In this document: positions 1 to 64,000 of the stretch, one piece after another
How the letters are laid out: each line of letters begins with the position of its first letter
How positions within the stretch are numbered: position 1 is the first letter of the stretch
Origin: Nitrospirota bacterium
GTDB taxonomy: Bacteria > Nitrospirota > Thermodesulfovibrionia > Thermodesulfovibrionales > JdFR-86
Assembly: GCA_016207905.1 (NCBI GenBank)
Contig: JACQZC010000045.1
Location: forward strand, 3,614 to 67,613
Length of the DNA: 64,000 bases
Direction of reading: 5' to 3'
Program-made: the position numbers and the translations under genes
The notes under the pieces: generated by a model
The model's input: only the letters and a program-made list of their open reading frames with translations
Database searches by the model: none
Told to the model about the DNA's origin: nothing

Positions 1-831
1 TGCCAGAGATATGGCAGTCAAAAGCATGAGCAAAGGAGGCTCTCCTCTCAGAAGACCTATTCCAAAGACAATGGCGCATATGGCTAAAACCGAGATGGCA
101 AGTTTCTGTCCAAACACTGCAATCCTTTTCTGAAGAGGGGTTTTTACTTCTTCCTCCTCCTGAAGCATTCCTGCAATCCTGCCAAGCTCGGTATCCATTC
201 CCGTGGCAACAACAACACCTACACCCCTTCCATAAGTAATTGCAGTGCCTCTGAATGCCATATTTTTTCTGTCCCCAAGAGGTAAAAACTCATCGTGAAT
301 AGGCTTTGTGTGCTTCTCTACAGGCACTGACTCTCCTGTAAGAGTGGCCTCCTCTACCTTCATATGATGTACCTCGATAAGTCTTATATCAGCAGGCACG
401 ATTTTCCCTGAATCCAAAACCACGATGTCCCCTGGCACGACCTGAGAGGCAGGGATGCTTTGTGGCATTCCTTCCCTTAGCACAGTTGCATAATGCCCTG
501 CCATTTTTTTAAGTGCAGACATTGCCTTTTCAGCCCTGTACTCCTGAACAAACCCGATTACCGCATTGAGGACAACGATTACAACTATGGCTAAGGTGTC
601 TGCAAGCTCGCCAATCAGCCCGGATATGACTGCGGCTGCAATCAGAACTGCAATCATGAAGTCCTTGAACTGCTCGAGGAACATGCCTAATGGAGTTTTT
701 TTCTTTTTCTCCCTTAGCTCATTAGGGCCATATTCGCTGAGCCTTCTTCTGGCATCCTCTGAGGAAATGCCTGAAATGGAGGAGTTTAAACTCCGTAATA
801 TATCTTCTATGTCTTTCTGATACCAGTGCAT
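1..831 (-). CDS. P-type cation-transporting ATPase (type IIA Ca2+/Mg2+-like), N-terminal 277 codons; the gene continues beyond the window start
   Basis: Absent from the ORF track because it runs off the window. My minus-strand translation from the ATG at 831-829 reads MHWYQKDIEDILRSLNSSISGISSEDARRRLSEYGPNEL...LTGESVPVEK... This is a Cation_ATPase_N-type N-terminus with the TGES actuator motif, and the frame stays open to position 1. Confidence 0.85.
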   Translation of the reverse strand, partial: MHWYQKDIEDILRSLNSSISGISSEDARRRLSEYGPNELREKKKKTPLGMFLEQFKDFMIAVLIAAAVISGLIGELADTLAIVVIVVLNAVIGFVQEYRAEKAMSALKKMAGHYATVLREGMPQSIPASQVVPGDIVVLDSGKIVPADIRLIEVHHMKVEEATLTGESVPVEKHTKPIHDEFLPLGDRKNMAFRGTAITYGRGVGVVVATGMDTELGRIAGMLQEEEEVKTPLQKRIAVFGQKLAISVLAICAIVFGIGLLRGEPPLLMLLTAISLA

Positions 832-1084
832 TTTTAACCTGAATAAATAAGGCGTAAACGATATTATAAACTTTTATGAAAGGAAAAGTAATCACAGACT
901 TTTCAACCGAATTGATTTGAGGTATTATAGTTTATGGCGGGCAATAATCCATACCCGCCTCCTGAATTTCCTGCTTCTATGAGGGAGTGCCACCAAGAAG
1001 CTCATTTGATACATATTCCTTATGCCTTGAGGTTTGTGGTATATTCAAACCGGGTTTTCGTATAGTCATAATTCTGGAGAGAAA

Positions 1085-1447
1085 ATGGATAAGAGAATGT
1101 ATGTGTTAATTTTAAATTGGGATTTTTCTCAAAAGCCAAGGCAAATCTTTGAACAATTAAGAAAATATATCGCAGGCGAATCGTGGAAAAGATACGAAAA
1201 TAAAAAAGGGCTTATTCAAAAAATATGGTATTCAAATATTGAAACAGGACAATTCGGAGGTATTTATCTCTGGGAGACAAAGGAGGCAAGGGAAGAAGAA
1301 ATACGGACAATGTATCGGGTGAAAGCAATGACAGGGATTGATCCAACTATTCATCAATTTGACGTAGAGGCTATACAGGAAGGACTTCATTCAATAGAGA
1401 AGTTAACTTCTATGGGATTAGCTTGGATAGAAAATAGAAACACATAA
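1085..1447 (+). CDS. YdhR-like small alpha/beta-barrel protein (putative monooxygenase family)
   Basis: The ATG at 1085 is preceded by GGAGAG (1076-1081). The core ...GQFGGIYLWETKEAREEEI...IHQFDVEAI... matches my recollection of E. coli YdhR (GGIYLF...VFDV). The track's 1034 TTG start has no SD. Confidence 0.5.
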   Translation: MDKRMYVLILNWDFSQKPRQIFEQLRKYIAGESWKRYENKKGLIQKIWYSNIETGQFGGIYLWETKEAREEEIRTMYRVKAMTGIDPTIHQFDVEAIQEGLHSIEKLTSMGLAWIENRNT

Positions 1448-1621
1448 CAAATCGCTCAAGAGGGACGTGGCAAAAGCCGGCGCGCCCCTTAGCTGACAAA
1501 AAATTCAATCCATTTTCTTTCGCCCCTCCCTCTCAACCCTCCTGATTGCATATTCCACACGGTTCTAAGTTTTTGGACGGGCAAATGTAACCCTTAATCT
1601 TATCACCGGGTTTAGAATGCA

Positions 1622-1972
1622 TTACTTAATCCCATATTTTTGATGGGCAATACAATACTCTGACACTCCCGGCACAAAATCTTTAAGGTCAACGCTTTTT
1701 ACAGTTCCCCTACACGGCGTGCCTCTTTTTGTTGTTGCAGGACAACGATAATCGCCGTCAACATATTTTTCCATCATGTTTTTCCACCCTTTATATCGTT
1801 GCAAAGAAACCCTGTGCATTTTTGCTCCGAACATATCAGGGTCTTTCAGATATTCAAGCACCTGATCGGTAGTTAAATCAAAAAATCCATCCACCAAATG
1901 AACGGTAAACATAATGCCCTTTCCCGATAATTCTTCAAGAATTCCCTTTTTTACCGTAAATTCGTCCTTCAT
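1622..1972 (-). CDS. hypothetical Cys-rich protein (C-x10-C ... C-x2-H, possible zinc ribbon)
   Basis: A 116-aa ORF whose ATG overlaps the stop of an upstream 52-aa ORF (ATGA at 1972-1969). I recognise no family. Confidence 0.5.
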   Translation of the reverse strand: MKDEFTVKKGILEELSGKGIMFTVHLVDGFFDLTTDQVLEYLKDPDMFGAKMHRVSLQRYKGWKNMMEKYVDGDYRCPATTKRGTPCRGTVKSVDLKDFVPGVSEYCIAHQKYGIK

Positions 1973-2127
1973 TCCGGTTTTCCGTACCGGTCGGAGACGT
2001 CGAGCATCTCCCTATCAGAGACCTCGGGGAAAAACATAAGGCGTACCTTGAGCAGTTCTTCCTCCAATGCCTCTTTTAAGGACTCTTTGATTATTAACTT
2101 AAGCTCATTTTGACTCACCGTGGGCAT
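1969..2127 (-). CDS. small hypothetical protein (52 aa), possible antitoxin-like partner
   Basis: Hand translation gives MPTVSQNELKLIIKESLKEALEEELLKVRLMFFPEVSDREMLDVSDRYGKPE. AAGGAGG lies 7 nt upstream of the ATG at 2127. The TGA stop overlaps the ATG of the next gene. It is below the 60-aa ORF-track cutoff. Confidence 0.45.
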   Translation of the reverse strand: MPTVSQNELKLIIKESLKEALEEELLKVRLMFFPEVSDREMLDVSDRYGKPE

Positions 2128-2166
2128 ACCCAAACCTCCTTATGCTTATTAGTATGTGTTGGTATT

Positions 2167-2313
2167 TTAGCATGGCTCAATAAAAAATAAACCTTTCCCA
2201 TTTATGCCTTGAAGCATCTCTTCGCCCTCTATGAGTCTGTGAAGGGTCTGTCGCTCAGGAGAGTTTACACCCCTGAGGAAGTCAATCCATACGCTGGTAT
2301 CCACAAGTATCAT
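2167..2313 (-). pseudogene. vapC: truncated PIN-domain toxin (VapC N-terminal fragment, 48 codons)
   Basis: Hand translation gives MILVDTSVWIDFLRGVNSPERQTLHRLIEGEEM... then unrelated residues and a stop. MILVDTSVWIDFLRG is the canonical VapC/PIN N-terminus with the first catalytic Asp. Full-length VapC is about 130 aa, and no antitoxin ORF lies upstream. Confidence 0.5.
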
Positions 2314-2316
2314 ATC

Positions 2317-4275
2317 CTAATGCCACATTGCCTTTTCAGGAACATATTCAAAAACCTTTATTCTTTTCACTGAGTAGCTAAGCCCTGTTGCCTTGATTTC
2401 CCTTGAGGATTCATAAAGAAGCCTGAAATGCCTGAGCCCAATGCCACCCTTTAGAAAAAGCCTCGTAGAGATAAGCCTAAAGTATCTTTCCCCTAATCTC
2501 CATGAGCCAGTTTTTTCGTCAAGGTTTGCATAATCCCTATGTTTAATGCCCAGGATGCGTGCATATTTATTTAGGCTCGGAGCGAGGTTTGTGATTATCA
2601 CATAGCGGACTTTGTTTCTACTTAAAACCCTCTGTGCCGATTCCTCGTCCTCGGAGAGCATGAATTCCACGGAGTCCAGAAGTCCATGGGTCTCGGCTCC
2701 AAAATTCGTTGCAACCGCAGGCCTTTTAGCTATGTTTTCAATCCAACTGCCTATACTCCATTCGGCAAGAACTCCGTATTCTGGCATTCGGTGTGGCTCG
2801 TAGTAGTAACTGGTTTCAGGCGTGTTTTTGCGTAGCCAGTCCATCACCTCTACAAACTCCTTCTGTATCTCCATAACCCTGAGAGGTCCCTTAGAATAAC
2901 TAAAAGACCTTACGAGGAGAATAGAAACAACAATGAAAAATAAACCCATGAAGACATTTCTCAGAGCCCTTTTCTGCCCGCAGAGTATAGTCCTTTCCAT
3001 TATCATGCCCGAAAGAAAAGCCACATTCACCGCAAGTAGGTTTTCGAATCTCAGATGAGACAGAGTCGAAAGGAAAAACACAAAGCTTGAGGTCATAAGA
3101 AATGCCATTTGAGGACGTTTCTCTCCTACTGTCAATAGCCTTCTTAGAAACCATATAATGCCCAATGGAACTGCCCAAAAAAACAGCGATAGATCCAGAG
3201 TAGGTATAATAAAGTTAAACCTTCCGTTAGGGAAAAGTATGGACTGATACTCTATGTTGTCCTCAAGCCAGATGTCGCCATGTGCCATCATTGCCCCTGA
3301 CCTCAGTATCTCCGTAGAAAAGGCAGGAACTAAAACAGCCACAAGTGCAACTGGAATCAGAAACATAATGGACTCATAAATAAGGACTCTTTTTGAAAAT
3401 CCAATTTTTCTCACACTGTAAGCAGAAAGAAAACCTGCACTTATGGTCAGGGATAAGATGGCATGAAAGTATGAGACCTCTCTGAAGCTTACATAACTAC
3501 GAACTGCGAGAATGCCTCCCAAAGCCATCCCTAAAAAAACAATGCCCTTTATGCCAAATACAATTCCTCCCAGTCTGAGTGTCCTGCCATCTTTTGGGTC
3601 AACTACATGAAGCACTATAAGCATCATAAGCCCTATAACCCAGAACTGTGTTGCCCCCCGCCAGAGGAGAATGGACATAACCCCTGCACATCCTGCTAAA
3701 AAGGCATATAAAGGAGCTCTCCAATCCTTTACCCTAAACATCCTGATAAGAAGATAAAAATAGATTGCACCAATCAGAGGCTCGATAACATTGTTATCAG
3801 GCTGTCCAACCGTAGAATAGCAGAGATAGCCCGGCATTATGCCAAAAAACAAGGCACTAAAAATCGCTGCCCTTTTGTCCATAAACTCCCTTGCAAGTAT
3901 GTATACCATAGCTATAGAAAGCATACCTATAATTGCAGGAAGGAAAACACCTACAAGCTCTACTGTCCTGGTGGATGGGCTTCCAAAGCCCACTAATTTT
4001 GCGATGAAGGCTATCATGAAGTCATAAAGTGGCGAAAGCAAATTAGGGCTTCCAACAGGATAACCTTGATAGTAATTGTGTAAAGGGATTTTCGGAAAAT
4101 CATTCAGTATCAGGAAAACCCTTCTCATGTGGTCATAAGAGTCAGGACCATAAAAATAGACCCTATCAGGTGTTATGAACTCCCTGTAAGGTAGTAGACG
4201 AAGAACAAGTGGAACTGAAAAGACTATGAAATAGACAATATGCCTTGCTTTAAACCGCATCCCTTTTAATACCAC
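2317..4275 (-). CDS. polytopic GT-C membrane glycosyltransferase, STT3/AglB-like (oligosaccharyltransferase family) with a degenerate WWDYG motif
   Basis: 652 aa with more than 10 predicted TM helices followed by a soluble C-terminal domain. The N-terminal loop YFYGPDSYDHMRR resembles the AglB/STT3 first external loop. EWSIGSWIE occupies the WWDYGxWI position. A more likely start is the ATG at 4260 (MRFKARH...). Confidence 0.6.
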   Translation of the reverse strand: MVLKGMRFKARHIVYFIVFSVPLVLRLLPYREFITPDRVYFYGPDSYDHMRRVFLILNDFPKIPLHNYYQGYPVGSPNLLSPLYDFMIAFIAKLVGFGSPSTRTVELVGVFLPAIIGMLSIAMVYILAREFMDKRAAIFSALFFGIMPGYLCYSTVGQPDNNVIEPLIGAIYFYLLIRMFRVKDWRAPLYAFLAGCAGVMSILLWRGATQFWVIGLMMLIVLHVVDPKDGRTLRLGGIVFGIKGIVFLGMALGGILAVRSYVSFREVSYFHAILSLTISAGFLSAYSVRKIGFSKRVLIYESIMFLIPVALVAVLVPAFSTEILRSGAMMAHGDIWLEDNIEYQSILFPNGRFNFIIPTLDLSLFFWAVPLGIIWFLRRLLTVGEKRPQMAFLMTSSFVFFLSTLSHLRFENLLAVNVAFLSGMIMERTILCGQKRALRNVFMGLFFIVVSILLVRSFSYSKGPLRVMEIQKEFVEVMDWLRKNTPETSYYYEPHRMPEYGVLAEWSIGSWIENIAKRPAVATNFGAETHGLLDSVEFMLSEDEESAQRVLSRNKVRYVIITNLAPSLNKYARILGIKHRDYANLDEKTGSWRLGERYFRLISTRLFLKGGIGLRHFRLLYESSREIKATGLSYSVKRIKVFEYVPEKAMWH

Positions 4276-5891
4276 ATTGCCCTGTCAGGCACATGCCAGT
4301 GGATAAAGTCATACCATATGCCAATCGGAGCCTTTTCAACCCCTTTGAATCTTTTATGAAGCACAGGAAGGCTATCAGGGACAAAAAGGAATGTGTAGGG
4401 CTGTTCATCGGACAAAAGCTCATGAATTCTCCAGTAGATCCTTTTCCTTTTCTCTATGTCAAATGTCTGTCTGCCCTTAATAAGAAGCCTATCGAGCTCT
4501 TCGTTTTTATATGAGATAAAATTAAACTCCCCTTCCTTTGTCTTTGATGAATGCCATATGTCATAGAGGTCAGGGTCCCTCGAGAGTGCCCAGCCAAGGA
4601 TTATAGCCTCAAATCTTTTTTTATCTATGAACTCATGAAGAAGTGCCTGCCACTCTAAGACTTTTATATTCATTTCAATGCCAACTGCCTTGAGGTTTTC
4701 CTTGATTATCTGGGCAGTCTTAAGCCTCACATCGTTTCCCTGATTTATAAGCACCGTGAATACAAATGGCTTTCCGTTTTTTTTGAGGACTCCATTATCT
4801 ACCATTTGCCAGCCTGCCTCTTTAAGAAGTTTTTTTGCCTTATCGGGGTTATATTCAGGGTCTTTAACATTTGGGTTATATGCCCACGACTCAGAAGGAA
4901 ATGGCCCTGTAGAGACTGTCCCAAAACCAAGGAGAACACCCTTAATAATGTCTTTTTTCTTTATTGCATGTGTTATTGCCCTTCTTACCCTTTTGTCAGA
5001 GAATCGCTCATCGAGAAGGTTATATCCAAGATATGTGTATCCGAATGAAGGGTAGAGGAACTTCTGGAAATACCTTTTGAAAAGCACAGTATCAGCCTGT
5101 AGTTTATATTGAGGCGGCGTAAGAGCCATGAAATCTATTCCTCCAAACTTAAGCTCAAGGAACATCGTTGCCGTGTCAGGTATAACACGGGCAATGTATT
5201 TATCTATCTTTGGCTTTCCCTCGAAATACTCATCAAATGAAGATAGCACAATCTTCTGACCAGTAACCCATTCCTTAAGCCTGTAAGGTCCTGTGCCTAT
5301 GGGGTTTCTACTGAACTCCTCTGAAGTTATGTCTTTGCCCTCGAGGATGTGCTTTGGGATAATCCCCATTCCCCATGATTCTAAAGCAGGTGCATAGGGC
5401 TCCTCGTATATAACCTTAATGGTATATCTGTCAGACGCAGAGACGCTCTTAACGGGCCCATAGATACTGCTATAAGGGGTTGGCACCTCTGGGTTTATGA
5501 CTGTGTTATATGTAAATAACACATCATCCGAGCTGAATTCAACCCCATCATGCCATTTAACTCCTTTTCTGAGGTGGAATATTATCTCAAGTCCTCCATC
5601 TTTGATTTCCCATGACTCTGCAAGGTCTCCTACGACCAATATGTCCTTGTCGTATTTTGTAAGACCATTAAAGAGAAGACCGCTTATATCGCCTGAGGCT
5701 GAATCGGATGCGAGAGGTGGAAGAAGGTTTTTTGCATCCGCAAGAAAGCCTATTGTGATAGAATTTGGAGCTTTGATTTCAGGCTCTCTGCTACAGCCTA
5801 TTGAAATGATGAGTGTAGCAAGCACAAAGACCCTTATGACATTCATGGAGTAATTATAACAGACTTTTTTCATGTCAGTTTCACCCATCAC
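4266..5891 (-). CDS. ABC transporter substrate-binding lipoprotein, family 5 (peptide/nickel, OppA/DppA-like)
   Basis: 541 aa with typical SBP_bac_5 sequence throughout and the signal/lipobox-like segment VLATLIISIGCS. The probable start is the ATG at 5873 (MKKVCY...). No cognate permease or ATPase genes are adjacent. Confidence 0.85.
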   Translation of the reverse strand: MMGETDMKKVCYNYSMNVIRVFVLATLIISIGCSREPEIKAPNSITIGFLADAKNLLPPLASDSASGDISGLLFNGLTKYDKDILVVGDLAESWEIKDGGLEIIFHLRKGVKWHDGVEFSSDDVLFTYNTVINPEVPTPYSSIYGPVKSVSASDRYTIKVIYEEPYAPALESWGMGIIPKHILEGKDITSEEFSRNPIGTGPYRLKEWVTGQKIVLSSFDEYFEGKPKIDKYIARVIPDTATMFLELKFGGIDFMALTPPQYKLQADTVLFKRYFQKFLYPSFGYTYLGYNLLDERFSDKRVRRAITHAIKKKDIIKGVLLGFGTVSTGPFPSESWAYNPNVKDPEYNPDKAKKLLKEAGWQMVDNGVLKKNGKPFVFTVLINQGNDVRLKTAQIIKENLKAVGIEMNIKVLEWQALLHEFIDKKRFEAIILGWALSRDPDLYDIWHSSKTKEGEFNFISYKNEELDRLLIKGRQTFDIEKRKRIYWRIHELLSDEQPYTFLFVPDSLPVLHKRFKGVEKAPIGIWYDFIHWHVPDRAMWY

Positions 5892-5936
5892 CGTGAAATT
5901 GGAGAATTGTCAATGCAGTTTGTTAAAATCTAAGGC

Positions 5937-6839
5937 ATGTTTCTACAGCAGGTAATAAACGGTCTGACATTAGGCGGGGTTTACGCCCTTATAGCTCTGG
6001 GCTATACGATGGTGTATGGCATACTTCAGCTTATTAATTTTGCCCATGGAGAAATCTACATGCTTGCCGCATATCTTGGCATCATTGTATTTGGTTTCTT
6101 TACATCAGCAGGGTTAACGGCTGTGAGTCTGCCTCTGAGCCTTATCCTTACATTTCTCATTGCCATAATACTGAGCTCGGCATACGGATTCACCGTAGAA
6201 AGGGTTGCATACAGACCATTAAGGGGCGCAGGAAGGCTGAGCCCTCTCATATCAGCCATAGGAGTCTCTATATTCCTTCAGAACTATGTGATGCTCACAC
6301 AGGGTGCAACTGATAGGGTATTTCCTCAGGTCTTCTGGGCAGAGGGTTTTCAAATCCTCAAGGCAAGAATAACTTATCTTCAGACATCGATAATAATAGT
6401 ATCCTGCATTATCATGATTACCCTTATGTGGTTTATACAGAGGACAAAAACTGGAAAGGCAATGAGGGCAGTTGCAGAAGACAGGACAATGGCATCTTTA
6501 GTGGGAATAAATGTTAATGCAGTAATAGCCATAACATTCATCATCGGCTCAGGACTTGCAGGAGTGGCAGGCGTGATGATTGCAATGTATTATGGACTGG
6601 TGAATTATTACATAGGTTATGTGGCAGGCATAAAGGCATTTACAGCCGCAGTCTTAGGCGGCATAGGCTCTATTCAAGGTGCAATGGCAGGAGGCATACT
6701 GCTTGGAATAGTGGAAAGCATGGGTGCTGCCTACATATCATCCGAATACAAAGATGCCTATGCCTTTATAATGCTCATAATCGTTCTCCTTATAAAACCT
6801 TCGGGGCTATTCGGAAAAACCGAAAGGGAAAAGGTATGA
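5937..6839 (+). CDS. livH: branched-chain amino acid ABC transporter permease
   Basis: A 300-aa polytopic protein with typical LivH sequence (MFLQQVINGLTLGGVYALIALGYTMVYG...). It is first in a four-gene overlapping operon. Confidence 0.9.
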   Translation: MFLQQVINGLTLGGVYALIALGYTMVYGILQLINFAHGEIYMLAAYLGIIVFGFFTSAGLTAVSLPLSLILTFLIAIILSSAYGFTVERVAYRPLRGAGRLSPLISAIGVSIFLQNYVMLTQGATDRVFPQVFWAEGFQILKARITYLQTSIIIVSCIIMITLMWFIQRTKTGKAMRAVAEDRTMASLVGINVNAVIAITFIIGSGLAGVAGVMIAMYYGLVNYYIGYVAGIKAFTAAVLGGIGSIQGAMAGGILLGIVESMGAAYISSEYKDAYAFIMLIIVLLIKPSGLFGKTEREKV

Positions 6840-7933
6840 GAGCGTCAACCCATTTATCGATACTTATTATTGCACTCTGGGCATCTGTCCTTTTCCTTCC
6901 ATTTAAAGGGCTTAAGGCATCTCTCATACTCTTTGTATCCGTCCTTATTGCAGGTCTCCTCTTGAAACCACTCAGAGAAGGCTTAAAAGGGCTTAAGTGG
7001 AAGATAAAACTGCCACCTATTCCCGTAAAATTTCTTATACCATTCATCATCGCAGGAGCTCTCGTCATCCCTCTTATATTCAGCGACTATGTGATAGATG
7101 TGGCAATACTTGCAGGGATATACATAATCCTTGCGCTTGGGCTTAATGTCGTTGTAGGCTTTGCAGGGCTTTTGAACTTGGGCTTTGCCGCATTTTATGC
7201 AATAGGAGCATACTCTTTTGCCCTAATAGGTGTGAAGTGGGGTATTGGTTTCTGGTCAGCCCTGCCTTTGTCATTGGCATTGACAACTGCATCTGGCTTT
7301 ATTATGGGTGCGCCTGGACTTAGGCTAAGGGGTGATTACCTTGCCATAGTTACATTAGGCTTTGGAGAGATAACAAGGCTTGTTCTTAATAACTGGGATT
7401 CTTTTACAAATGGGCCAAATGGCATAGCAGGAATTCAAAGGCCTTATCTTATGGACATTCCCCTGACAGGGCTTGCGGGATATTATTATGTTGTCCTCAT
7501 ATCTGTTTTGTTTAGTGTTTTCATTATAAAAAGAGTTCATTCAAGTAGAATCGGCAGGGCATGGATTGCTATAAGAGAGGATGAAATAGCGGCAGGCTCT
7601 ATGGGGATAAACACGACTGCCTATAAGCTTTATGCATTTGCCTTTGGAGCTTTCTGGGCAGGGCTTGCTGGAGCTCTGTTTTCGGCAAAGATGCAGTTCA
7701 TCTCACCTGAAAGCTTTACATTTATGGAATCCGTATTCATACTCTGCATGGTCATATTAGGTGGGATGGGAAGCATTCCCGGTGTGATGCTCGGTGCAGT
7801 CATACTTGTCGTACTGCCGGAGCTTTTAAGGGAGATTCAAATCTACAGGATGCTTGCCCTCGGTGGAGGACTTGTGCTTTTAATGCTCTTCAGACCGCAG
7901 GGGATTCTTGGAGGCAAAGGTGTATCCACTTGA
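6836..7933 (+). CDS. livM: branched-chain amino acid ABC transporter permease
   Basis: A 365-aa LivM-type permease (GLNVVVGFAGLLNLGFAAFYAIGAY). It overlaps the livH stop by 4 nt. Confidence 0.9.
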   Translation: MRASTHLSILIIALWASVLFLPFKGLKASLILFVSVLIAGLLLKPLREGLKGLKWKIKLPPIPVKFLIPFIIAGALVIPLIFSDYVIDVAILAGIYIILALGLNVVVGFAGLLNLGFAAFYAIGAYSFALIGVKWGIGFWSALPLSLALTTASGFIMGAPGLRLRGDYLAIVTLGFGEITRLVLNNWDSFTNGPNGIAGIQRPYLMDIPLTGLAGYYYVVLISVLFSVFIIKRVHSSRIGRAWIAIREDEIAAGSMGINTTAYKLYAFAFGAFWAGLAGALFSAKMQFISPESFTFMESVFILCMVILGGMGSIPGVMLGAVILVVLPELLREIQIYRMLALGGGLVLLMLFRPQGILGGKGVST

Positions 7934-8687
7934 GCTAAGAGGACTGACTAAAAACTTTGGAGGCCTAAAAGCCCTCGAGGATGTTAGCTTTAAGGTCAGA
8001 GGCAATTCTATATTAAGCATCATAGGGCCAAATGGTGCAGGAAAGACAACCCTGTTTAACTGCCTCACAGGTCTCATTAAGCCAACCCGTGGAAATATAT
8101 TCTTTAAAGGCATTGACATCACAGGCAAGCCTTCTCACAGAATCTTGAGCCTTGGCATTGCAAGGACATTCCAGAACATAAGGCTTTTCAAAGAGATGAC
8201 TGTTATCGAAAATGTCATGGTCTCTGAGCATGCAAGAACAAAACAGGGCATTTTGGGCTCTATCATAAGGGACAGGACATTCAGAGGAGAAGAAAAAGCC
8301 ATAAGGGAAAAGGCACTTGAGTATCTTGAACTGGTTGGCATAGAGGCTATGAAAGATGTCCCTGCTAAAAGCCTTCCTTATGGAGACCAGAGAAGATTGG
8401 AGGTTGCAAGGGCACTTGCCTCTGAGCCTGAAATTCTGCTTTTAGATGAGCCAACCGCAGGAATGAACCCTCAAGAGACAGAGGAAATGATGACCCTTAT
8501 AAGAAAGCTGAAGGAACTCGGGCATACCATTGTCTTCATAGAGCATGACATGAGGGTTGTTATGGGAATATCCGAAACTATCGTTGTGCTTGACCATGGC
8601 TCACGGATTGCAGAAGGCACTCCTTCTCTTGTAAGAGAAGACCCTCTTGTGATAGAGGCATACTTAGGAAAAGAAGTTCATGCTTAG
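7908..8687 (+). CDS. livG: branched-chain amino acid ABC transporter ATP-binding protein
   Basis: Walker A GPNGAGKTT, signature YGDQRRLE, Walker B LLLDEP, and a LivG-type C-terminus. Confidence 0.9.
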   Translation: MEAKVYPLELRGLTKNFGGLKALEDVSFKVRGNSILSIIGPNGAGKTTLFNCLTGLIKPTRGNIFFKGIDITGKPSHRILSLGIARTFQNIRLFKEMTVIENVMVSEHARTKQGILGSIIRDRTFRGEEKAIREKALEYLELVGIEAMKDVPAKSLPYGDQRRLEVARALASEPEILLLDEPTAGMNPQETEEMMTLIRKLKELGHTIVFIEHDMRVVMGISETIVVLDHGSRIAEGTPSLVREDPLVIEAYLGKEVHA

Positions 8688-9378
8688 ACTTAAGGATATC
8701 CATACATTTTATGGACCAATAGAGGCATTAAAGGGCATCAGCCTTGAGGTTGGAAAGGGGCAAATCGTCTGCCTCCTTGGAGGGAATGGCGCAGGGAAAT
8801 CCACAGCCCTTATGACAATCTCAGGGGTTCTTAAGCCAAAGGCAGGCGAGATTTATTTTGACGAAGCCCCAATACATAAACTTCCTCCACATGAGATAGT
8901 GCAGATGGGAATAAGCCATGTGCCAGAAGGAAGGAGAATATTCCCCGGTCTTACTGTAAGGGAAAACCTTGAGATGGGTGCTTACTCTTTAAAGCCAAAG
9001 AAAAGCGAATTCACGAGGGTCTTTGAGCTCTTCCCTTTGCTTAAGGAAAGGCAGAAACAATATGGAGGCACCCTTTCAGGCGGTGAACAGCAGATGCTTG
9101 CCATAGGAAGGGCACTTATGTCAGGGCCAAGGCTTCTTCTGATGGATGAGCCGAGCCTTGGTCTTTCCCCTATACTTGTAACCCTGATATTTAAGACGAT
9201 AAAGGAGATAAACAGTCAGGGGGTTACAGTTCTCCTTGTTGAGCAGAATGCAATGTCTGCTCTAAGACTCTCTGAAAAAGGCTATGTGCTGGAAGGTGGA
9301 AAGGTCGCACTCACAGGCAGAGGCGAGGAGCTAATTGAAAACGAAGAGGTAAAAAAGGCTTATTTGGGTAATAGATGA
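8680..9378 (+). CDS. livF: branched-chain amino acid ABC transporter ATP-binding protein
   Basis: Walker A GGNGAGKST, signature LSGGEQQMLAIGRAL, Walker B LLLMDEPS. Confidence 0.9.
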   Translation: MLRLKDIHTFYGPIEALKGISLEVGKGQIVCLLGGNGAGKSTALMTISGVLKPKAGEIYFDEAPIHKLPPHEIVQMGISHVPEGRRIFPGLTVRENLEMGAYSLKPKKSEFTRVFELFPLLKERQKQYGGTLSGGEQQMLAIGRALMSGPRLLLMDEPSLGLSPILVTLIFKTIKEINSQGVTVLLVEQNAMSALRLSEKGYVLEGGKVALTGRGEELIENEEVKKAYLGNR

Positions 9379-9394
9379 GGAGAAAGGAGTCTAT

Positions 9395-9583
9395 ATGTGC
9401 GAGTTGAATGCATATGTTTACGAAGAAGGCATTGAAAAGCTTTTCTTGGACAATGTGGAAACAGTCAGGCTCGAAGGGGAAAATGTCCTCCTAAGAAACC
9501 TCTTTGGCGAGGAAAAGGTCTTTGATGGAGTGCTTGAGGAGCTATCCCTTTCAAGACATAAGATTATCTTAAGAAAAAAATAG
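9395..9583 (+). CDS. cooT: CooT-family nickel-binding protein
   Basis: 62 aa starting MCELNAYV...LLRNLFGEEKVFDG...HKIIL. This matches the CooT family (PF10133) pattern, with an N-terminal Cys2. Confidence 0.8.
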   Translation: MCELNAYVYEEGIEKLFLDNVETVRLEGENVLLRNLFGEEKVFDGVLEELSLSRHKIILRKK

Positions 9584-10359
9584 TGTCTGAATGGCGGATT
9601 ATCGATTCAGGAGATGGAGATGCCTTCTATAACATGGCATTGGATGAGGCAATCTCTGCCTCTGTAAGGAAAGGTAATGCACCTCCTACACTCAGGTTTT
9701 ATGGCTGGGCGAAACCTTCTTTAAGCATAGGATGTTTTCAGGGCACAAAAGACATCGACTCGGATTACTGCAAAGAAAAAGACATCCCAATCGTAAGAAG
9801 ACCAACAGGAGGAAGGGCAATACTTCATGACAAGGAGCTTACATACAGCTTTTCTTCAAGGTCAGTCGGAGTGTTTTCAGATGGACTCAGGGATACATAT
9901 AAGAAAATAAGCTCTGCATTGTCAATTGCCATGGAAAGGCTTGGAATCCAATCGGAGATGCAAGATTCTTTCTCAGGCTCCTATGCGAGAAGTCCTCTTT
10001 GTTTTCAATCAAGCTCATACGGAGAGCTATCCTTTAATGGAAGAAAGCTCATTGGCTCTGCCCAGAGAAGATGGAACGATGGTTTTCTTCAGCAAGGCTC
10101 TATCCCATATAGAATAGATTATGCCAAGATAAAGCGTATATTCCCTAACACTACACTGCACAGAAGACAAGAAATACCTCTCATCCAGTTATACAAGCCC
10201 GACAATGTAACTACCCTTAAGGATGCCATAAGGGAATCCTTTGAGATGCTCTTCGATGTAAAATTTATAAGGTCTAATCCTATTCAGAAAGAGGAGGTAT
10301 CTGCTCAGGAACTTCTTTCGGAGAAGTATCTTGTCCATGAATGGAACTATCAGAGATAG
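9583..10359 (+). CDS. lipoate-protein ligase / octanoyltransferase family protein (BPL/LPL catalytic domain, LipM/LplA-like)
   Basis: 258 aa containing ...YNMALDEAI...PTLRFYGW..PSLSIG.FQ...VRRPTGGRAILHD.ELTYS...GRKLIGSAQRR..., which are LplA/LipM-family hallmarks. GTG start. Confidence 0.75.
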   Translation: MSEWRIIDSGDGDAFYNMALDEAISASVRKGNAPPTLRFYGWAKPSLSIGCFQGTKDIDSDYCKEKDIPIVRRPTGGRAILHDKELTYSFSSRSVGVFSDGLRDTYKKISSALSIAMERLGIQSEMQDSFSGSYARSPLCFQSSSYGELSFNGRKLIGSAQRRWNDGFLQQGSIPYRIDYAKIKRIFPNTTLHRRQEIPLIQLYKPDNVTTLKDAIRESFEMLFDVKFIRSNPIQKEEVSAQELLSEKYLVHEWNYQR

Positions 10360-11281
10360 AGAAATAAAATACGCATACAACTCCTAAAACCACAAGGTTC
10401 AGATAATCCTGTAGCAGAGATAGAAAAACCCGATAAGGCAGTGTCAGGATAGTGCTGACATTGGGTATAAACTTCAATGACATGCCTATGAGGAAAAACA
10501 AAAGGTTTATTAATATATAGCCTGAAAACATTATTGCATAAAACCCAAATGCAGAGGGTCGTTCCTTGAAAAACCTCCATGATGCCTTGAAAGACTGAAT
10601 TGGCATTAGGGAGTTAATCGCAATCATGGCAGAGCCCTGAAAAGTCATAGCCACCGAAGCAAGTACAAGAGCTAAGCCTAAAATTCCTGTCAGGACTGCA
10701 AAAAACACCCTTAAAAAATATCCTACATCGGTTTCATAAAACTTAAAGATAGATAAAATGGCAGTTATACCGCCTCCTATTATTCCCATTACAAATAGCC
10801 CAGCTATGAAGAGCGCACTAATTATTGCTGTATAGCCCAGAAGTGGAAAGAATAGCCTTCTTCCTTGCTTGAGAAACTCGGAAAGTTTAAACTCCGTCTG
10901 AGGTGTTTTCAATGCCCTAAACATTATGCCGATAGAGCCACCAAAAACATATATCCATACCGAAAATGCAAAGAGTAGATAAATAACTATTGCAATCAGT
11001 ATTGCAAGACCAATGCCGAGATACCTCCTGATAAGCTCAACCGGGTTTTCGAGAGTTCTCAGAAACTCCCTGAGCCCTGTAAGGTCTGAAATATCAAGTC
11101 CTAATGCAGAGATAGCCGCAAAGATTGGTATTCCGACAATGACAAAAAATACTATACAGTTAACCACTGACATTACGACCCGAATGACAATGAGTTGCCA
11201 GTTTCTGTGAATCAGCCTGATGCCTTCTCTTATGTATCCTTTATAGGTCATGGAGAGCATTCGTATTTTAGCAGTTTTCAT
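10280..11281 (-). CDS. polytopic membrane protein of unknown function
   Basis: A 333-aa ORF with about 6-7 hydrophobic helices. I recognise no family. Its 3' end overlaps the convergent lipoate-ligase gene by 80 nt. Confidence 0.6.
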   Translation of the reverse strand: MKTAKIRMLSMTYKGYIREGIRLIHRNWQLIVIRVVMSVVNCIVFFVIVGIPIFAAISALGLDISDLTGLREFLRTLENPVELIRRYLGIGLAILIAIVIYLLFAFSVWIYVFGGSIGIMFRALKTPQTEFKLSEFLKQGRRLFFPLLGYTAIISALFIAGLFVMGIIGGGITAILSIFKFYETDVGYFLRVFFAVLTGILGLALVLASVAMTFQGSAMIAINSLMPIQSFKASWRFFKERPSAFGFYAIMFSGYILINLLFFLIGMSLKFIPNVSTILTLPYRVFLSLLQDYLNLVVLGVVCVFYFSISDSSIHGQDTSPKEVPEQIPPLSE

Positions 11282-11409
11282 CTGCCTTTGCTATCTTTGA
11301 CCATGCTGAAATTTTGGGTGTAGGGGCAAAGCCCCTATAACTTAAATTTTGGGCAAGTGGCTGGGATAAAACAGGATATGTTATATTGAAATAGGAGGTA
11401 TCTGAGGGC

Positions 11410-13122
11410 TTGAAAAGCAATATACTTCTCGTGGTATCTGCAATCTTGATTATATCCATAATCATCACCCTTAACATCTTCTTTCAAGACAATTATCAGG
11501 CCGAGATGGCAGGACAGTTCAACAAGCAACAGACCTTGCTTGCAGAGACCATTGCCAAAAACATTGCCGACACCATAAATCGGCTTAAAGACCAGACCTC
11601 TGCTATTGCCCTGCTCATAGGAGACAGACATATTTCCGATGATTCTATAGGAAAAACAATATCTGTAATTAAAGAAGACCTCGGAACCGAATTTAGGGTT
11701 TTTGATGAATTGCTCATCTTAAGATACAGTAGCGCCTCTACTTCGGTTTCTCCTTCTGAGTATCAGGCATTGAAGGACTCAAAGAGGAAAACCATAGGGG
11801 TCATGCTTATAGAGGACATTAAAGAAGGAAAACTTAAATTCGTTTCGTCGATAAATCGAGGTGGTAGATGGTCAGGTGCGCTCATGCTCGATGTTGACAT
11901 AGACTCTATCAATAAAAAATTCGTGACTCCAATAACATCTGGCTCAAAGGGTTATGCATGGATGATGGACAGTAGTGGCACCCTTCTTTATCATCCGACA
12001 CAGCCTGAGATGCAGGGCAAAAACCTCTACAAGGCAGATGCATCGTGTTTTGAATGTCATAAGTCATTTGAGGCTGAAAAAAGGATTCTCGAAAGCAGTG
12101 CCTCTGGTGTTCAGAGCTATATAGCGCCCTTTGGAGAGGACAAGATTCTTGCGTTTTCAAGAGTAAACATCTCCCCTGAGTCCTTCTGGATAGCATGCGT
12201 CTCCATACCTTATTCAGAGGTTACGCAAAGCATAAGGCATAGCATGAGACTTCATTCTATATTGATACTCGCCATATTCGGTGCAACTGCAATAGGCGCA
12301 TCTGCAATCGTAGTGATTAATAGAAAAAGAATCAAGGCAGAGGAAAGGGCAAGGCAGGAGGTAGAGCTCGAGAGATATGCAAAGGAGCTCGAAGAGACCC
12401 TGAACAAAAAGACGATAGAACTTATAAGGGAAAGGGAAAAGGTTGCACATGCCGAAAAGTTAGCCTCCATAGGCAGACTTACAGCAGGCATTGCCCATGA
12501 AATCGGAAACCCCCTAACATCTGTGTTCTCGTTCCTTCAAATCCTTAGGGAAAAAGAAACCGAGGATTTCAAAAAGGAAAGCCTCGACACAGTCCTTTTC
12601 CACATAAACAGGATTGCAGATATAGTAAGACAGCTTTCAGGCTTAACGAAATCACCCATCTCAGAATTCAAAGAAGTATCTCTAAACGAGCTTATCACTT
12701 CCTCTTTGCATCTTATGCAGTATGACAAAAGGGCAAAGAGCATCACTACCATAAAAGAGCTTTCCCCCTCTCTGCCAGCCATCGTTACAGATGCAAACCA
12801 GCTCTCTCAGGTCTTTGTAAACCTCATTCTGAATGCAGTGGATGCAATGCCTCGAGGTGGAACGCTTACAATAAGAAGCAGGTCGGAAAACGACAATATT
12901 ATAGTGGAGTTTCAAGACACAGGCACAGGCATATTAGAGGAAAACCTCGAGAAGGTCTTTGACCCATTCTTTACGACAAAGGACAAAGGAACAGGTCTTG
13001 GTCTTTCGATAAGCTATGGTATCATAAAAAGGCTCGGTGGAGACATATCAGTGGAAAGCCACATGGGAAAAGGCACAAGGTTTATCATAACCATACCGGA
13101 GAGGGCATATGGAGAAAACTAA
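11410..13122 (+). CDS. sensor histidine kinase with a periplasmic Cache-like domain carrying a CxxCH motif
   Basis: Contains an N-terminal TM segment, the Cache-like stretch [21 protein letters not shown] at 12046-12060, a second TM segment, the HisKA H-box [11 protein letters not shown], and an HATPase_c domain (DTGTGI, GTGLGLS). TTG start. Confidence 0.85.
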
Positions 13123-14455
13123 AATCCTCATCGTAGATGACGAAAAAGACATCCTGAGGGCACTTGAGTTTCTTCTTTCAGGAGAAGGATACTCTGTAAC
13201 AAAGGCACTAAGCGGCGAGGAGGCAGTTGAGCAGATTAAGAAAACAGACTTTGACATCGTGCTTACTGACCTGAAGATGGAAAAGATGGATGGCATACAG
13301 GTCCTTGAGGAGGCTAAAAGGATAAACCCGGAGACTACCGTCATACTGATGACTGCATATGCCTCCGTAGAGTCGGCAGTGGATGCAATGAAAAAGGGTG
13401 CATCGGAATACATAGTAAAGCCATTTATAAACGAGGAGATTCGGCTCACCATAAAAAGGCAGCTAGAGCAGATGACACTAAAGAGAGAAAACATAGCCCT
13501 GAGACAGGAATTGAGCCAGAGAAGAGGAAGGTGCAGGGAGTTTATCTTCAGCAGTGAGTCCATGCAAAAGGTATTTGACCTCCTCGAAAAAGTCATACCT
13601 ACAAAGAGCAATGTCTTACTCCTCGGTGAGTCAGGCACAGGCAAAGGCCTTATTGCAGAAATCATTCACTGCTCGAGCCAAAGAGGAGATAAGCCTTTTA
13701 TAACTATCAACTGCTCTGCCATTCCAGAGAACCTTCTTGAGTCAGAGCTTTTCGGCTACAAAAAAGGAGCATTCACAGGTGCGGTCTCGGACAAGAAAGG
13801 TCTTATACAAATGGCAGACGAAGGCACCCTGTTTTTAGACGAGATAGGGGATATGCCCCTTTCTCTTCAGGCAAAACTTCTAAAAGTGCTTGACTCAGGC
13901 GAGGCCACACCACTTGGGGACACAAAGCCAAGACACTCTGACATAAGGCTTATCTCTGCAACAAACCATGATATAGAAAAACTGGCTAAGGAAGGTAGAT
14001 TCAGGGAAGACCTATTCTACAGAATCAATGTCGTTGAGATAAAACTGCCTCCTCTTAGAGAAAGGAAAGAAGACATTCCGCTTCTTGCGGATATGTTCGT
14101 CAAAAGATTCGCATCGGAAAACCATAAAAACATAAAGGCAATAGAGGAGACCGTTTTAGATGTCCTGTTAGATTACCCATGGCATGGAAATGTGAGGGAG
14201 CTTGCAAATGTCATTGAAAGGGCAGTGGTCATAACAAAGGCAAACACTATTGGCATACAAGACCTGCCTGAAAAACTGACATACAAGACAAAGGAAGAGT
14301 CCTCTTTACTTCGGGAAAAAATAAATGAGTACGAAAAACAGGTAATCCTCCATGCCTACGAGACAAACAGACACAACAAGGAGGCAACTGCCTCTTCCTT
14401 AGGGATTGACCTTGCAACACTTTATAGAAAGATGAAGAAGCTAAGCATAGAGTAA
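13109..14455 (+). CDS. sigma54-dependent response regulator (NtrC/AtoC family: REC + AAA+ + Fis-type HTH)
   Basis: REC domain (ILIVDDE, TDLKM), AAA+ Walker A GESGTGKG, the GAFTGA sigma54-contact motif, and a C-terminal HTH. It overlaps the kinase gene by 14 nt. Confidence 0.9.
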
Positions 14456-14462
14456 TAATTGG

Positions 14463-15062
14463 TTAGGAAACCATGGCAAGCACACTCATCATTGCCACCG
14501 ACCATATGATATCCAAAGGAAGATGAATCTCTATCGTGGAATCGAAAAGCAGTGTGGACCTTGAAGGAAATTCATCGTCTTTTATCCAGAGAAGCAGTGT
14601 AACAGGCACATTGGGAAGTGGGAGAAGCTCTATGGAGGCATCAGCCATGTTTATCGCCCTTCCGCCTAATTCCATGCCTCTTTCGATAAATGCCTGCTTT
14701 TTGGTTTCATAATTTTTAGTTAGAGTTTCAAGCGGGATATGGTGAGTGCCCCTAAAAAAGTGCTGTCCTCCTTTTAGATTCTCGGGCTTTACGAGCCTCC
14801 CTGAAACAGGGATATCTTTTGAATTTATGAGATACCATAGAAAGGAATGGCTTATGAAATATCCAAGCCCATTAAGAAGTCTCTCTCCATGCCCCTCAAT
14901 CGGTCTTATCTCCTCCTTCTTAGGGTTTATGGAAAACTCCATGCCAAATGATTTTAGTATGTAAAAAGACCCTGTCTTATTGTAAGAGGCACCTGCCCTT
15001 TTGCAGACATCATCGGGATTAAGCTCAGAAAGCATTCTCCATGCCTTTTCATGTCCTGTCAT
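14463..15062 (-). CDS. DUF3786-like protein
   Basis: A 199-aa ORF. The N-terminal segment AWRMLSELNPDDVCKRAGASY and the overall pattern match my recollection of DUF3786. No search was run. Confidence 0.5.
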   Translation of the reverse strand: MTGHEKAWRMLSELNPDDVCKRAGASYNKTGSFYILKSFGMEFSINPKKEEIRPIEGHGERLLNGLGYFISHSFLWYLINSKDIPVSGRLVKPENLKGGQHFFRGTHHIPLETLTKNYETKKQAFIERGMELGGRAINMADASIELLPLPNVPVTLLLWIKDDEFPSRSTLLFDSTIEIHLPLDIIWSVAMMSVLAMVS

Positions 15063-15100
15063 GGCTTATGATAACACAGGTTCTTAGAGGGGAGGAGGGA

Positions 15101-15130
15101 GGGGCCTCCGGGGGAAGAGGCCCCGTTTTG
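15101..15130. terminator. GC-rich hairpin between the ftsZ 3' end and the DUF3786 gene start
   Basis: GGGGCCTC-cgggggaa-GAGGCCCC (15101-15124) is followed by GTTTTG on the + strand. On the minus strand, where it is downstream of ftsZ, the trailing tract is C/T-rich rather than a clean U-run, so the functional orientation is uncertain. Confidence 0.35.
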
Positions 15131-15141
15131 GGGGGAGAAAC

Positions 15142-16299
15142 CTATAATTCCATTTGCCGATGCGTTTTTCTAAGGAAGGTCGGCACATCGAGAGGCTCTT
15201 CAAATGGCATCGAATCAACTGGCATCTCTATGGGGAAATCAGTTAGTGTTTTAGCCAGAACCCTATCTGAGCCCTTGAGATTGATATTAGGGACAGTCCA
15301 TTTCCTTGCCTCTAACTCAGGCTTCTTTTTCTCGCCCTCTGAGTCAAAGCCAGCTGCAATAATAGTGACCCTTATCTCATCTCGAATGTCCGGGTCAATG
15401 ACTGCACCGAATATGATATTTGCCTCCTTGTCTGCTGAGTCATATATGATGGAAGCGGCCTCCTCTGCGTCACCGAGTGTAAGGTCAAGCCCTCCAGTTA
15501 CATTTATGAGGATTCTCTTAGCTCCCTCGATGGATGAGCTTTCGAGCAGGGGGTTTGAAATGGCTTTCTTTGAGGCTTCCCGTGCCCTGCCCTCGCCCTT
15601 TCCTATGCCCATGCCCATAACAGACCTGCCTCCTTTATCCATAATCGTCTTTACATCCGCAAAATCCACATTTATGAGTCCAGTGACGACTATCAGGTCT
15701 GCTATGCCCTGAACTGCATATTTGAGGACATTGTTTGCTATGGAGAAAGATTCAAGAAGGGGTGTGCCCATTTCCACAACAAGCCTTATCCTATCGTTTG
15801 GGATAACGATGAGGGTATCCACATTCTTTGCAAGCTCCTTAATACCTTCTTCTGCATTGAGCATCCTCTGTCTGCCTTCGTAGAAAAACGGCTTAGTGAC
15901 AACTCCTACTACGAGGGCACCAAGCTCTCTCGCAATGCCTGCTACAACAGGAGATGCTCCTGTGCCTGTGCCGCCACCCATGCCTGCTGTAACGAAGACC
16001 ATGTCTGCGCCCTCGAGTGCCTCGGCAATCTGAAGTCTGTCTTCGATTGCAGACTGCCTGCCGATTTCTGGCTTTGAGCCTGCACCCAGCCCTCTCGTCA
16101 CAGAAACACCTATCTGCACCTTCTGTGTGGCAAGAGATGTCTCAAGCACCTGTGCATCGGTATTGATTGCTATCAAATCCACTGCGCTTATATTGGAGGC
16201 AATCATGTTATTGACGACATTACCTCCTCCGCCTCCAACACCCACAACCTTGATATTTGCCTTTTTGCCTCTAACATCCTCTAACTCAAACATAAACAC
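15142..16299 (-). CDS. ftsZ: cell division GTPase FtsZ
   Basis: GVGGGGGN, the tubulin signature GGGTGTGA, and a C-terminal conserved peptide (DVPTFLRK). Confidence 0.97.
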
Positions 16300-16306
16300 C
16301 TCCTCC

Positions 16307-17584
16307 TTAAAAAATTTTACTTGTCAACACCTTTAAAGATTCTTTTATTCCAAACATATCCCAGCCCCTCCAGATGCCTGATACCCTGTGGATCAGGCTC
16401 TCATGGATAGATGTCTTTGACTCCATGTCGATGCCATAAAGCATAAGTCCAATGGCAGTGGAATACATAGGAGAGGCAACACCCGCAGAATTGGCAGAGG
16501 GCATATTTACATCTGGCGCCGCAGAGCCCCTTACAGCAAGCCCTACGATTGCCTCTGCAACCCTGTCTATACCCGGAAGAAGGGAGGTCCCGCCTGTCAA
16601 CACCGAGGAGTAAAGCATATGCTCTTTAGCCTGATGCCTGCCAGTGTCATCTGAATTTAGCGCCTCTCCTATTTCGGTCTTTATTAACGAAAACAGCTCT
16701 TCGCATCTGGGCTTTATAATCTCAGCTATATATTTTCTTGGGAGGTTTTTCCTTTGCTCTCCATTCATCCCAAATATCTCCATCTCATCTCTAAAAAGCT
16801 CTACCAATGCAGTGCCATATGTCTTTTTCAGCCTTTCTGCTTCTTTCTGCGAGACCCTCAAGCCAATGGCAATATCATTCGTAATGTGGTTTCCTCCGAT
16901 AGGTATAACCGATGTATGCCTCAGCCTTTTGTCTTTGTAAATCGCAATGTCCGTTGTTCCACCGCCCATGTCTATAAGGGCAACCCCTGATTGCATCTCC
17001 TCTTCTTTAAGGACAGCCATTGAAGATGCGATTGGCTCAAGCACGATATCCACAGGTCTTATGCCTGCTTTCTCACAGCACTTCATGAGGTTTTCGATTA
17101 TCGGCAGGGATGTCGTAACTATGCTAACCTTTGCCTCGAGCCTCACCCCTGACATCGAAACCGGCTGAACGATTCCCTCCTGACCATCTATGATGAAATC
17201 CGAAGGCAGGATATGAAGGACCTCTCTGTCCAAAGGCACATACACAGAAGCCGCAGAATCGATAACCTTCTGCACATCCTGCCTTGTCACTTCATTACCC
17301 TTTATGCCAACTGCACCGTAACTTTCGATACACTTTATATGACTGCCTGCAATCCCCACATATGCAGTCCTGATACTCAAACCCGAAGAGGACTCTGCCT
17401 CACTGACTGCCTTCTTTATAGAGTCCACCGTGGCATTGATATCCACCACAACACCCTTTCGGATGCCTCCTGATGGAGAAAGCCCCAGTCCGATTATCTC
17501 TGTTTGTCCGGATAAGACCCTACCTGCCACTACGCAGACCTTTGTTGTGCCTATGTCAAGACCAACTATGTATTTGCCTTTCAC
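16307..17584 (-). CDS. ftsA: cell division protein FtsA
   Basis: Actin-like ATPase motifs (VGLDIGTTKVCV, DMGGGTTDIA). It sits between ftsQ and ftsZ. Confidence 0.95.
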   Translation of the reverse strand: MKGKYIVGLDIGTTKVCVVAGRVLSGQTEIIGLGLSPSGGIRKGVVVDINATVDSIKKAVSEAESSSGLSIRTAYVGIAGSHIKCIESYGAVGIKGNEVTRQDVQKVIDSAASVYVPLDREVLHILPSDFIIDGQEGIVQPVSMSGVRLEAKVSIVTTSLPIIENLMKCCEKAGIRPVDIVLEPIASSMAVLKEEEMQSGVALIDMGGGTTDIAIYKDKRLRHTSVIPIGGNHITNDIAIGLRVSQKEAERLKKTYGTALVELFRDEMEIFGMNGEQRKNLPRKYIAEIIKPRCEELFSLIKTEIGEALNSDDTGRHQAKEHMLYSSVLTGGTSLLPGIDRVAEAIVGLAVRGSAAPDVNMPSANSAGVASPMYSTAIGLMLYGIDMESKTSIHESLIHRVSGIWRGWDMFGIKESLKVLTSKIF

Positions 17585-18339
17585 TCGATAACCTCTTTCA
17601 AAGGCTTAACCACAACCCTGTTTGCAAACCTAAGGTCTATGTAGGCAACGGTTTCCCATCTTTTCTTAATCTCGGATTCAAGCTCAAGAAACCTCGTCAG
17701 TTTTTCGTCATACTGACCATCGCCTATCCTGACGACTGTGCCGTCAAGCTCCATCACAAGGTTGTCCTTCATAGAGTCAACACCTGTTATCTTTAACTGT
17801 TTGCCGGACATGCCGATATCTGCAACTGCCTTTATAAGGGACACTGCCTCAGAAAATGTAGATGGGTTAATGCTACCTGTGTGAGAGATGACAGGCAGAA
17901 ACTGGGCAGACTCTCCCTTAAGCTTATCGAGCTTTCTCCCTTCCTCATCTATAATGAAAACCTTATCTCCTGTCTCAAGAAGTGCAAATGGCTCTGCCTC
18001 TATGATTTTTATAATCAGCCTGTGGGGATATTGTTTCCTTATCTTTACCGACTTTATCCATGGAGACCTCAAGAGTCTCCCTGCAAGCACATTGCACTCT
18101 ATATGCATAAGGTCCTCATTGCCCCTGAGACCCATAAGCCCCTTCATCTCTTCTTCGGAAAGATGTTTATTGCCGTAAAAGACAACCTCTTTAATTGGGA
18201 AAAACGACTGCCTATATAAAAGAAATGTGCCTACTATCAGGATGCACGATGCAGTAAGGAGACAGGATAACCTCAGTCTCAATCTCCTTCTCTGGCTGTT
18301 ACGCCTTATGCTCATCCTCATGTTACTGGAGCGTCTCAT
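17581..18339 (-). CDS. ftsQ: cell division protein FtsQ (POTRA domain)
   Basis: 252 aa with a basic N-terminus, one TM segment, and POTRA/FtsQ-type sequence. The position between ddl and ftsA is conserved. Confidence 0.8.
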   Translation of the reverse strand: MRRSSNMRMSIRRNSQRRRLRLRLSCLLTASCILIVGTFLLYRQSFFPIKEVVFYGNKHLSEEEMKGLMGLRGNEDLMHIECNVLAGRLLRSPWIKSVKIRKQYPHRLIIKIIEAEPFALLETGDKVFIIDEEGRKLDKLKGESAQFLPVISHTGSINPSTFSEAVSLIKAVADIGMSGKQLKITGVDSMKDNLVMELDGTVVRIGDGQYDEKLTRFLELESEIKKRWETVAYIDLRFANRVVVKPLKEVIE

Positions 18340-19259
18340 CTTTTCACCTTTGATTTCTCTATAGCAGACCTCAGAATCTCCTCAACGAGCATGGGAAACG
18401 AAAGACCCCTATGGCTTGCAATCTTTGGGAGAAGACTTGTCTCTGTCATTCCGGGGATTGTGTTTACCTCAAGGACATAGGGCTTCCCAGCTCTGTCAAG
18501 CCTGAGGTCAACCCTCGTTGCGCCTTCTGAGCCCAATGCCTGATGTGCAGAAAGTGCAGTGTCCTTTGCCTTCTCGTATGAGGCATCGTCGATCTCAGGC
18601 GGGATGATATACTCTGTCATGCCTTCTGTGTATTTTGCCTCATAGCTATAAAACTCAACTAATGGTCTTACCTCAACTCCGCCAAGAACAATGTTATTCA
18701 GGATGCCTATATGAATCTCTTTTCCATCTATATATTCTTCTGCTATAGCCACACCATTAAACGAAAGTGCTGTTTCAACTGCCTCCCTGAGCTTAGTCTC
18801 ATCCCTGACAATGCTAACTCCAACACTCGAACCTTCTTTCTGAGGTTTTACGACGATTGGCAGAGGTATCTCCGGGATTTTAAATGAGGTCAGTTTCTCG
18901 AATTTAGGAACTGCGAGTCCTTCCGAGATAAACATCACCTTCGATGAAAGTTTGTCCATTGCTAACGAAGAGGCTAAGACACCTGAGCCTGTATAGGGGA
19001 TTTCCATAACCTCAAGGAGTCCCTGAATACAGCCATCCTCTCCAAAGCCTCCATGAAGGGCAAGAAAGGCAATCTCGATTTTTTCTCTTCCGAGAACTTT
19101 ACAGATATCCCTTCCAACATCTATGGCAGATACATCATAGCCCAGATTCCTCAGGGCATTAAAGATGGCTTTGCCGCTTCTAAGAGACACCTCTCTTTCT
19201 GCCGAGATGCCTCCCATAAGAACGCCTATTCGTTTTTTAGTCAGCAGTTTCCCCTCCAA
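18336..19259 (-). CDS. ddl: D-alanine--D-alanine ligase
   Basis: 307 aa with typical Ddl sequence (GGISAEREVSL.SG, HGGFGEDG.IQG, an ATP-grasp C-terminus ending EVNTIPGMT). Confidence 0.95.
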   Translation of the reverse strand: MEGKLLTKKRIGVLMGGISAEREVSLRSGKAIFNALRNLGYDVSAIDVGRDICKVLGREKIEIAFLALHGGFGEDGCIQGLLEVMEIPYTGSGVLASSLAMDKLSSKVMFISEGLAVPKFEKLTSFKIPEIPLPIVVKPQKEGSSVGVSIVRDETKLREAVETALSFNGVAIAEEYIDGKEIHIGILNNIVLGGVEVRPLVEFYSYEAKYTEGMTEYIIPPEIDDASYEKAKDTALSAHQALGSEGATRVDLRLDRAGKPYVLEVNTIPGMTETSLLPKIASHRGLSFPMLVEEILRSAIEKSKVKR

Positions 19260-20175
19260 TGATTTTTATCTCCGGTTTAAGGATTACACCGAATTTTTTC
19301 TTTACCTTTGATGAGACCATCTCCATGAGCCTGAGAAAATCCTCTGCATTACCGTTTCCTTTATTGATGAAGAAATTTGCATGTTTTTCGCTCACCTCGA
19401 TATCTCCAGCCCTCATGCCTTTACATCCAGCCGAATCTATAAGTTTTCCAGCAGAGACACCTCGTGGATTCTTAAACACGCATCCTGCAGACCGTTTACC
19501 AATGGGTTGAATACTTTTTCTTTCTTTAAGAAAACCGTCTATCCTCTTTGAGACATCCATAGGGTCATCAGGGAGTAACCTTAGCGTAGCCCTTGTAATA
19601 AAAAAACCATGAGGCAGTTTTACGCTTCTATATCCAAATACTACATCCCTTACATCATAAAGGCTGATATTTCCTAAGGCATCCATCATCGAGATATCGA
19701 TAATGACATCCTTTATCTCATAGCCGAATGCACCTGAATTGCCTGCAATTGCACCACCGAGTGTGCCTGGAATGCCCGAAAGCCCCTCGATGCCTTTGAG
19801 TCCTGTTTTCCTCGATAAAGCTACAATCTCCTGAAGCAAAAGCCCTGAATCAGCGATTATCGTAAATCTTTCGTCCTCAACCCTTAGTTCATTAAACATG
19901 CATAACGAGACGACTATGCCACGGATACCTTTGTCTTTTACAAGCACATTCGTGCCTTTCCCTATTGGAGTAATGGGTGTATCCGCATCCCTTGCAAGTC
20001 GTAGCACATGCCTGAGCGAGACGATATTTTCTGGAAATGCTAAGACATCGGCAGGACCTCCGATTCTTAAAGATGTATGTCTTTTCATTGGCTCACCAAA
20101 CAAAACCCTGCCCTTAAACACATCCCTTGAAAATATCTCTTTCACTAAAGTCTCTTCCTTCTTTAAGACATTCAT
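19237..20175 (-). CDS. murB: UDP-N-acetylenolpyruvoylglucosamine reductase
   Basis: 312 aa with an FAD-binding domain (LRIGGPADV, GKGTNVLV) and a MurB C-terminal domain. Confidence 0.93.
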   Translation of the reverse strand: MNVLKKEETLVKEIFSRDVFKGRVLFGEPMKRHTSLRIGGPADVLAFPENIVSLRHVLRLARDADTPITPIGKGTNVLVKDKGIRGIVVSLCMFNELRVEDERFTIIADSGLLLQEIVALSRKTGLKGIEGLSGIPGTLGGAIAGNSGAFGYEIKDVIIDISMMDALGNISLYDVRDVVFGYRSVKLPHGFFITRATLRLLPDDPMDVSKRIDGFLKERKSIQPIGKRSAGCVFKNPRGVSAGKLIDSAGCKGMRAGDIEVSEKHANFFINKGNGNAEDFLRLMEMVSSKVKKKFGVILKPEIKIIGGETAD

Positions 20176-21545
20176 CTTTCCATTAGCCTCTTAAGTATCT
20201 CCTCGCCTACTTTGTAGACATCGCCTGCCCCGAGGGTTAAAAGTGTCTCTCCTAACTTAAGATGTCCTGATATATGTTCAATCATTTCCTGTCTGTCAGA
20301 GATAAATATGACGCCTTTGTGCCTTTTTTTAATCTTCTTAGAAAGTGCCTCTGATGTTATGCCCTTTATGGGTTTTTCTCCTGCAGGATAGATATCCATA
20401 AGGAAAAGTGTGTCTGCATCGTCAAAGGATTTCAGAAACTCCTCAAACAGGCTTTTTGTCCTTGTATATCTATGAGGCTGGAATATAACGGAAAGGCTTC
20501 CTTTTTTAATGGACTGTCTAAGTGCCCTTAGGGTTGCCTTTATCTCAGAGGGGTGATGCCCGTAGTCGTCATAGAGCTTAATGCCTTTAGTTTCACCTTT
20601 GAATTCAAGTCTTCTCTCGATGCCCTTAAAACCTTCTAAAGCCTCTTTTATCTTTTTAATATCTATCTGAAGCTCTAATGCCACTCCTATAGCGGCAAGG
20701 CTGTTAAGGGCATTGTGAGTGCCTGCAAGCGGAACCTGAAACCTTCCAAGATTTTTGCCCCTTAGGTGGACATTAAAGCTCACAGCCATCCCATGTATTT
20801 TTAAGGCATCTGCCCTAAGCCCTGCATCATCCGAAAAGCCGTATGTAAGTGTGCGCCTGCTCACGGATGGAATAAGCTCCCTTATATACTCGTTGTCTAT
20901 GCATAAGATGGAAATGCCATAAAACGGAACCTTATCCATAAAAGAAAGGAATGCCGATTTAAGACGGTCCATTGTCTTAAAAAACTCCATATGCTCTCTG
21001 TCTATGTTTGTGACCACCGAGATAGTGGGGCTTAGCTTAAGAAACGAGCCGTCGGATTCATCAGCCTCAGCAACTATGAAGTTACCCCTGCCCAATCTTG
21101 CATTAGTTCCTAATGCATTGAGTTTTCCGCCGATAACCACAGTCGGGTCAAGCCCTGCATGGGCAAGGATGGTCGATATAAGGGATGTGGTTGTTGTCTT
21201 TCCATGTGCTCCTGCAACTAATACGGAATATTTAAGTCTTCCAATCTCAGCGAGCATCTCAGCTCTCGGTATTACGGGTATTGCCCTTTTGTTTGCCTCG
21301 ATGACCTCGACATTTTCCTTTGACACAGCAGATGAGATGACAACCACATGAGCAGTCTTTATGTTTTCTTCCCTGTGCCCGATATAAATCTTTGCACCAA
21401 GTTTTCTCAGCCTCTTTGTGTTGTCGGAGTCTTTTAAATCCGAGCCAGTTACCTCATAGCCTAAGTTCAGAAGCACCTCTGCTATGCCGCTCATGCCGAT
21501 TCCGCCTATTCCTATGAAATGTATCACTCTGTAGCGCTCAAACAT
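20172..21545 (-). CDS. murC: UDP-N-acetylmuramate--L-alanine ligase
   Basis: HFIGIGGIGMSGIA, P-loop GAHGKTTTT, EADESD, and NIDREHMEFF Mur-ligase motifs. Confidence 0.95.
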   Translation of the reverse strand: MFERYRVIHFIGIGGIGMSGIAEVLLNLGYEVTGSDLKDSDNTKRLRKLGAKIYIGHREENIKTAHVVVISSAVSKENVEVIEANKRAIPVIPRAEMLAEIGRLKYSVLVAGAHGKTTTTSLISTILAHAGLDPTVVIGGKLNALGTNARLGRGNFIVAEADESDGSFLKLSPTISVVTNIDREHMEFFKTMDRLKSAFLSFMDKVPFYGISILCIDNEYIRELIPSVSRRTLTYGFSDDAGLRADALKIHGMAVSFNVHLRGKNLGRFQVPLAGTHNALNSLAAIGVALELQIDIKKIKEALEGFKGIERRLEFKGETKGIKLYDDYGHHPSEIKATLRALRQSIKKGSLSVIFQPHRYTRTKSLFEEFLKSFDDADTLFLMDIYPAGEKPIKGITSEALSKKIKKRHKGVIFISDRQEMIEHISGHLKLGETLLTLGAGDVYKVGEEILKRLMER

Positions 21546-21547
21546 AT

Positions 21548-22657
21548 TCAGGACTTCTTCTTCAGGTTTATAAGGCTTAAGGCGATGTTAACGACCTTCT
21601 CTCCTGAATCCGGCATCCCCATGGCAAGGCTCTGTTTTTTCATCCCAGCCCTCAGGTCCTCGGACATATATATCTCCTTTATGTTTTGGGCAAGGACTTC
21701 GCCCCTTAACTCAACCTCCAATATCAGTCTTGAAGCCCCTGCCTCGGCGAGTTTCCTTGCATTGAACTCCTGATGTCCCCGAGCATAAGGATAGGGAATT
21801 AATATGGCAGGCTTTCCTAATGCCGTAATCTCTGCAAGCGTCGTTGCACCTGCCCTCGATATAACAAGGTCAGCAACCGAGTATGCCTCTGCCATCTGAT
21901 ATATGAAAGGCGTAACCATTGCAAATATGCCGCTTTTCCTGTACGCATTTCTTATACTTTCATAATCGGCATCTCCTGTCTGATGCAAAAACTGCACATT
22001 GCCCTTTATGTCAAAAAGGTAATTAAGACAGTTGACGACTGCATTGTTTATGCTTCTTGAGCCTGAGCTTCCGCCTGAGACGAATACCGTAAACATATCC
22101 TCCTTTAAAGAGAAAATCTCATATGCGGATTTCCTGTCTAAGTGAGGAGAAAGCATCTTACGCCTGATTGGGTTTCCAGTAAGACGGGTCTTTGAGATTG
22201 GAAAAAATGTAATGCTTTCGTGATAGGTGACTGCTATGGCATCCACAAACCTTCCAAGCACCCTATTAGCCATGCCTGGCACAAGGTTCTGCTCCATGAT
22301 AAGGGTTGGAATGCCCAAAAGGCATGCCATTCCTACAGGCACAAAAGAGGCATATCCGCCTGTACCTATCACTATATCGGGCTTGATAGCCTTAAGAAGA
22401 TCCCTCGAATAAAAAACCGCACTACACATCTTTATCAAGGACTTTATCTTTTTAACAGGCGATTTCCCCACAAAGCCCTCGGCAGGTATAAACCTGACTG
22501 GATAGCCCTCCTTGGGTATCAGCCTTGACTCTATGCCATGCTCTGTGCCTATGAAAATCACCTCTGCCTTTTCATTTCTATGTTTAAACTCCTCTGCCAC
22601 TGCTATGCCGGGCAATACATGTCCGCCTGTGCCTCCGCCTGCAATCACGATTTTCAC
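21548..22657 (-). CDS. murG: undecaprenyldiphospho-muramoylpentapeptide beta-N-acetylglucosaminyltransferase
   Basis: The N-terminus IAGGGTGGHVLPGIAVA and overall GT28 sequence. Confidence 0.95.
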   Translation of the reverse strand: MKIVIAGGGTGGHVLPGIAVAEEFKHRNEKAEVIFIGTEHGIESRLIPKEGYPVRFIPAEGFVGKSPVKKIKSLIKMCSAVFYSRDLLKAIKPDIVIGTGGYASFVPVGMACLLGIPTLIMEQNLVPGMANRVLGRFVDAIAVTYHESITFFPISKTRLTGNPIRRKMLSPHLDRKSAYEIFSLKEDMFTVFVSGGSSGSRSINNAVVNCLNYLFDIKGNVQFLHQTGDADYESIRNAYRKSGIFAMVTPFIYQMAEAYSVADLVISRAGATTLAEITALGKPAILIPYPYARGHQEFNARKLAEAGASRLILEVELRGEVLAQNIKEIYMSEDLRAGMKKQSLAMGMPDSGEKVVNIALSLINLKKKS

Positions 22658-23844
22658 TGCACATTCCCATAGACTTTTCTTCTTGCCCGCTTAAGCTTCA
22701 TAATGTCCTCTATCCCATCGAGCCTGTTGACCATTGCCTTTTCATGTCCTGCCTTCGAGACATTAAGCAGTATGCCTATTCCTGTCATGTTTACAAGCAA
22801 AGATGAGCCTCCATAACTTATAAATGGAAGGGGCAAGCCCTTTGTCGGTGCAAGCCCGGTCACTACAAAAAAGTTCATGAGTGCCTGAACCGCTATCATT
22901 ATCGTCAGACCAAACGAAAGATAATATATAAACGGCTGGGTGCTGTTTTTATCCGCAATCAACACACCCCTTATAAAGAGAAATGCAAAGAGAAAAACGA
23001 CGAATGCGGCAATTATGAACCCTAATTCCTCGCCCACTATAGAAAAAATGAAATCCGTATGCACCTCGGGCAAAAAGGAAAGTTTCTGTCTTCCGTTTCC
23101 AAGACCAACTCCTGTAAGACCTCCACTTCCAAGGGCAATAAAAGACTGAACGAGCTGAAATCCACTTCCCTGTGCATCCTGCCATGGGTTAAGAAAGGCA
23201 GTTATCCTTTTCAGCCTGTAAGGCTCCATGAGAAGCTTTAATACTACAGGCACTGCCATTGCAAGCAAAGCCAAAAGGTATCTCAGCCTGATGCCTGAGA
23301 TGAAAAGCATAGAGACAGTCAGGATGCCGAGAGTAACGGTTGCCCCGAAATCAGGCTGTAAAAGGAACATTACCTGAAATACTGCCATTACCGAAAGAGG
23401 CACTGCAATAGAGTAAAACCTTTCTGCCTTGAACCCCGAAGAAGACATATAACTTGCAATGAAGATTACCATCGAGAGCTTAGCAAGCTCCGAGGGCTGA
23501 AAGGTCATTACTCCAAGCCTTATCCATCTGGTTGCCCTGCCTGCAGTAACACCAATGCCCGGGACAAAAACAAGGATTAAAAGAACGAAAGAAAGAACGA
23601 GAAGGGGTATGGAGAGCTTCATAAGAAGCCTTGGCTTTACCCTATATGCAAAGACCATCATAACGAGGCTCACTGCCATTGTAAGGAGATACCTCAGAAA
23701 ATAGTAAAACGGTGTAAGGTTCTTTTTCTCAGGCGTTATAACGGATGTCGAGCTATACACCATAAGTGCACCAAAACCCATAAGGGCAAAGACAATAATA
23801 AGAAGCCATCTATCGAATGTCCTAAATGGTGCTATAGTCTCCAC
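22654..23844 (-). CDS. ftsW: FtsW/SEDS-family peptidoglycan glycosyltransferase
   Basis: A 396-aa polytopic SEDS protein (FQPSELAKL, LPEVHTDFIFS, PFISYGGSS). Its position in the dcw cluster fits. Confidence 0.9.
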   Translation of the reverse strand: METIAPFRTFDRWLLIIVFALMGFGALMVYSSTSVITPEKKNLTPFYYFLRYLLTMAVSLVMMVFAYRVKPRLLMKLSIPLLVLSFVLLILVFVPGIGVTAGRATRWIRLGVMTFQPSELAKLSMVIFIASYMSSSGFKAERFYSIAVPLSVMAVFQVMFLLQPDFGATVTLGILTVSMLFISGIRLRYLLALLAMAVPVVLKLLMEPYRLKRITAFLNPWQDAQGSGFQLVQSFIALGSGGLTGVGLGNGRQKLSFLPEVHTDFIFSIVGEELGFIIAAFVVFLFAFLFIRGVLIADKNSTQPFIYYLSFGLTIMIAVQALMNFFVVTGLAPTKGLPLPFISYGGSSLLVNMTGIGILLNVSKAGHEKAMVNRLDGIEDIMKLKRARRKVYGNVQ

Positions 23845-24965
23845 ACTGCCTCCTTGAACCTCTCCCCTCTGTCCTCGAAATCCCTGAACATGTCAAAGCT
23901 TGTGCAGGCAGGCGAAAGAAGAACTACATCACCCCTGTCAGCAATCTCTTTTGAGAGCTTGACCGCAGAGCTCATGTCATTTTCAAGCATGCATGGAACA
24001 ATGTCTCCTAATGCAGACCTTATCTTTTCTTTAGCCTCTCCTATGAGAACTAAAGCCTTCACCCTTTCCCTTACGAGGTCTCTCAGGGTTGTGAAATCCC
24101 CTGCCTTATCCCTTCCGCCTGCAATAAGGACGATGGGGTTCGAGAAACTCTCGAGGGATTTAAGCACAGCACCTACATTCGTGCCTTTTGAGTCATTTAC
24201 GAATGTCACGCCATTTAGCTCTCTTACGAATTCAAGCCTGTGTGGAAGTCCTCGGAATTCCCTGAGTGCCTGCCTGATTGCATCGGCGTGACAGCCTGCA
24301 AGGAGAGCCATGGCAGAGCCTGCCATGGCATTCTCCAGGTTATGAACCCCTTTAATGGCGATGTCATCCAAAGACATAAGAAAACCTTTTCCAATGGGCA
24401 TATCGTAGTAAATCCCGTTGCCTTTTAAGTAAACACCCTTTACTTCATGAAGCCTCGAGAAGAAAAAAACCTTTGACCTTATATCTCCTTTGAGTGCCTT
24501 CAGTGTCTCAGGGTCATCGTGCTCTCCTGTTATTGCATTTCCAATATTTCCGCCAAGGATTGTGTTTTTGCCTGCCTTTTGGAGCATAAGGTTAAGAAGC
24601 GAAGTGGTAGTGGATTTTCCATTAGTGCCTGTGACCGCATAAAACGGAATCCTCTCTCCTACAACCCGATATGCAAGCTCAAGCTCGCCTATTGTCTTTA
24701 TGCCCTTTGCCCTTGCCTTCCCAAGAGGCTCTATACCCATTGGCACACCAGGGCTTACTACAATCAGGTCTATGTCATGCATATCCTCAGGATGACCACC
24801 GAGCATCTGCTTGGCAGAAGGCGAAAGCATTTTTATAAATTCCATAAGCTCTTCTTTGGATTTCTTGTCGGTAACAGTTACATCTGCACCGAGACTCAAA
24901 AGCAGGTTAGTCGCACAAACACCGCTTTTTTGAAGTCCAAAGACAAGCACCTTTTTGCCCTTCAT
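23832..24965 (-). CDS. murD: UDP-N-acetylmuramoylalanine--D-glutamate ligase, internally shortened (about 377 aa)
   Basis: Rossmann N-terminus VLVFGLQKSG, P-loop GTNGKSTTT, and a MurD-type C-terminal half (GVHNLENA, GLPHRLE, NDSKGTN, LLSPACTSFD). The ATG at 24965 has AGGAG 5 nt upstream. The E-SS-Q and N-x-x-x-DH-D central-domain motifs are absent (see findings). Confidence 0.8.
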   Translation of the reverse strand: MKGKKVLVFGLQKSGVCATNLLLSLGADVTVTDKKSKEELMEFIKMLSPSAKQMLGGHPEDMHDIDLIVVSPGVPMGIEPLGKARAKGIKTIGELELAYRVVGERIPFYAVTGTNGKSTTTSLLNLMLQKAGKNTILGGNIGNAITGEHDDPETLKALKGDIRSKVFFFSRLHEVKGVYLKGNGIYYDMPIGKGFLMSLDDIAIKGVHNLENAMAGSAMALLAGCHADAIRQALREFRGLPHRLEFVRELNGVTFVNDSKGTNVGAVLKSLESFSNPIVLIAGGRDKAGDFTTLRDLVRERVKALVLIGEAKEKIRSALGDIVPCMLENDMSSAVKLSKEIADRGDVVLLSPACTSFDMFRDFEDRGERFKEAVWRL

Positions 24966-24996
24966 GGTAACTCCTACATCCACCTCCATATCATCC

Positions 24997-26079
24997 TCAC
25001 CTCACCTTTAGTGTTGCAAGACTTAAAAGGGCAAGCATAATGCCTGCTATCCAAAACCTTACTATTACCTTTGGCTCGGGCCATCCTTTAAGCTCAAAGT
25101 GGTGATGTATCGGAGCCATCTTGAAGAGCCTTTTGCCTGTTAGCTTAAAGGATGCTACCTGAAGCAAAACCGAGATGGTCTCTGCAACGAATATCCCGCC
25201 CACAAGGGCAAGCACTATCTCATGTTTTGTAATGACTGCCAGTGTGCCTAATGCACCTCCAAGCCCTAAAGAGCCTACATCGCCCATGAATATGTCAGCA
25301 GGGTATGAGTTATACCAGAGGAATCCCAATGCCGCTCCAAACATCGCACCGCAAAACACCGTTAGCTCTCCTGTGGCAGGCAGATAAAGCACCTGTAGGT
25401 AGTCTGCAAGCCCTCTATGTCCTGATATATAAACGAGCACACTGGTTGCAAGGGTTGCAATTCCCACAAGACCTATGGCAAGCCCGTCTATGCCGTCTGT
25501 AAGGTTCACTGCATTGGATGCACCAACCATAACGAACATTGCAAACGGTATGTAAAACACCCCTAAGTCGAAAAGCCATCTCTTAAAGAAAGGCACACTT
25601 AAAACAGCAGGGAACGGGTCATCGGGGTTTATATATAAGAAGATGGTTATAGCCAGAGAAAGCACTATCTGAAAGCCAAACTTATAGCATGGCCTTAACC
25701 CCTTTGGGTTTTTCTTTGCTACCTTTAGGTAATCGTCTGCAAACCCGATTGCACCGAATCCTATAAGGCTCATGAGCATCATAAGGACATAGATGTTTTC
25801 GAGATTCCCCCATAAAAGCATAGAGGTCATTATAGAGGCGATTATGACTATTCCGCCCATCGTGGGCGTGCCTGCCTTGCCCATATGAATACTTGGTCCA
25901 TCGTCCCTTATCTGCTGGGTAATCTGAAGTCTCCTTAATGCCCTTACAAGCAAAGGGCAAAGGACATATGTAAGGAAAGTCGCTGTAAGGATTGCCAGTG
26001 CAGTCCTGAATGTTATGTACCTGAATACATTAAATGGAGAGTATATCTCATGAAGACTATAAAGGAGTTTATAAAGCAT
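24997..26079 (-). CDS. mraY: phospho-N-acetylmuramoyl-pentapeptide transferase
   Basis: 360 aa with typical MraY sequence (GTPTMGG, NAVNLTDGIDGLA, PIHHHFE). Confidence 0.95.
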   Translation of the reverse strand: MLYKLLYSLHEIYSPFNVFRYITFRTALAILTATFLTYVLCPLLVRALRRLQITQQIRDDGPSIHMGKAGTPTMGGIVIIASIMTSMLLWGNLENIYVLMMLMSLIGFGAIGFADDYLKVAKKNPKGLRPCYKFGFQIVLSLAITIFLYINPDDPFPAVLSVPFFKRWLFDLGVFYIPFAMFVMVGASNAVNLTDGIDGLAIGLVGIATLATSVLVYISGHRGLADYLQVLYLPATGELTVFCGAMFGAALGFLWYNSYPADIFMGDVGSLGLGGALGTLAVITKHEIVLALVGGIFVAETISVLLQVASFKLTGKRLFKMAPIHHHFELKGWPEPKVIVRFWIAGIMLALLSLATLKVR

Positions 26080-27430
26080 CTTCTATCACCCTTTCCATCT
26101 TCATTCCTCTTGAGCCTTTAACGAGAACTATGTCTTCATCCCTCATCTCGTTAAGGAGAAGGCTTTTAGCTGACTCGGAATCTTCTGCCTTTACCGAGAC
26201 TCCAGAGAAACTATCCGCAGAAAGACTCATAAGAGGACCAACTGCTATTAACAAATCCACAGGCAGTCCAGACATCCATGAGCCTAATTTTCTATGGGCA
26301 GTCTCTCCATAAGGACCTAACTCAAGCATATCTCCAAGAACAGCAATCGCCCTGCCACTCCTACCCTCTTTAAGCCTTATCATCTCCTTTATTGCCTCTT
26401 CCATGGATGCAGGGTTTGCATTATATACATCGCTAAGCAGGGTTACATTAGCCATCCTCTTTATCTCAAACCTCATTGGTACTCCCTTAAAGTCCTGAAG
26501 CCCACTCTTTATATCCTCAGTGCCGATGCCAAAGATATAGCCTATAGATGAGCCTGCAAGTGCATTGTAGATATTGAAGAGCCCTCCAACCTTGAGATTC
26601 ACCATAACCGAGTCTTTACCTATGTGAAGAAGAAACTTCGAGCCCCTGTCAGAGACCTCTATATCGTCTGCATATACATCCAATTCTTTGCCATGTATGC
26701 CATATCTTATGATTCTACCCTTATAGCCATTTATTCCTTCAAGGAGGAAACTGTCATCTGCATTCACCGAAACAGTGTGAACCGTCTCGAGCAGTTCACA
26801 CTTTGTCTTTCTCAGTGTGTGAATATCTCCAAAGCCCTCAAGGTGTGCATGCCCTATGTTTGTGACAACCCCATAGCCGGGCGAGGCTATAGCACAAAGC
26901 TCTTTTATGTCACCCGGTGCACTTGCACCCATCTCGAGGACAACTGCATCGTGCTCAGGCTCGATGCTCGAAAGGCTAAGCGGAAGCCCAATCTGGTTAT
27001 TAAGGTTTCCTGAGTTTTTAAGGACCCTGAATTTTGAGCCGAGTATTCCTGCGACAAGCTCCTTTGTGGTTGTCTTTCCATTCGTTCCAGTTATAGCAAT
27101 AACAGGTATGTCCTTTTTGATTCTTAGAAAATGGGCTATGTCCTGAAGAGCCCTCAAGGTATTTCCTACGCATATCAGGGTCTTTTTCCTCTTAAAACCA
27201 TTTGGAGGCTCAGAAGGCGGAATGCTTACCAGAGCACCATCTCCTTTTTTTAATGCCTCATGGAGAAAGTCATGCCCATCGAAATTATAGCCCTTCAGTG
27301 CTATGAAGAGCTCTCCATCTTTGATTGTCCTCGAATCAATGGATATGGCAGGGAACTCTTCCATTTCGCCATAAATGCGTTTGCCTCTGGTTGCCTCTAA
27401 TATATCCTTAAGTATAAGTGTTGCCATCAT
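26069..27430 (-). CDS. murF: UDP-N-acetylmuramoyl-tripeptide--D-alanyl-D-alanine ligase
   Basis: P-loop GTNGKTTT, EMGA, and NIGHAHLEGF motifs. It lies between murE and mraY. Confidence 0.93.
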   Translation of the reverse strand: MMATLILKDILEATRGKRIYGEMEEFPAISIDSRTIKDGELFIALKGYNFDGHDFLHEALKKGDGALVSIPPSEPPNGFKRKKTLICVGNTLRALQDIAHFLRIKKDIPVIAITGTNGKTTTKELVAGILGSKFRVLKNSGNLNNQIGLPLSLSSIEPEHDAVVLEMGASAPGDIKELCAIASPGYGVVTNIGHAHLEGFGDIHTLRKTKCELLETVHTVSVNADDSFLLEGINGYKGRIIRYGIHGKELDVYADDIEVSDRGSKFLLHIGKDSVMVNLKVGGLFNIYNALAGSSIGYIFGIGTEDIKSGLQDFKGVPMRFEIKRMANVTLLSDVYNANPASMEEAIKEMIRLKEGRSGRAIAVLGDMLELGPYGETAHRKLGSWMSGLPVDLLIAVGPLMSLSADSFSGVSVKAEDSESAKSLLLNEMRDEDIVLVKGSRGMKMERVIEDAL

Positions 27431-28884
27431 TTCATCTTTTCCCTTATTGCCTTTTCTGCCTCCTGCCTGTCTGAAAATGGTAGCCTCTTACCTTTTGTTT
27501 CCTGATAATCCTCATGCCCTTTGCCTGCAATGATAACCGAGTCTTCTGTGCCTGCCTCCATGACTGCCTGCCGAATTGCAGAGCTTCTATCAGGAACGAT
27601 GTGGTAGTTTTCTTTTGTAATCCCTGAGAGTATGTCTTTTATAATCTCCATTGGCTCTTCTGCCCTTGGGTTGTCGGATGTTATATAGACTATGTCGCTT
27701 AGCTCAGTGGCAGAGCTTCCCATAAGAGGCCTTTTGCCCCTGTCCCTTTGTCCTCCACAGCCAAACACTGTTATGACCCTTCCCCTCTGCTTCGGGGTTA
27801 CATCACGGGCAGTAAGGATAAGCATCCTTAGTGCATCTTCTGTGTGGGCATAATCTACCACGCAAAGGAAATCCTGTCCCAAAGAGACTTTTTCGAACCT
27901 TCCCTTTACATTTCCCGTTTCTTTTATAGCAGTCTTTATCACATCCCATTTAATGCCCATGGATAGGGACACGGCAGTCGAGGAAAGGATGTTATACACA
28001 TTCGGAATGCCAACCATTGGAGAGTTAACCCTGAAATTGCTTTCACCATGCCTTATGACAAAGGAAATGCCATCAACCGAGTTTTCGATATCCACTGCCT
28101 TCAATTCAGCAGCCTTTTGGATGCCATATGTTATTACCTTTGCCTTTGTATGCCTTATAAGCTCCTTTCCATATGGGTCATCGATATTTATTACTGCAGT
28201 TCCGTTTTTATCGAGAAGCTCTACGAAAAGTCTTTTCTTTGCCTCAAAGTACTCCTTCATTGTCCCATGGAAGTCCAGATGGTCTCTTGTGAGATTCGTA
28301 AACACAGCAACACTGAATCTCGTATAATCCACCCTTTTTAAAGATAGGGCATGCGAGGAGACCTCTGAGACCGTATGACTTAATCCAGCCTTAAGCATCT
28401 CAAAGAGGAGCGACTGAAACTCCAATGCCTCTGGTGTGGTATGGGGCGCAGGGAAAGACCTATCGCCTATGACATAATTTATTGTGCCGATAAGTCCTGT
28501 CTTTTTACCGCTCTTCTCAAGTATGGATTTAATAAGATACGAGGTAGTCGTCTTTCCATTAGTGCCTGTAATGCCTATAACAGAAAGCCTTTCTGAGGGC
28601 CTTTCGTAAAAATTATTAGAGACAAAGGCAAGTGAAGACCTTGTGTCAGGAACTTGGATAAATGGGATTGCAGACTGTTTGTTCTCGCAAATGACTGTAG
28701 ATGCACCTCTTTTAATGGCATCCGGGATAAAGTCATGTCCATCGAGGTTAAGCCCTTTCAAAGCAACAAAGAGGTCTCCGGGCATGACCTTTCTTGAGTC
28801 ATAGTTAATCTGCCTGATGTCTATATCGGTGTCTGCACTGATGTTAAGTGTTTCCATATCCTCGATAAGCCTTTTCAATGTCAT
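27427..28884 (-). CDS. murE: UDP-N-acetylmuramoyl-L-alanyl-D-glutamate--2,6-diaminopimelate ligase
   Basis: P-loop GTNGKTTT, EVSSHAL, NLTRDHLDFH, and a DNPR motif consistent with meso-DAP specificity. Confidence 0.95.
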   Translation of the reverse strand: MTLKRLIEDMETLNISADTDIDIRQINYDSRKVMPGDLFVALKGLNLDGHDFIPDAIKRGASTVICENKQSAIPFIQVPDTRSSLAFVSNNFYERPSERLSVIGITGTNGKTTTSYLIKSILEKSGKKTGLIGTINYVIGDRSFPAPHTTPEALEFQSLLFEMLKAGLSHTVSEVSSHALSLKRVDYTRFSVAVFTNLTRDHLDFHGTMKEYFEAKKRLFVELLDKNGTAVINIDDPYGKELIRHTKAKVITYGIQKAAELKAVDIENSVDGISFVIRHGESNFRVNSPMVGIPNVYNILSSTAVSLSMGIKWDVIKTAIKETGNVKGRFEKVSLGQDFLCVVDYAHTEDALRMLILTARDVTPKQRGRVITVFGCGGQRDRGKRPLMGSSATELSDIVYITSDNPRAEEPMEIIKDILSGITKENYHIVPDRSSAIRQAVMEAGTEDSVIIAGKGHEDYQETKGKRLPFSDRQEAEKAIREKMK

Positions 28885-30593
28885 TTCCTTATACCCTTTA
28901 CGCCAACTATAAGGGTGTTTTCCTCATCTGTGTTATCAAACGGAACATTCAGATACGAAAGAGCCTTCTCAGAGATAGCCTTAAACACAGGTGCGGCAAC
29001 AGTGCCTCCATAGTAGGCTCCCTTTGGCTCGAATACAACGACTATGAGTGCAATCTTGGGGTTGTCCGCAGGAACAAAGCCTACAAACGAGCTTGCATAT
29101 TTTTCCCTCGAATATTTCTTCAGCTCGGTATTTAGCATCTGGGTTGTGCCTGTCTTGCCTGCAACACGGTTACCCTCTACGGTTGCAGTTACTGCAGTGC
29201 CTTCCTCTGTCACAGAGATAAGGATTTCTTTTAAAATGCTTGCAGTCTTTCTGGATATTGCCCTCTTTTCATTTTTAGATTTAGCCGAATTAAATGTATA
29301 GATAACATATCCTTCGGGGGTCCTTATCTCTGATACCACATGAGGGGTAACGAGTATGCCTCCATTGGCAATTGCCGAATAAGCCCTGAGAATCTGAATA
29401 GGCGTAGCAGAAACACCGTAGCCTATGGATACAGTGGCAGTGGAGGCATCGTCTGTGCCCTGTGTCATCCATCCTTGAGCTTCCCCAGGAAGGTCAATGC
29501 CTGTTTTTTCTCCAAAACCAAATCGTCTTGCATATTTAAGAAGTCTCTCATTGCCAAGCTTAAGACCAATCATCACAGAGCCTACATTGGAGGATTCCTG
29601 AATGACCTCCTTGAATGTAAGCACACTGTTTCTATGGACATCGCTTATAAGCCATTTGCCTACCTTTATGGAGCCATTTGAGCAGTCAAATGTAGTATTC
29701 ATGGTTACAATGCCTTCATCTAATCCTGCAACTGCGGTTATGAGCTTAAATGTCGAGCCCGGCTCATAGAGGTCTGTTATTGCCCTGTTTCGCCTTTCAG
29801 AGGTGGTTGCCATCTGAGGATTGTTTGGGTCATAAGTGGGCCTGCTTGCCATGGCAAATATCTCTCCTGTGTAGGGGTCCATCATTATTGCAACTGCGTG
29901 TGAGGCGCTCCATTTCTTCACTGCAAGGTCAATCTCTTCTTCCATTATATGCTGAAGCACCTCGTCTATGGTGACAACTATGCTATTGCCCCTCACATAA
30001 GGCGGTGTGCCCTCTGAGAGTTGCCAGCCATCGGCATCCCTTAAGACCGAAATCTTGCCACCTGGCTTTTTCAATTCCTCGTCGTATTTGACCTCTATTC
30101 CCTCAAGTGCCTGATTGTCTATTCCAACCGAGCCAATGACATGGCTCAAGAGCCTGCCCCTCGGATAAAACCTCTTAAGCTCTGACATAAAGCCAATTCC
30201 CTCTATCTTGAGTGCCTTTATATTTTCTACAATCTCAGGGTCAAGTTTTCTTTTAATCCAGAGAAAACTTCTGTTGGATGCATTTGCCTTAAGCAAATCC
30301 TCATACCGTGCAGATGTAAGAACGGAAACCCTGTGTGCCTGCTCTGTAGAGAAGCATACTGCTTTGGGGTTACAGTAAAGAGAGTCTGTCTCTATGTTGA
30401 CTGCAAGCTCCCTTCCACGCCTGTCGTATATGGTTCCTCTTGCTACCTCTATGTCTTTTTTCAGGGTCTGCTGTTGCCTTGCCTTCTTAGAAAGCCTTCC
30501 ATGATTAATAAGCATAATGTCAGAAAGCCGTAGGACAACCAGAAAAAAGCCAAATACTATTGCTGTACTAAGGATTACCGCCCTTTTGTTCAT
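28881..30593 (-). CDS. ftsI: penicillin-binding protein 3-type transpeptidase (FtsI)
   Basis: An N-terminal TM anchor, a PBP dimer domain, and a transpeptidase domain with STFK, SSN and KTGT motifs. Confidence 0.9.
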   Translation of the reverse strand: MNKRAVILSTAIVFGFFLVVLRLSDIMLINHGRLSKKARQQQTLKKDIEVARGTIYDRRGRELAVNIETDSLYCNPKAVCFSTEQAHRVSVLTSARYEDLLKANASNRSFLWIKRKLDPEIVENIKALKIEGIGFMSELKRFYPRGRLLSHVIGSVGIDNQALEGIEVKYDEELKKPGGKISVLRDADGWQLSEGTPPYVRGNSIVVTIDEVLQHIMEEEIDLAVKKWSASHAVAIMMDPYTGEIFAMASRPTYDPNNPQMATTSERRNRAITDLYEPGSTFKLITAVAGLDEGIVTMNTTFDCSNGSIKVGKWLISDVHRNSVLTFKEVIQESSNVGSVMIGLKLGNERLLKYARRFGFGEKTGIDLPGEAQGWMTQGTDDASTATVSIGYGVSATPIQILRAYSAIANGGILVTPHVVSEIRTPEGYVIYTFNSAKSKNEKRAISRKTASILKEILISVTEEGTAVTATVEGNRVAGKTGTTQMLNTELKKYSREKYASSFVGFVPADNPKIALIVVVFEPKGAYYGGTVAAPVFKAISEKALSYLNVPFDNTDEENTLIVGVKGIRK

Positions 30594-30930
30594 CTAACAC
30601 TTCATCCCCCCTATGTGATGCATCAGTAGTTCCCCATGTCTGCCTTTTTACATGAATAACCTTTTTCCTGTCAGGATAACCGAGCCCTGCTACTTCTATT
30701 CCCCTTACCTGTAGCACTTCCATCGAAAGGGCAGATGCCCTTTTTGCAATAAGTGTCTTAATCTCTTTCAAGGCAGACGCCCTTTCTGCTTCAAGCACTC
30801 CTATCTGATATTCGATTTGTGTGATGCTTGAACGAAGCCAGACCAATCCAAAGATGCCTGTTAAGATGAAGATAACAAGAAGGGATTTAATTAGATATGA
30901 TAACATGCTTTTTTGGGCAGTGTAAATCAT
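30568..30930 (-). CDS. ftsL: FtsL-like cell division protein (TM + coiled coil)
   Basis: A 120-aa ORF with a single TM helix then a heptad-like segment. It occupies the conserved position between rsmH and ftsI, overlapping ftsI by 26 nt. Confidence 0.6.
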   Translation of the reverse strand: MIYTAQKSMLSYLIKSLLVIFILTGIFGLVWLRSSITQIEYQIGVLEAERASALKEIKTLIAKRASALSMEVLQVRGIEVAGLGYPDRKKVIHVKRQTWGTTDASHRGDEVLDEQKGGNP

Positions 30931-31799
30931 ACCCTTTCACCTGCCCTCAGCTTTGCACTCCTTGCCGATGGATTTGCCCTTTGCTCTGTCTCATCAGGCG
31001 TAACAGGCTTTTTAGTAAGCACGCTGAGTGTCCCCTGCTCTTTGGCTGTCCTCATAAAGTTCTTAACGAGTCTGTCTTCGAGTGAGTGATAGGATATAGC
31101 AACAAGCCTTCCTTGCCTTTTAAGTATCTTAAGGCTGGCATGAAGTCCATCTTGAATCTCATTTAGTTCATTGTTGACTGCAATCCTAAGTGCCTGAAAT
31201 GTCCTTGTTGCAGGATGAATCCTTCCCCTTCCATGGAAAACCTCCTCTATAATCTTAGAAAGCTCCATTGTGCTCCTAATCGGTCTTTTAAGTAGAATCC
31301 TTCTTGCTATCCTCGAGGAGAACCTTTCTTCGCCATACTCTCTAAGGATTCTCTCGATGTCCCTCTCAGGATAGGAATTCACTATATCCTCTGCCTTAAG
31401 GGATTGTGCCCTATCCATCCTCATGTCGAGGGGCTCATCCTTAAGAAAACTGAATCCCCTTCCTGAGCCTTTAATCTGAAGCATGGAGAGCCCGAAATCA
31501 AAGAGTATGCCATCTGCCAAAATGTCTCCCAAAACATCCTCAAGCTCTGAAAACCTTGCCTTTCTGAGACTGCATCTTTTGTCCATGAGCCTTTGGGATG
31601 CCACTTTTAGTGCCTCCTCGTCTCTGTCGGTTGCAATGACTCTGCCATGTGTGCCAATGTGCTTAAGAATCTCGCTTGAATGTCCTCCTCCTCCAACTGT
31701 TGCATCCACATACACACCACCCTCATAGATGTTAAGAAAATCAATCACCTGCCTGAGCATAACAGGCAGATGAACCGTTAATTTATCTTTAGAGCCCAA
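30927..31799 (-). CDS. rsmH: 16S rRNA (cytosine1402-N4)-methyltransferase
   Basis: HLPVML, DATVGGGGHS, and SYHSLEDR motifs. It is the second gene of the dcw cluster. Confidence 0.95.
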   Translation of the reverse strand: MGSKDKLTVHLPVMLRQVIDFLNIYEGGVYVDATVGGGGHSSEILKHIGTHGRVIATDRDEEALKVASQRLMDKRCSLRKARFSELEDVLGDILADGILFDFGLSMLQIKGSGRGFSFLKDEPLDMRMDRAQSLKAEDIVNSYPERDIERILREYGEERFSSRIARRILLKRPIRSTMELSKIIEEVFHGRGRIHPATRTFQALRIAVNNELNEIQDGLHASLKILKRQGRLVAISYHSLEDRLVKNFMRTAKEQGTLSVLTKKPVTPDETEQRANPSARSAKLRAGERV

Positions 31800-32241
31800 A
31801 ATCGCTTAAGGTTGCTTCAAGGGCTTTTCTGTCAATCAGGGATGGGTCCGTGACTCCTTCCCATAACTTCTTATCCCATATCTCTATTTTTTCGATCTGT
31901 CCGACTATGACAACTTCACTGTTTACCTCTGCATCCTGTCTGTGTGCAGAAGGTATTAAAACCCTTCCCTGCTTGTCCATCTCTATCTCGACTGCCGATG
32001 CAATAACCCTTCTCATAAAAAACCTTACATGTTCGTTCATCTTAGGAAGTGCCCTTACCTTTTCCTCGAGCCTGCTCCATTCCTCAAGCGGATATATATG
32101 AAGACACTTCTCAGATGGAGAATTCGTGATATAAAGCCTTGGAGAGTAGTTGGCTGAAATTATCTCCCTAAAAGAAGAAGGCACTATGAGCCTTCCCTTT
32201 GAATCTAGAGTATAATAATACTTTCCTGAAAAAGCAGGCAT
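31789..32241 (-). CDS. mraZ: transcriptional regulator MraZ
   Basis: 150 aa with duplicated SpoVT/AbrB-like halves (DSKGRLIVP / DKQGRVLIP). It is the first gene of the dcw cluster. Confidence 0.95.
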   Translation of the reverse strand: MPAFSGKYYYTLDSKGRLIVPSSFREIISANYSPRLYITNSPSEKCLHIYPLEEWSRLEEKVRALPKMNEHVRFFMRRVIASAVEIEMDKQGRVLIPSAHRQDAEVNSEVVIVGQIEKIEIWDKKLWEGVTDPSLIDRKALEATLSDFGL

Positions 32242-32255
32242 CTCTTTATTTCACT

Positions 32256-32280
32256 CCACTTTCTACCACTTTTTACCACA
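32256..32280 (-). promoter_or_regulatory. MraZ operator: three direct GTGG boxes at 10-bp spacing
   Basis: The minus strand reads TGTGG-taaaa-AGTGG-tagaa-AGTGG (plus-strand CCACT at 32256-60 and 32266-70, CCACA at 32276-80). The boxes lie immediately downstream of the Pmra -10 and upstream of the mraZ ATG. MraZ is known to bind three direct GTGG-type repeats separated by 5-nt spacers. Confidence 0.6.
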
Positions 32281-32282
32281 TA

Positions 32283-32311
32283 ATATTATGCATCCTTGGG
32301 CTTCTTGTCAA
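32283..32311 (-). promoter_or_regulatory. sigma70-type promoter of the dcw cluster (Pmra)
   Basis: The minus strand has TTGACA (32311-32306), a 17-nt spacer, then TAATAT (32288-32283). Confidence 0.55.
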
Positions 32312-32426
32312 GAGAAAAATGGGGAAATCCTTATATCCCTATATTTTGTGATTAATAATTCAAATGACTACTATCTGTAGTGTTGCCTCTTAGAAGGTAT
32401 ATTCCTCGCTAAGAGCGATTAATCGC

Positions 32427-32472
32427 ATAGGACATTTCTACTTTGGCAAGAATAGGACATTTCTACTTTGGC
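32427..32472. repeat. tandem direct repeat, 2 x 21 bp (ATAGGACATTTCTACTTTGGC) with 25-bp period
   Basis: Exact copies at 32427-32447 and 32452-32472, preceded by the 12-bp palindrome GCGATTAATCGC (32415-32426). They lie in the divergent mraZ/ihfA intergenic region. Confidence 0.8.
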
Positions 32473-32500
32473 TTGAGATTAACACAAAAAAGGATTTCCC

Positions 32501-32529
32501 TTGACAATCTTCTATCTACTTAATATAAT
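32501..32529 (+). promoter_or_regulatory. consensus sigma70 promoter for ihfA-merR
   Basis: TTGACA (32501-32506), a 17-nt spacer, then TATAAT (32524-32529). The ATG at 32543 leaves only about 6-7 nt of leader and no SD. Confidence 0.65.
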
Positions 32530-32542
32530 TAAGAAAATTCCC

Positions 32543-32818
32543 ATGACAAAAGCAGACATCGTAGAGATTATATTTGATAAGGTAGGGCTCTCGAAAAAAG
32601 AGGCACAGGATATTTTAGAGGTAATATTCGAGACGATAAAAAATGCTGTTACAGAGGGAGAATCAGTCAAGGTATCTAAGTTCGGAACATTCAATGTAAG
32701 GAAGAAGCAGTCAAGGAGGGGCAGGAATCCTCAGACAGGCGAGGAACTGGAAATAACCCCAAGAAGGGTGCTTACATTTAAGGCAAGTAACCAGCTAAAG
32801 GAGATTATAGGAAAATAA
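32543..32818 (+). CDS. ihfA: integration host factor alpha-like DNA-bending protein (HU/IHF family)
   Basis: MTKADIVEIIFDKVGLSKKEAQDILEVIFE...GRNPQTGEELEITPRRVLTFKAS closely parallels IHF-alpha. The track's TTG start at 32501 is actually the -35 hexamer. Confidence 0.8.
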   Translation: MTKADIVEIIFDKVGLSKKEAQDILEVIFETIKNAVTEGESVKVSKFGTFNVRKKQSRRGRNPQTGEELEITPRRVLTFKASNQLKEIIGK

Positions 32819-32819
32819 T

Positions 32820-33227
32820 ATGCAGAAGCCTCATGCTAAAACCATCGCACCGAACAATCCTCTGCCTGATAAGCTGTTTTATAAGATAGGCGAGGTATCG
32901 AGGATTACGGCGGTTGAGCCTTATGTGCTTAGATACTGGGAGTCCGAGTTTCCTTTTTTGAGACCAAGGAAAAGCAAATCAGGTCAAAGGGTATATATAA
33001 AGAAAGACCTCGAGACAATCCTCGAGATAAAGAAACTTCTTTATTCCGAAAGGTATACAATCGAGGGTGTAAGGAAAAGATTTAGAGATTTAACCCCTGA
33101 ACTCACGGCTCTGCCCCAGGTGACTTCATTGGCTTCGGTAGTGTTAGAAGGCTCAGTGAGTGCCTCTTTAGATGCCATCGAACAGATAAAGCAGAAGCTC
33201 AGAAACATCATCAGTCATCTCGTTTAG
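32820..33227 (+). CDS. MerR-family transcriptional regulator
   Basis: [24 protein letters not shown]...[20 protein letters not shown] is a MerR-type HTH. Confidence 0.8.
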
Positions 33228-33229
33228 CT

Positions 33230-33303
33230 CGGGGCGTAGCGCAGCCTGGTAGCGCACTCGCTTGGGGTGCGAGTGGTCGGCAGTTCAAATCTGCTCGCCC
33301 CGA
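33230..33303 (+). tRNA. tRNA-Pro (anticodon GGG)
   Basis: Folds by hand into a cloverleaf: acceptor CGGGGCG/CGCCCCG, D-arm GCGC/GCGC, anticodon stem CTCGC/GCGAG with loop TTGGGGT (anticodon GGG, G37), T-arm GGCAG-TTCAAAT-CTGCT, discriminator A. 74 nt, with no encoded CCA. Confidence 0.9.
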
Positions 33304-33359
33304 TGAGCTAACTAACCGGATGAGTCAGATGTAGTCAAAAAGAACCATTGTCTTTCGGT

Positions 33360-33665
33360 CTACTTAGGAGGCAATTTTGCAGGCTCTACAGGTGCTGTCT
33401 TTTCCTTGACAGCAGGTGACTCTTTTATGATGGTTTCTTTTCTCACGGATGCAATTGCCAAAAACAAGGATGTCAGCATGAAAACAACTGCAACGATTGT
33501 GGTCAGCTTACTGAGGAATGTAGCCGCTCCTCTTCCTCCAAAAAGCGTCTGGCTTGAGCCTCCAAATGCAGCGCCAAGCTCTGCGCCCTTTCCACCTTGT
33601 ATCAGCACTACGAATATCAGAAAGAAACTTACAAGGACATGTATTATCAAAAGCAGGGTTACCAT
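33360..33665 (-). CDS. secG: preprotein translocase subunit SecG
   Basis: 101 aa; LIQGGKGAELGAAFGGSSQTLFG is the SecG signature, and there are two TM helices. Confidence 0.9.
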   Translation of the reverse strand: MVTLLLIIHVLVSFFLIFVVLIQGGKGAELGAAFGGSSQTLFGGRGAATFLSKLTTIVAVVFMLTSLFLAIASVRKETIIKESPAVKEKTAPVEPAKLPPK

Positions 33666-34409
33666 TTATCCTCCTTTAACTATTTTAGCAAAACTCTCTG
33701 CCTTTAGGCTTGCACCGCCAACCAGTGCTCCATCGACATCAGGGCATGACATAAGTGCATTTATATTCTCAGGAGTCACGCTTCCTCCATAAAGTATTCT
33801 CAACTTATCTGCCACAGAGCCATACATATCCTTTATCTCGGACCTTATATATTTATGAGCCTCCTCTGCCTGCTCTTCAGTTGCTGTAACCCCGGTTCCT
33901 ATAGCCCATACAGGCTCATAGGCAATAACTATGTCTTTAATCTCACTTATGCCCTTAAGCCCTCCATGAACCTGTGACCTGAGAACATCAAATGTCCTGC
34001 CTGCATTTCTTTCACTTAGGCTTTCTCCTATGCAGAAAATAACTCCAAGACCTTCTTTTAACGAAGCCTTTATCTTCTTATTGACCGTCTCATCGGTTTC
34101 ATTAAAATACTGTCTTCTTTCCGAATGCCCGATTATCACAAACCTGCACCCTACATCCCTGAGCATAAGAGGTGAGACCTCGCCTGTGTATGCACCTTTT
34201 TCCTCATAAAAGACATCCTGAGCCGAAAGCATCACGACTGTGCCCTTTAGCCTTTCGGAAACCCTCTCAAGGGCTGTAAAAGGAGGGGCTATTACAATAT
34301 CCCTGTTGCCGACTTTCTCGATTGACCGAAGGAATTCGTTTAAGAACTCCATGGCATCAGGGAGAGTCTTATTCATTTTCCAGTTAGCCGCAATAAAAGG
34401 TCTTCGCAT
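33666..34409 (-). CDS. tpiA: triosephosphate isomerase
   Basis: IAANWKMN, IIGHSERR, and AYEPVWAIGTG motifs. Confidence 0.95.
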   Translation of the reverse strand: MRRPFIAANWKMNKTLPDAMEFLNEFLRSIEKVGNRDIVIAPPFTALERVSERLKGTVVMLSAQDVFYEEKGAYTGEVSPLMLRDVGCRFVIIGHSERRQYFNETDETVNKKIKASLKEGLGVIFCIGESLSERNAGRTFDVLRSQVHGGLKGISEIKDIVIAYEPVWAIGTGVTATEEQAEEAHKYIRSEIKDMYGSVADKLRILYGGSVTPENINALMSCPDVDGALVGGASLKAESFAKIVKGG

Positions 34410-34767
34410 TTGAGTTTTAATTATACCCGAAAATGAAGCCAGAGGGCAAATCGAAAATATAATGGGTAGAGCTTATGTCCTACCAAGCCGAGCCAACTAC
34501 TATATAAATAAATTTATGACGCTATTTGATAAAGTTCTAAAACTTAGCGAATTAGTGAGATAGAACAACTGTTGTTCTATTTTTAGCATCCATCTCTTTC
34601 TTTAACCCGTAAAGCAAAAACATTAGACCCTGAAAGGATGGAGGAAATACTTGAGAGAGGATATGGGATTAAAAGAAGATAATAGAATGAATTTACACAA
34701 AATGATTGGCACTACCTTCTTCCCCTTTTCTAAGGGGGATTACTGGATTTTATGATATACTTACACA

Positions 34768-35955
34768 ATGACTCCTGAAACCATATACCTTGACAACAAT
34801 GCAACTACATGCATCTCTTTAGAGGTTATCTCGGAGATGATGCCTTATATCAAGACCCTTTATGGAAATCCATCGAGCATGCACACATTTGGCTCCTCTA
34901 TAAGGGAAAAGATTGAGGAGGCAAGGGAAAGGGTTGCCTATTTAATAGGCGCAGAGCCAGAAGAGATAGTCTTTACGAGCTGTGGCACTGAAAGCGACAA
35001 CACAGCACTTATGAGCGCAGTGGATGCATATCCTCATAAAAAACATATAATCACCACCTCTGTAGAGCATCCTGCTGTTCTTAACTTCGTAAGCCATCTC
35101 CAGAAGACAAAAGGCTTCAGAGTGACTTACTTACCTGTTGACGGTAAGGGAAATCTGGACATGGATGAGTTCCTTAATGCCATTTCCGAAGAAACCTCGA
35201 TAGTCTCTGTGATGTATGCAAACAACGAGACAGGTGTGATCTTCCCTCTCAAGGAGATAGCCGGAATAATAAGGGAGAAGTCCATGGAATATGGAAGAAA
35301 AATCCTCTTTCACACAGATGCTGTTCAGGCAGTAGGAAAGATTCCTATAAATGTAAAAGAGCTGTCTTCTCTGGACATGCTATCCATCTCCGGGCATAAG
35401 CTTCATGCACCAAAAGGTATAGGCGCACTTTATGTAAGAAAGGGCATGCGGTTTCATCCATATATAATCGGAGGACATCAGGAAAATGGAATGAGGGCAG
35501 GGACCGAAAACACTGCCTCTATAATCGGTCTTGGAAAGGCATGCGAGCTTGCAAGCGAAAGGCTTCCAGATGATGACTCCTATATCGGAAGGCTCAGGGA
35601 CAAGCTTGAGTCGAGCCTTCTTGAAAGGTGCTCGCCAGCGAGGATAAATGGAGATAAGGAGAGGCGTCTGGCAAACACGACGAATATAAGCTTTGATTAT
35701 GTCTCAGGCGAGGCAATACTCGTTAAGCTCAACGAGCATGGTATATGCGTGTCAACTGGCTCTGCATGCGCATCGGGCTCTGGAGAGCCAAGCCATGTGC
35801 TTAAGGCAATGTCTGTGCCTCCAGAGGCAATACACGGCTCTATAAGGTTTTCCCTCGGAAGATATAATAAAGAGGCAGAGATCGATAAGGTGGTTAAAAT
35901 CCTGCCTGCAATCGTAAATGAGCTGAGGGAGATTTCGCCTCTTAGCAAATGCTGA
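34768..35955 (+). CDS. nifS: cysteine desulfurase, NifS/IscS class (aminotransferase class V)
   Basis: YLDNNATT, the PLP lysine motif SGHKLHAPKG, and the active-site loop SACASG. 395 aa. Confidence 0.9.
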   Translation: MTPETIYLDNNATTCISLEVISEMMPYIKTLYGNPSSMHTFGSSIREKIEEARERVAYLIGAEPEEIVFTSCGTESDNTALMSAVDAYPHKKHIITTSVEHPAVLNFVSHLQKTKGFRVTYLPVDGKGNLDMDEFLNAISEETSIVSVMYANNETGVIFPLKEIAGIIREKSMEYGRKILFHTDAVQAVGKIPINVKELSSLDMLSISGHKLHAPKGIGALYVRKGMRFHPYIIGGHQENGMRAGTENTASIIGLGKACELASERLPDDDSYIGRLRDKLESSLLERCSPARINGDKERRLANTTNISFDYVSGEAILVKLNEHGICVSTGSACASGSGEPSHVLKAMSVPPEAIHGSIRFSLGRYNKEAEIDKVVKILPAIVNELREISPLSKC

Positions 35956-36039
35956 AAGGTATCCCCGTAGCAAGCTACAGGGAATAGTCCAGTTTAAAAA
36001 TAGTTTACATTTATACATGATTTCCTGTATCTTTTTATT

Positions 36040-36702
36040 ATGATTGACCTTCACACGCATAGCATCCTTAGCGATGGAGAGCTTCTTCCATTTGAGCTTG
36101 TGGTTAGGGCAATGAATGCGGGCTATAAGGCAATTGCCATCACAGACCATGTAGATGCCTCCAATATCGATTTTTCGGTTCCAAGATTGGTTAAGGCGGT
36201 TATGAAACTAAAAGGGCTTTTCCCAATAGAGGTTATAGCAGGCGCCGAGATAACTCATGTGCCTCCACAGTTGATTAGAGAGCTTGTGAAGGAGGCGAGG
36301 GAGCTTGGTGCAGAGCTTGTAGTGGTTCACGGAGAGACCATTGTAGAGCCAGTTATACCCGGCACGAACAGGGCCGCCATAGAGGCAGGTGCTGACATAA
36401 TCGCACACCCAGGGCTTATCCTTACAGAGGACATCCTATTTGCAAAGGAAAAAAAAGTCGTTCTCGAGATTACGGCAAGAAAAGGACATTGCCTTTCAAA
36501 TGGGTATGTTGCAAAAGAGGCAAATAGATTCGGAGCACCTCTCGTCATAAACACGGATGCACATAGCCCCTCTGACCTCATCTCAAAGGAGACGGCAAGA
36601 AAAATCCTTCTTTCCTCTGGCATCGAAGACAACCGCATAGAGTCTGTCTTTGAGACCTCCTCTGCCCTTGTCCAAAAGGCATTAAGGAGAGGCAATGCCT
36701 AA
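36040..36702 (+). CDS. PHP-domain metal-dependent phosphoesterase (histidinol-phosphatase family)
   Basis: MIDLHTHSILSDGEL, ITDHVD, and NTDAH are PHP-domain metal-ligand motifs. Confidence 0.7.
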   Translation: MIDLHTHSILSDGELLPFELVVRAMNAGYKAIAITDHVDASNIDFSVPRLVKAVMKLKGLFPIEVIAGAEITHVPPQLIRELVKEARELGAELVVVHGETIVEPVIPGTNRAAIEAGADIIAHPGLILTEDILFAKEKKVVLEITARKGHCLSNGYVAKEANRFGAPLVINTDAHSPSDLISKETARKILLSSGIEDNRIESVFETSSALVQKALRRGNA

Positions 36703-37375
36703 GGCTATTAAGAAAAAGATAGAGCCTATAAAGAAAAAAGAGGACATACAAACGGTTCTCACAAAGGCAAGGGCATTTTTTACCATGGAGAAAAAATACA
36801 GGCTGATTGCCTTTTCGGTTGTTTCTCTTATAGTCCTTGTCCTTGTAGGTTTCCTCTATCTAAGGAATAAGGAGAGAAATGCAGAGGAGCTTTTCTACGA
36901 AGGGTATAAGCTTTACTATGGGCTTTATCAGAGACAACCTCAGTCTCAGGTAGAAAGACTCTCAAAGGCATTAGATAGCTTTAAGTCTGCTTATAAGGCA
37001 AAAGGCTCTGCCCTATCCCTTTATTACATAGCAAACTGCTATTACGGCCTCCAAAAATATGACGATGCCATTTCATCCCTAAGGGAGCTGAACCAGAGAT
37101 TCCCTGATGACGAAAGGTTTGTGCCACTGACTTATTATAAGATGTCAATGGCAAGCTTAAAGAAAGGCAATAAGGAAGAGGCATTGAAATATTTAGAGAT
37201 ACTCTATAACTACAAAGGCATTGCCTATGACGACATTGCACTCATGGAGTCAGCAAATATCCTCGATGAGATGGGCAAGACTAAAGAGGCAAAGGAAAAA
37301 TACGAGCAGGTCATCAAGGATTTCTCATGGTCTCCTTTATCCGAGCAAGCAAAGGCAAGGCTGAAAAAGGGTTAG
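36695..37375 (+). CDS. membrane-anchored tetratricopeptide-repeat protein (YfgM-like)
   Basis: A basic N-terminus, one TM helix, then TPR-like repeats. It overlaps the PHP gene by 8 nt. Confidence 0.6.
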   Translation: MPKAIKKKIEPIKKKEDIQTVLTKARAFFTMEKKYRLIAFSVVSLIVLVLVGFLYLRNKERNAEELFYEGYKLYYGLYQRQPQSQVERLSKALDSFKSAYKAKGSALSLYYIANCYYGLQKYDDAISSLRELNQRFPDDERFVPLTYYKMSMASLKKGNKEEALKYLEILYNYKGIAYDDIALMESANILDEMGKTKEAKEKYEQVIKDFSWSPLSEQAKARLKKG

Positions 37376-37379
37376 TGCA

Positions 37380-38507
37380 TTACCTGCCTGATGGCATATA
37401 GATTATCCGTCCAATCCTCAAACGGGAGCTTTTCTTAATGCCGCGGTTAAGATAAAGGATTGTGTTTATGGACACGCCTGTCTTTTTAGAGATTCCCGAA
37501 AGCGTGTCGCCCCTTTTTATTTTATAGATAGCAACCAGACACCTTTTGGATTTTTGCACATCCATGCAGTCTTTAAGAAATGCCTCTTTCGTTCCAACAG
37601 GGATTCTTAAGGTATATTCCTTTGCATCAGGAGGCGTGCAGTCTCTTACGAGTTCTGGATTAAGCTCATCCAACTCATCCAGAGATGTGTTTGTGCATCT
37701 TGCAACATCCAAAAGCTCCAAGGCGCCTCTGACAGTGACCTCCTCATAAATAAAAGGCTCCTCGTAGCTTACATCTTCGAACCCATATTCTTCGGGGTTT
37801 TCCGCAATGGTTTTTGCCGCAATAAACTTTGGCACATAGTGTTTTGTCTCGGGCTTTATGTATTTTGTTGGAAGGAGCATCCAGTAATCGTCCGCATTTG
37901 TTCTTCTGAGCGCTCTTTGGATTTTTCCCTCGCCTGCATTGTATGCGGCCATGGCAAGACTCCATGAGCCGAACCTTTCGTAGAGGTCGCTCAGGTAGTC
38001 TGCGGCTGCCTCTGTAGATTTCACAGGGTCTCTTCTTTCGTCCACCCACCAGTTTATCTTAAGCCCATAGAGTCTTGCAGTGGACTCTATGAACTGCCAT
38101 GGCCCAACTGCCTTCATTCTGGATTTTGCACGCAGGTTAAAACCACTCTCTACAAGTGGAAGAAAGGCAAGTTCCTCAGGCATGTCTTTTCCCTTGAGAA
38201 TCTCGCGCATCAAACCTATATATCTGCCTGACCTCTGAAGATATAAATGAAATCTCTGTTTTATGGTCTCTGAAAAATGTGTTAGCTCCCTCTGCACTAC
38301 CTCAAGCTCAAGTGCGTTTAGACCATAAGAGACGAGATTTAAAGGGTCAACGATGTCTGCCTGGACCTGCTCTGTGGTCTCAACGGACTCAGCTACGACC
38401 TCAACAGAGATCTGCTCCTCTGAAAAAGAAACCGAGTAAGAGGAAATTATATAAATGGCTAAGATGAAGATTATAAAAAAAAGCCTTCTTTGAAAGTTCA
38501 AATTCAA
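37380..38507 (-). CDS. lytic transglycosylase (SLT domain) with a C-terminal LysM domain (MltD-like)
   Basis: A signal peptide, SLT catalytic region LPLVESGFN...AVGPWQF...AYNAGEG, and C-terminal LysM segment YKIKRGDTLSGISKKTGVSINTILYLN. Confidence 0.85.
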   Translation of the reverse strand: MNLNFQRRLFFIIFILAIYIISSYSVSFSEEQISVEVVAESVETTEQVQADIVDPLNLVSYGLNALELEVVQRELTHFSETIKQRFHLYLQRSGRYIGLMREILKGKDMPEELAFLPLVESGFNLRAKSRMKAVGPWQFIESTARLYGLKINWWVDERRDPVKSTEAAADYLSDLYERFGSWSLAMAAYNAGEGKIQRALRRTNADDYWMLLPTKYIKPETKHYVPKFIAAKTIAENPEEYGFEDVSYEEPFIYEEVTVRGALELLDVARCTNTSLDELDELNPELVRDCTPPDAKEYTLRIPVGTKEAFLKDCMDVQKSKRCLVAIYKIKRGDTLSGISKKTGVSINTILYLNRGIKKSSRLRIGRIIYMPSGR

Positions 38508-38517
38508 CCTCCCTAAC

Positions 38518-38979
38518 CTAAAGTTTTTTCATTATTTGTGCCATCTCTATTGCAGTGAGTGCAGAATCCCAGCCCTTATTTCCGCTTTTTGTGCCTGCCC
38601 TTTCAACTGCCTGCTCTATGGTGTCAGATGTTATGATTCCAAATGCAATTGGCACACCAGTCTCTATCGAGGCAGAGGCAATGCCCTTTGAGACCTCCGA
38701 GGCAATGTATTCAAAATGAGGTGTGGCACCCCTTATCACAGTGCCAAGACAGATGATGGAGTTATAACTGCCTTTTTCAGCCATCTTCTTTGCTATAAGC
38801 GGTATCTCAAACGACCCTGGCACCTTGACAACATCTATGTCTTCTTCCTTTGCACCATGCCTCAAAAGGGCATCTACTGCTCCATCGAGGAGTTTAGAAG
38901 TGATGAACTCATTGAACCTGCTTACAACTATTCCAAACCTAAGGCCCTTTGCAATCAGCTCACCCTGTAGTGTCTTCAT
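38518..38979 (-). CDS. ribH: 6,7-dimethyl-8-ribityllumazine synthase
   Basis: [29 protein letters not shown], and TPHFEY motifs. The start is taken as MKTLQGE at 38979. Confidence 0.93.
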
Positions 38980-39072
38980 AAGACCTCCATGTTTTAATAG
39001 CACTTAAATTTTATACGATTTCATTTTAAAAAACAAGAAAAATCTGAGATTGTTTTATCAGCCTATCTTTTC

Positions 39073-39837
39073 CTATCCCTTCCTCTCAAAGAACCTTGCA
39101 CCTAAAAGCACAAATGCGGTGGATAAAAAGGCTATGACCGAAATATCGGCAATAAGAGGGAAATCAGGTCCCATAGGGCCTGTCTCAAGAGGGCTCACTA
39201 TATGCTTCAGTGCATCTATGCCATAGGTAAGAGGGTTGACCATTGCCACAAGCCTTAAAACCTCTGGCAGAAGCTTTATAGGATACATTGCTCCTGAAAG
39301 GAAAAACATAGGCATTACTATGAAGTTCATTATAACGCTAAAACTCTCATAGGACTCATAAAAAGTAGCAAGCACGATTCCAAATGCCGAGATGCAAAAA
39401 GAAACCATCACACATATAAGAGCCACCTCTACGACCTCGAATATCCCAAGCCTTAAGCCGATAAGGGGGAAAAATAAAAGTATGATTAATGCCTGAATGG
39501 ATGAGACAATCGTTCCAGATAATGCCTTGCCCAAGACTATCGAGAGTCTTGAGATTGGTGCTACTAAAATCTCCTTCATGAAACCAAATTCCTTGTCCCA
39601 TATGATTGATATGGAGGAGAATATAGAGGCAAAAAGCATTGTCATGCCCAGGATTCCAGGAAACATGAACTGGGTGTAAGAGACACCCTCGACTGGTCTT
39701 ACAAGCCTGCTTAAGCCTGCTCCAACGAGGAAAAGCCACACAAGGGGTCTTGCCAATGTCGAGATGAGCCTGCTTCTTTCCCTTATGAATTTCTTGAATT
39801 CCCTTGCAACTATCACATAGACTGCATTAAATTTCAT
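39073..39837 (-). CDS. ABC-2 type exporter permease
   Basis: 254 aa with six TM helices and ABC-2 family character. It lies immediately downstream of the ATPase gene. Confidence 0.85.
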   Translation of the reverse strand: MKFNAVYVIVAREFKKFIRERSRLISTLARPLVWLFLVGAGLSRLVRPVEGVSYTQFMFPGILGMTMLFASIFSSISIIWDKEFGFMKEILVAPISRLSIVLGKALSGTIVSSIQALIILLFFPLIGLRLGIFEVVEVALICVMVSFCISAFGIVLATFYESYESFSVIMNFIVMPMFFLSGAMYPIKLLPEVLRLVAMVNPLTYGIDALKHIVSPLETGPMGPDFPLIADISVIAFLSTAFVLLGARFFERKG

Positions 39838-39840
39838 ATC

Positions 39841-40818
39841 TCAGTGCCTTCTCCTATATGCCCTTACCTCTTCCTTTATAGTGCTTGCCTCTGTTACCTC
39901 CTCCTCCCTTATTGCCCTTCCTGTGAGCTTAAGGAAAACATCATTCAGCGTTGGCCTTTCGAGCCTGACCGAAATAACCATATCCGAAAGCCCCCTTATA
40001 AGCTCAGGGATGCAGGAATCTCCTCTAAGCGTTGTGATATAAAGCTCTCCGCCTTTTATCGCTGCATCGAGGTCAAATAGCCTTTTAATCTCTTCCTTAG
40101 CCTTCTCGTTATCGGTTGTCCTTAGATATATAACATCTCCTGAGACCATTTTTTTTAGCTCATCAGGCGAGCCACTTGCAATGATTTTCCCGTTGTCGAT
40201 TATTGCGATTCTCCGACAGACCTCTGCCTCCTCCATGTAATGGGTTGTCATGAATACAGTAACATTATGTTTCATTGGAAGCTCAACTATATACTCCCAG
40301 AGATTAGCCCTGCTTTGAGGGTCTAAGCCCAGTGTTGGCTCATCGAGGAATAAGACCTTTGGCTTGTGTATAAGGCTTCTGGCAACCTCGAGCCTTCTTT
40401 TCATACCACCTGAGTATTTCTTAACGAGGTCGTCTTTTCTATCGTAAAGCCCGACAAAACTTAATGCATCGTAAACCCTTCCTTTAATCTCGGTTTTTTT
40501 TACATCATAAAGATACGCATGAAAAGAAAGGTTCTCATAAGCAGTGAGGTCTTTATCCAGCGTTGTGTCCTGAAACACGATGCCTATGGATTTTCTAACC
40601 TCTGCAGGCTCTTTCATACAGTCATGACCATTTATGGATGCCCTGCCCAAGGTAGGCGAAAGGAGTGTGCAAAGGACATTTATAGTAGTTGTTTTACCTG
40701 CTCCATTTGGTCCAAGAAAACCAAATATTGTGCCCTCTTCTACATCAAAGGATATATCGTTTACCGCAGTGATATTTCCGAATTTTTTGGTAAGCCTTTC
40801 TACGCTGATGATTGCCAT
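39841..40818 (-). CDS. ABC transporter ATP-binding protein (DrrA/daunorubicin-resistance-like)
   Basis: Walker A GPNGAGKTT, signature YSGGMKRRL, Walker B LFLDEPT, and a C-terminal extension typical of the DrrA subgroup. Confidence 0.9.
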   Translation of the reverse strand: MAIISVERLTKKFGNITAVNDISFDVEEGTIFGFLGPNGAGKTTTINVLCTLLSPTLGRASINGHDCMKEPAEVRKSIGIVFQDTTLDKDLTAYENLSFHAYLYDVKKTEIKGRVYDALSFVGLYDRKDDLVKKYSGGMKRRLEVARSLIHKPKVLFLDEPTLGLDPQSRANLWEYIVELPMKHNVTVFMTTHYMEEAEVCRRIAIIDNGKIIASGSPDELKKMVSGDVIYLRTTDNEKAKEEIKRLFDLDAAIKGGELYITTLRGDSCIPELIRGLSDMVISVRLERPTLNDVFLKLTGRAIREEEVTEASTIKEEVRAYRRRH

Positions 40819-40824
40819 TAGCTC

Positions 40825-41886
40825 CTATTTATCGGGGGTTATAGAGACTTTATTGTCCGGGCTTGCAACTGGCTGTCCATAATAAAAACTATACCTGCGG
40901 AGGACTTTAACCTTTGGAATCACTGCCCTATTAAGTTCATAGGCATCAGGCAAAAGTAGGTTTATTGCTGCCTCCTTTATCCTTATCCTTCCATTTTTTG
41001 AAAGCAGGTATCTGCCCCATTTATTATTTAGATTTTCAGGGGACACCTGAGTTATCTCAGCTACATAATATACATTATCATAGTCAAAAGACATTATTAA
41101 GTCTCCATAGAACTGGTCAAGACACTTGCCAACATATCCGCCTCCAAGAAGAACCGTCTTTATCTCAAGCTCCTTGAGAAATTCCATAAGCATTCCCATA
41201 TCATCCTTTGATATACGACCCGCCTCATACGACACGGATTCCAGATAAATCACCGATTCCGACATGTTCGTTATCTCGTTTATATACCTTGAATATTCAT
41301 CCCTGCCCTCTACATATCCGTAAGAGAGATGCTCCCTATATCCGCCGGGTATGATTAAAAGGATTAGCCTTTTCTCTGTTGAGAAAAGCTCAAGAAAATC
41401 CCTGAGCATCCTTTCCTGCTCCTTGAGTATTTCGAGGCTCATGTCATAGATGGTAAACCTGTCATAAAACCTTTCGACGATGTTTTTCTCTGGATATGAC
41501 TTTTTATCCCAGAAAGAGGAGAGTTTCATATCCGTGTGAAAAAATGTATAGAAGGCAGGATGAACGATAATATAAATTCCACTGCCATTAAGGAATCTCT
41601 TATAAGATTTATACTCTTCCTTTGGTATGTCATTGAGCCTTTTTATCTTGAGAGAGTCATATGCCTCCTTAAGCCATTCAGGGGACTTCTCGATGGTCTT
41701 ATTCCTTCTGTTAATCTCTGCTACTACCTGGCTGACCCTCAGGACCTCCTTTTTATTTTTTACAAACTTTGGGTTCAGGGAAATCCACAGGTCATCCATA
41801 CGCTTTTGAGCGCACCCCAATGACAAAGCCATAGCGGCTGTCAAACACATATTTATAAATCTCGGATTTAAAATTTTAAATCTCAC
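40825..41886 (-). CDS. hypothetical lipoprotein
   Basis: A 353-aa ORF with the lipobox-like segment AMALSLGC near the N-terminus. I recognise no family. It is first in an apparent operon with the ABC-2 exporter, separated by a 6-nt gap. Confidence 0.6.
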   Translation of the reverse strand: MRFKILNPRFINMCLTAAMALSLGCAQKRMDDLWISLNPKFVKNKKEVLRVSQVVAEINRRNKTIEKSPEWLKEAYDSLKIKRLNDIPKEEYKSYKRFLNGSGIYIIVHPAFYTFFHTDMKLSSFWDKKSYPEKNIVERFYDRFTIYDMSLEILKEQERMLRDFLELFSTEKRLILLIIPGGYREHLSYGYVEGRDEYSRYINEITNMSESVIYLESVSYEAGRISKDDMGMLMEFLKELEIKTVLLGGGYVGKCLDQFYGDLIMSFDYDNVYYVAEITQVSPENLNNKWGRYLLSKNGRIRIKEAAINLLLPDAYELNRAVIPKVKVLRRYSFYYGQPVASPDNKVSITPDK

Positions 41887-41904
41887 CTATTACCTCGAAT
41901 AACT

Positions 41905-42783
41905 TCAGTCTGTAAGAATCCTGAGAATCTCCCTGTATCGCTCTCTTGTCTTTTCGATTATATGTTCTGGAAGAGGAGGACCTGGAGGCATCTGGTTCCA
42001 GTCGAGGGTAAGAAGATAATCCCTTATAATCTGCTTGTCAAAACTGTCCTGCCCCCTGCCTATCCGATAATCCTTCATCGACCAAAACCTCGATGAATCA
42101 GGCGTAAGAAGCTCGTCAATAAGTATGACTTTTCCATCGATGGTGCCAAACTCCATTTTTGTGTCGGCAATTATTATACCTTTTTGTTCTGCTATATCGC
42201 ATGCCCTTTTATATACCCTGCGGCTTATGTCCATCAGGGTTTCTGCTATGTCAGTGCCAACGATTTCCTTTGTTTTCTCAAATGATATATTTATATCATG
42301 CCCCTCCTCTGCCTTTGTGCTTGGAGTAAAAAGAGACATTGGAAGCCTCGAGGACTCAAGAAGCCCTTGAGGAAGTTTTATTCCGCATAGAGTTCCATCG
42401 GACTTATAGGACCTCCAGCCCGAACCCGAAAGATAGCCCCTTACAATGCACTCGATAGGTATGACCTTTGCCTTTTTGACGAGGAGGCTTCTGCCTTCGA
42501 GCATATGCCTGTATTTATGAAGCTCCTCTGGAAACTCGGAAATCTCGGTAGAGACAATATGGTTTTGGGCAATGTCTTCCATCTGTCTAAACCAGAAGAC
42601 CGATATTGCGGTAAGAACCCTTCCTTTGTCAGGGATTCCATTTGGCAAAACCACATCGAATGCAGAGACCCTGTCTGTGACAACAAGGAGGAGGTTTTCT
42701 CCGAGGTCGTAGATGTCCCTTACCTTTCCTCTCCGTGGCTCACCGATGTCAGGCATCTCTGTCTTAAGGATGACTTCAGACAT
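41905..42783 (-). CDS. purC: phosphoribosylaminoimidazole-succinocarboxamide synthase (SAICAR synthetase)
   Basis: [14 protein letters not shown], and [12 protein letters not shown] motifs. It is the long form, at 292 aa. Confidence 0.93.
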
Positions 42784-42821
42784 AATGTTCTATTATAACA
42801 AAAGGCAATAAGCAATCAGGC

Positions 42822-45506
42822 TTAAAATGTATGTCCTATGCTGAAATGAATCTCGGAAGTGCTCTCTCCTGGCTCTCTATCAATCTTATATCCATAGTCT
42901 AATCTTAGTGGTCCAACAGGCGTAATGTATCTCAAGCCAATGCCTGTTGTGTATTTGAGCTTGTCTAACTGCACATCATCCAGTTCGGGCCACACGTTTC
43001 CTGCGTCGAGGAAACCCACGAAGCTCCAGCCTCTTCCAACATACGCCCTGAGTTCGAGGTTTCCTAATGTAAAGGCACTGCCTCCTGTTGGAGTGCCAAC
43101 TGTGCTTTTTGGTCCCAGGTCATCCTGAGCGTATCCCCTTACAGTGCTTCTTCCACCTAAAAAGAATCTTTCTATGAGAGGAAGCTCCTTTGTCCTTCCA
43201 AAGCCCTTTGCAGTTCCACCCTTTAGAGACACTGCCGATACAAGCCATTTTGTCAGCCTCTTATAGGTGCTTACATGCACAATCAGCTTTACAAAGTCGG
43301 TCTCGGAAAACAGAAACTCCGAAGATGCTATCTTCAGGGACACGCCTGCAAACATGCCTCTTCTTGGGTCAAAGGCATTGTCCCTTGTGTCGTAAACCAC
43401 ACCTGGCATTATACTGCTTATAGATAAAGTGCCTGTGTCTTCTTTTGTGAGGATTACATCAGGCAGGACATCGAATGTCTTGGCTATGGAAAACTCATAG
43501 AATATATCAGCCTTTGCCCATCTGCCAATTCTCTTTTCGGTGCCTACGCTTACTGCATGCCTTTTGATTCTGTATCGGGTCTGTCCTGTATCTATATTTT
43601 TTTCCTTTTTTTGTTCCGTGAGAAACAATGCCCTCAGGGGAATTCGCCTGCCTAAAAACCATGGCTCATAATAATTCAGTATATGTCTGCTTTCGAGTGT
43701 GCTGAGTTCGGCCCTCAAGCTGACCTGTCTGTTCATTCCAAAAAGGTTCCTGTAGCTTATATCCACAAACCCTCTGTACCTTTCGTATTCTCCGTATCCC
43801 AGACCAAACTCCACTGCGCCTGCCTTGCCTTCTTGGACCTTTATGGCAATATCAGCCTTGTCTCCATATCTGTCCTGCACCTCTATCTTGGCATCGGTAA
43901 AGATTCCAAGCCTGTAAAGTCTCTGCCTCGATGTTCCAAACTGAGAGAAATTAAGGGGCATGCCCTCGCTATAATCCAGCTCCCTTCTTATCACCACTGT
44001 TTTGCTCCTACGGTTACCTTGAATTATGGTTTTCCCAATGAATACCTTACTGCCCTCTTCTATAGAGAATACGACCTCTGCGGTATTTTCAACAATGTTT
44101 CTTTGTATCTCGACCTTTGCATCGACAAAGCCTTCTTTGCCGTAGAGGTCTATAATCCTGAGCCTTGCATCTGCTATGTCAATCTCATTGTAAGGATCCC
44201 CCTCGCTTATAGGAATGACATCTTCAAGCTCAGCCTCCGAGAAATGTTTCACACCCATCAGTCTGACAGAAGAAACCGTGACCCTGCTACCTTCGGTTAT
44301 TTTTATATTAATGCTTGCAGAAGAATCCCTGATATCTACCTCAGGCTCTGCGACTTCTACATTTAGATACCCCAATGCCATATAGAACTCCTTGATTACA
44401 GCAATATCTGTTTCGAGGGCATTGGGGTTGAATAATCCTTTTTCTTTTAAGGTCATAATCTCTTTTAGCCTCTCTTTCGCGATGCTTACTGCCTCAAATC
44501 TTATCGAGCCAACCTTAACCTTTCTGCCCTCGAAAATGAAAAGATTAAGGCTTATCTCATCGTCATATCTGCTTATAACCGGTGCAACTTTTGCAAAAGG
44601 ATAGCCATTTTCGTGGTAAAGCGAAAGTGTCTTTGAGACAGCCTCTTCTACAAGCTCATCCCTGAAATCTCCTGTCTCGAAAAACGGAAGGACAGCCTGA
44701 ATCGCCCTCGCCTTTACTTTCTCGTTGCCCTGAATATTAACCATGAGCCTTTTGCCTCTGAGGATTGTTAGATGAAGCGTGGTATCTTCAAAGGAATACT
44801 CAACCACAGGGTCAAGATAGCCTGATTTCCTGAGACGCAGACTCAGTGCTTCGATATCGGTCTTTAGCTTAAATTGGTCATATACATCGCCTTCTTTCAG
44901 CTCCATTAAAGACCGCATTTTTTTTTGTTCTTTTTCATTTTTTGGCATGTCTGAGATAACGATTTTTTTAATCCTAATCGGGGTTCCTTCTTTTATGCTG
45001 AGGACAAGATTAATGCTGTTTGGCTTAGCCCTTTTAATCTCCAGCAAAACCTCTACATTGGGAAACCCGGAAAATGCATATAGAGCCTTAAGTCTTTTTT
45101 GGGCTTCCTCGACCATGTCGTATCTCATGGGCATTTCTTCTTTCAGGAGAAAGTGCTTCTTTATAAATTTATCCTTGAGATATGAATTCCCCCTGACCTT
45201 TATACCCTCTATAAAATCCCTCTCTTTTACCTTTACCCTTAAAACGCCCTCCGAAGAAAGCTCGATTAAGATGTCCTCGAATATTCCCTTAAGGAACGCC
45301 CTTTTGATACCTCTTTCTAACCTTTCGGGGTCAATGACCTCTCCTTCTTTAAGGTCTAAAAGATAGACAATCTCCTCTTTCTCTATAGAGTAAATTCCCT
45401 CTACCTCTATTTGTCTTATTGGAGTTTGCGTTTCCGCAAGAAGGTTCTTTGCAGACAGTAATAGGGCAGAGACTGAAAGCAGTAAAGAGAGGGCTATCTT
45501 TGTCAT
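42822..45506 (-). CDS. bamA: Omp85-family outer membrane protein assembly factor (BamA; multiple POTRA domains + beta-barrel)
   Basis: 894 aa with a signal peptide, repeated POTRA-like units, a C-terminal barrel, and the terminal motif ...HFSIGHTF. Confidence 0.9.
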   Translation of the reverse strand: MTKIALSLLLSVSALLLSAKNLLAETQTPIRQIEVEGIYSIEKEEIVYLLDLKEGEVIDPERLERGIKRAFLKGIFEDILIELSSEGVLRVKVKERDFIEGIKVRGNSYLKDKFIKKHFLLKEEMPMRYDMVEEAQKRLKALYAFSGFPNVEVLLEIKRAKPNSINLVLSIKEGTPIRIKKIVISDMPKNEKEQKKMRSLMELKEGDVYDQFKLKTDIEALSLRLRKSGYLDPVVEYSFEDTTLHLTILRGKRLMVNIQGNEKVKARAIQAVLPFFETGDFRDELVEEAVSKTLSLYHENGYPFAKVAPVISRYDDEISLNLFIFEGRKVKVGSIRFEAVSIAKERLKEIMTLKEKGLFNPNALETDIAVIKEFYMALGYLNVEVAEPEVDIRDSSASINIKITEGSRVTVSSVRLMGVKHFSEAELEDVIPISEGDPYNEIDIADARLRIIDLYGKEGFVDAKVEIQRNIVENTAEVVFSIEEGSKVFIGKTIIQGNRRSKTVVIRRELDYSEGMPLNFSQFGTSRQRLYRLGIFTDAKIEVQDRYGDKADIAIKVQEGKAGAVEFGLGYGEYERYRGFVDISYRNLFGMNRQVSLRAELSTLESRHILNYYEPWFLGRRIPLRALFLTEQKKEKNIDTGQTRYRIKRHAVSVGTEKRIGRWAKADIFYEFSIAKTFDVLPDVILTKEDTGTLSISSIMPGVVYDTRDNAFDPRRGMFAGVSLKIASSEFLFSETDFVKLIVHVSTYKRLTKWLVSAVSLKGGTAKGFGRTKELPLIERFFLGGRSTVRGYAQDDLGPKSTVGTPTGGSAFTLGNLELRAYVGRGWSFVGFLDAGNVWPELDDVQLDKLKYTTGIGLRYITPVGPLRLDYGYKIDREPGESTSEIHFSIGHTF

Positions 45507-48500
45507 TTGAACTGAAACCTGAATTTTATATCTCCTCCGACACTGCCCCTTTCATCCCTCAGCCCTACTAAAGAGACATTGCCTGCAAGGAAATACTCTA
45601 ATTTGAGCACCTGCTCTTGAGCACCAACTGCAGTGGAGTAAGTGGCAAAGAGCCGCTCTCCTAAAAGTTTTTTTGTAACAGTAACCCTCGGCACAATAGA
45701 GCCTGATGATTTGGATATGTAGGGGTCTATCGTAGCCCTGTCTATGCCTGTGATGTCCTTTAACCTCTCCTCTATCACATCCTGATATTTGCCTGTAAGG
45801 AAAGATGCAGCTTCGGCTGCACCAATACTGCCTTCGAGTCCCTTCAGGTTTTCTCCAAAGTCTCCGACTGTCAACAGGCTTAAGATTTCAATCTCTCCAA
45901 GCGGTGGGTCAGAATAAAGGGACATGTGAAAGCGGTCTACCTGTCCTTCGAGGCTTAATCGGATATGGTATCCCTTTGAGAATGTCTCGGCTATTATTCC
46001 GAAAAATGGTCCTGCCCTCAGGTGCTCTGCATAATCGGCAGTTGCAGTGAGTATCTGAAATTCACTATTTCTGAAATAAACCCTTCCATCTTTAGCCTCT
46101 ATCCTTCCAAATAAAAGCGGACTGCCCACTGTGCCTTTTAAAACCATATCTACTTTAAGGGATGCCCTTGCTATGTTGTTGTCAACTGTAATATTGTCCG
46201 AGCCAGAAACCCTTACGCTCAGATTCATTCTGTCAAGGTAAGGGCTTGGTTTGCCTGCCTGTTTTGTTTTTTTAGATGATATAAGCCAGCTTTTCCACTC
46301 AAAGCTCTCTCTGTACCTTGCCCTGTTTATCGTCAACTCTCCTGTAATGTCCTGTGATTGTGCCGTGCCTTTTAAAACGAGATTTCCTCCTAAGTTCACC
46401 GAAAAGTCCTTTGAGATGGAGGCAGTAATATCTTTTATCTCTGTGTCCAGATAAAGCCTTTCTATCTCAAAACCGCTTAGACTAATCATACCTTTAAGTC
46501 CAATCTCTCCTCCGCCAAACCTTGCGTGTGCCCTCTGAAAAACAATCCTTCTACCTTCTACTGTAAGATAAGCATTTATTGCAGTAAGATGTTGTGGAAT
46601 GCCTTTCAAGGCAACCGTTCCGTCAGAGACAGAAAGACTGCCATTTATCACTGGATTTTCCCAGTCTCCTTCAAGCGTAAGCATAAAGTCGGAAGTGCCT
46701 CTCAGTATCGAAATCCTATTTGAAACACCCTTCAGGATCGAAAGTGGAGATTTGCCTTCAATGGAGATGTCATAGTTTCTGCCAACCTCAACTGCCCCGG
46801 CTATACTAAAAGAGGCATCTCCACTTCTCATTACGGTCTTTAAGAGAGAGACCTTTCTGTCAAAGACCTTGAGCCTTACCTCAGAGTCATTGATAATCTC
46901 TTGACCAAACATAGCCACATTCAGATACGAGAGCCCTGCATCTGCCTCGATATGGTTCTTTGTGCCTTTAAGATAAACAGAGCCCTTCATGGTTAATGCA
47001 GAATCCGCAGGCACATCCCTTAGAAATGAAAAAAGCAGAAAATCATATCTTCCGCTTCCTATATCTACCTCTGCGCTCCATGGCAGTTCCTCTGCAAGGG
47101 TTGCATTTGCCTTGATGCCGAGCATTCCATCGAGCACTTTAGCATCTAAAAAGACATCCCTTCCTTTTAGCTCTGCCTTTAGGATGCCGTCTCCTATAGC
47201 TTTCCCCTTAAAAATTCCTTCTGAAAGCCATCCCTTAAGAGACACCTGAGGGTTATCGAAGGACCCCCTGCCCTCCATGAGAAAGTTTAATGCATAGTTG
47301 ACAATGATTGGCTTTCGGAGTAAATCCTTCAGATGAAGTCGGGTTGAAGATGCGGTGAAGCTAAAATCCTTGTTCCTCGAAAACCTACCCTTCAGGGATA
47401 AGGAGGACTCAGCCTGCCTGAATATTGCATTATCCACATTGAAGTCATTTAAGTCATAGCAATAACGAAATGACGCAGTGGAAATCGGAATATCGTATAG
47501 CTCTACATCTTTTAGTTGGGCAGAGCCTGAAATCAGGGGTGCTGTGCCCTTTATAGTTAAATCGGAGCTAAGACTGCCCTTTGAAGGTATATCTGTCTTT
47601 AAGACCTTTATTAGTCCTCCGAGGTCAGCCTTTTGGACTGAGACCGAAAGGTCATAGTCTGGCTCTTTTAAGTCAAACACCTTTAGGGCAGAAGGAAACA
47701 TTACCTTGCCCTTTGCCGAAATCTCTCCTCCTTCGCCCAGACCAATTAATTGTCTTATCTCAAGGAGGCTTTTCCTATAAGAAAATGAGCTTACGACATT
47801 GCCTATCGCATAGTCATCCAATCTTGCCCCTGACGATATAACATCCATCTCTACGAGAGGGTCATCGAATGTTCCAGTCACCTTGCCTCCTATCTCGGCT
47901 TGACCTGTGAGTCTCTTAAAATAAGGAGACATAAGGTCAAATACATCCGAGGTTATGCCTGTGCCTGACATCTCGATAGTCTTTGAGTTTAAATTTAGTG
48001 TGCCACTGATAAGGGCATCCGACTCAGCAGTCTTGATGCTTATCTCGGAAAGGCTGAGCACTCGGTCTGTCATCTGAAAACTTCCATCCGCATACTTTAT
48101 TCTGCCCAGAGGATGATTAAGGGTCTCAACCGAGACAAATGAAAACCTGCCTTTTGGATTAAAGGCATAACCCGAAGAATAAAGCTCGCCTGTCACCTTT
48201 CCAGATGGAAGCCTTAATCTGGAAACCTTGATTAATTCAATCAAAGGAGGGCTATCAACATCCCTGACCCTAACCATGACAGAGTAGGGCTTTCCTTTCG
48301 GGATGCTCATGGATGCCTCAAGTGTGCCTTTGCCATTATAAAGTCTTGCTATTCCGTTTTTAAACTTCATGCTCCCGTCTTCGTAAGAGACACTGCACTT
48401 AAGGTCATCCACCTTAACGCCAAAAAGCGTGCCTTTTTTCAATCTTGCATCTGCATTGCCTTTAATGTCATTTATATTGCCTGTGAGGTTTCCCCTAAAG

Positions 48501-49438
48501 CTTATTAAGCCGTCAAGAGGCTTTTTTGGTTTTTTTGCCCTTAAAAGCTCCATTAGAGTCTCAAGATAAAAATCCCCTTTCAGAGCCATATCTACAAACG
48601 GCATGGTGATGTCCTTTTGAAGTTTTATAGTGCCATTTGCGTATATCCTTCCCTCGCCTCTTCTTTTTAGTCCGAATATCTTTTTGATTGAATCCACAAG
48701 GACATTTAGCGTTACAGAGAAACTGCCTGTTTCGTCCGTATAAAAACCCGTGCTATTCATCAAAGAGCCATAAGAGGTTATCTTAAGTGCCTTGAGGTCA
48801 ACGCCATCCTTTCTGAGGATGGCGTTTCCATTAGCCTCGGCTTTTATCTCAGGCCAGTTCTTAAATGTCCCTGAAAGCTCCGAGGCAGAAAAGCTCACAT
48901 CAGGTGCCTCCCTTATATTTATATCTGCATTTACTCCCTTTCCTGAGGCAGTGAGCAGGTTTGCCTCATCATAAAAAGAAAACCCCGAGTCTTTAATCTC
49001 AACTGTCTTTACCCTGACCTTGACTATTCTTTTTCTGTTTGCATAGCTCTTAAGGTTTTTCAATACATCTTCTGCATCTGCCCTTGTTGTGGATACCTGA
49101 GCAGTGCCAATATAAAGCCTGCTTATCTCGAATTCGCCCCTTAGGATTCCAGAAAGCCCTATGTATGATTTTATAGTGTCTGCACTAAAAAGCCTTTTGC
49201 CCTGCTCGTTAAACATCTTTATATCCGTTACGCCGATAAAAAAAGGGAATATGTTTATATACATCTTCTGAGCAATCACCTGATTGCCTGTTGCGGTTTG
49301 AAGCTGTCGCTGGATGACCTTCTTAAGGAAATTAGAAGTATAAGGGCCCCTTAGGGCAAATGTAACCGTTCCTGCAAGGAAGAGTAAAAGCAGGATGCAT
49401 ATCGACTTCTTAAGTCCTAACCTTTTAAATATGCCCAC
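45503..49438 (-). CDS. tamB: translocation and assembly module protein TamB (AsmA-like, DUF490 C-terminus)
   Basis: 1311 aa with an N-terminal TM anchor, a long beta-rich repetitive body, and a DUF490-like C-terminus. Its stop overlaps the bamA start (ATGA). Confidence 0.85.
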   Translation of the reverse strand: MGIFKRLGLKKSICILLLLFLAGTVTFALRGPYTSNFLKKVIQRQLQTATGNQVIAQKMYINIFPFFIGVTDIKMFNEQGKRLFSADTIKSYIGLSGILRGEFEISRLYIGTAQVSTTRADAEDVLKNLKSYANRKRIVKVRVKTVEIKDSGFSFYDEANLLTASGKGVNADINIREAPDVSFSASELSGTFKNWPEIKAEANGNAILRKDGVDLKALKITSYGSLMNSTGFYTDETGSFSVTLNVLVDSIKKIFGLKRRGEGRIYANGTIKLQKDITMPFVDMALKGDFYLETLMELLRAKKPKKPLDGLISFRGNLTGNINDIKGNADARLKKGTLFGVKVDDLKCSVSYEDGSMKFKNGIARLYNGKGTLEASMSIPKGKPYSVMVRVRDVDSPPLIELIKVSRLRLPSGKVTGELYSSGYAFNPKGRFSFVSVETLNHPLGRIKYADGSFQMTDRVLSLSEISIKTAESDALISGTLNLNSKTIEMSGTGITSDVFDLMSPYFKRLTGQAEIGGKVTGTFDDPLVEMDVISSGARLDDYAIGNVVSSFSYRKSLLEIRQLIGLGEGGEISAKGKVMFPSALKVFDLKEPDYDLSVSVQKADLGGLIKVLKTDIPSKGSLSSDLTIKGTAPLISGSAQLKDVELYDIPISTASFRYCYDLNDFNVDNAIFRQAESSLSLKGRFSRNKDFSFTASSTRLHLKDLLRKPIIVNYALNFLMEGRGSFDNPQVSLKGWLSEGIFKGKAIGDGILKAELKGRDVFLDAKVLDGMLGIKANATLAEELPWSAEVDIGSGRYDFLLFSFLRDVPADSALTMKGSVYLKGTKNHIEADAGLSYLNVAMFGQEIINDSEVRLKVFDRKVSLLKTVMRSGDASFSIAGAVEVGRNYDISIEGKSPLSILKGVSNRISILRGTSDFMLTLEGDWENPVINGSLSVSDGTVALKGIPQHLTAINAYLTVEGRRIVFQRAHARFGGGEIGLKGMISLSGFEIERLYLDTEIKDITASISKDFSVNLGGNLVLKGTAQSQDITGELTINRARYRESFEWKSWLISSKKTKQAGKPSPYLDRMNLSVRVSGSDNITVDNNIARASLKVDMVLKGTVGSPLLFGRIEAKDGRVYFRNSEFQILTATADYAEHLRAGPFFGIIAETFSKGYHIRLSLEGQVDRFHMSLYSDPPLGEIEILSLLTVGDFGENLKGLEGSIGAAEAASFLTGKYQDVIEERLKDITGIDRATIDPYISKSSGSIVPRVTVTKKLLGERLFATYSTAVGAQEQVLKLEYFLAGNVSLVGLRDERGSVGGDIKFRFQFK

Positions 49439-49679
49439 CCATAGCCTCCACCATAATAGTATACATATATGAGTAAGCTAAGGGTATAAATGTCAATTAT
49501 TTCTTATTCCTGAGCTTTGCCCCAAACCCCAGTTGCTTTAGGTGAAGCGCATCTGCGATGTCCTTCATGCCCAAGAAAAGTAACCAAAAGAATCGCACCC
49601 ATGAAAATTTCGGTCTCTGACCACTGAAATTTTCTAAAGGGGGCTATCAAGCCAATTTAGAAATGTTGCCTTTTCTTCC

Positions 49680-50021
49680 TTACGGCTGTTCAATTAGCTT
49701 GAGGATGGATTCCTTAACCTTTGCAAAAATTTCGTGCTTTACCCTACCAAATGTCTTCAGGACTATTAACTTATTCAGGGCATATATCTTGTCAGCCCTT
49801 ATCATGCTTGTGACCTTTAAGTTGCCTTCCTCTAAATCATCTGCAGTCAATATGACGGTAAAATCTCGAGGCTCAACATTTGAAGTAAGGGCAACTACTA
49901 CAATATCTTCGTTAGCTTCATTGTATTTATCTGAGGAGATTATAACAGCAGGTCGTTTTTTCTGAGATGTCAGATTTGTAAACGGTATAGGGATAAGGAC
50001 TATATCCCTTTGTTTAAGCAT
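49680..50021 (-). CDS. mazF: MazF/PemK-family type II toxin (endoribonuclease)
   Basis: MLKQRDIVLIPIPFTNLTSQKKRPAVIIS...VVVALTSN...SMIRADKIYALNK is the PemK/MazF pattern. Confidence 0.8.
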   Translation of the reverse strand: MLKQRDIVLIPIPFTNLTSQKKRPAVIISSDKYNEANEDIVVVALTSNVEPRDFTVILTADDLEEGNLKVTSMIRADKIYALNKLIVLKTFGRVKHEIFAKVKESILKLIEQP

Positions 50022-50211
50022 TGTTCCAGATAGCGTCGTCTATTGGATTGTCCCAGAATTTAAGGCTGCTTTCTGCTGCCTGCATCATCTCAAAGGATTC
50101 CTCATCAGGCAGTATGATAACCTCAACCTTTGCTCCTTCAGGAAATGGTAGCTTTGGTAAATCTATCGTGCCGTTTTCCTTAATAACAGAATGATATTTA
50201 TATGCCTTCAT
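50014..50211 (-). CDS. type II antitoxin partner of the MazF-like toxin
   Basis: A 65-aa ORF overlapping the toxin start by 8 nt. It has an N-terminal swapped-hairpin-like segment (GTIDLP...PEGAKVEVIILP) and an acidic tail ending FWDNPIDDAIWNNA. Confidence 0.65.
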   Translation of the reverse strand: MKAYKYHSVIKENGTIDLPKLPFPEGAKVEVIILPDEESFEMMQAAESSLKFWDNPIDDAIWNNA

Positions 50212-50463
50212 CCTTGCCTCCTCTGTCTCTATTTTACCTTAATCCTTCTTTAAAATCACCGGGCATGCTAAAAAAAGTTAGTGCCCTCAAAAATGTACTT
50301 GTCCCTATTGTTCTCTACTATTGTTCTATTGTTCGGCTTCCATCTGCAACAAAAGAAAAATTAGAAGTGATGCTGGCATAAAAAGTTAGGGGGGAGGGAA
50401 GAACAAGTGAGCCGTTTTTTTCTTTTTTTTACCATTTCGTCCCTATTTACCATTTATTTTTAC

Positions 50464-51294
50464 CTAACCTGTAATCTTGGGCCTTTCTTTTGCATCTATT
50501 TTGTCTTTGCGTTTACTGGTTAATTTCTTTATTGATTCTTCGGCTGGCAAATCTTCTGGCATTGTTCCACCGAGTTTTTTAATAGTGGCACGGACTTCCG
50601 CGCCTACTTTCTGATGTGTATTAATAGCACCCCTTTCATTATTTATGCTATCTCGGATAAGCTTTTCTTCGGTCTGTGTGATTCTAAACTCATTTGCAGC
50701 CAATTCGGTTCTTCCTGCACAATCAAGCAGGTCTTCCTTAGAAGGTATATTCTTTTTCTGCTTTATTTCAGCTAACCCCATTTCATAGAGACCTCTATAA
50801 CCAGCACTATGAAATAAAGCGTATTTTTGAACACCAGCGTTTTGAGCGGTGCTTGTTAAACTAAGATTTGCATTTTTGACTCGTTCTCTAAGCTGAAGAC
50901 GCCGTTCATCTGCTGTAAGTTTGTCATATTTTTCCTGTCGCCGAGTTTGGATAGCAAAATAGGTTTGTGCTATGCCTATTTCCGGCTTACTACTATCACC
51001 ATTCATTGCAATTAGATAGCAAGCATATCTCGTGAGAAAATAGTCTCCTTTTTTTCGTTGAGCGCCACTCCCTATTAAGACCATTTTCATGGTATCAAGA
51101 AAATGGTCATTAGGGTCAATTCCTGTGCTTTCACATGCCATACGGGCTTTTTGGATTACCTTCTGAAAATTTTCCCATGAGGAGTATCCAAGAATTTGTT
51201 GAATATCACGCCCCATCCAGTATTCCCCACCGTTTTTTGTAGACTTCCTTGCATTGTCTAACTGCCTGATTATCTTATCTAAATCTTCTTCCAT
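50464..51294 (-). CDS. dinD: DNA-damage-inducible protein D
   Basis: Strong resemblance to E. coli DinD as I recall it (TYFAIQTRRQE, GRTELAANEFRITQTEEKL, LGGTMPEDLP). Confidence 0.85.
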   Translation of the reverse strand: MEEDLDKIIRQLDNARKSTKNGGEYWMGRDIQQILGYSSWENFQKVIQKARMACESTGIDPNDHFLDTMKMVLIGSGAQRKKGDYFLTRYACYLIAMNGDSSKPEIGIAQTYFAIQTRRQEKYDKLTADERRLQLRERVKNANLSLTSTAQNAGVQKYALFHSAGYRGLYEMGLAEIKQKKNIPSKEDLLDCAGRTELAANEFRITQTEEKLIRDSINNERGAINTHQKVGAEVRATIKKLGGTMPEDLPAEESIKKLTSKRKDKIDAKERPKITG

Positions 51295-51365
51295 AACAAA
51301 CCTCCAAAATTAAAGTATGGGGTAATATAGCATGCTTCAATAATTAAATGCAACATATTTTTTAC

Positions 51366-51395
51366 TTGACACCATATTTTCCTGTATGGTATCAT
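51366..51395 (+). promoter_or_regulatory. candidate sigma70 promoter
   Basis: TTGACA (51366-51371), an 18-nt spacer, then TATCAT (51390-51395). The track's ATG at 51386 falls inside it, which favours the downstream ATG at 51419 as the start. Confidence 0.4.
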
Positions 51396-51418
51396 TTTCT
51401 AAAAAAAGAGAGGGGAAT

Positions 51419-51865
51419 ATGGGTATAAGAGCAAAGTTTGAGGAAAAGATTAAACGGAAAGAACAGGAAATACAAGAGTATGAGGGTAAAATTAGGGAAG
51501 CTAAAGCCTATCTTCAAGCTCTGCAAGATTCATTAAAACTCCTACCAAGAGAGGGGAAAAATGTTTCTATTGAAAGCATACTACGACCCGGAAGTAATAT
51601 TGCCAAAACATATGAATTTCTCAAGAAAATAGGTAAGCCTCTGCATATTACTGAGATTCTAAAGGGAATTGGGAAAAGCACATCTAAGAAAGATAGAATA
51701 GCTCTTAGTGGTTCTTTGGGTTGGTATGTAAGAAGAAAAGAAATTTTTACTCGTCCTGCCCCTAATACTTTTGGATTAATAGAAAGCGGAGAAGAACCTC
51801 CCGAAGACTTTGGATTAGATAAAAAAGAAGAAAAAGAAAGTAATGTTGATATAGAACCTTTCTGA
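51419..51865 (+). CDS. coiled-coil + winged-helix protein, HARE-HTH-like
   Basis: GAGAGGGG lies upstream of the ATG at 51419. A coiled-coil N-terminus is followed by IAKTYEFLKKIGKPLHITEILKGI...LSGSLGWYVRRKEIFTRPAPNTFGLIE, which resembles the HARE-HTH domain found in restriction-associated proteins. Confidence 0.5.
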   Translation: MGIRAKFEEKIKRKEQEIQEYEGKIREAKAYLQALQDSLKLLPREGKNVSIESILRPGSNIAKTYEFLKKIGKPLHITEILKGIGKSTSKKDRIALSGSLGWYVRRKEIFTRPAPNTFGLIESGEEPPEDFGLDKKEEKESNVDIEPF

Positions 51866-51933
51866 GATAAATATTATAGGAAGAAAAAATTCTTGAATAA
51901 AAAGTATGTTATTTTCTGTAGCTTCTCCGCAGA

Positions 51934-53361
51934 TTAAAACTCCAGCACTTCACTCACAGGTTTTACACCCTGAGCCTGCTTATAGGGAGATATACTAAAC
52001 TGGATGGGTATATTAACTCGCTTGGCATCTAAGATGTCCTTTATCGTATAAATCTGTATCTTGGGATAATTCTTTTTTGTTAAATTTGATTTATAAAACC
52101 CTTCTGTTGTAGCCTCTCTTATCATTGGTGTAGTAGGGTCTTCCAAAGTCAGAAGTATCCCTAAAACCGCAGATTCTCTTTTTATCACCTGGCCTAACTC
52201 TCTTATATCCTTGACAGAGACCTTTCCACTTTTAACAGATACTATAGCCTTCTTGACTTCCTTCTTATCATCCATGAAAAAGATATAACCATCTATGCCT
52301 GTATCAGCACCTTTTTTCTTATCACCATATGGTCTTGCACTAATCAATGACAAAGCCCACCACTGAAACTGATAACGGTTCTGAGAGGCAAGCTCCATTG
52401 CTCCTGAGAGGTCTTCAGGCTCACCAATGACTTTGTAGTCTTTTTTAGGTTTTAATCCGAACATATCTTTTAATCGCCACTTTATAAGGTTTATTGCAAG
52501 ATGGGTTATATCAATGCCGAGCCATTTGCGGTTAAGTTTTTGTGCAACTGCATTGGCAGTTCCACAGCCACAGAATGGGTCAAGAACAATATCACCCTTA
52601 TTTGAGGAAGCCTTGATGATTTTTTCTAAAAGTGCTTCTGGTTTTTGAGTCGGATAACCGAGACGCTCTTTAGCCATTGCATTTATTGTCGGTATTTTCC
52701 AAACATCGGAAGGATGTCTATGCTGTCCAGTTGACCTTGTAGCGGTGAGACTCCCAGTAGCAATTCTTCTTAAAACTTCATCACTTCTCTTTTCCATAAC
52801 TTCTTTTGGTCTAAAGATATATTTATCACTTTTTGAATATCTAAATATAATGTCGTGCTTTCGGGAAAAGTCCTTTTTAGGGATGCCTCCCGTTTCATAC
52901 CACCATATAACTTCATTTCTAAAATTCTTTTTCCCGAATATTGTATCCATTAATATTTTTAAATAATGGCTTGCAGTGGGGTCGCAATGTAGATAAATTG
53001 AGCCAGTATTTTTAAGAACCCTTTTTAGCTCTAAAAGGCGTATGCACATCATTGTGAGATATGCCATTACATCATTAGGCTTTATGAACTGTCTGAATGC
53101 CTTCATCATTTCAACCACACTGGTAGGTGCGGTGTCAACTATCTCCTGAAATGTCCTTTCTGTTTCCTCTGTCCAGTGCCATGTATCTTCAAAGGCTGTA
53201 ATTTGAGCTTTTGATGGCTCACCTGCTGGCTCTGCAAAAAGGATGTTGTAATATGTCTTTGAATTAAAAGGAGGGTCTAAGTAAATCAGGTCAATGGAAT
53301 TGTCAGGGATATGGGTTCTCAGGACATTAAGGTTGTCGCCATAGTAAAGGGTATTTTCCAT
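51934..53361 (-). CDS. beta-class N4/N6 DNA methyltransferase (PF01555-like) fused to a C-terminal Mrr-like PD-(D/E)xK-fold domain
   Basis: Motif IV IDLIYLDPPFNS lies N-terminal to motif I DPFCGCGT, the beta-class order. The C-terminal 140 aa contain GADTGIDGYIFF...AIVSVKSGK, resembling the Mrr catalytic core. Confidence 0.88.
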   Translation of the reverse strand: MENTLYYGDNLNVLRTHIPDNSIDLIYLDPPFNSKTYYNILFAEPAGEPSKAQITAFEDTWHWTEETERTFQEIVDTAPTSVVEMMKAFRQFIKPNDVMAYLTMMCIRLLELKRVLKNTGSIYLHCDPTASHYLKILMDTIFGKKNFRNEVIWWYETGGIPKKDFSRKHDIIFRYSKSDKYIFRPKEVMEKRSDEVLRRIATGSLTATRSTGQHRHPSDVWKIPTINAMAKERLGYPTQKPEALLEKIIKASSNKGDIVLDPFCGCGTANAVAQKLNRKWLGIDITHLAINLIKWRLKDMFGLKPKKDYKVIGEPEDLSGAMELASQNRYQFQWWALSLISARPYGDKKKGADTGIDGYIFFMDDKKEVKKAIVSVKSGKVSVKDIRELGQVIKRESAVLGILLTLEDPTTPMIREATTEGFYKSNLTKKNYPKIQIYTIKDILDAKRVNIPIQFSISPYKQAQGVKPVSEVLEF

Positions 53362-53463
53362 CCCAAATCAATTATATAAAATTTTGAAATTTTTTTGTAA
53401 GTTACTTTGTATGAGTAAAGGGGGAAAGAGGGGGATTTAGAGAAAGGGGACTAATGTCAAAAT

Positions 53464-53560
53464 GAGATTCTGAAATAAATTCAGAATGACAGGCTGAGAT
53501 TGCTTCGGCAAGCCTCGCAATGACAAGGAAGAGGATGGATTCTGGACAAGCCAGAATGAC
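53464..53560 (+). repeat. three tandem REP-like hairpin units, each ending in AATGAC
   Basis: Unit A at 53464-53490 (ATTCTGAA/TTCAGAAT stem), unit B at 53496-53524 (GAGATTGCTTCGGCAAGCCTCGCAATGAC), unit C at about 53536-53560 (ATTCTGG/CCAGAAT stem). A related unit on the opposite strand lies at 60853-60882. Confidence 0.6.
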
Positions 53561-53580
53561 GCGATGTGGAAATGGACATA

Positions 53581-53635
53581 GTGAAACATTTCATATGAAA
53601 TACTTCAGGTGAAACATTTCAAGTGAAACATTTCA
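53581..53635 (+). promoter_or_regulatory. three exact 13-bp direct repeats (GTGAAACATTTCA) plus a 14-bp palindrome upstream of the HTH gene
   Basis: Copies at 53581-53593, 53609-53621 and 53623-53635, with spacing in multiples of 14 bp. The palindrome ATTTCATATGAAAT is at 53588-53601. TTGACT at 53638-53643 follows directly. Confidence 0.65.
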
Positions 53636-53668
53636 TATTGACTGCTTCATCCCCTTTTGATTTAAGCT

Positions 53669-54085
53669 ATGACAGGGCGACATATGAATAAAAAAATCTC
53701 AAAAGAAAAAAGGCTGAGTGCAAGGCTGATGCTTTTAGAGGGAAGGTCCTATAGAGAAATTGCCTCTGAACTTCAGGTAAGCGTTGGAAGCATCCATAAC
53801 ATCGTAAAAGAAACGCCTGAAAATTTAAGCCCTCTTATAAGTGAGATTAAAAAAAGAACTGCCATAAAATACTGGCTCCTTTCAGACCACATCCTAAGCA
53901 GAATAAGTGAGCTGAACCTGACATATGCCACACTTAAAGACAAGGTCATTGCCTCTGCAATACTCATGGACAAGGCAAGGCTTATAGAGGGTGAGAAAGT
54001 AAAGGATGACAACAGAGTTGATTTGAACAATTTGAACATGATTGAACGCTCTAACGATAAAAATGAAGATAATTCAAGCACTTAG
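53669..54085 (+). CDS. helix-turn-helix DNA-binding protein (resolvase/sigma70-region-4-like HTH)
   Basis: LMLLEGRSYREIASELQVSVGSIHNIV is a clear HTH. The remainder is helical with an acidic tail. An alternative start is at 53684. Confidence 0.6.
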   Translation: MTGRHMNKKISKEKRLSARLMLLEGRSYREIASELQVSVGSIHNIVKETPENLSPLISEIKKRTAIKYWLLSDHILSRISELNLTYATLKDKVIASAILMDKARLIEGEKVKDDNRVDLNNLNMIERSNDKNEDNSST

Positions 54086-54206
54086 GGAATTCAACTTGAA
54101 CCTATAAAAAAAGGAGATGGCAACGATTTCAGAAGATTTTACACTACCCATGAAAATAATTCTCCTCGCAGACACCACATTGTCTTTTTAATGTAAAATA
54201 TAGCCT

Positions 54207-55397
54207 ATGAAGGAACCCGTTAGCTTTTCCGCCTTTTATTTCAAAGACTTCAGGCTTTTCTGGGTAGGACAGATAGTATCGTATTCAGGCACATGGATGC
54301 ACTCAACTGCACAGGGCTGGCTTGTTTATTCCCTTACGAAGTCCCCTTTTTATCTTGGCATTGTGTCTGCGGCTGGCTCTCTGCCTGTGCTTTTTTTTAC
54401 CCTCGTAGGAGGGGTTGTCGCAGACAGGGTTGCAAAAAGGAATCTTCTTCTTCTGACCAGTGCCCTTTCAATGATTCCAGCAGTCCTGATAGGTGCACTG
54501 ACGAGCATAGAAATCATTAGTGTTTGGCATGTCATGGCACTGGCAGTGTTTTTAGGCACGGTTAATGCTTTTGATTTGCCTGCAAGACAGTCCTTTTTGG
54601 TCGAGATGGTGGAAAGGGGCAATCTCTTGAATGCAATAGCACTTAATTCAGCCGCATTTAATGGTGCAAGAATCATAGGTCCTATAATAGCAGGCATGAC
54701 CATTGCTTATATAGGGCTTCCTGCATGCTTTTACCTAAATGCCCTGAGCTTTGTTGCAGTCATCATTGCCCTTTCGATGATAAAGGCAAAGGGAGAAAAG
54801 AGGGAAACAAGAGGGCTTATGAAAGAACTGTGTGAGGGAATGAGGTTTGTAAAGGGAGAGCCTCAGGTTCGGAAGGTCATGCTTAGTGTAGCAGTCTTCA
54901 GCCTGTTTGCAATACCGTTTATAACGCTTCTTCCTGTGTTTGCAGAAGAGATATTGGATGTTGGCGTAAAGGGGCTTGGTTTTCTTTCGGGCTCAGCAGG
55001 TGGAGGTGCCTTTACAGCAGCCATGATGCTTGCATTTATAGGAGATATAAAAGAAAAGCAGAAACTGCAAAGGCTGACTACTATGCTTTTGCCAATCTCT
55101 TTGATTATATTTTCTCTTTCAAAAAACTACTATCTTTCGATGGCATCTCTGGTTGTTACGGGCTGGGCGGTTGTAACATTCTTAGCCATATCGAACAGCT
55201 ATATCCAGCTTAAAACCCCTGATGGCTTGAGGGGAAGGGTTATGAGCCTTTATACATTAGTGTTTTTAGGTATGGCTCCAATAGGAAACAGCTTAATTGG
55301 CATTGTGGCAGATATGTTTGGCTCTGCTATGGCAGTTACGGTTGGCTCAAGCATTTGTCTTTTAGCATCTGCAATTATAATGGGGAAAAGGACATGA
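54207..55397 (+). CDS. MFS transporter (EntS/MFS_3-like)
   Basis: 396 aa with about 12 TM helices and an N-terminal F..FRLFW.GQ..S..G.W pattern typical of this subfamily. Confidence 0.85.
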   Translation: MKEPVSFSAFYFKDFRLFWVGQIVSYSGTWMHSTAQGWLVYSLTKSPFYLGIVSAAGSLPVLFFTLVGGVVADRVAKRNLLLLTSALSMIPAVLIGALTSIEIISVWHVMALAVFLGTVNAFDLPARQSFLVEMVERGNLLNAIALNSAAFNGARIIGPIIAGMTIAYIGLPACFYLNALSFVAVIIALSMIKAKGEKRETRGLMKELCEGMRFVKGEPQVRKVMLSVAVFSLFAIPFITLLPVFAEEILDVGVKGLGFLSGSAGGGAFTAAMMLAFIGDIKEKQKLQRLTTMLLPISLIIFSLSKNYYLSMASLVVTGWAVVTFLAISNSYIQLKTPDGLRGRVMSLYTLVFLGMAPIGNSLIGIVADMFGSAMAVTVGSSICLLASAIIMGKRT

Positions 55398-56086
55398 AGG
55401 TGCTTGCCATAGAGACCTCGACAATGACAGGTGGAGCCGCTGTAATGGACGATGCTCAGGGCATTATCATGGAAGTGAGATTTACTGTCAGCGAAGGACA
55501 CTCAGAGAGGCTGATGGTTGAAATCGACCACTGCCTCAAAGAGGTAGGCATTACCGTTTCTGATATGGATGCCCTTTCAGTGTCCATTGGTCCGGGCTCT
55601 TTTACAGGGCTAAGAATAGGTCTGAGCACTGTAAAAGGCTTTTCGTATGCAACAGGCATTCCAGTAGTGGCAGTGCCGACATTGGAGGCATTTTCGTGGA
55701 ATTTTCCCATGAGCCCATACCCCGTGTGTCCGCTCCTCGATGCAAGGAAAAAAGAGGTCTATGCAGGTGTGTTTCTCTGGAACAAAGACGGATTCTGTAG
55801 AGCCCTTTCCGAGACATCCATAAAGATAAGGGAATTGACAGACCTTCTTAAAGAGCATGAAAGGGTTATGTTTGCAGGCCAAGGAGCCTTGCTTTATAAA
55901 AAGGAAATCTTAGAGGCACTCGGTGATAGGGCAATATTTCCCCCTCCTCATCTAAATGTCCCACTTGCTTCTGCCACAGCATACCTGGGGATGAAAAAGG
56001 CACTCTGTGGACAATTCGATAACCCCTTGACCCTGAGTCCCTTTTACCTAAGAAAGGCAGAGGCAGAGCTAAAGTTAATGTCCTGA
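55394..56086 (+). CDS. tsaB: tRNA threonylcarbamoyladenosine biosynthesis protein TsaB
   Basis: MKVLAIETST...GPGSFTGLRIGLSTVKG. The ATG at 55394 overlaps the MFS stop (ATGA). Confidence 0.9.
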   Translation: MKVLAIETSTMTGGAAVMDDAQGIIMEVRFTVSEGHSERLMVEIDHCLKEVGITVSDMDALSVSIGPGSFTGLRIGLSTVKGFSYATGIPVVAVPTLEAFSWNFPMSPYPVCPLLDARKKEVYAGVFLWNKDGFCRALSETSIKIRELTDLLKEHERVMFAGQGALLYKKEILEALGDRAIFPPPHLNVPLASATAYLGMKKALCGQFDNPLTLSPFYLRKAEAELKLMS

Positions 56087-56557
56087 ATGAGAGAAGTCAT
56101 CATCCAAAAGATGCAGAGACACCATATCTTAGAGATACTGGAGATAGAGAGATTGTCCTTCAGCACACCATGGTCAGAGGCATCTTTTTATAACGAGACA
56201 TATAACCCGAATTCGCTCTCGTATACAGCAGAATTGGAGTCAAATGTAGTAGGGTATATATGCGTAAGACATATTGCGGATGAAGCCCATATACTTAATC
56301 TTGCGGTCAGGCCTGACATGAGAAGGCAGGGTATAGCAAGGGCACTTGTCCTTAAAGCCCTCGAAGAGTTGAGTGAGACTCAATGTAAGACAGTATACCT
56401 TGAGGTCAGGGCCTCTAATTATCAAGCAAGGGCGCTTTATGAGTCATTTGGCTTTAAGGTTGTGGGGATAAGAAAATCCTATTATGAATTCCCAAAAGAG
56501 GATGCAGTTGTGATGGCTTTTAGCCTTTCCTCAAGGACATCTCAGTCATATCCTTGA
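56087..56557 (+). CDS. rimI: ribosomal-protein-alanine N-acetyltransferase
   Basis: GNAT fold (RRQGIARALV, VYLEVRASNYQARALYESFGF). The tsaB-rimI adjacency is conserved. Confidence 0.88.
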   Translation: MREVIIQKMQRHHILEILEIERLSFSTPWSEASFYNETYNPNSLSYTAELESNVVGYICVRHIADEAHILNLAVRPDMRRQGIARALVLKALEELSETQCKTVYLEVRASNYQARALYESFGFKVVGIRKSYYEFPKEDAVVMAFSLSSRTSQSYP

Positions 56558-56876
56558 GGATTCTTACAAAGCCCTCTTTGAGTTTCTTACTCCTTAGCTT
56601 TCTAAATTGGGTGAGGAGATTCGTTTCATCCTCGGTAAGATAAGGAGCATCGGGCTCAGCCACTCCGCTATCGTCGGGAATGAATGTGCTTACAGGAACA
56701 TTCAGGGCATCTGCTACCTGCCTTAGTCTTTTTATGGTAAGCTCCGATACGCCCTTTTCGTACTTCTGAACCTGCTGATAGGTAATGTTCATCTGTTCGG
56801 CAAGCTCCATCTGGGTCATGCCTGCTACCTTTCTTAGTCTTCTTATAAGATTTCCTATATCTTTTTTGGTAATCAT
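56520..56876 (-). CDS. XRE-family helix-turn-helix transcriptional regulator
   Basis: LRKVAGMTQMELAEQMNITYQQVQKYEKG is an HTH_3 motif. It overlaps the convergent rimI 3' end by 38 nt. Confidence 0.85.
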   Translation of the reverse strand: MITKKDIGNLIRRLRKVAGMTQMELAEQMNITYQQVQKYEKGVSELTIKRLRQVADALNVPVSTFIPDDSGVAEPDAPYLTEDETNLLTQFRKLRSKKLKEGFVRILKDMTEMSLRKG

Positions 56877-57063
56877 TTTCTAAATTTTTTTATTTATTTA
56901 TTATCTAAAATAACACCTTGCTTTTAAAAAAGCAACCATTAATTTCACAGCAGATGAATTATTAACGATTCAAGAAACATAAATCTACAATCCAAAGGTT
57001 GTGTTTTTAAAATACTTATACTTTAGGGTGTAGTCAGATACTACAATTTAAAATAGAAATATG

Positions 57064-57092
57064 TTGACATATACAATTTTAAGTAGTATAAG
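57064..57092 (+). promoter_or_regulatory. near-consensus sigma70 promoter abutting the start codon (candidate leaderless transcript)
   Basis: TTGACA (57064-57069), a 17-nt spacer, then TATAAG (57087-57092). The ATG at 57098 lies only 5 nt after the -10, and no SD is present. Confidence 0.55.
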
Positions 57093-57097
57093 TAAGC

Positions 57098-57460
57098 ATG
57101 AAGCAAAGTATTCTCATAATAGAGGGCAATGAGATTAAAAAGAAAATCCTTAAGGATTTTTTCTGGTTTTACGGCTACGATGCCCTGTGTGTGGACAGTA
57201 TAGATGAGGCAATCAGCTCATTGCAAACGAGGGGGTTTAGCCTCCTTATAGTTGACTATCATCTGTCGGGCATGAACTGGTCAGCCTTCATAGAGACGAT
57301 AAGGAGCACATATCCAAATATGCCAATAATAGGCATGTGTAGAAAGGAAGCGGAATTCCGCGATTTAGGCATAAGAAAGGTTATAAGTAGCCCTTTTGAC
57401 CTTAAGGGGCTTATGGATGAAGTAGGCTTCCTCCTTAATACTCCAAGACCCCATCCATAG
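57098..57460 (+). CDS. stand-alone receiver (REC) domain protein with degenerate active-site residues
   Basis: 120 aa with a CheY-like fold. The phospho-acceptor Asp is present (LLIVDYHL, D53), but the DD pair is EG, the conserved Thr/Ser position reads GMC, and the conserved Lys is Ser (ISSPF). Confidence 0.75.
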   Translation: MKQSILIIEGNEIKKKILKDFFWFYGYDALCVDSIDEAISSLQTRGFSLLIVDYHLSGMNWSAFIETIRSTYPNMPIIGMCRKEAEFRDLGIRKVISSPFDLKGLMDEVGFLLNTPRPHP

Positions 57461-58514
57461 GGGTTTTACATCTAAAGCAGGCTCCCTCTTTAATCCTGTT
57501 TTCGATTATGCTAAAGCCAAATCTTTTGATGAGAAGCTCTTTACACTTCGGGCAGTATGTGTTTTCACCTCCTTCTCCAGGGACATTTCCCTCATAAACA
57601 TATTTTAGTCCTGCCTCAAAACCCAATTGCCTTGCCCATCTTAATGTCTTAACAGGTGTGCGAGGCTTATCGGTTAATTTATATGTAGGATAAAACTGTG
57701 TCACATGCCATGGGATTGATGGGTCAACCGAGCTTATGAACTCGGCAATGTCCCTGAGCACTTTTTCTGAGTCGTTGTGGTCAGGGATTATGAGGGTTGT
57801 CACCTCAACCCACACTCCAAGCTCCTTCATGAGCTTGATGGTCTCTTTGACAGGCTCAACCTTAGCATGACATATCGATTTATAGAACTCATTGTCTCCT
57901 TTAAGGTCTATGTTATTTGCATCGAGATACTCTGCCGCAACCCTTGCAGACTCAGGTGTCATAAAGCCATTGCTTACAAAGACATTCTTGATTCCCTTTT
58001 CCCGTGCAAGCCTCATACAGTCATAGGCAAACTCGAAAAATATAGTTGGCTCCGTATAAGTATAAGAGATACTCTCACATTTGTATCTTTGGGCAAGCTC
58101 TACTACCTCCTCAGGCGTCATATCCTTTCCGGGTATTGGAACATCGGGGTTTTCCCTTGGATACTGTGAAATCTCATAGTTCTGGCAATGCTCGCACCTG
58201 AAGTTACAGCCAACCGTTGCAATAGAAAAAGAGCTTGACCCTGGAAGGAAATGAAAAAGGGGCTTTTTCTCTATGGGGTCTATGTTCATCGAGATGACCT
58301 TTCCATAGACAAGGCTATAAAGGGTTCCGTCTATATTTTCCCTTACATGGCATATGCCTCTTTTCCCAGGCTTTATTGTGCATCCATGTCCGCATAGAAA
58401 GCACCGAACCTTTCCATCTTCGAGCCTCTCATAAAACATTGCCTCTTTCATAGAAAGATTATAGCTTAGAACATTCCTCTTTTCATCTATTTTTTCTCCC
58501 TTCCACCCGCCCAA
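57435..58514 (-). CDS. AmmeMemoRadiSam-system-type radical SAM enzyme
   Basis: The radical SAM cluster motif CNFRCEHCQN, the N-terminal Cys-rich segment VRCFLCGHGC...GICHVR, and C-terminal CPKC...CFRC match this family. The likely true start is MKEAMFYE at 58451. Confidence 0.85.
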   Translation of the reverse strand: MGGWKGEKIDEKRNVLSYNLSMKEAMFYERLEDGKVRCFLCGHGCTIKPGKRGICHVRENIDGTLYSLVYGKVISMNIDPIEKKPLFHFLPGSSSFSIATVGCNFRCEHCQNYEISQYPRENPDVPIPGKDMTPEEVVELAQRYKCESISYTYTEPTIFFEFAYDCMRLAREKGIKNVFVSNGFMTPESARVAAEYLDANNIDLKGDNEFYKSICHAKVEPVKETIKLMKELGVWVEVTTLIIPDHNDSEKVLRDIAEFISSVDPSIPWHVTQFYPTYKLTDKPRTPVKTLRWARQLGFEAGLKYVYEGNVPGEGGENTYCPKCKELLIKRFGFSIIENRIKEGACFRCKTPMDGVLEY

Positions 58515-58562
58515 TTTAAAGGTATGGTGGCTTTGCCCCCTATAAAAAAATAATTCCCTCTC

Positions 58563-60743
58563 TCAAACCTGTCTCTTTATGCTCTCTGCAACCGAGCTTC
58601 CGATAGAAGGGACAGATGTTAGCGCATCGACCGATGCCTCTTTGATGTCTTTGATGCCCTTAAATCCTGCACCGAAGAGGCTTCTTGCCCTAACCCTTCC
58701 AATGCCTTTGAGGCTGACAAGCTCAAGAAGTTCTTCCTTGACACCATATGAAAGTCTGACCCTGAGCCTGTTTATATCCTTTACCTCTTCCTTAATGCCA
58801 AAGACCTTGCCTATCTCGCTTGAGGAATAAATGAGCCAATTGCTTAGCTCTACGAGGCTTCTCAGGTCTCCAGGGCCAATTCCAAAGTGGCTTGTTATTT
58901 TATCCTCAGGCATCTCAAGTATCCACTGCATGAGCAAGGATGCAGTCTTAAGTTGAGAGAGGCTCTCATCAGTGGGATATTCCTCTTTTTCTGAAATCAA
59001 AAGCTTATCCTGATGTGCATAGAAAACATCGAGCATCTCCTCATGGTCTTTCTTTCTAATCGTAAGCCTCATCATGTCAGGGGTGCGGGCTATAAGGTGA
59101 AACATGGGGAAAGCCTCTTTAGGCTTTGGCATACGAATACCATCCCGAATTATCACTGCACTCATTGGGTCTATGTAAAGCTCAGAGACCCTTTTTCCAA
59201 ACCTTGTTGCATGAAGCTCCTCTTTCACCGAAACCACCATGCCTTCTTCCGAAAGAAAATCCACTATGTCCTCTGCAATACCCATAAGGAAAGACACACC
59301 CCTTTGAAAGCCGGCAAATGTAGTGCCTAAGAATCCTTTAAGCTCTTTCGTTGTGCCTGTAAATCCACCTGCTATAGATGCAAGTATGTGAGTTCTAAGG
59401 GCTGATGGTGTTATAAGCTGTGAGAGGATTTTTTCGGGTCTGCCTTTTATATATTTTTCAAAAAGTCTTTGTTCGTCCCTGATACTTCGGGCTATAAGGA
59501 CAGTCTCTCCGTATTTATCGTATCCGGGTCTTCCTGCCCTTCCCGACATCTGTTTTATCTCGATAACTGGAATCGGCAGTTGACCTATGCCTGACTCATA
59601 CCTCAGCCAGTCCCTTATGATGACCCTTCTTGAGGGCAGGTTTAGTCCCATTGCGAGGGTTGTCGTTGAGGCTATGAGCTTTATCTTATTCTGCCTGAAT
59701 GCATCCTCTATGAGTTTTCTCTGGGTGTAGTTAATGCCTGCATGATGAAATGAAACACCTTTTGCAATCTGCTCTGAAAGTTTTCTACAAAGGTGCGTAG
59801 GCTCAGAGACCGCTGAAAGCACCTCCTCTGAAAGTTCCTTCAGTTCATCTGTCTTTTCTTTTTGGAGGATAGCGCCTACATACTCCGAGCACCTTCTTGA
59901 AACCGCCTCTGTCGATTTCCTTGTACTCACAAACACAATAGCCTGCCCCCCTTCCTTTATTGTCTCAAGTGAGAGGTCAACCACATCTATCCTACTTTCT
60001 TGAGGACAATGCCTGACAGTGCCATCACGAAACATTGTCTTTCCGTTATAGTAAACCCCTTCTTTTAGAGGAACAGGTCTCCAATCAGACTCTATGAGCC
60101 TTGCATTAAGCCACCTCGATATCTCATCTGCATTAGGGATTGTGGCACTCAGGGCTATAAGCCTTAAACAGGGGTTTATTGCCCTAAGACGGCTTAGGAC
60201 TATTTCGAGGGTAGGACCTCTACGGGAGTCTCCCATGAGGTGTATCTCGTCTGCTATGACCAATCCCACATCCTTTAGCCAGCCTGCATGATGCCTTATA
60301 AGGGAGTCAATCTTTTCGTTTGTTGCAATTATAAGGTCTGCACTGTGAAGCCATGGCTCTTCCCTGTCATAATCTCCTGTGCTTAAGGCAACCATCATGC
60401 CCAATGCCTTATATTTCTTTAAGAAGTCCTCGTATTTTTCCCTTGCCAATGCCCTCAAGGGCACAAGATATATTGTCTTTTGCCTTGCCTCGAGGAATAC
60501 CTTGAGTATTGACATCTCGGCTATAAGGGTCTTCCCAGAGGCAGTTGGCGCAGAGATGACAAACGACTCCTCTCCCTTAAGAAGTCCTGCCTGAATCGCC
60601 ATTTCCTGCGGAGGATAAAGCTCCTTAAGACCTGTTTCAGAAATGGCATCTATCAGCTCTCGAGAGCCACCATACTGCCTAATGTCATTTATATTCATAG
60701 GCTTAATTATCGCACATCCTGTTAGATTGTTGGCAATTTTCAC
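58563..60743 (-). CDS. Ski2-like superfamily 2 DNA helicase, archaeal Hel308/Hjm type
   Basis: Motif I APTASGKT, motif II DEIH, motif III SAT, motif VI QMSGRAGRPG, winged-helix/ratchet regions, and a C-terminal helix-hairpin-helix segment (LKGIGRVRARSL...VPSIGSSVAESI). The probable start is at 60698. Confidence 0.85.
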   Translation of the reverse strand: MKIANNLTGCAIIKPMNINDIRQYGGSRELIDAISETGLKELYPPQEMAIQAGLLKGEESFVISAPTASGKTLIAEMSILKVFLEARQKTIYLVPLRALAREKYEDFLKKYKALGMMVALSTGDYDREEPWLHSADLIIATNEKIDSLIRHHAGWLKDVGLVIADEIHLMGDSRRGPTLEIVLSRLRAINPCLRLIALSATIPNADEISRWLNARLIESDWRPVPLKEGVYYNGKTMFRDGTVRHCPQESRIDVVDLSLETIKEGGQAIVFVSTRKSTEAVSRRCSEYVGAILQKEKTDELKELSEEVLSAVSEPTHLCRKLSEQIAKGVSFHHAGINYTQRKLIEDAFRQNKIKLIASTTTLAMGLNLPSRRVIIRDWLRYESGIGQLPIPVIEIKQMSGRAGRPGYDKYGETVLIARSIRDEQRLFEKYIKGRPEKILSQLITPSALRTHILASIAGGFTGTTKELKGFLGTTFAGFQRGVSFLMGIAEDIVDFLSEEGMVVSVKEELHATRFGKRVSELYIDPMSAVIIRDGIRMPKPKEAFPMFHLIARTPDMMRLTIRKKDHEEMLDVFYAHQDKLLISEKEEYPTDESLSQLKTASLLMQWILEMPEDKITSHFGIGPGDLRSLVELSNWLIYSSSEIGKVFGIKEEVKDINRLRVRLSYGVKEELLELVSLKGIGRVRARSLFGAGFKGIKDIKEASVDALTSVPSIGSSVAESIKRQV

Positions 60744-60852
60744 TTTTTTCTGCCTTTTAATTTAATGTTAATAGGGGAAGGGGGGTATCCCCTAACATAT
60801 TGATTTTAAAAGATTCTTATTTTAATTTTGCTTTAATAATTAACATTAATTT

Positions 60853-60882
60853 TCCGTCTTCCTGAGCCTGCCGAAGGGTCTC
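60853..60882 (-). repeat. REP-like unit related to unit B at 53496-53524
   Basis: The minus strand reads GAGACCCTTCGGCAGGCTCAGGAAGACGGA, compared with GAGATTGCTTCGGCAAGCCTCGCAATGACA at 53496. They share a GAGA...CTTCGGCA...CTC...GAC scaffold. Confidence 0.4.
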
Positions 60883-60910
60883 TCCTTTCCCCCTTCAAAC
60901 TATAGTTAAA

Positions 60911-60940
60911 ATAATAGCAGTTTAATCCCTCTTTTGTCAA
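60911..60940 (-). promoter_or_regulatory. candidate sigma70 promoter for the helicase gene
   Basis: The minus strand has TTGACA (60940-60935), an 18-nt spacer, then TATTAT (60916-60911). Confidence 0.4.
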
Positions 60941-61025
60941 GTAAAAAATGAACTATGGTTTATACGGCTTCTCATTCTGAGCAATAGGTCTTTGGGGTCG
61001 AATTTCCTCAGCCTGTCAAGCTTAT

Positions 61026-61487
61026 TCAGAAGTCCTCGGCATTCCTTGTAACAATTCTTGTTTCATCATCGTTTAGTCCGTAAAGCCTGTAGACTATTTC
61101 ATCTATTAGGTTATCCGTGTTTTTGATTTTTGCCTTTAGTGGCTCAAGAACTGACATGCTTTTTGTGAAGTGCCTTTCAAAGAGTTCCTGAGTTTTTCTG
61201 TCAGAAGGGTCTATTGGGATGCTCCGTTTGTTCTTTTTAAGGATTTCAAGAAAATACTTAAAGTCATGCTCATGGTATTCCTTGATTGCTGTCTTATTTG
61301 ACAGGCTCTCAATCCCTACCTCTACCTCCCGCTCAAGCCATCTTAGAAAGTCCTTGATTTCCTCGTTCTTCTTTTTGTTCATTTCAATCATCTGCTCTGC
61401 AAGATAGGCAAGGAGGTCGTGAATGGTGTCATTCCTGTCGGCTTTAAGCTCCTCTGCCACCCATTTTATAGTATTATGAAAAATCAT
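61026..61487 (-). CDS. detached C-terminal module of the Eco57I/type IIG-like methyltransferase
   Basis: 153 aa. IHDLLAYLAEQMIEMNKKKNEEIKDFLRWLE...KKNKRSIPIDPSDRK...LEPLKAKIKNTDNLIDEIVYRLYGLNDDETRIV matches the C-terminal tail that, as I recall, is normally fused to these enzymes (...TDxLIDxxVYxLYGLTxEEIxIVE). Its ATG overlaps the upstream stop (ATGA). Confidence 0.7.
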   Translation of the reverse strand: MIFHNTIKWVAEELKADRNDTIHDLLAYLAEQMIEMNKKKNEEIKDFLRWLEREVEVGIESLSNKTAIKEYHEHDFKYFLEILKKNKRSIPIDPSDRKTQELFERHFTKSMSVLEPLKAKIKNTDNLIDEIVYRLYGLNDDETRIVTRNAEDF

Positions 61488-64000
61488 TTCTCTTTTTCCT
61501 TAAATGCCTTAGAAAGCCTTTTAACCCATATCTCTATAAGCTGTAATAGATTACCTGTGTCAGCCTCATGGAGTGCATTCAGGTATCTTTCTTTTTCCTC
61601 AGGTTCTACAGATGCTGTCTCAGCAGGCGGAAGTCTTAACTTGAAAAGTATTGCAGTTAATAGAATTCTTCCTACACGTCCATTGAAGTCCCTGAAAGGA
61701 TGAATCCACTGAAACCGCCAGTCTGCATAGGCAAGTGTCTCTGATATTTTTTCTATATCTTTTTCTTTTGAAGCAAATGATAATCTTACTGCTAAATCCT
61801 CACAATACAATCGCACAAGAACAGGCGCTTCATAAAAGGGTGGAGGGGTGTGTGTGCCTACTTTGACATTTACATCTCTGAACCTTCCTGCCCAGTCAGG
61901 GAAGAGCGAACCTGCTATATCATTATGAAGTTTGCAAATCCATTCAGAGGTAAAATATATATCTTCAGGAGAGGTTTCAATAATGGCTTCTATGGTTTTT
62001 GCAACTGATACCGCAAGGATTTCAGAGACTTCGGAATAAGTTTTTATCCCCTGTGCTGTCTCAAAATAGCGGGTTGAATTTAGCGGACGGGTGCTGTCTT
62101 GTCCTTCTTTAGGAGTTCCTTCAGACGGTTTATACTCACTGGCTCCTTCTCGAACTCCATGGACTTCACTACCCAGTCCAGAACCTTCTTCTGATACGCC
62201 TTCCGCAGGGACTTTATATCTGCGTGGTTTTTCTGCCACTCCTTGAAATCTTGTTGAGCCTTTCTTATCTCTGCCTTCGTCATCTTTGTCTCCCTTTTCT
62301 TTATTCTGCCATTTATCAGCATTTAAGGCAATAGTATTGATTTCTGTCTGATACAACCTTATAGCTTCAGAAACCCTTTTCTTTCGTTCCTTTTCAGGGG
62401 TGGTGAAGGAGATGCGGGGAATGGGGAAAGATTTAATGTCATCTGGATAGGTATGAAGTTGTCCCCCAATAAATGAAGTAAAATACCATCTGTTTAAAGA
62501 AGAGTTTATTATTGATAAACAAAAAGCGAGATTGTATTTTTCAGAAAGATTTTCATCTCCTTGAGAGATTTTTATCTTTCGAGAAGTTACATTTCTCAAG
62601 AGATATTTTGGCACTACAAGGCTAACAGTATGCTCAGTATAAAATCCATTCGTATCAAGTGAGGCCTGTACCCCGTTCTTACCAGTTACATCAGGTATAA
62701 TCAGTTTAGTATTCTCGAATAGTTCAGGAAACATTGGATTATAAAGTTCTTCGGGGCGGTAAAGTAAAAATTTTTTCCTCGGCGTAATCGAATATCGCCT
62801 TACATCTTCTCCATCTAACATTGGTTTAGCATCTTTTATCTGTCCATTATCTACCACATACTTTTTAATATTTCCACTTCTTGCACCCCAATTTGTGTAA
62901 CAAATTTGCCCCAGTCTTACTGACCTGCCGCCAATTTTATCTTTCAAATGAGAATAGGCATCGTTTATCTCTAAACGGAACATTTTATATGGTATTTTAC
63001 TTAATAATGCTGATGGAATATGATTTAGGTGTCCTTTAATTCCATGTAACCAAGGATCTTCTTCTTGATTCAGCACTGTTATTTCTGAAGGGCAACCACC
63101 TTTTCCAAAAAATAAAAGAATGTTTCGTACTGTAGCGTCAGGAAAGACCTTCCAGCCTGAAAGATTTACGATGTGTAATGGAGAACCATTTTGAAGTAAA
63201 AGATCTCTTACAGGTTCGCCATAGCGCTCATATAAAAAAGGGTACGGTATAATGAAACCAAACACTCCACTATTTGACAACAATTCGTAGCCTTGACCAA
63301 TAAAAGGAATATAGATATCAAATCTCCCCTTGACCAATTTAGAGATGTGTAATAAATAATCTCGGTTTTCCTTTGGTATATTCTCAACATTCACATAAGG
63401 CGGATTACCAATCACGCAATCAAATCCCGGGTTCTCTTTTTCCCCCCTCTCTGTGTAAAACACCTCCGGGAACTCTATCCTCCAGTGGAAAAACATTTTC
63501 TCTTTTGCAACCTGTAAAGCCTTTTTACATTTTTCCACTATTTCAGGATATGTCTCTTTTTCATATTCTAATGTATACGCAAGCTGGTCCACTCTGCTAT
63601 AACTTTCCCCCATATCCATAAAGTGCTTTGCCGTGGCTACATCAAGCCTTCTGCGAATTGGCTCTACTTCCTTTTGAGCAGAATTAAAAAGCTCATTGCT
63701 TTTTTTAGCCTCGGTTATAGTTGCATCCGTTAATTCTGAAACTTGTGTTACAAAAGATAAAGTGCGTTTCACTTTGGCAAAAGATTCCGTATCAGTAAAC
63801 TTCACTATGTCATCACTTGAAGTATCAAGAATTTTAGGTACTATAATAGATGAAATATCCAGCACCCCGATTAAGCTATTCCCGCATTTCAAATGATGGT
63901 CAAGGAATGAAAGTGGAGCTCCTAAAGTGAATGAGTCAAGCCATAAAGAAAGCTTTGCAAGCTCAACCGCCATATCATTAAGGTCAACGCCATAGATAAC
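61484..64000 (-). CDS. gamma-class N6-adenine DNA methyltransferase (Eco57I/type IIG- or PglX-like, with TaqI_C-type specificity domain) fused in frame to a C-terminal Fic domain; the 5' end lies beyond the window
   Basis: The frame is open to the window edge (VIYGVDLNDMAVELAKLSLWL...). Motifs are FHWRIEFPEVF, motif IV VIGNPPYV, TRD-like sequence ending FPIPRISFTTPEKERKK, a G/E/K-rich linker, then a Fic fold with HPFRDFNGRVGR at 61667-61702. Confidence 0.8.
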   Translation of the reverse strand, partial: VIYGVDLNDMAVELAKLSLWLDSFTLGAPLSFLDHHLKCGNSLIGVLDISSIIVPKILDTSSDDIVKFTDTESFAKVKRTLSFVTQVSELTDATITEAKKSNELFNSAQKEVEPIRRRLDVATAKHFMDMGESYSRVDQLAYTLEYEKETYPEIVEKCKKALQVAKEKMFFHWRIEFPEVFYTERGEKENPGFDCVIGNPPYVNVENIPKENRDYLLHISKLVKGRFDIYIPFIGQGYELLSNSGVFGFIIPYPFLYERYGEPVRDLLLQNGSPLHIVNLSGWKVFPDATVRNILLFFGKGGCPSEITVLNQEEDPWLHGIKGHLNHIPSALLSKIPYKMFRLEINDAYSHLKDKIGGRSVRLGQICYTNWGARSGNIKKYVVDNGQIKDAKPMLDGEDVRRYSITPRKKFLLYRPEELYNPMFPELFENTKLIIPDVTGKNGVQASLDTNGFYTEHTVSLVVPKYLLRNVTSRKIKISQGDENLSEKYNLAFCLSIINSSLNRWYFTSFIGGQLHTYPDDIKSFPIPRISFTTPEKERKKRVSEAIRLYQTEINTIALNADKWQNKEKGDKDDEGRDKKGSTRFQGVAEKPRRYKVPAEGVSEEGSGLGSEVHGVREGASEYKPSEGTPKEGQDSTRPLNSTRYFETAQGIKTYSEVSEILAVSVAKTIEAIIETSPEDIYFTSEWICKLHNDIAGSLFPDWAGRFRDVNVKVGTHTPPPFYEAPVLVRLYCEDLAVRLSFASKEKDIEKISETLAYADWRFQWIHPFRDFNGRVGRILLTAILFKLRLPPAETASVEPEEKERYLNALHEADTGNLLQLIEIWVKRLSKAFKEKEK
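62080..62283 (-). CDS. embedded alternative-frame ORF (67 aa), candidate Fic-associated antitoxin or N-terminal Fic segment
   Basis: GGGAG (62294-62290) lies 6 nt upstream of the ATG at 62283. The product MTKAEIRKAQQDFKEWQKNHADIKSLRKAYQKKVLDWVVKSMEFEKEPVSINRLKELLKKDKTAPVR looks helical and protein-like, whereas the main frame here is low-complexity. It ends immediately 5' of the Fic domain. Confidence 0.4.
   Translation of the reverse strand: MTKAEIRKAQQDFKEWQKNHADIKSLRKAYQKKVLDWVVKSMEFEKEPVSINRLKELLKKDKTAPVR

Follow-up and report, generated by a model that had tools for sequence, protein, structure and literature searches.

A murD gene with an in-frame deletion of 207 nt in the dcw cluster of a Nitrospirota MAG

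The most likely reading is that of an ordinary murD, the gene for UDP-MurNAc-L-Ala:D-Glu ligase, deposited with a 207-nt deletion that is not representative; it lies in the standard dcw cluster of a groundwater-type Nitrospirota MAG. The deletion is firmly established as specific to one record and not a lineage trait; normal murD is present at the same locus in the same population. The normal allele of the population at this locus is a full-length MurD of 454 aa. By ancestry, context and HMM score the gene of the window (the whole stretch of 64,000 nt that was analysed) belongs to the MurD family, without the catalytic-core features of that family.

The murD gene and its product

The dcw cluster is complete, with the gene order mraZ-rsmH-ftsL-ftsI-murE-murF-mraY-murD-ftsW-murG-murC-murB-ddl-ftsQ-ftsA-ftsZ. 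The murD ORF lies on the minus strand at 23832–24989 and, counted from the first ATG, encodes 385 aa. Translation more likely begins at MKGKK (24965), for a protein of 377 aa, the length put forward in an earlier note on this DNA (about 377 aa). The upstream neighbour, mraY (24997–26079, minus strand), is intact, and its protein is 100% identical in three Logan runs. The start of the downstream neighbour, ftsW (22654–23844, minus strand), overlaps the murD stop, an arrangement that the in-frame deletion leaves unchanged. The remaining dcw genes are all intact and differ from those of full-length strains by base differences alone; the MraY and FtsW protein sequences are identical. As the earlier note had it, murD is closely hemmed in by its neighbours (mraY ending at 24997, ftsW starting at 23844) and the missing segment is not hidden elsewhere: in tblastn of the 64-kb window it finds the MurE and MurC paralogues alone and is encoded nowhere else. 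No second murD was found by tblastn within the 64-kb window.

The retained N-terminal part (24522–24989, minus strand) comprises the MurD-like N domain, the P-loop GTNGKST (24609–24629, minus strand) and GGNIG; both motifs align to those of E. coli MurD (K115, N138). The retained C-terminal part (23832–24515, minus strand) comprises the last strand of the central domain with the small sheet and a complete Mur_ligase_C. Between them, GGNIGNAITGE is directly joined to HDDPETLKALKGDIRSKVFFFS / HDDPETLKALKG. PF21799 (MurD-like_N) is matched at residues 4–93 with 40.5 bits, and PF02875 (Mur_ligase_C) over profile positions 1–127 of 127 with 51.7 bits. PF08245 (Mur_ligase_M) is matched over profile positions 1–43 of 200 alone, with 24.9 bits (cut-off 24); the complete central ATPase domain is absent. 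The same profile is matched in whole by MurC, MurE and MurF of the cluster (103–194 bits) and at positions 1–199 by the 454-aa allele (116 bits). TIGR01087 (murD) scores 318.4 bits with the window protein (cut-off 211.95) in two separate stretches, protein residues 161–382 corresponding to profile positions 218–439 and profile positions of about 145–217 being unmatched; the full-length allele scores 435.6 bits in one stretch, 1–439 of 441. Alignment to the solved MurD of S. agalactiae, 3lk7, is likewise split, with residues 2–143 on 8–149 and 161–372 on 235–443, and about 69 residues missing. The ORF reading, the truncated PF08245 match and the split 3lk7 alignment confirm the earlier claim that central-domain motifs are wanting in this murD. 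The paralogues have them all, also as claimed: EADESD and NIDREHMEFF in MurC, EVSSHAL and NLTRDHLDFH in MurE, EMGA and NIGHAHLEGF in MurF.

The gene resembles known MurD (TIGR01087; E. coli 1UAG/2UAG/1E0D, S. agalactiae 3LK7) in its mraY-murD-ftsW position, N-terminal domain, P-loop and C-terminal domain, and differs in lacking the equivalent of E. coli residues 147–211, with the Mg2+/ATP ligands and carbamylated Lys198. To our knowledge, no characterised MurD is without these catalytic residues. With MurC, MurE and MurF of the cluster it shares the three-domain architecture of ATP-dependent amide ligases and the P-loop, whereas these three possess a complete Mur_ligase_M.

The product has the same sequence as MBI4823637.1 of NCBI ('hypothetical protein HY805_05345', MAG Nitrospirae bacterium), which is encoded on a contig of 72,342 bp. 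This record is labelled 'hypothetical protein' by NCBI, not MurD, despite a score above the TIGR01087 cut-off. The label presumably results from the split, incomplete TIGR01087 match.

Limits of the deletion and residues lost

Compared with the full-length murD on a Logan contig (L001), the window has one indel, a segment of exactly 207 nt (69 codons, in frame) that L001 has and the window lacks. Measured against the 454-aa allele, this agrees with the in-frame loss of 60–70 residues proposed earlier. The junction, at window 24516–24521 (minus strand), reads GGAGAG-CACGAT-GACC. The full-length allele reads GGAGAG-CTCGAT-AAAG at the left breakpoint and TTAAAC-CACGAT-GACC at the right, 207 nt apart. 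The deletion-junction sequence of the window murD is AACAGGAGAGCACGATGACCCTG; the full-length junction sequences are GGAGAGCTCGATAAAG and TTTAAACCACGATGACC, also written GGAGAGCTCGATAAAGTGG and GTTTTAAACCACGATGACC. The codons lost are 157–225 (LDKV...LVLN) of the 454-aa protein: LDKVDEADCAVIEVSSFQLESIEEFKPTIAVILNVTPDHMDRYRSMDEYRTAKERIFQKQDKEDFLVLN.

The ends of the deletion are alike in the imperfect 6-mer C(T/A)CGAT alone, with one unambiguous base of microhomology. There is no N-gap at the deletion site, and no direct repeat of at least 8 nt at 207-nt spacing in the full-length allele. A classical assembly collapse between direct-repeat copies, for which the 6-mer at both segment ends could speak, is therefore very improbable and, with no flanking direct repeat, essentially refuted; 5/6 matching bases are far below any assembler k, and the Logan assemblies cross the region without trouble. 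Of the assembly collapse suggested in the earlier note, the assembly problem is retained as the leading reading and the collapse proper is not.

A 12-nt inverted repeat, 92% complementary (GAGAGCTCGATA / TATCGAGCTTTC; L001 3804–3815 / 3849–3860), starts exactly at the left breakpoint (window 24516–24526). The 261-nt region folds somewhat better than shuffles (z = −2.1). The repeat is only suggestive; it could have favoured slippage or template switching, in vivo or in library PCR.

Deleted residues 157–225 align to L147–N211 of E. coli MurD, including E157, N178, H183 and K198 (numbering from the 8v8y and 1e0d alignments, with an offset of 22 between 8v8y and native numbering and with K115 and N138 retained). 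E157, H183 and K198 had been placed in the missing segment by the earlier note, correctly. In E. coli MurD, E157 and H183 (with N178) are Mg2+/ATP ligands and K198 is the carbamylated lysine. The ligand equivalents in the full-length allele are E169, N190 and H195 (Glu157, Asn178, His183), all absent from the window protein; the Lys198 equivalent is K209, invariant in 46 relatives and inside the deleted segment. In the alignment of these relatives, which are 59–76% identical to the 454-aa protein, 15 columns of the deleted segment are invariant: E169, S171, F173, Q174, L175, F181, N190, D194, H195, D197, R198, Y205, K209, D220 and N225.

The AlphaFold2 model of the full-length allele has pLDDT 89.9 and pTM 0.86. 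That of the window protein has pTM 0.58, pLDDT below 50 at residues 148–162, with the junction disordered, and lower confidence around the P-loop. By the full-length model, the deletion removes strands 165–170, 185–188 and 221–225, helices 172–175 and 202–213 and part of helix 153–162, so that 3/6 core beta-strands of the ATP-binding central domain are gone. Judged from sequence and models, the window MurD as encoded would not be expected to bind ATP/Mg2+ or to ligate, and is predicted to be inactive.

A functional 'minimal' MurD, ligating without residues 157–225, is scarcely credible. The TIGR01087 score (318 vs cut-off 212 bits) and the retention of the P-loop and of the N and C domains are compatible with it; the equivalents of E157, N178, H183 and K198, the 15 invariant columns and three core strands are gone, the modelled junction is disordered, and the architecture occurs in no relative. 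The real minimal MurD considered in the earlier note also finds no support in the distribution of the deletion: it occurs in this one record, and independent assemblies of the same population have at this locus a full-length allele of 99% identity.

The full-length allele and coexisting haplotypes

In a search of 5.8 billion protein clusters, the exact window MurD protein was found once, in NCBI only. Next comes P0002, a 454-aa protein with 99% identity from the Logan assembly of SRR12113406. Among the matches listed, 119/119 other homologues are 440–518 aa long and contain PF08245; the shortening relative to orthologues thus stands, orthologues of the window's length being the opposite of what was found. 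The full-length protein can be aligned over its entire length with solved MurD structures (E = 1e-84 to 2e-63). It is encoded on L001 (SRR12113406, 9,664 bp), which is colinear with window 18873–28329 at 99.86–99.97% identity. Contig L003 (SRR12113402) is full-length across both junctions and L004 (SRR12113404) across the left junction; among the Logan contigs, none carries the deletion. Over the 36.4 kb of the window to which Logan contigs of five runs could be compared, identity is 99.9–100% and there is no other indel. The window contig is accurate elsewhere, and the murD deletion stands alone as a local anomaly. The source study of the MAG is presumably also that of the SRR121133xx/34xx runs, as the near-identity of the sequences indicates. 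In JGI metagenome contigs the junction 36-mer has 0 matches, but the shared left-flank 37-mer also has 0, so the population is not in that collection. GTDB representative genomes scanned with the full-length protein gave best relatives of no more than 46% identity; the source MAG is not in that collection.

Contigs L003 and L006 (SRR12113402), L004 (SRR12113404) and L007 (SRR12113405) start or end inside murD, at L001 3842, 4437/4454 and 4375. These ends are consistent with low coverage or graph branching, and they never match the end-points of the deletion (L001 3809, 4016).

Eight substitutions relative to the full-length allele of L001 are clustered at 24240–24363 (minus strand), within 124 nt and about 155–280 nt downstream of the junction. 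Five are synonymous third-position changes; the amino-acid changes are three in all (E->D, P->H, T->A). L003 is a mosaic of both haplotypes with 2/8 of the substitutions on a full-length gene, and the nearby SNPs are therefore not linked to the deletion. Homology-facilitated illegitimate recombination, with the SNP cluster as donor tract, was considered and not adopted: 158 identical bases lie between the junction and the first SNP, and L003 has two of the SNPs on the full-length gene. Further SNP clusters between the window and Logan contigs are at 17755–17758 (ftsQ, 3 changes in 4 nt), 46720–46760 (TamB-like gene, 3 in 41 nt) and 48226–48428. At each cluster the window haplotype is private, and its combination occurs in none of the Logan contigs. 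Look-ups of the window FtsQ allele, for runs with the window haplotype, and of the ORF at 34768–35955 returned nothing on record, and the exact window MurD protein had no entry in the contig index. Several closely related haplotypes coexist at the murD locus. The clustered, non-scattered differences suggest short recombination tracts or multi-nucleotide mutations among coexisting strains, and the window may derive from a distinct strain or sample of which no independent assembly was found.

At about 49595–53460 the window has a low GC content, 0.37–0.38 vs about 0.44 elsewhere. Its genes are for an N6/N4 DNA methyltransferase with a fused Mrr-like nuclease domain, for a Bro-N protein and for a PemK-type toxin. 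Logan contigs stop at the border of the stretch (49565/49595), which probably represents a small mobile or defence island.

Origin and meaning of the deletion

In bacteria that make peptidoglycan, murD is essential. Strain-variable stretches are where assemblers and scaffolders take odd paths. Because murD is essential, the site is strain-variable and nothing else among the wall and division genes is damaged, the deletion of the record probably does not represent a viable genome; its artefactual origin is inferred from the sequence evidence. It would have entered through assembly, by a path choice of MEGAHIT or of scaffolding in a strain-variable stretch. It might otherwise have come from a chimeric or PCR-deleted library fragment, e.g. 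a duplicated chimera, or from a rare non-viable variant, e.g. one picked up at low coverage. The source study of the MAG is probably He et al. 2021 (PRJNA640378; PMC7906910). Its methods, MEGAHIT followed by IDBA-UD scaffolding, often of co-assemblies, would then probably describe the making of the contig. The window resembles known local errors and strain-variant paths of short-read MAGs in its single isolated structural difference, in the strain-variable stretch and in the absence of that difference from independent assemblies. It differs in having neither repeat nor N-gap at the site and in keeping the frame, so that the common marks of misassembly are wanting; the mechanism is inferred.

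Several observations speak against an artefact. There is no long repeat to explain a de Bruijn collapse, and a k-mer assembler needs at least a few reads across the junction; a random event would be in frame, as this deletion is, with a 1-in-3 chance; and the window haplotype is private at 17755–58, 24240–363 and 46720–60. These observations favour a real and very recent strain-level deletion, in a strain about 99.95% identical to the full-length ones and with the dead murD compensated by a second murD, by polyploid heterozygosity or by a wall-deficient state: the in-frame event kept the overlap with the ftsW start, and the mostly third-position changes near the deletion resemble genuine strain variation. 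Such a deletion is nevertheless unlikely. It would inactivate an essential gene where no second murD is found in 64 kb and where the other cell-wall genes are all intact, as in full-length strains; one record in 5.8 billion clusters has it, and the nearby SNPs are uncoupled from it. The inactivated copy compensated elsewhere, also raised in the earlier note, is conceivable only as an allele. It is distinctly improbable that a natural Nitrospirota strain lives with a dead MurD, by way of a second murD, multi-chromosome heterozygosity or a wall-deficient lifestyle, the truncated protein perhaps being a scaffold in the divisome or a Mur complex.

Should the deletion prove genuine and fixed in a strain, an essential cell-wall ligase would have been lost in nature, a rare case that calls for an explanation; present evidence points elsewhere, to a non-representative sequence in the deposited record. 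For quality and annotation, MBI4823637.1 is to be flagged: it should not be cited in support of an unusual peptidoglycan pathway or of a 'MurD missing' entry in metabolic reconstruction, nor should a minimal Mur ligase be modelled on it. The gene of the window is a damaged murD allele, an ordinary known gene with a record-specific defect, and not a new Mur ligase.

Follow-up and report, generated by a model that had tools for sequence, protein, structure and literature searches.

A type IIG restriction enzyme gene carrying a fused Fic domain, with a putative Fic antitoxin gene nested in the linker

The window analysed here is a 64,000-nucleotide stretch of DNA from a Nitrospirota bacterium (GCA_016207905.1 JACQZC010000045.1:3614-67613). 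At its end, the minus strand carries a restriction-modification (RM) gene into which a Fic cassette is inserted, followed by a small ORF that encodes the displaced C-terminal tail of the enzyme. The features of the locus are the following.

61484..64000, minus strand: 3' part (838 codons plus stop) of the RM-Fic fusion gene, open from 64000 to the TGA at 61484-61486.
63143..63997, minus strand: gamma-class N6-adenine methyltransferase (MTase) catalytic region (Pfam Eco57I), with motif IV NPPY at 63395-63406.
62420..62827, minus strand: TaqI_C-like target recognition domain (TRD).
62381..62428, minus strand: conserved junction peptide FPIPRISFTTPEKERK, the last segment shared with Fic-less relatives before the insertion point.
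62075..62347, minus strand: linker frame of the fusion protein (about 90 codons), predicted to be disordered and overlapping the nested gene.
62080..62283, minus strand: nested putative antitoxin gene (67 aa plus stop) in the +1 frame relative to the fusion ORF, MTKAEIRKAQQDFKEWQKNHADIKSLRKAYQKKVLDWVVKSMEFEKEPVSINRLKELLKKDKTAPVR, with a Shine-Dalgarno sequence GGGAG at 62290-62294; an upstream ATG at 62322 would give 80 aa.
61487..62074, minus strand: Fic (FIDO) catalytic core, with an N-terminal beta-hairpin TRYFET..GIKTY, a flap, and the active-site motif HPFRDFNGRVGR at 61667-61702.
61026..61487, minus strand: split-off C-terminal tail of the type IIG enzyme (153 aa), the ATG of which overlaps the TGA of the fusion ORF (ATGA).

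A sequence-only reading of this stretch had described a Fic domain inserted in an Eco57I/type IIG-like methyltransferase gene, with the conserved tail split off as a separate ORF, and this observation is confirmed by the present analysis. A Pfam search of the window product gives Eco57I (fragment residues 2-286, E 2.5e-36), TaqI_C (fragment residues 392-527, E 1.4e-10), and Fic (E 1.3e-12, 48.9 bits against a cut-off of 24), all above the gathering scores, and the Fic motif lies exactly where that reading had placed it. Four independent Logan assemblies are 100% identical across the junction, which shows that the arrangement is not an assembly error. Some details need to be corrected, however. 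The ORF of 829 codons is an artefact of the window edge, because the reading frame runs off position 64000. The N-terminal ~620 codons are seen in L001, a locus 100% identical to the window, which gives a full protein of 1456 aa as called (about 1480 aa from a GTG further upstream). The Fic domain had been described as having no start codon of its own; the linker has no ATG but does have an in-frame TTG (62356) and GTG (62239). The insert, described as foreign-looking, is not compositionally foreign, its GC of 0.39-0.41 being like that of the rest of the gene. Finally, the G/E/K-rich "linker" is a dual-coding stretch that hides an 80-codon ORF (62080-62322), which was already present in the mechanical list of ORFs. 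This was the main point missed by the sequence-only reading.

The 1456-aa product has an HSDR_N/MmeI_N-like N-terminus followed by MmeI_Mtase, Eco57I, TaqI_C, and Fic. The N-terminal nuclease domain, which lies outside the window, shows the PD-(D/E)xK signature as RPDYALF...ILEAKYW, although the Pfam matches to HSDR_N (E 5e-4) and MmeI_N are weak. The methyltransferase motifs DPAMGSGHFL and VIGNPPYV are found in the same chain, and the PADLOC model REase_MTase_IIG matches with E 1e-31. The TRD is also in this chain, with no separate S or M gene; the neighbors are an aminotransferase, HPPK, MazE/PIN, a Hel308-like helicase, and a radical SAM protein. An archaeal host, suggested by the Hel308-like helicase, was rejected because BamA, TamB, and TsaB are encoded in the window. 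Assignment to other systems was considered and is not supported. The NCBIfam model BREX_1_MTaseX (PglX) scores 93.5 bits against a cut-off of 500, and there are no BREX genes in the flanks. The PADLOC DrmMI hit covers only the methyltransferase core, and no DISARM genes lie in L001 or the window flanks. A search of positions 60500-64000 returned no Rfam family.

The 153-aa ORF is the normal C-terminal tail of the family. It matches the last ~95 positions of a PADLOC type IIG model (968-1063/1066, E 4e-7) and aligns at 43-74% identity to the in-frame C-termini of 57 Fic-less homologues. Among the 120 closest homologues, 57 have the tail fused and no Fic, 38 have Fic and no tail, and none have both. 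A Fic-less relative (P0003), which shares 83% identity in the TRD, joins the two parts seamlessly, its sequence ...PEKERKEFFKEAVKLYKGSKYEDIIKWADYEL... bridging the two window products, although it is not syntenic with the window. In all 8 GTDB loci of this family where the junction was examined, as in the window, a tail ORF of 148-155 aa starts at -4, 0, or +2 from the Fic stop, and the dN/dS among split tails is 0.06-0.20. The tail is predicted by AF2 (pLDDT 91) to form a hairpin of two ~38-residue helices, but no PDB relatives were found by sequence or by fold, only generic coiled coils. A programmed frameshift joining Fic to the tail was considered and rejected, as there is no slippery site, and the tail ORFs of other loci sit in different frames or offsets. 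Likewise, the tail was rejected as the antitoxin, because it has no S-x-x-x-E-(G/N) motif specific to Fic loci and is the same domain in Fic-less enzymes. A search for direct repeats (target-site duplication) flanking the insert gave a best local alignment score of 19, against a shuffle mean of 17.0 (sd 2.7), with 116 of 500 shuffles doing as well, and this possibility was therefore rejected.

The Fic core is predicted with an AF2 pLDDT of about 90. FICD is the best match, both by sequence (E 2e-17) and by Foldseek (E 7e-7, 185 columns, rmsd about 3 Å), while the class-I toxins FicT/VbhT reach a TM of 0.73. Compared with the motif HxFx(D/E)(G/A)N(G/K)RxxR, HPFRDFNGRVGR has every catalytic residue but carries F at the G/A position (HPFxDFNGR). 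The residues H, F, D, N, G, R, and R are invariant in 23 sequences, the histidine being H1385 of the 1456-aa protein, and the unusual F is invariant in 23/23 sequences and conserved across nearly the whole clade, such that the activity or the nucleotide substrate may differ from the canonical ones. No cis inhibitory helix is seen before the core in the AF2 model, where module residues 1-86 are disordered (pLDDT below 50) and are followed by a beta-hairpin. We initially took TRYFET, and then Y-x-P-x-E-G, for the inhibitory helix in the fusion frame, but these fall in the beta-hairpin and the disordered part and neither is conserved between subclades. No conserved (S/T)xxxE(G/N) occurs in the linker frame.

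An S-x-x-x-E inhibitory motif is instead found in the nested gene, which looks like a class-I Fic antitoxin (FicA/VbhA-like). In 27 unfused relatives, a small ORF with SMALENEP, SMAFENQP, or SMTFEGEP lies upstream of Fic, its stop overlapping the toxin start. The homologous ORF is nested in the +1 frame in all 37 long-ORF loci examined (in L020, one of these, it was identified by eye). S41 and E45 of the (S/T)xxxE inhibitory motif are invariant in 21 sequences, although the window copy (SMEFEK) has K where the canonical motif has G/N. Substitutions follow the antitoxin frame, with nucleotide differences at codon positions 1/2/3 of 0.138/0.159/0.287, and the amino acid identity is 74% in this frame versus 62% in the linker frame. 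The linker frame has no stops in 13/13 sequences, against 6-9 stops in the third frame, and a stop-free linker frame arises in only 0.04% of synonymous resamplings, indicating that it is kept open by selection. The nested protein has no Pfam, NCBIfam, or PDB match and no detectable sequence similarity to VbhA/FicA, and its 452 database clusters are all "hypothetical". Its assignment therefore rests on motif, size, and position.

The architecture is not unique. In addition to the 38 of the 120 closest homologues, at least 23 GTDB species representatives have MTase-Fic fusions, some of them sitting in NCBI nr as "Fic family protein". The same cassette is fused to two further type IIG backbones, HsdS, Cas3 (with a nested putative antitoxin gene, in a type I-U/I-G-like cas context), Cas_GSU0054, an AlbA_2 protein, and, in one locus (L082), a P-type cation ATPase. 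It also lies next to type-I-like MTase+S genes. Full-text literature searches found no description of a type IIG-Fic or Cas3-Fic fusion or of a nested Fic antitoxin. The sequence-only reading had named a common, already catalogued architecture as a condition that would count against it, and this condition is thus half fulfilled.

On the basis of these results, we propose that the locus encodes a single-chain type IIG restriction-modification enzyme into which a class-I Fic toxin-antitoxin cassette (FicT/FicA-like) has been grafted, between the TRD and the conserved helical tail. In this model, three products would be made from one mRNA, namely, R-M-TRD-linker-Fic, in which the toxin, lacking an ATG of its own, is covalently attached to the enzyme; a 67-aa antitoxin, translated from its own Shine-Dalgarno/ATG inside the linker-coding stretch, that supplies the inhibitory glutamate in trans; and the 153-aa tail, re-initiated at the ATGA overlap, which presumably rejoins the enzyme non-covalently. 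The domain identities, the insertion point, the purifying selection on the tail, the antitoxin frame, and the Fic catalytic residues, the selection keeping the linker frame open, and the recurrence of the arrangement are established by the analysis. What is inferred, on the other hand, is the function: that the enzyme cleaves and methylates DNA, that the Fic protein is toxic and neutralized by the small protein, that the antitoxin holds the tethered Fic domain inactive, and that upon its loss or displacement (host shut-off by phage, or a change in the state of the restriction enzyme) the Fic domain nucleotidylylates a cellular or phage target, acting as a second line of defense (abortive infection or growth arrest) behind restriction. 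Nothing shows that restriction and Fic activation are coupled, and no experiment shows toxicity, neutralization, or defense. The Fic core matches the PADLOC defense candidate PDC-S04 (E 1e-23) and SoFic (E 3e-15), but PDC-S04 gave no protection when tested in an E. coli isolate (10.1101/2024.12.20.629700). We consider this model somewhat more likely than not. The interpretation given in the sequence-only reading, a restriction enzyme coupled to an AMPylation-type toxin in the way PrrC is coupled to type I RM, is thus supported in part: the site of the cassette, the separate and translationally coupled tail, the existence of an uninterrupted relative, and the absence of an ATG for Fic hold, while a naked PrrC-like toxin is replaced by a captured class-I Fic toxin-antitoxin module, and the coupling of the toxin to restriction as a defense effector remains a hypothesis.

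An alternative that is possible but less likely is that of a selfish, promoter-less Fic toxin-antitoxin cassette that lands at the 3' end of whatever gene lies upstream and borrows its transcription and translation, the fusion being a by-product or an addiction device that stabilizes the island, without functional coupling. The toxin frame is open across the antitoxin gene even in many unfused loci (100-137 codons upstream), making the cassette "fusion-ready", and the ATPase fusion shows that fusion can happen without any immune logic. Cassette remnants with bits of both flanks occur elsewhere (loci L007 and L009), the loci are surrounded by other TA pairs, and the Fic module is 70-79% identical on backbones that are only 30-42% identical, which indicates horizontal movement. 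However, the identified partners are overwhelmingly DNA-targeting immune proteins (type IIG in at least 23 loci, plus HsdS, Cas3, Cas_GSU0054, and AlbA_2). In this family, moreover, the insertion is at one precise site, with a conserved restart of the tail kept across divergence that saturates synonymous sites; the linker frame is actively kept open, and the fusion persists while the TRDs, hypervariable among homologues, are swapped.

It is unlikely, in our view, that the Fic domain is instead a regulatory or accessory enzyme of the restriction complex, which could auto-AMPylate the enzyme to switch between methylation and cleavage, or modify DNA-bound phage proteins or anti-restriction proteins, with the small nested protein as a modulator. 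The closest solved relative by sequence, FICD, is a reversible regulatory AMPylase, the domain is tethered by a ~90-residue flexible linker to a DNA-bound enzyme, and the unusual motif may mean a non-standard reaction, but the unfused relatives have the gene organization of class-I toxin-antitoxin pairs, and the occurrence of the same module with unrelated partners (Cas3, HsdS, ATPase) argues against a partner-specific role. Decay of a restriction gene broken by a foreign insertion, with the 153-aa ORF as a leftover fragment, is very unlikely. The gene is indeed interrupted relative to the 57 intact relatives, and truly decayed tails exist elsewhere (L009 with an internal deletion, L007 truncated), but here the tail ORF is intact, with conserved start-stop coupling and low dN/dS, the nuclease, methyltransferase, and Fic catalytic motifs are intact, and the four assemblies are identical.

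A broader and more tentative reading, which we consider slightly less likely than not, is that a "fusion-ready" Fic cassette exists, the antitoxin gene of which is overprinted by a stop-free frame serving as a universal disordered linker. The toxin could thereby be grafted onto the C-terminus of DNA-targeting immune effectors (type IIG and type I RM subunits, Cas3, Cas_GSU0054), providing them with a covalently tethered suicide or second-line AMPylation module gated by an antitoxin translated from inside the effector's own ORF, and in the present family the graft would additionally have forced the enzyme to become a two-chain protein. If the model holds, it would be a concrete, widespread example of immunity and programmed dormancy or suicide joined in a single polypeptide, occurring in restriction enzymes and in Cas3, and would give a direct handle on the long-standing idea of immunity-suicide coupling. 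It would also be a clear bacterial case of a fully nested, out-of-frame protein gene under selection in both frames, of a kind that annotation pipelines usually miss, and a warning that "low-complexity linkers" in multidomain defense proteins may hide small regulatory genes. Furthermore, it would define an uncatalogued antitoxin family and a Fic clade with a variant active-site motif.

The closest known systems can be compared as follows. In class I Fic modules (VbhT/VbhA, FicT/FicA; Engel et al. 2012, Harms et al. 2015), the Fic core likewise has no inhibitory helix of its own and a small upstream-encoded partner carries (S/T)xxxE(G/N), whereas here the toxin is fused to a ~1170-aa restriction enzyme, the putative antitoxin gene lies entirely inside the fusion ORF in another frame, and the motif variants are HPFxDFNGR and SMEFE(K/R). 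EcoprrI-PrrC (and RloC), in which a type I restriction system is physically coupled to a latent anticodon nuclease, follows the same logic of immunity plus suicide, but here the coupling is covalent, the effector is a Fic nucleotidyl-transferase, and latency is apparently provided by a dedicated antitoxin rather than by the RM enzyme itself. Type IIG/MmeI-like enzymes (Eco57I family) share the N-terminal PD-ExK nuclease, helical spacer, gamma-class N6A methyltransferase, and TaqI_C TRD in one chain, with the variable methyltransferase-C/TRD half between conserved flanks, but here the helical tail is detached and a Fic cassette is inserted before it. SoFic, for which a small downstream anti-SoFic protein, AS1, has been reported (PMC12249575), and PDC-S04 are Fic AMPylases implicated in, or suspected of, phage defense. 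SoFic is, however, a stand-alone class II protein with a cis inhibitory helix, and the NCBIfam SoFic equivalog scores only 20.1 bits here against a cut-off of 550, while PDC-S04 is unvalidated. Fic/DOC toxins associated with cas3-containing type I CRISPR-cas loci have been interpreted as a coupling of immunity and dormancy (Zhang, Doak & Ye 2014, PMC3936711), but as separate genes, whereas the present Fic clade is translationally fused to Cas3. Finally, viral overprinted genes such as the HBV polymerase spacer/preS (PMC9093120) also encode a functional protein in one frame and a disordered tether in the other; the present case is a bacterial chromosomal locus, where the two products would be a toxin's tether and that toxin's antitoxin.

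In the locus, the minus-strand frame of the restriction enzyme is open from its stop codon all the way to the edge of the window, and the elements of interest are arranged as follows.

61484-61486, minus strand: TGA that closes the long fusion ORF
61026-61487, minus strand: 153-aa ORF of the split-off tail, whose ATG overlaps this TGA
61667-61702, minus strand: active-site motif of the Fic domain
about 62347, minus strand: 'RLYQ', the last residues of the enzyme before the insertion
62080-62322, minus strand: 80-codon ORF in the +1 frame relative to the fusion ORF, with a second ATG at 62283

Four Logan contigs are 100% identical to window 60932-64000, and one of them (L001) supplies the missing 5' part. 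The full product is 1456 aa as called in the database, where the gene starts at a TTG (L001:2860). Homologues, however, begin with M-x-x-Q-x-K-LFFWNNQ, which is encoded upstream of this TTG in the open frame (MEKQIKLFFWNNQNLFS...), indicating a GTG start at L001:2788, about 72 nt upstream, which would give a protein of about 1480 aa. Pfam finds a weak HSDR_N/MmeI_N N-terminus, followed by MmeI_Mtase, Eco57I (E 7e-36), TaqI_C (3e-10), and Fic (2e-12). The nuclease motif RPDYALF...ILEAKYW, motif I DPAMGSGHF, and motif IV NPPY are intact. The PADLOC models assign the body as REase_MTase_IIG or DrmMI-like and the C-terminus as PDC-S04/SoFic-like, while the NCBIfam scores for PglX (93 bits against a cut-off of 500) and SoFic (20 against 550) are far below cut-off. 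No BREX or DISARM genes flank the gene, which is therefore a solitary type IIG enzyme.

Among the 120 closest homologues of the long protein, 57 carry the sequence of the 153-aa ORF fused in frame at their C-terminus and have no Fic domain, 38 end in the linker plus Fic and have no tail, and none has both. The homologue P0003 (1346 aa) shares the TRD (83%) and the MTase C-half (76%) of the window enzyme and reads straight from ...PIPRISFTTPEKERKEFFKEAVKLYKGSKYEDIIKWADYELALGRNDT... into the tail. This places the insertion between 'RLYQ' and the first residues of the tail, with an insert of about 864 bp, close to the roughly 850 bp estimated in the sequence-only reading. The observation made there, of a Fic cassette separating the enzyme from its own tail, is thus confirmed.

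In all 8 GTDB genomes of this family where the junction was examined, as in the window, a tail ORF of 148-155 aa follows the Fic stop. It starts at -4 (A/GTGA; 7 of the 9 loci counting the window), 0, or +2. Synonymous sites between these tails are saturated, while dN/dS is 0.06-0.20 where it can be computed, and the tail is therefore a maintained gene rather than a remnant. AF2 folds the tail confidently on its own (pLDDT 91), predicting a long helical hairpin with a small helical insert, for which neither sequence nor fold searches returned a relative in the PDB. Where the cassette sits next to a different RM system, the tail is decayed. Two cassette copies in other contexts, L009:10831-11100 and L007:1900-3400 (a type-I-like MTase+S locus and a Woesearchaeota MAG), carry decayed pieces of the type IIG flanks. 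The tail in L009 has an internal deletion, while L007 has a frameshifted remnant of '...LYQSEIGAIVINSGKW' upstream and a truncated tail downstream. This suggests that the tail is needed only with its own enzyme.

All catalytic residues of the Fic motif are invariant in 23 aligned modules. The position that is normally G/A is an invariant F in these modules, giving HPFxDFNGRxxR, and the wider set of sequences shows the same pattern, with F replacing the canonical residue across nearly the whole clade. In the AF2 model the Fic core is well predicted (module residues 88-280, pLDDT about 90) and is preceded by 86 residues with pLDDT below 50. The closest solved proteins are FICD (hmmsearch E 2e-17; Foldseek E 7e-7), and the class-I toxins FicT and VbhT are also matched over their whole length (TM 0.73). 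No inhibitory helix precedes the core in the model.

The short (~200 aa) free-standing members of the same Fic clade were examined next, and a small ORF was found upstream of, and overlapping, each Fic start. In 27 loci this ORF ends with ...S-M-A-L-E-N-E-P..., ...S-M-A-F-E-N-Q-P..., or ...S-M-T-F-E-G-E-P..., that is, with the (S/T)xxxE(G/N) inhibitory motif that, by established knowledge of the family, defines the antitoxins of class-I Fic modules. The window contains the homologous ORF, namely the 80-codon ORF at 62080-62322. From its second ATG (62283), preceded by GGGAG at a 6-nt spacing, it encodes the putative 67-aa antitoxin MTKAEIRKAQQDFKEWQKNHADIKSLRKAYQKKVLDWVVKSMEFEKEPVSINRLKELLKKDKTAPVR. 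The interpretation given in the sequence-only reading is accordingly supported only in part, since what had been taken for a G/E/K-rich linker is the other reading frame of this gene. For example, ...SEVHGVREGASE... in the fusion frame is ...VKSMEFEKEPV... in the antitoxin frame. Every one of the 37 loci in which the Fic frame is open for more than 150 codons upstream carries the nested ORF; for one of these, L020, this was confirmed by eye, with the motif SVAFER. The residues S41 and E45 are invariant across 21 diverse members. The antitoxin subfamily of the window has K/R in place of G/N after the inhibitory Glu (SMEFE[KR]), and it is possible that this change has co-varied with the F of the Fic active-site loop.

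To establish which frame is selected, we compared 13 ungapped sequences. The nucleotide differences at antitoxin codon positions 1/2/3 are 0.138/0.159/0.287, and the amino-acid identity is 74% in the antitoxin frame, 62% in the linker frame, and 61% in the third frame, which holds 6-9 stops per sequence. The sequence is thus conserved for the antitoxin. The linker frame is nevertheless stop-free in 13/13 sequences, whereas resampling synonymous codons of the window antitoxin with the window's own codon usage gives a mean of 6.0 stops in the linker frame and zero stops in only 0.04% of trials. The linker frame is therefore kept open by selection, and the stretch is dual coding, with one structured product and one disordered tether.

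Across the family, the N-terminal two thirds of the enzyme are 60-87% identical, the MTase C-half and the TRD are hypervariable, and the junction peptide, the Fic module, and the tail are conserved again. A second backbone (homologues P0102-P0111; locus L017) is only 30-42% identical in the N-terminus, yet carries a 74-79% identical Fic core, which indicates cassette exchange. Pattern scanning of GTDB species representatives found 182 stretches that encode a relative of the module, and a profile search of 1.8 billion representative proteins found 78 clusters at E below 1e-30. The antitoxin family has 452 clusters in the 5.8-billion-protein collection, all of them unnamed and none with a Pfam domain.

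The fusion partners include two further type IIG backbones, HsdS (locus L038), Cas3 helicase-HD in several clusters, Cas_GSU0054, an AlbA_2/Schlafen-like protein, and a P-type cation ATPase. In one of the Cas3 cases (L087:975-4157, Logan SRR22808086 contig), the Cas3 helicase-HD protein is fused at its C-terminus to the same Fic clade, and the nested +1-frame antitoxin ORF (MPIMDWKANIQRW...SMAFEGEP..., containing ...RKVARSMAFEGEPVDLEML...) lies inside the linker, with Cas_GSU0053 downstream, in a type I-U/I-G-like context. In the ATPase case (L082:7073-10678), the Fic frame is continuous with a complete P-type cation-transporting ATPase (E1-E2_ATPase ... Cation_ATPase_C), a non-immune partner. 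Unfused copies lie after type-I-like MTase+S genes, an AAA_21 ATPase, and an HD-CE/HATPase protein.

The present analysis shows that one transcription unit carries three overlapping or abutting ORFs, that the toxin has no ATG and can be made as a C-terminal extension of the restriction enzyme, that the antitoxin has its own ribosome-binding site inside that ORF, and that the tail restarts at the stop codon. The remainder of the mechanism is inferred. In this view, the 67-aa protein would insert its glutamate into the Fic nucleotide site and keep the tethered toxin off, as VbhA and FicA do, and the tail would reassemble with the enzyme body. Loss or displacement of the antitoxin, triggered perhaps by phage-induced shut-off, proteolysis, or a conformational change of the DNA-bound enzyme, would then free the Fic domain to modify a target, which purely by analogy with FicT could be GyrB/ParE.

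While the anatomy itself is close to certain, we consider this gated tethered-toxin model as a whole only more likely than not. The main alternative, which appears unlikely but cannot be dismissed, is that the cassette is a selfish, promoter-less TA element that parasitises the translation of whatever lies upstream, defence islands being simply where it lands. The ATPase fusion and the intrinsically open toxin frame in unfused loci argue in favor of this alternative. The strong bias towards DNA-targeting immune proteins, the precise and long-maintained insertion site with tail restart, and the persistence of the fusion through TRD swapping argue against it.

Restriction coupled to a latent toxin is known from EcoprrI-PrrC, as are class-I Fic TA modules. 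Fic genes in cas loci have been noted (PMC3936711), and SoFic is a validated defence protein with a reported small anti-toxin (PMC12249575). As far as full-text literature searches could show, the translational fusion of a class-I Fic toxin to type IIG enzymes and Cas3, the complete nesting of its antitoxin in the alternate frame of the linker, and the resulting two-chain restriction enzyme are not described. The proteins are present in public databases under generic names such as 'Fic family protein', 'Eco57I ... domain-containing protein', and 'fido', and the architecture is therefore catalogued only implicitly.

The surroundings of the RM-Fic loci are consistent with a variable, TA-rich island, since other toxin-antitoxin pairs flank them, namely MazE/PIN in L001 (336-960) and PIN_10/DUF433 and RelB/ParE in the flanks of a further RM-Fic locus, L086. 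All four Logan contigs that carry the locus of the window end at window position 60932, which lies inside a near-consensus sigma-70-like promoter (60911-60940, minus strand; TTGACA-18-TATTAT, 11/12) upstream of the helicase gene, and this may be a strain-variable island boundary in the source population. About 8 kb away (51934-53361 and 50464-51294, both minus strand) there is a second RM-like gene, an N6_N4_Mtase fused to an Mrr_cat/NA-iREase1 nuclease-like domain, and next to it a Bro-N domain protein, suggesting a mobile element or defence island. The helicase (58563-60743, minus strand) is Hel308/Ski2-like, with 'archaeal helicase domain 4' and a C-terminal HhH, and sits in what is otherwise a diderm bacterial genome, probably Nitrospirota-like judging from the closest homologues, with BamA (42822-45506), TamB (45503-49438), and TsaB in the window.

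Follow-up and report, generated by a model that had tools for sequence, protein, structure and literature searches.

The window, by which we mean the whole 64,000-nt stretch of Nitrospirota DNA that was analysed, ends in a long minus-strand reading frame (the main ORF) that joins a DNA methylase to a Fic domain. Within it, in another frame, lies an ORF of 67 codons (the small ORF), and a further ORF (the tail ORF) follows its stop. The features of the locus are the following.

61484..64000, minus strand: main ORF, with Eco57I-type N6-adenine methylase, TaqI_C specificity domain, 82-aa linker and Fic; its 5' end lies beyond the window
61487..62341, minus strand: inserted cassette (linker/small ORF plus Fic), interrupting the restriction-modification (RM) gene between ...RLYQTE and the tail (M)IFHNTIKWVAEEL
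62096..62341, minus strand: main-frame linker, 82 aa (INTIALNADKWQNK...PKEGQD), rich in G/E/K/D/S, predicted disordered
62290..62294, minus strand: Shine-Dalgarno-like GGGAG, with a 6-nt spacer to the small-ORF ATG
62080..62283, minus strand: small ORF, 67 aa plus TAA, embedded within the main ORF in another frame; product MTKAEIRKAQQDFKEWQKNHADIKSLRKAYQKKVLDWVVKSMEFEKEPVSINRLKELLKKDKTAPVR
62146..62163, minus strand: SMEFEK (S41 to E45, K46), corresponding to the inhibitory motif (S/T)xxxE(G/N) of Fic proteins
61487..62095, minus strand: main-frame Fic module (STRPLNSTRYFETAQG... to ...KAFKEKEK), overlapping the last four codons of the small ORF with its own first four
61667..61702, minus strand: Fic active-site motif HPFRDFNGRVGR, with F where HxFx(D/E)(G/A)N(G/K)RxxR has G or A
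61026..61487, minus strand: tail ORF, 153 aa, carrying the severed C-terminus (~140 residues) of the type IIG enzyme

The interrupted restriction-modification gene

From its first ATG the main ORF covers 61484..63973, and in the ORF list it is open up to the window edge at 64000; its stop is the TGA at 61486-61484. Its Pfam matches are Eco57I (2.5e-36), TaqI_C (1.4e-10) and Fic (1.3e-12), and PADLOC assigns the methylase part to REase_MTase_IIG and DrmMI, and the Fic part to PDC-S04 and SoFic. With respect to the make-up of type IIG enzymes, Eco57I and TaqI_C are both present in the host gene, and its N-terminus lies beyond the window edge at 64000; in homologous loci, frames of about 1200 codons are found upstream of the cassette, and relatives carry HSDR_N. 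The main frame is fused to an 1100-aa methylase in many loci.

Two homologues of the host gene, P0151 (1302 aa) and P0149, are uninterrupted, reading ISFTT..KERKK....LY......YEDI..W...E....RNDT.HDFLA.LAEQMIE with the cassette absent, and alignment with them shows the cassette as an insertion in an RM gene. The tail ORF matches the extreme C-terminus of many proteins of 1250-1365 aa, such as residues 1158-1298 of P0151 and 1200-1343 of P0156. Its ATG overlaps the Fic stop (ATGA, 61487-61484), and a 4-nt ATGA/GTGA overlap is also seen in other loci. The host gene is probably expressed as a Fic-tagged N-terminal part and a separate tail, with translation of the tail coupled.

Two open frames over one segment

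A sequence-only reading of this DNA had pointed out that the main frame and a second minus-strand frame are both open over 62080-62322, and direct reading of the ORFs and the sequence agrees. The main frame runs through the segment as ...NADKWQNKEKGDKDDEGRDKKGSTRFQGVAEKPRRYKVPAEGVSEEGSGLGSEVHGVREGASEYKPSEGTPKEGQD-STRP..., while the second is open over exactly 62080..62322 (80 aa from its first ATG). With the small ORF as reference the main frame is -1 (conversely, the small ORF is +1 to the main ORF), and the third same-strand frame carries 9 stops over the segment. When the 67-aa protein of the window was re-encoded with synonymous codons at Fic-domain codon usage, none of 500 draws left the main frame open; at the T-poor usage of the small ORF itself, 7% did. 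Across loci, 4.9 main-frame stops are expected under Fic codon usage (P(open) 0.003) and 2.1 under small-ORF usage (P(open) 0.10), and 40 of the 43 distinct homologous loci actually have an open main frame. An opening of both frames on this scale far exceeds chance.

The small ORF starts with the ATG at 62283-62281, stops with the TAA at 62082-62080 and encodes a product beginning MTKAEIRK; the earlier description of an ATG-started 67-aa ORF with GGGAG 6 nt upstream was correct. A Shine-Dalgarno-like 4-mer is present at -17..-4 in 41 of 43 homologous loci, as against 44% of equivalent windows within the overlap, the ATG is conserved in 39 of 43 distinct loci, and the length is mostly exactly 67 codons. 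There are 28 protein homologues (E 1e-26 to 1e-12), mostly of 67 aa, and a DNA search finds 96 loci with a homologue of the small ORF, mostly in MAGs of Nitrospirota, Thermodesulfovibrionia and Nitrospinota. Over homologous loci its dN/dS is 0.18, and diversity at codon positions 1/2/3 is 0.11/0.12/0.32 (codons 23-56), peaking at its own third positions. It is intact in all 42 Fic-bearing loci and in all 21 that have lost Fic, examples of the latter being L002, where it adjoins an AAA_15/DUF3696 ATPase, and L019, in which the tail follows the methylase and Fic is missing. Judged by this pattern of substitution, the small ORF is a real conserved gene under protein-level purifying selection. A scan for sigma-70 promoters found no site just upstream of it, with counts equal to the shuffled expectation, and internal initiation on the long mRNA is therefore assumed. 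In database annotation, the leader frame is included in about 110 of 120 Fic entries; the small ORF is as a rule annotated only at loci with a broken Fic.

It could be argued that the second frame is open by chance in purine-rich, T-poor DNA, as the sequence-only reading had allowed, or that it reflects an assembly indel. The coding strand of the overlap is indeed purine-rich (A 94, G 70, C 42 and T 37 of 243), and the frame switches in a few single contigs (P0022, P0028, P0032). However, the constraint on the ORF is of protein type across about 100 independent assemblies, the T-poverty is context-specific, and about 8 stops interrupt the +1 frame of the very same DNA. Retention of the ORF in about 100 homologous loci refutes a chance origin, and the recurrence of the arrangement in dozens of independent assemblies excludes a sequencing error; the probability we leave to either explanation is negligible.

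In the main frame, the same DNA encodes the linker, which contains the stretch GSTRFQGVAEKPR. AlphaFold gave residues 1-86 of linker plus Fic a pLDDT of 24-44 and no secondary structure (51-sequence alignment); modelling the actual main-frame product yields a disordered leader and a Fic core that is less confident than in a chimera of the small-ORF product with Fic (alt+Fic). Main-frame dN/dS over the overlap is 1.17, compared with 1.12 for the untranslated, closed +1 frame. The comparison of synonymous and non-synonymous change in both frames that had been proposed earlier thus gives, over more than 40 loci, 0.18 for the small ORF and 1.17 for the main frame.

Despite this freedom of sequence, T occurs at only 5 of 581 small-ORF third positions where it would create a main-frame stop, versus 324 of 1000 elsewhere; in a Fic-only control, the corresponding figures are 36% and 43%. 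The cleanest contrast is that of T before AA/AG (2/365) with T before AC/AT (92/154), and 13 of the 16 stop-making columns vary among A, C and G, never T. T is also scarce before GG/GC/GT (7/212, a class of few columns only), and stop avoidance thus leaves part of the T depletion unaccounted for. Synonymous divergence in the small ORF is half that in Fic (0.87 versus 1.66). These patterns indicate that over the overlap the main frame is without amino-acid constraint, yet actively kept open. Avoiding stops along the linker frame would serve no purpose unless translation passed through the linker to Fic. In stand-alone loci, a main-frame ATG is conserved 43 nt upstream of the small-ORF ATG.

Main-frame stops are found in three of the 43 loci (L036 and the related pair L088/L090), where the small ORF and Fic are intact; these loci may be recent pseudogenes, or may express Fic in another way. 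Decay of the linker frame after loss of Fic was expected: the main frame is open in 18 of 21 Fic-less loci, and the difference in stops (3/21 Fic-less versus 3/42 Fic-bearing) is not significant. Taken at the level of substitution patterns, selection is shown on both frames over the shared DNA, and genuine dual coding, one of three options in the sequence-only reading, is supported by the dN/dS of 0.18 and third-position periodicity in the small frame together with T avoidance at stop-making sites of the main frame.

The Fic module and the 67-residue protein

The Fic module scores 48.9 bits with the profile of the Fic/DOC superfamily (PF02661; gathering score 24, E 1.3e-12), and the structural matches are all Fic proteins. 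By tblastn it has matches of 60-84% identity in about 50 loci; every match begins 12 nt ahead of the small-ORF stop and lies in the frame that is -1 to the small ORF. Codon periodicity passes to the main frame at about small-ORF codon 63. The claim that the small ORF ends immediately 5' of Fic is therefore true of the conserved N-terminus of the module (STRPLNSTRYFETAQG...), which begins 12 nt before that stop, but not of the Pfam core, which lies ~40 residues past it. The domain has a dN/dS of 0.135 over about 190 codons, with normal third-position periodicity, in more than 40 loci. In the sequence read directly, no ATG, GTG or TTG of its own follows the small-ORF stop, and Fic therefore needs an upstream frame.

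Of the canonical AMPylation motif HxFx(D/E)GNGRxxR, the Fic module has the H, F, D, N, G, R and R, with F replacing a G, and the form HPF(R/K)DFNGRxGR is invariant across the clade (alignments A2 and A4). With F at the G/A position, both the chemistry and the mode of inhibition may therefore differ from those of AMPylating Fic enzymes.

One alternative is that function is confined to the small ORF, whose product would be an orphan antitoxin or have some other role, and that Fic and the linker frame are decaying remnants. This would fit with the intact small ORF in all 21 loci with a deleted or truncated Fic, but not with the dN/dS, periodicity and invariant active-site motif of Fic in more than 40 loci, with the intact Fic ORF of the window, or with stop avoidance in the linker frame, and we regard it as very improbable.

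A second alternative, to which we also assign a low probability, is programmed -1 ribosomal frameshifting or transcriptional slippage, in which translation starts at the small-ORF ATG and a fraction slips near codons 55-63, giving the 67-aa protein plus a class II-like fusion of the inhibitory helix (alpha-inh) to Fic, the linker not being the route to Fic. The lack of a start codon in Fic, its constant -1 frame and its beginning 12 nt before the small-ORF stop would all suit such a mechanism, the fusion product would be viable, as relatives with both parts in frame show, and L036, L088 and L090 retain the small ORF and Fic despite a closed main frame. However, a canonical X XXY YYZ heptamer is present in none of the 43 loci (small-ORF codons 33-67), and A AAG, seen at codons 55, 60 or 62 in about 10 of 43 loci each, is conserved at no site; we have downgraded frameshifting for the want of such a conserved heptamer or A AAG site. 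Moreover, avoidance of -1-frame stops spans the whole 200 nt, including a 5' part that frameshifting would not need, many loci join the frame to the 1100-aa methylase, and stand-alone loci conserve the upstream main-frame ATG. The earlier suggestion of a Fic gene carrying or using a frameshift thus fails as a present mechanism, given the conservation of the arrangement in dozens of independent assemblies and the lack of a conserved slippery heptamer, and survives as history, as P0115 and P0143 have the two parts in one frame.

In these two proteins (266 and 265 aa), a single frame covers 97-98% of the alt+Fic chimera, with the motifs SMTFEN and SMAFEN. The two-frame layout is also found in a deeper sister clade, represented by L102 and L104, with SMAFEN in the small ORF. 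In a crude neighbour-joining tree the two in-frame proteins fall separately inside the two-frame clade, which suggests secondary re-fusion.

The 67-aa protein has no meaningful match in Pfam, NCBIfam or PADLOC, and therefore no known antitoxin family can be assigned to it by sequence. The SMEFEK that had been picked out in it stands at 62163-62146 and is nearly invariant in alignment A1, with K, R or Q as the last residue across the subfamily; relative to (S/T)xxxE(G/N), the window's small ORF has the S and the E, and ends in K. Profile alignment pairs SMEFEK with TVAIEG of FICD, and E45 with FICD E234. An artificial fusion of alt(1-62) to Fic is modelled by AlphaFold with a pLDDT of 92.4 and a pTM of 0.91; the best structural match of this model is FICD (TM 0.76 over 258 of 265 columns), and VbhT/VbhA (3shg) and EcFicT/FicA (5jff) are also among its matches. 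These alignments and models show the 67-aa protein as a homologue of the N-terminal alpha-inh module of class II Fic, and they support its candidacy as the antitoxin of the Fic domain that it overlaps. The proposal of a VbhA-type antitoxin needs refining: the role is supported by the SMEFEK/TVAIEG alignment and the SMAFEN orthologues, and the protein is no detectable relative of VbhA.

Fic classes were assigned by the definitions summarised in PMC5651007. As in class I, the predicted inhibitory helix is on a separate small protein, whose conserved ORF of 67 codons has an SD and an ATG of its own and stops ahead of the Fic core. The class II arrangement, helix and core in one polypeptide, is found in P0115 and P0143 only; in the window and at least 40 loci, module and core are in different frames with a stop between, so one chain is impossible without recoding.

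A proposed split Fic pair compared with known systems

We propose, with a probability of roughly three in four, that the region is a dual-coding segment with a split Fic toxin/antitoxin pair. Its ancestor would have been a class II Fic carrying the N-terminal inhibitory helix and the core on a single chain, which a frame change then divided. The N-terminal module would have kept the ancestral frame and would survive as the independent 67-aa gene with its own Shine-Dalgarno sequence and ATG, and the Fic core, now in the -1 frame, would be reached by translating the same DNA as a structureless leader, which in the window would serve as the linker fusing Fic to the C-terminal side of the type IIG RM enzyme. 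We infer that both are translated from one mRNA, the methylase-linker-Fic protein from an upstream start and the 67-aa protein by internal initiation. The latter would bind the Fic core in trans and complete its fold, placing Glu45 of SMEFEK in the ATP gamma-phosphate site like the alpha-inh glutamate in FICD or VbhA, and so keep Fic silent. As the antitoxin start is inside the toxin reading frame, the antitoxin:toxin ratio would be set by translation, and a drop in the small protein would presumably be the physiological trigger that frees the Fic tethered to the restriction enzyme.

In bacteria, very few long overlaps of same-strand genes in different frames are backed by solid evidence for selection on both, and gene callers miss such overlaps. 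Here, the likely function of the hidden gene can be read from homology, as the inhibitory module of the very enzyme it overlaps. The locus would be a natural example of a cis-inhibited class II Fic turned into a two-component, class I-like pair by a frame change, and an instance of overprinting whose new frame encodes a disordered linker. It follows that annotated genes alone are insufficient for inferring Fic regulation. The restriction-enzyme fusion with an antitoxin in its linker is also a testable design for coupling restriction to a toxin.

More speculatively, and with doubts that outweigh our confidence, linker, small ORF and Fic could be a self-contained cassette spreading among type IIG RM genes, by insertion or recombination, at one fixed site ~140 codons before the 3' end. 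Fic would be tethered to the enzyme and the overprinted antitoxin would act as a translation sensor: when translation is disturbed, by phage takeover or gene loss, the short-lived 67-aa protein would fall and Fic would fire. If so, the cassette would add an abortive-infection or addiction layer to restriction, and would represent a new toxin-antitoxin regulatory logic, with the antitoxin within the toxin's codons, and a fourth way to supply alpha-inh to Fic.

In the literature we found no description of an out-of-frame embedded Fic antitoxin, nor of methylase-Fic fusions of this kind; the closest case is that of two small ORFs partially overlapping fic3 and fic4 in Campylobacter fetus.

The host gene resembles type IIG RM enzymes of the Eco57I/MmeI kind and the DISARM methylase DrmMI in its Eco57I and TaqI_C domains and its PADLOC matches, and the tail ORF corresponds to the C-terminus of type IIG enzymes of ~1300 aa. 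Unlike usual type IIG enzymes, it is broken by the Fic cassette ~140 residues before its end.

As in the class I pairs (VbhT/VbhA of Bartonella; FicT/FicA of E. coli and others), a Ser...Glu inhibitory helix is proposed to act in trans from a small protein encoded 5' on the same transcript. In class I pairs, however, the antitoxin gene is upstream of or abuts the toxin gene, whereas here it is wholly inside the toxin ORF in another frame, and the 67-aa protein, with no detectable VbhA/FicA homology and a motif ending in K, corresponds to the four-helix N-terminal module of class II Fic. With class II Fic (FICD/HYPE, C. elegans FIC-1, SoFic, CdFic) the locus shares the predicted fold, that of the small protein plus Fic core being like FICD's, and the close relatives P0115 and P0143 are ordinary class II proteins. 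The window pair departs from class II in having module and core in separate frames, and F at the G/A position of the motif.

Out-of-frame embedded genes are known from comS inside srfA in Bacillus subtilis and from overprinted phage and viral genes. As in such overlaps, a short same-strand ORF with its own ribosome-binding site lies within a far longer ORF, and one frame encodes a structured protein and the other a low-complexity, disordered stretch. Unlike in these cases, a single ancestral protein appears to have yielded the two products here as its halves, with binding between them predicted, and the frame that looks new is the linker of the long gene, not the small gene.

Two reading frames between a methylase and a Fic domain

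Re-reading the minus strand confirmed the description, made in the sequence-only reading, of two frames open over 62080-62322. The main ORF encodes, by Pfam, an Eco57I-type methylase and a TaqI_C specificity domain, with a Fic domain at its C-terminus; it occupies the -1 frame with respect to the small ORF embedded in its linker, and the remaining frame carries 9 stops. The features are as follows:

beyond the window edge (64000) to the TGA at 61486-61484, minus strand: main ORF (ORF listing)
62341-62096, minus strand: linker of 82 residues, rich in G, E, K, D and S, between TaqI_C and Fic
62080-62322, minus strand: second open frame, overlapping the main frame
ATG at 62283, stop at 62082-62080, minus strand: small ORF of 67 residues, with GGGAG and a 6-nt spacer before the conserved start
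61487-61026, minus strand: tail ORF of 153 aa, directly after Fic, with an ATGA overlap with the Fic stop
58563-60743, minus strand: Hel308-like helicase of 726 aa (domains DEAD, Helicase_C, Archaeal helicase domain 4 and HHH), immediately downstream of the restriction-Fic locus and sharing its strand
57435-58514, minus strand: radical SAM enzyme (Pfam)
57098-57460, plus strand: response-regulator receiver (Pfam)
56520-56876, minus strand: XRE-type HTH protein (Pfam)

The neighbours at 54207-58514 have the appearance of ordinary housekeeping and regulatory genes, and the ORFs at 54207-56557 presumably encode, by the look of their sequence, a membrane transporter, a TsaB-like protein and a RimI-like acetyltransferase.

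The tail ORF aligns with the final ~140 residues of many proteins of 1250-1365 aa, and is the C-terminus, now detached, of a type IIG/Eco57I-like enzyme of ~1300 aa. In relatives that lack the interruption, ...ISFTT..KERKK....LY......YEDI..W...E....RNDT.HDFLA.LAEQMIE... is read without a break, and the window has 855 nt (62341-61487) inserted after RLYQTE(I) and before (M)IFHNTIKWVAEEL. An ATGA or GTGA overlap at the tail start is seen again in other loci, and this recurrence suggests that the two parts of the split restriction-modification gene are translationally coupled. The motif AATACTAT, followed closely by AAATGG..GCAG, stands at both borders of this cassette (62338-62331 and 61475-61468, minus strand), and may represent a target-site duplication or a coincidence; at other loci, border similarity is weakly visible, at the protein level alone (EI..IA.NADKW versus FQET..W). 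Host enzymes across loci are 26-50% identical to that of the window, as against 57-84% for the small ORF, Fic and tail, a contrast that could reflect swapping of the cassette among genes, or an old insertion in enzymes whose specificity domains evolve fast. In PADLOC, the methylase is related to type IIG enzymes and DrmMI; the Fic part is related to SoFic and to PDC-S04, a candidate defence family.

Constraint on the two overlapping frames

A protein search returned 28 homologues of the small protein (E 4e-26 to 3e-12), mostly of exactly 67 aa, in which LDWVVKSMEFEKEPVS..RLKELL is near-invariant. A further 96 loci, mostly in Nitrospirota, Thermodesulfovibrionia and Nitrospinota MAGs, came from pattern scans over genomic and metagenomic contigs. 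Among the 43 distinct loci that also carry Fic, on which the start, SD and diversity statistics are based, 39 have an ATG start for the small ORF, and 41 have an SD-like 4-mer at -17..-4 (background within the overlap, 44%). Nucleotide diversity at small-ORF codon positions 1/2/3 is 0.11/0.12/0.32 (codons 23-56), which is the coding periodicity of the small frame; downstream in Fic it is 0.23/0.15/0.54 at main-frame positions 1/2/3, and the periodicity passes from one frame to the other at about codon 63. A chance open frame, one of three explanations offered from sequence inspection, is excluded by these homologous loci and by the periodicity.

By Nei-Gojobori estimates, dN/dS is 0.18 for the small ORF, versus 1.17 for the main frame and 1.12 for the closed +1 frame over the same DNA; for the Fic domain it is 0.135. 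The proposed comparison of synonymous and non-synonymous change thus places amino-acid constraint in the small ORF and none in the main frame, and the small frame is therefore the carrier of amino-acid information.

The main frame is nonetheless open in 40 of the 43 loci. When the small protein of each locus was re-encoded with synonymous codons, the -1 frame was open in 0.3% of draws under Fic-domain codon usage (4.9 stops expected) and in 10% under the small ORF's own usage (2.1 stops expected). Third-position T is at 11% in the small ORF versus 31% in Fic, and the small-ORF depletion depends on context: a synonymous T that would create a main-frame TAA, TAG or TGA occurs in 5/581 cases, and T elsewhere in the small ORF in 324/1000. 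The five stop-making Ts are the stops of three loci (L036, L088 and L090). In a Fic-only control, T stood at 36% of stop-context positions versus 43% of others. The cleanest contrast is T before AA/AG (2/365) versus T before AC/AT (92/154). T is scarce before GG/GC/GT too (7/212), a class with few columns, of which two are already constrained by Fic coding. In 13 of 16 well-populated columns where T would be dangerous, the base changes among A, C and G and is never T; Tyr30 is TAT before a harmless next codon and TAC otherwise. Synonymous divergence is 0.87 in the small ORF, roughly half of the 1.66 seen in Fic. The argument is carried by effect size and by the recurrent changes to A, C and G rather than by raw P-values, which overstate independence among loci related by descent. 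The main frame is thus held open by selection although it is without amino-acid constraint, and the pattern supports genuine dual coding, another of the explanations offered.

Routes to Fic and loci that have lost it

The conserved N-terminus of the Fic module (STRPLNSTRYFE..., main frame) begins 12 nt before the small-ORF stop, and downstream of that stop the window sequence offers Fic neither an ATG nor a GTG or TTG in frame. In about one third of loci, the window included, the main frame extends ~1200 codons upstream into the Eco57I-type enzyme, and in the remaining loci it has an ATG at least 43 nt upstream of the small-ORF ATG (IAMKTNKCQNK...). This leader is homologous to IALNADKWQNK of the window, and in sequence the stand-alone genes resemble the methylase-Fic fusion after trimming. 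A canonical slippery heptamer near the junction is absent from every locus scanned, and no promoter-like site was found ahead of the small ORF. From all this we infer that a single mRNA with two initiation sites would give rise to two products. In L036 (stop at +164) and the L088/L090 pair (stops at +44 and +131 from the small-ORF ATG) the linker frame is closed, yet these stops leave both the small ORF and the Fic frame of ~200 codons undamaged; Fic in these loci may be a young pseudogene, or may be reached by another route, for example frameshifting.

Fic is deleted or truncated in 21 distinct loci (L002, L013, L019, L020, L023, L025, L057, L064-L069, L073-L076, L082, L089, L091 and L095); every one of them retains an intact small ORF, and 18 still have an open linker frame. 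These small ORFs may be orphan antitoxins. That of L002 adjoins an AAA_15/AAA_21/DUF3696 ATPase gene. Three database proteins called from single metagenome contigs change frame, P0028 from leader to small ORF, and P0022 and P0032 from small ORF to Fic, P0032 being a 222-aa in-frame fusion with its switch at LLEK|GEDSTRP; the switches may stem from natural re-fusion, from indels or from errors in sequencing.

Identity of the small protein and relation to known Fic systems

A chimera query joining small-ORF residues 1-62 to the Fic module matched 356 proteins, nearly all of which start with the main-frame leader (...VHGVREG..EY...). P0115 (266 aa) and the Nitrospira sp. protein P0143 (265 aa) each align, within one frame, to 97-98% of the chimera, and their motifs, SMTFEN and SMAFEN, are canonical forms of the inhibitory (S/T)xxxE(G/N) motif, which is summarised with Fic classes I-III in PMC5651007. 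Their loci (L100 and L101, respectively) hold stand-alone single-frame genes for Fic with its inhibitory helix (alpha-inh), in unrelated neighbourhoods. L100 retains an open -1 frame over the N-terminal module; in L101 that frame is stopped, and the junction has diverged. In a crude NJ tree the two proteins fall separately within the two-frame clade, and this placement, together with the difference in the -1 frame, suggests occasional re-fusions of different ages. A frameshifted Fic gene, the remaining explanation, thus holds as an evolutionary origin, given these single-frame proteins, and fails as a defect. Outside the clade, the ancestral state is class II, judging by fold.

In a deeper Fic clade (~55% identity; L102 and L104) the two-frame layout is found again: the small ORF carries SMAFEN, and Fic follows a leader in the -1 frame. 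At L104 3861-4150 the small-ORF frame continues unstopped from the methylase tail end (YGLTEEEIKIVE...), with no obvious ATG. The family profile places SMEFEK over TVAIEG of human FICD, making E45 the counterpart of FICD E234. AlphaFold modelled the chimera with a mean pLDDT of 92.4 and pTM of 0.91, versus 63.9 and 0.60 for the actual main-frame product (linker plus Fic; 51-sequence alignment), in which residues 1-86 have pLDDT 24-44 and lack secondary structure and the Fic core is weaker (~85). Taken together, the single-frame relatives, the profile alignment and the models argue that the 67-aa protein is an alpha-inh module split off from the N-terminus of a class II-type Fic, with the linker modelled as a structureless reading of the same DNA.

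Characterised Fic/Doc enzymes have Gly or Ala at a position of the active-site motif where HPFRDFNGRVGR (61667-61702, minus strand) has Phe; HPF(R/K)DFNGRxGR, Phe included, is invariant throughout the clade. The final K of SMEFEK likewise departs from the consensus G/N, and these two departures suggest that the chemistry may be other than plain AMPylation.

The locus is thus predicted to encode a Fic toxin and a trans-acting alpha-inh antitoxin. No prior description of this overprinted architecture was found in the literature searched, and an antitoxin overprinted within the toxin's reading frame, there itself a linker to a restriction enzyme, appears to be new. In structure, the best PDB matches of the chimera model are FICD/HYPE chains (TM 0.76, 258/265 columns), with VbhT/VbhA and EcFicT/FicA ranking lower.
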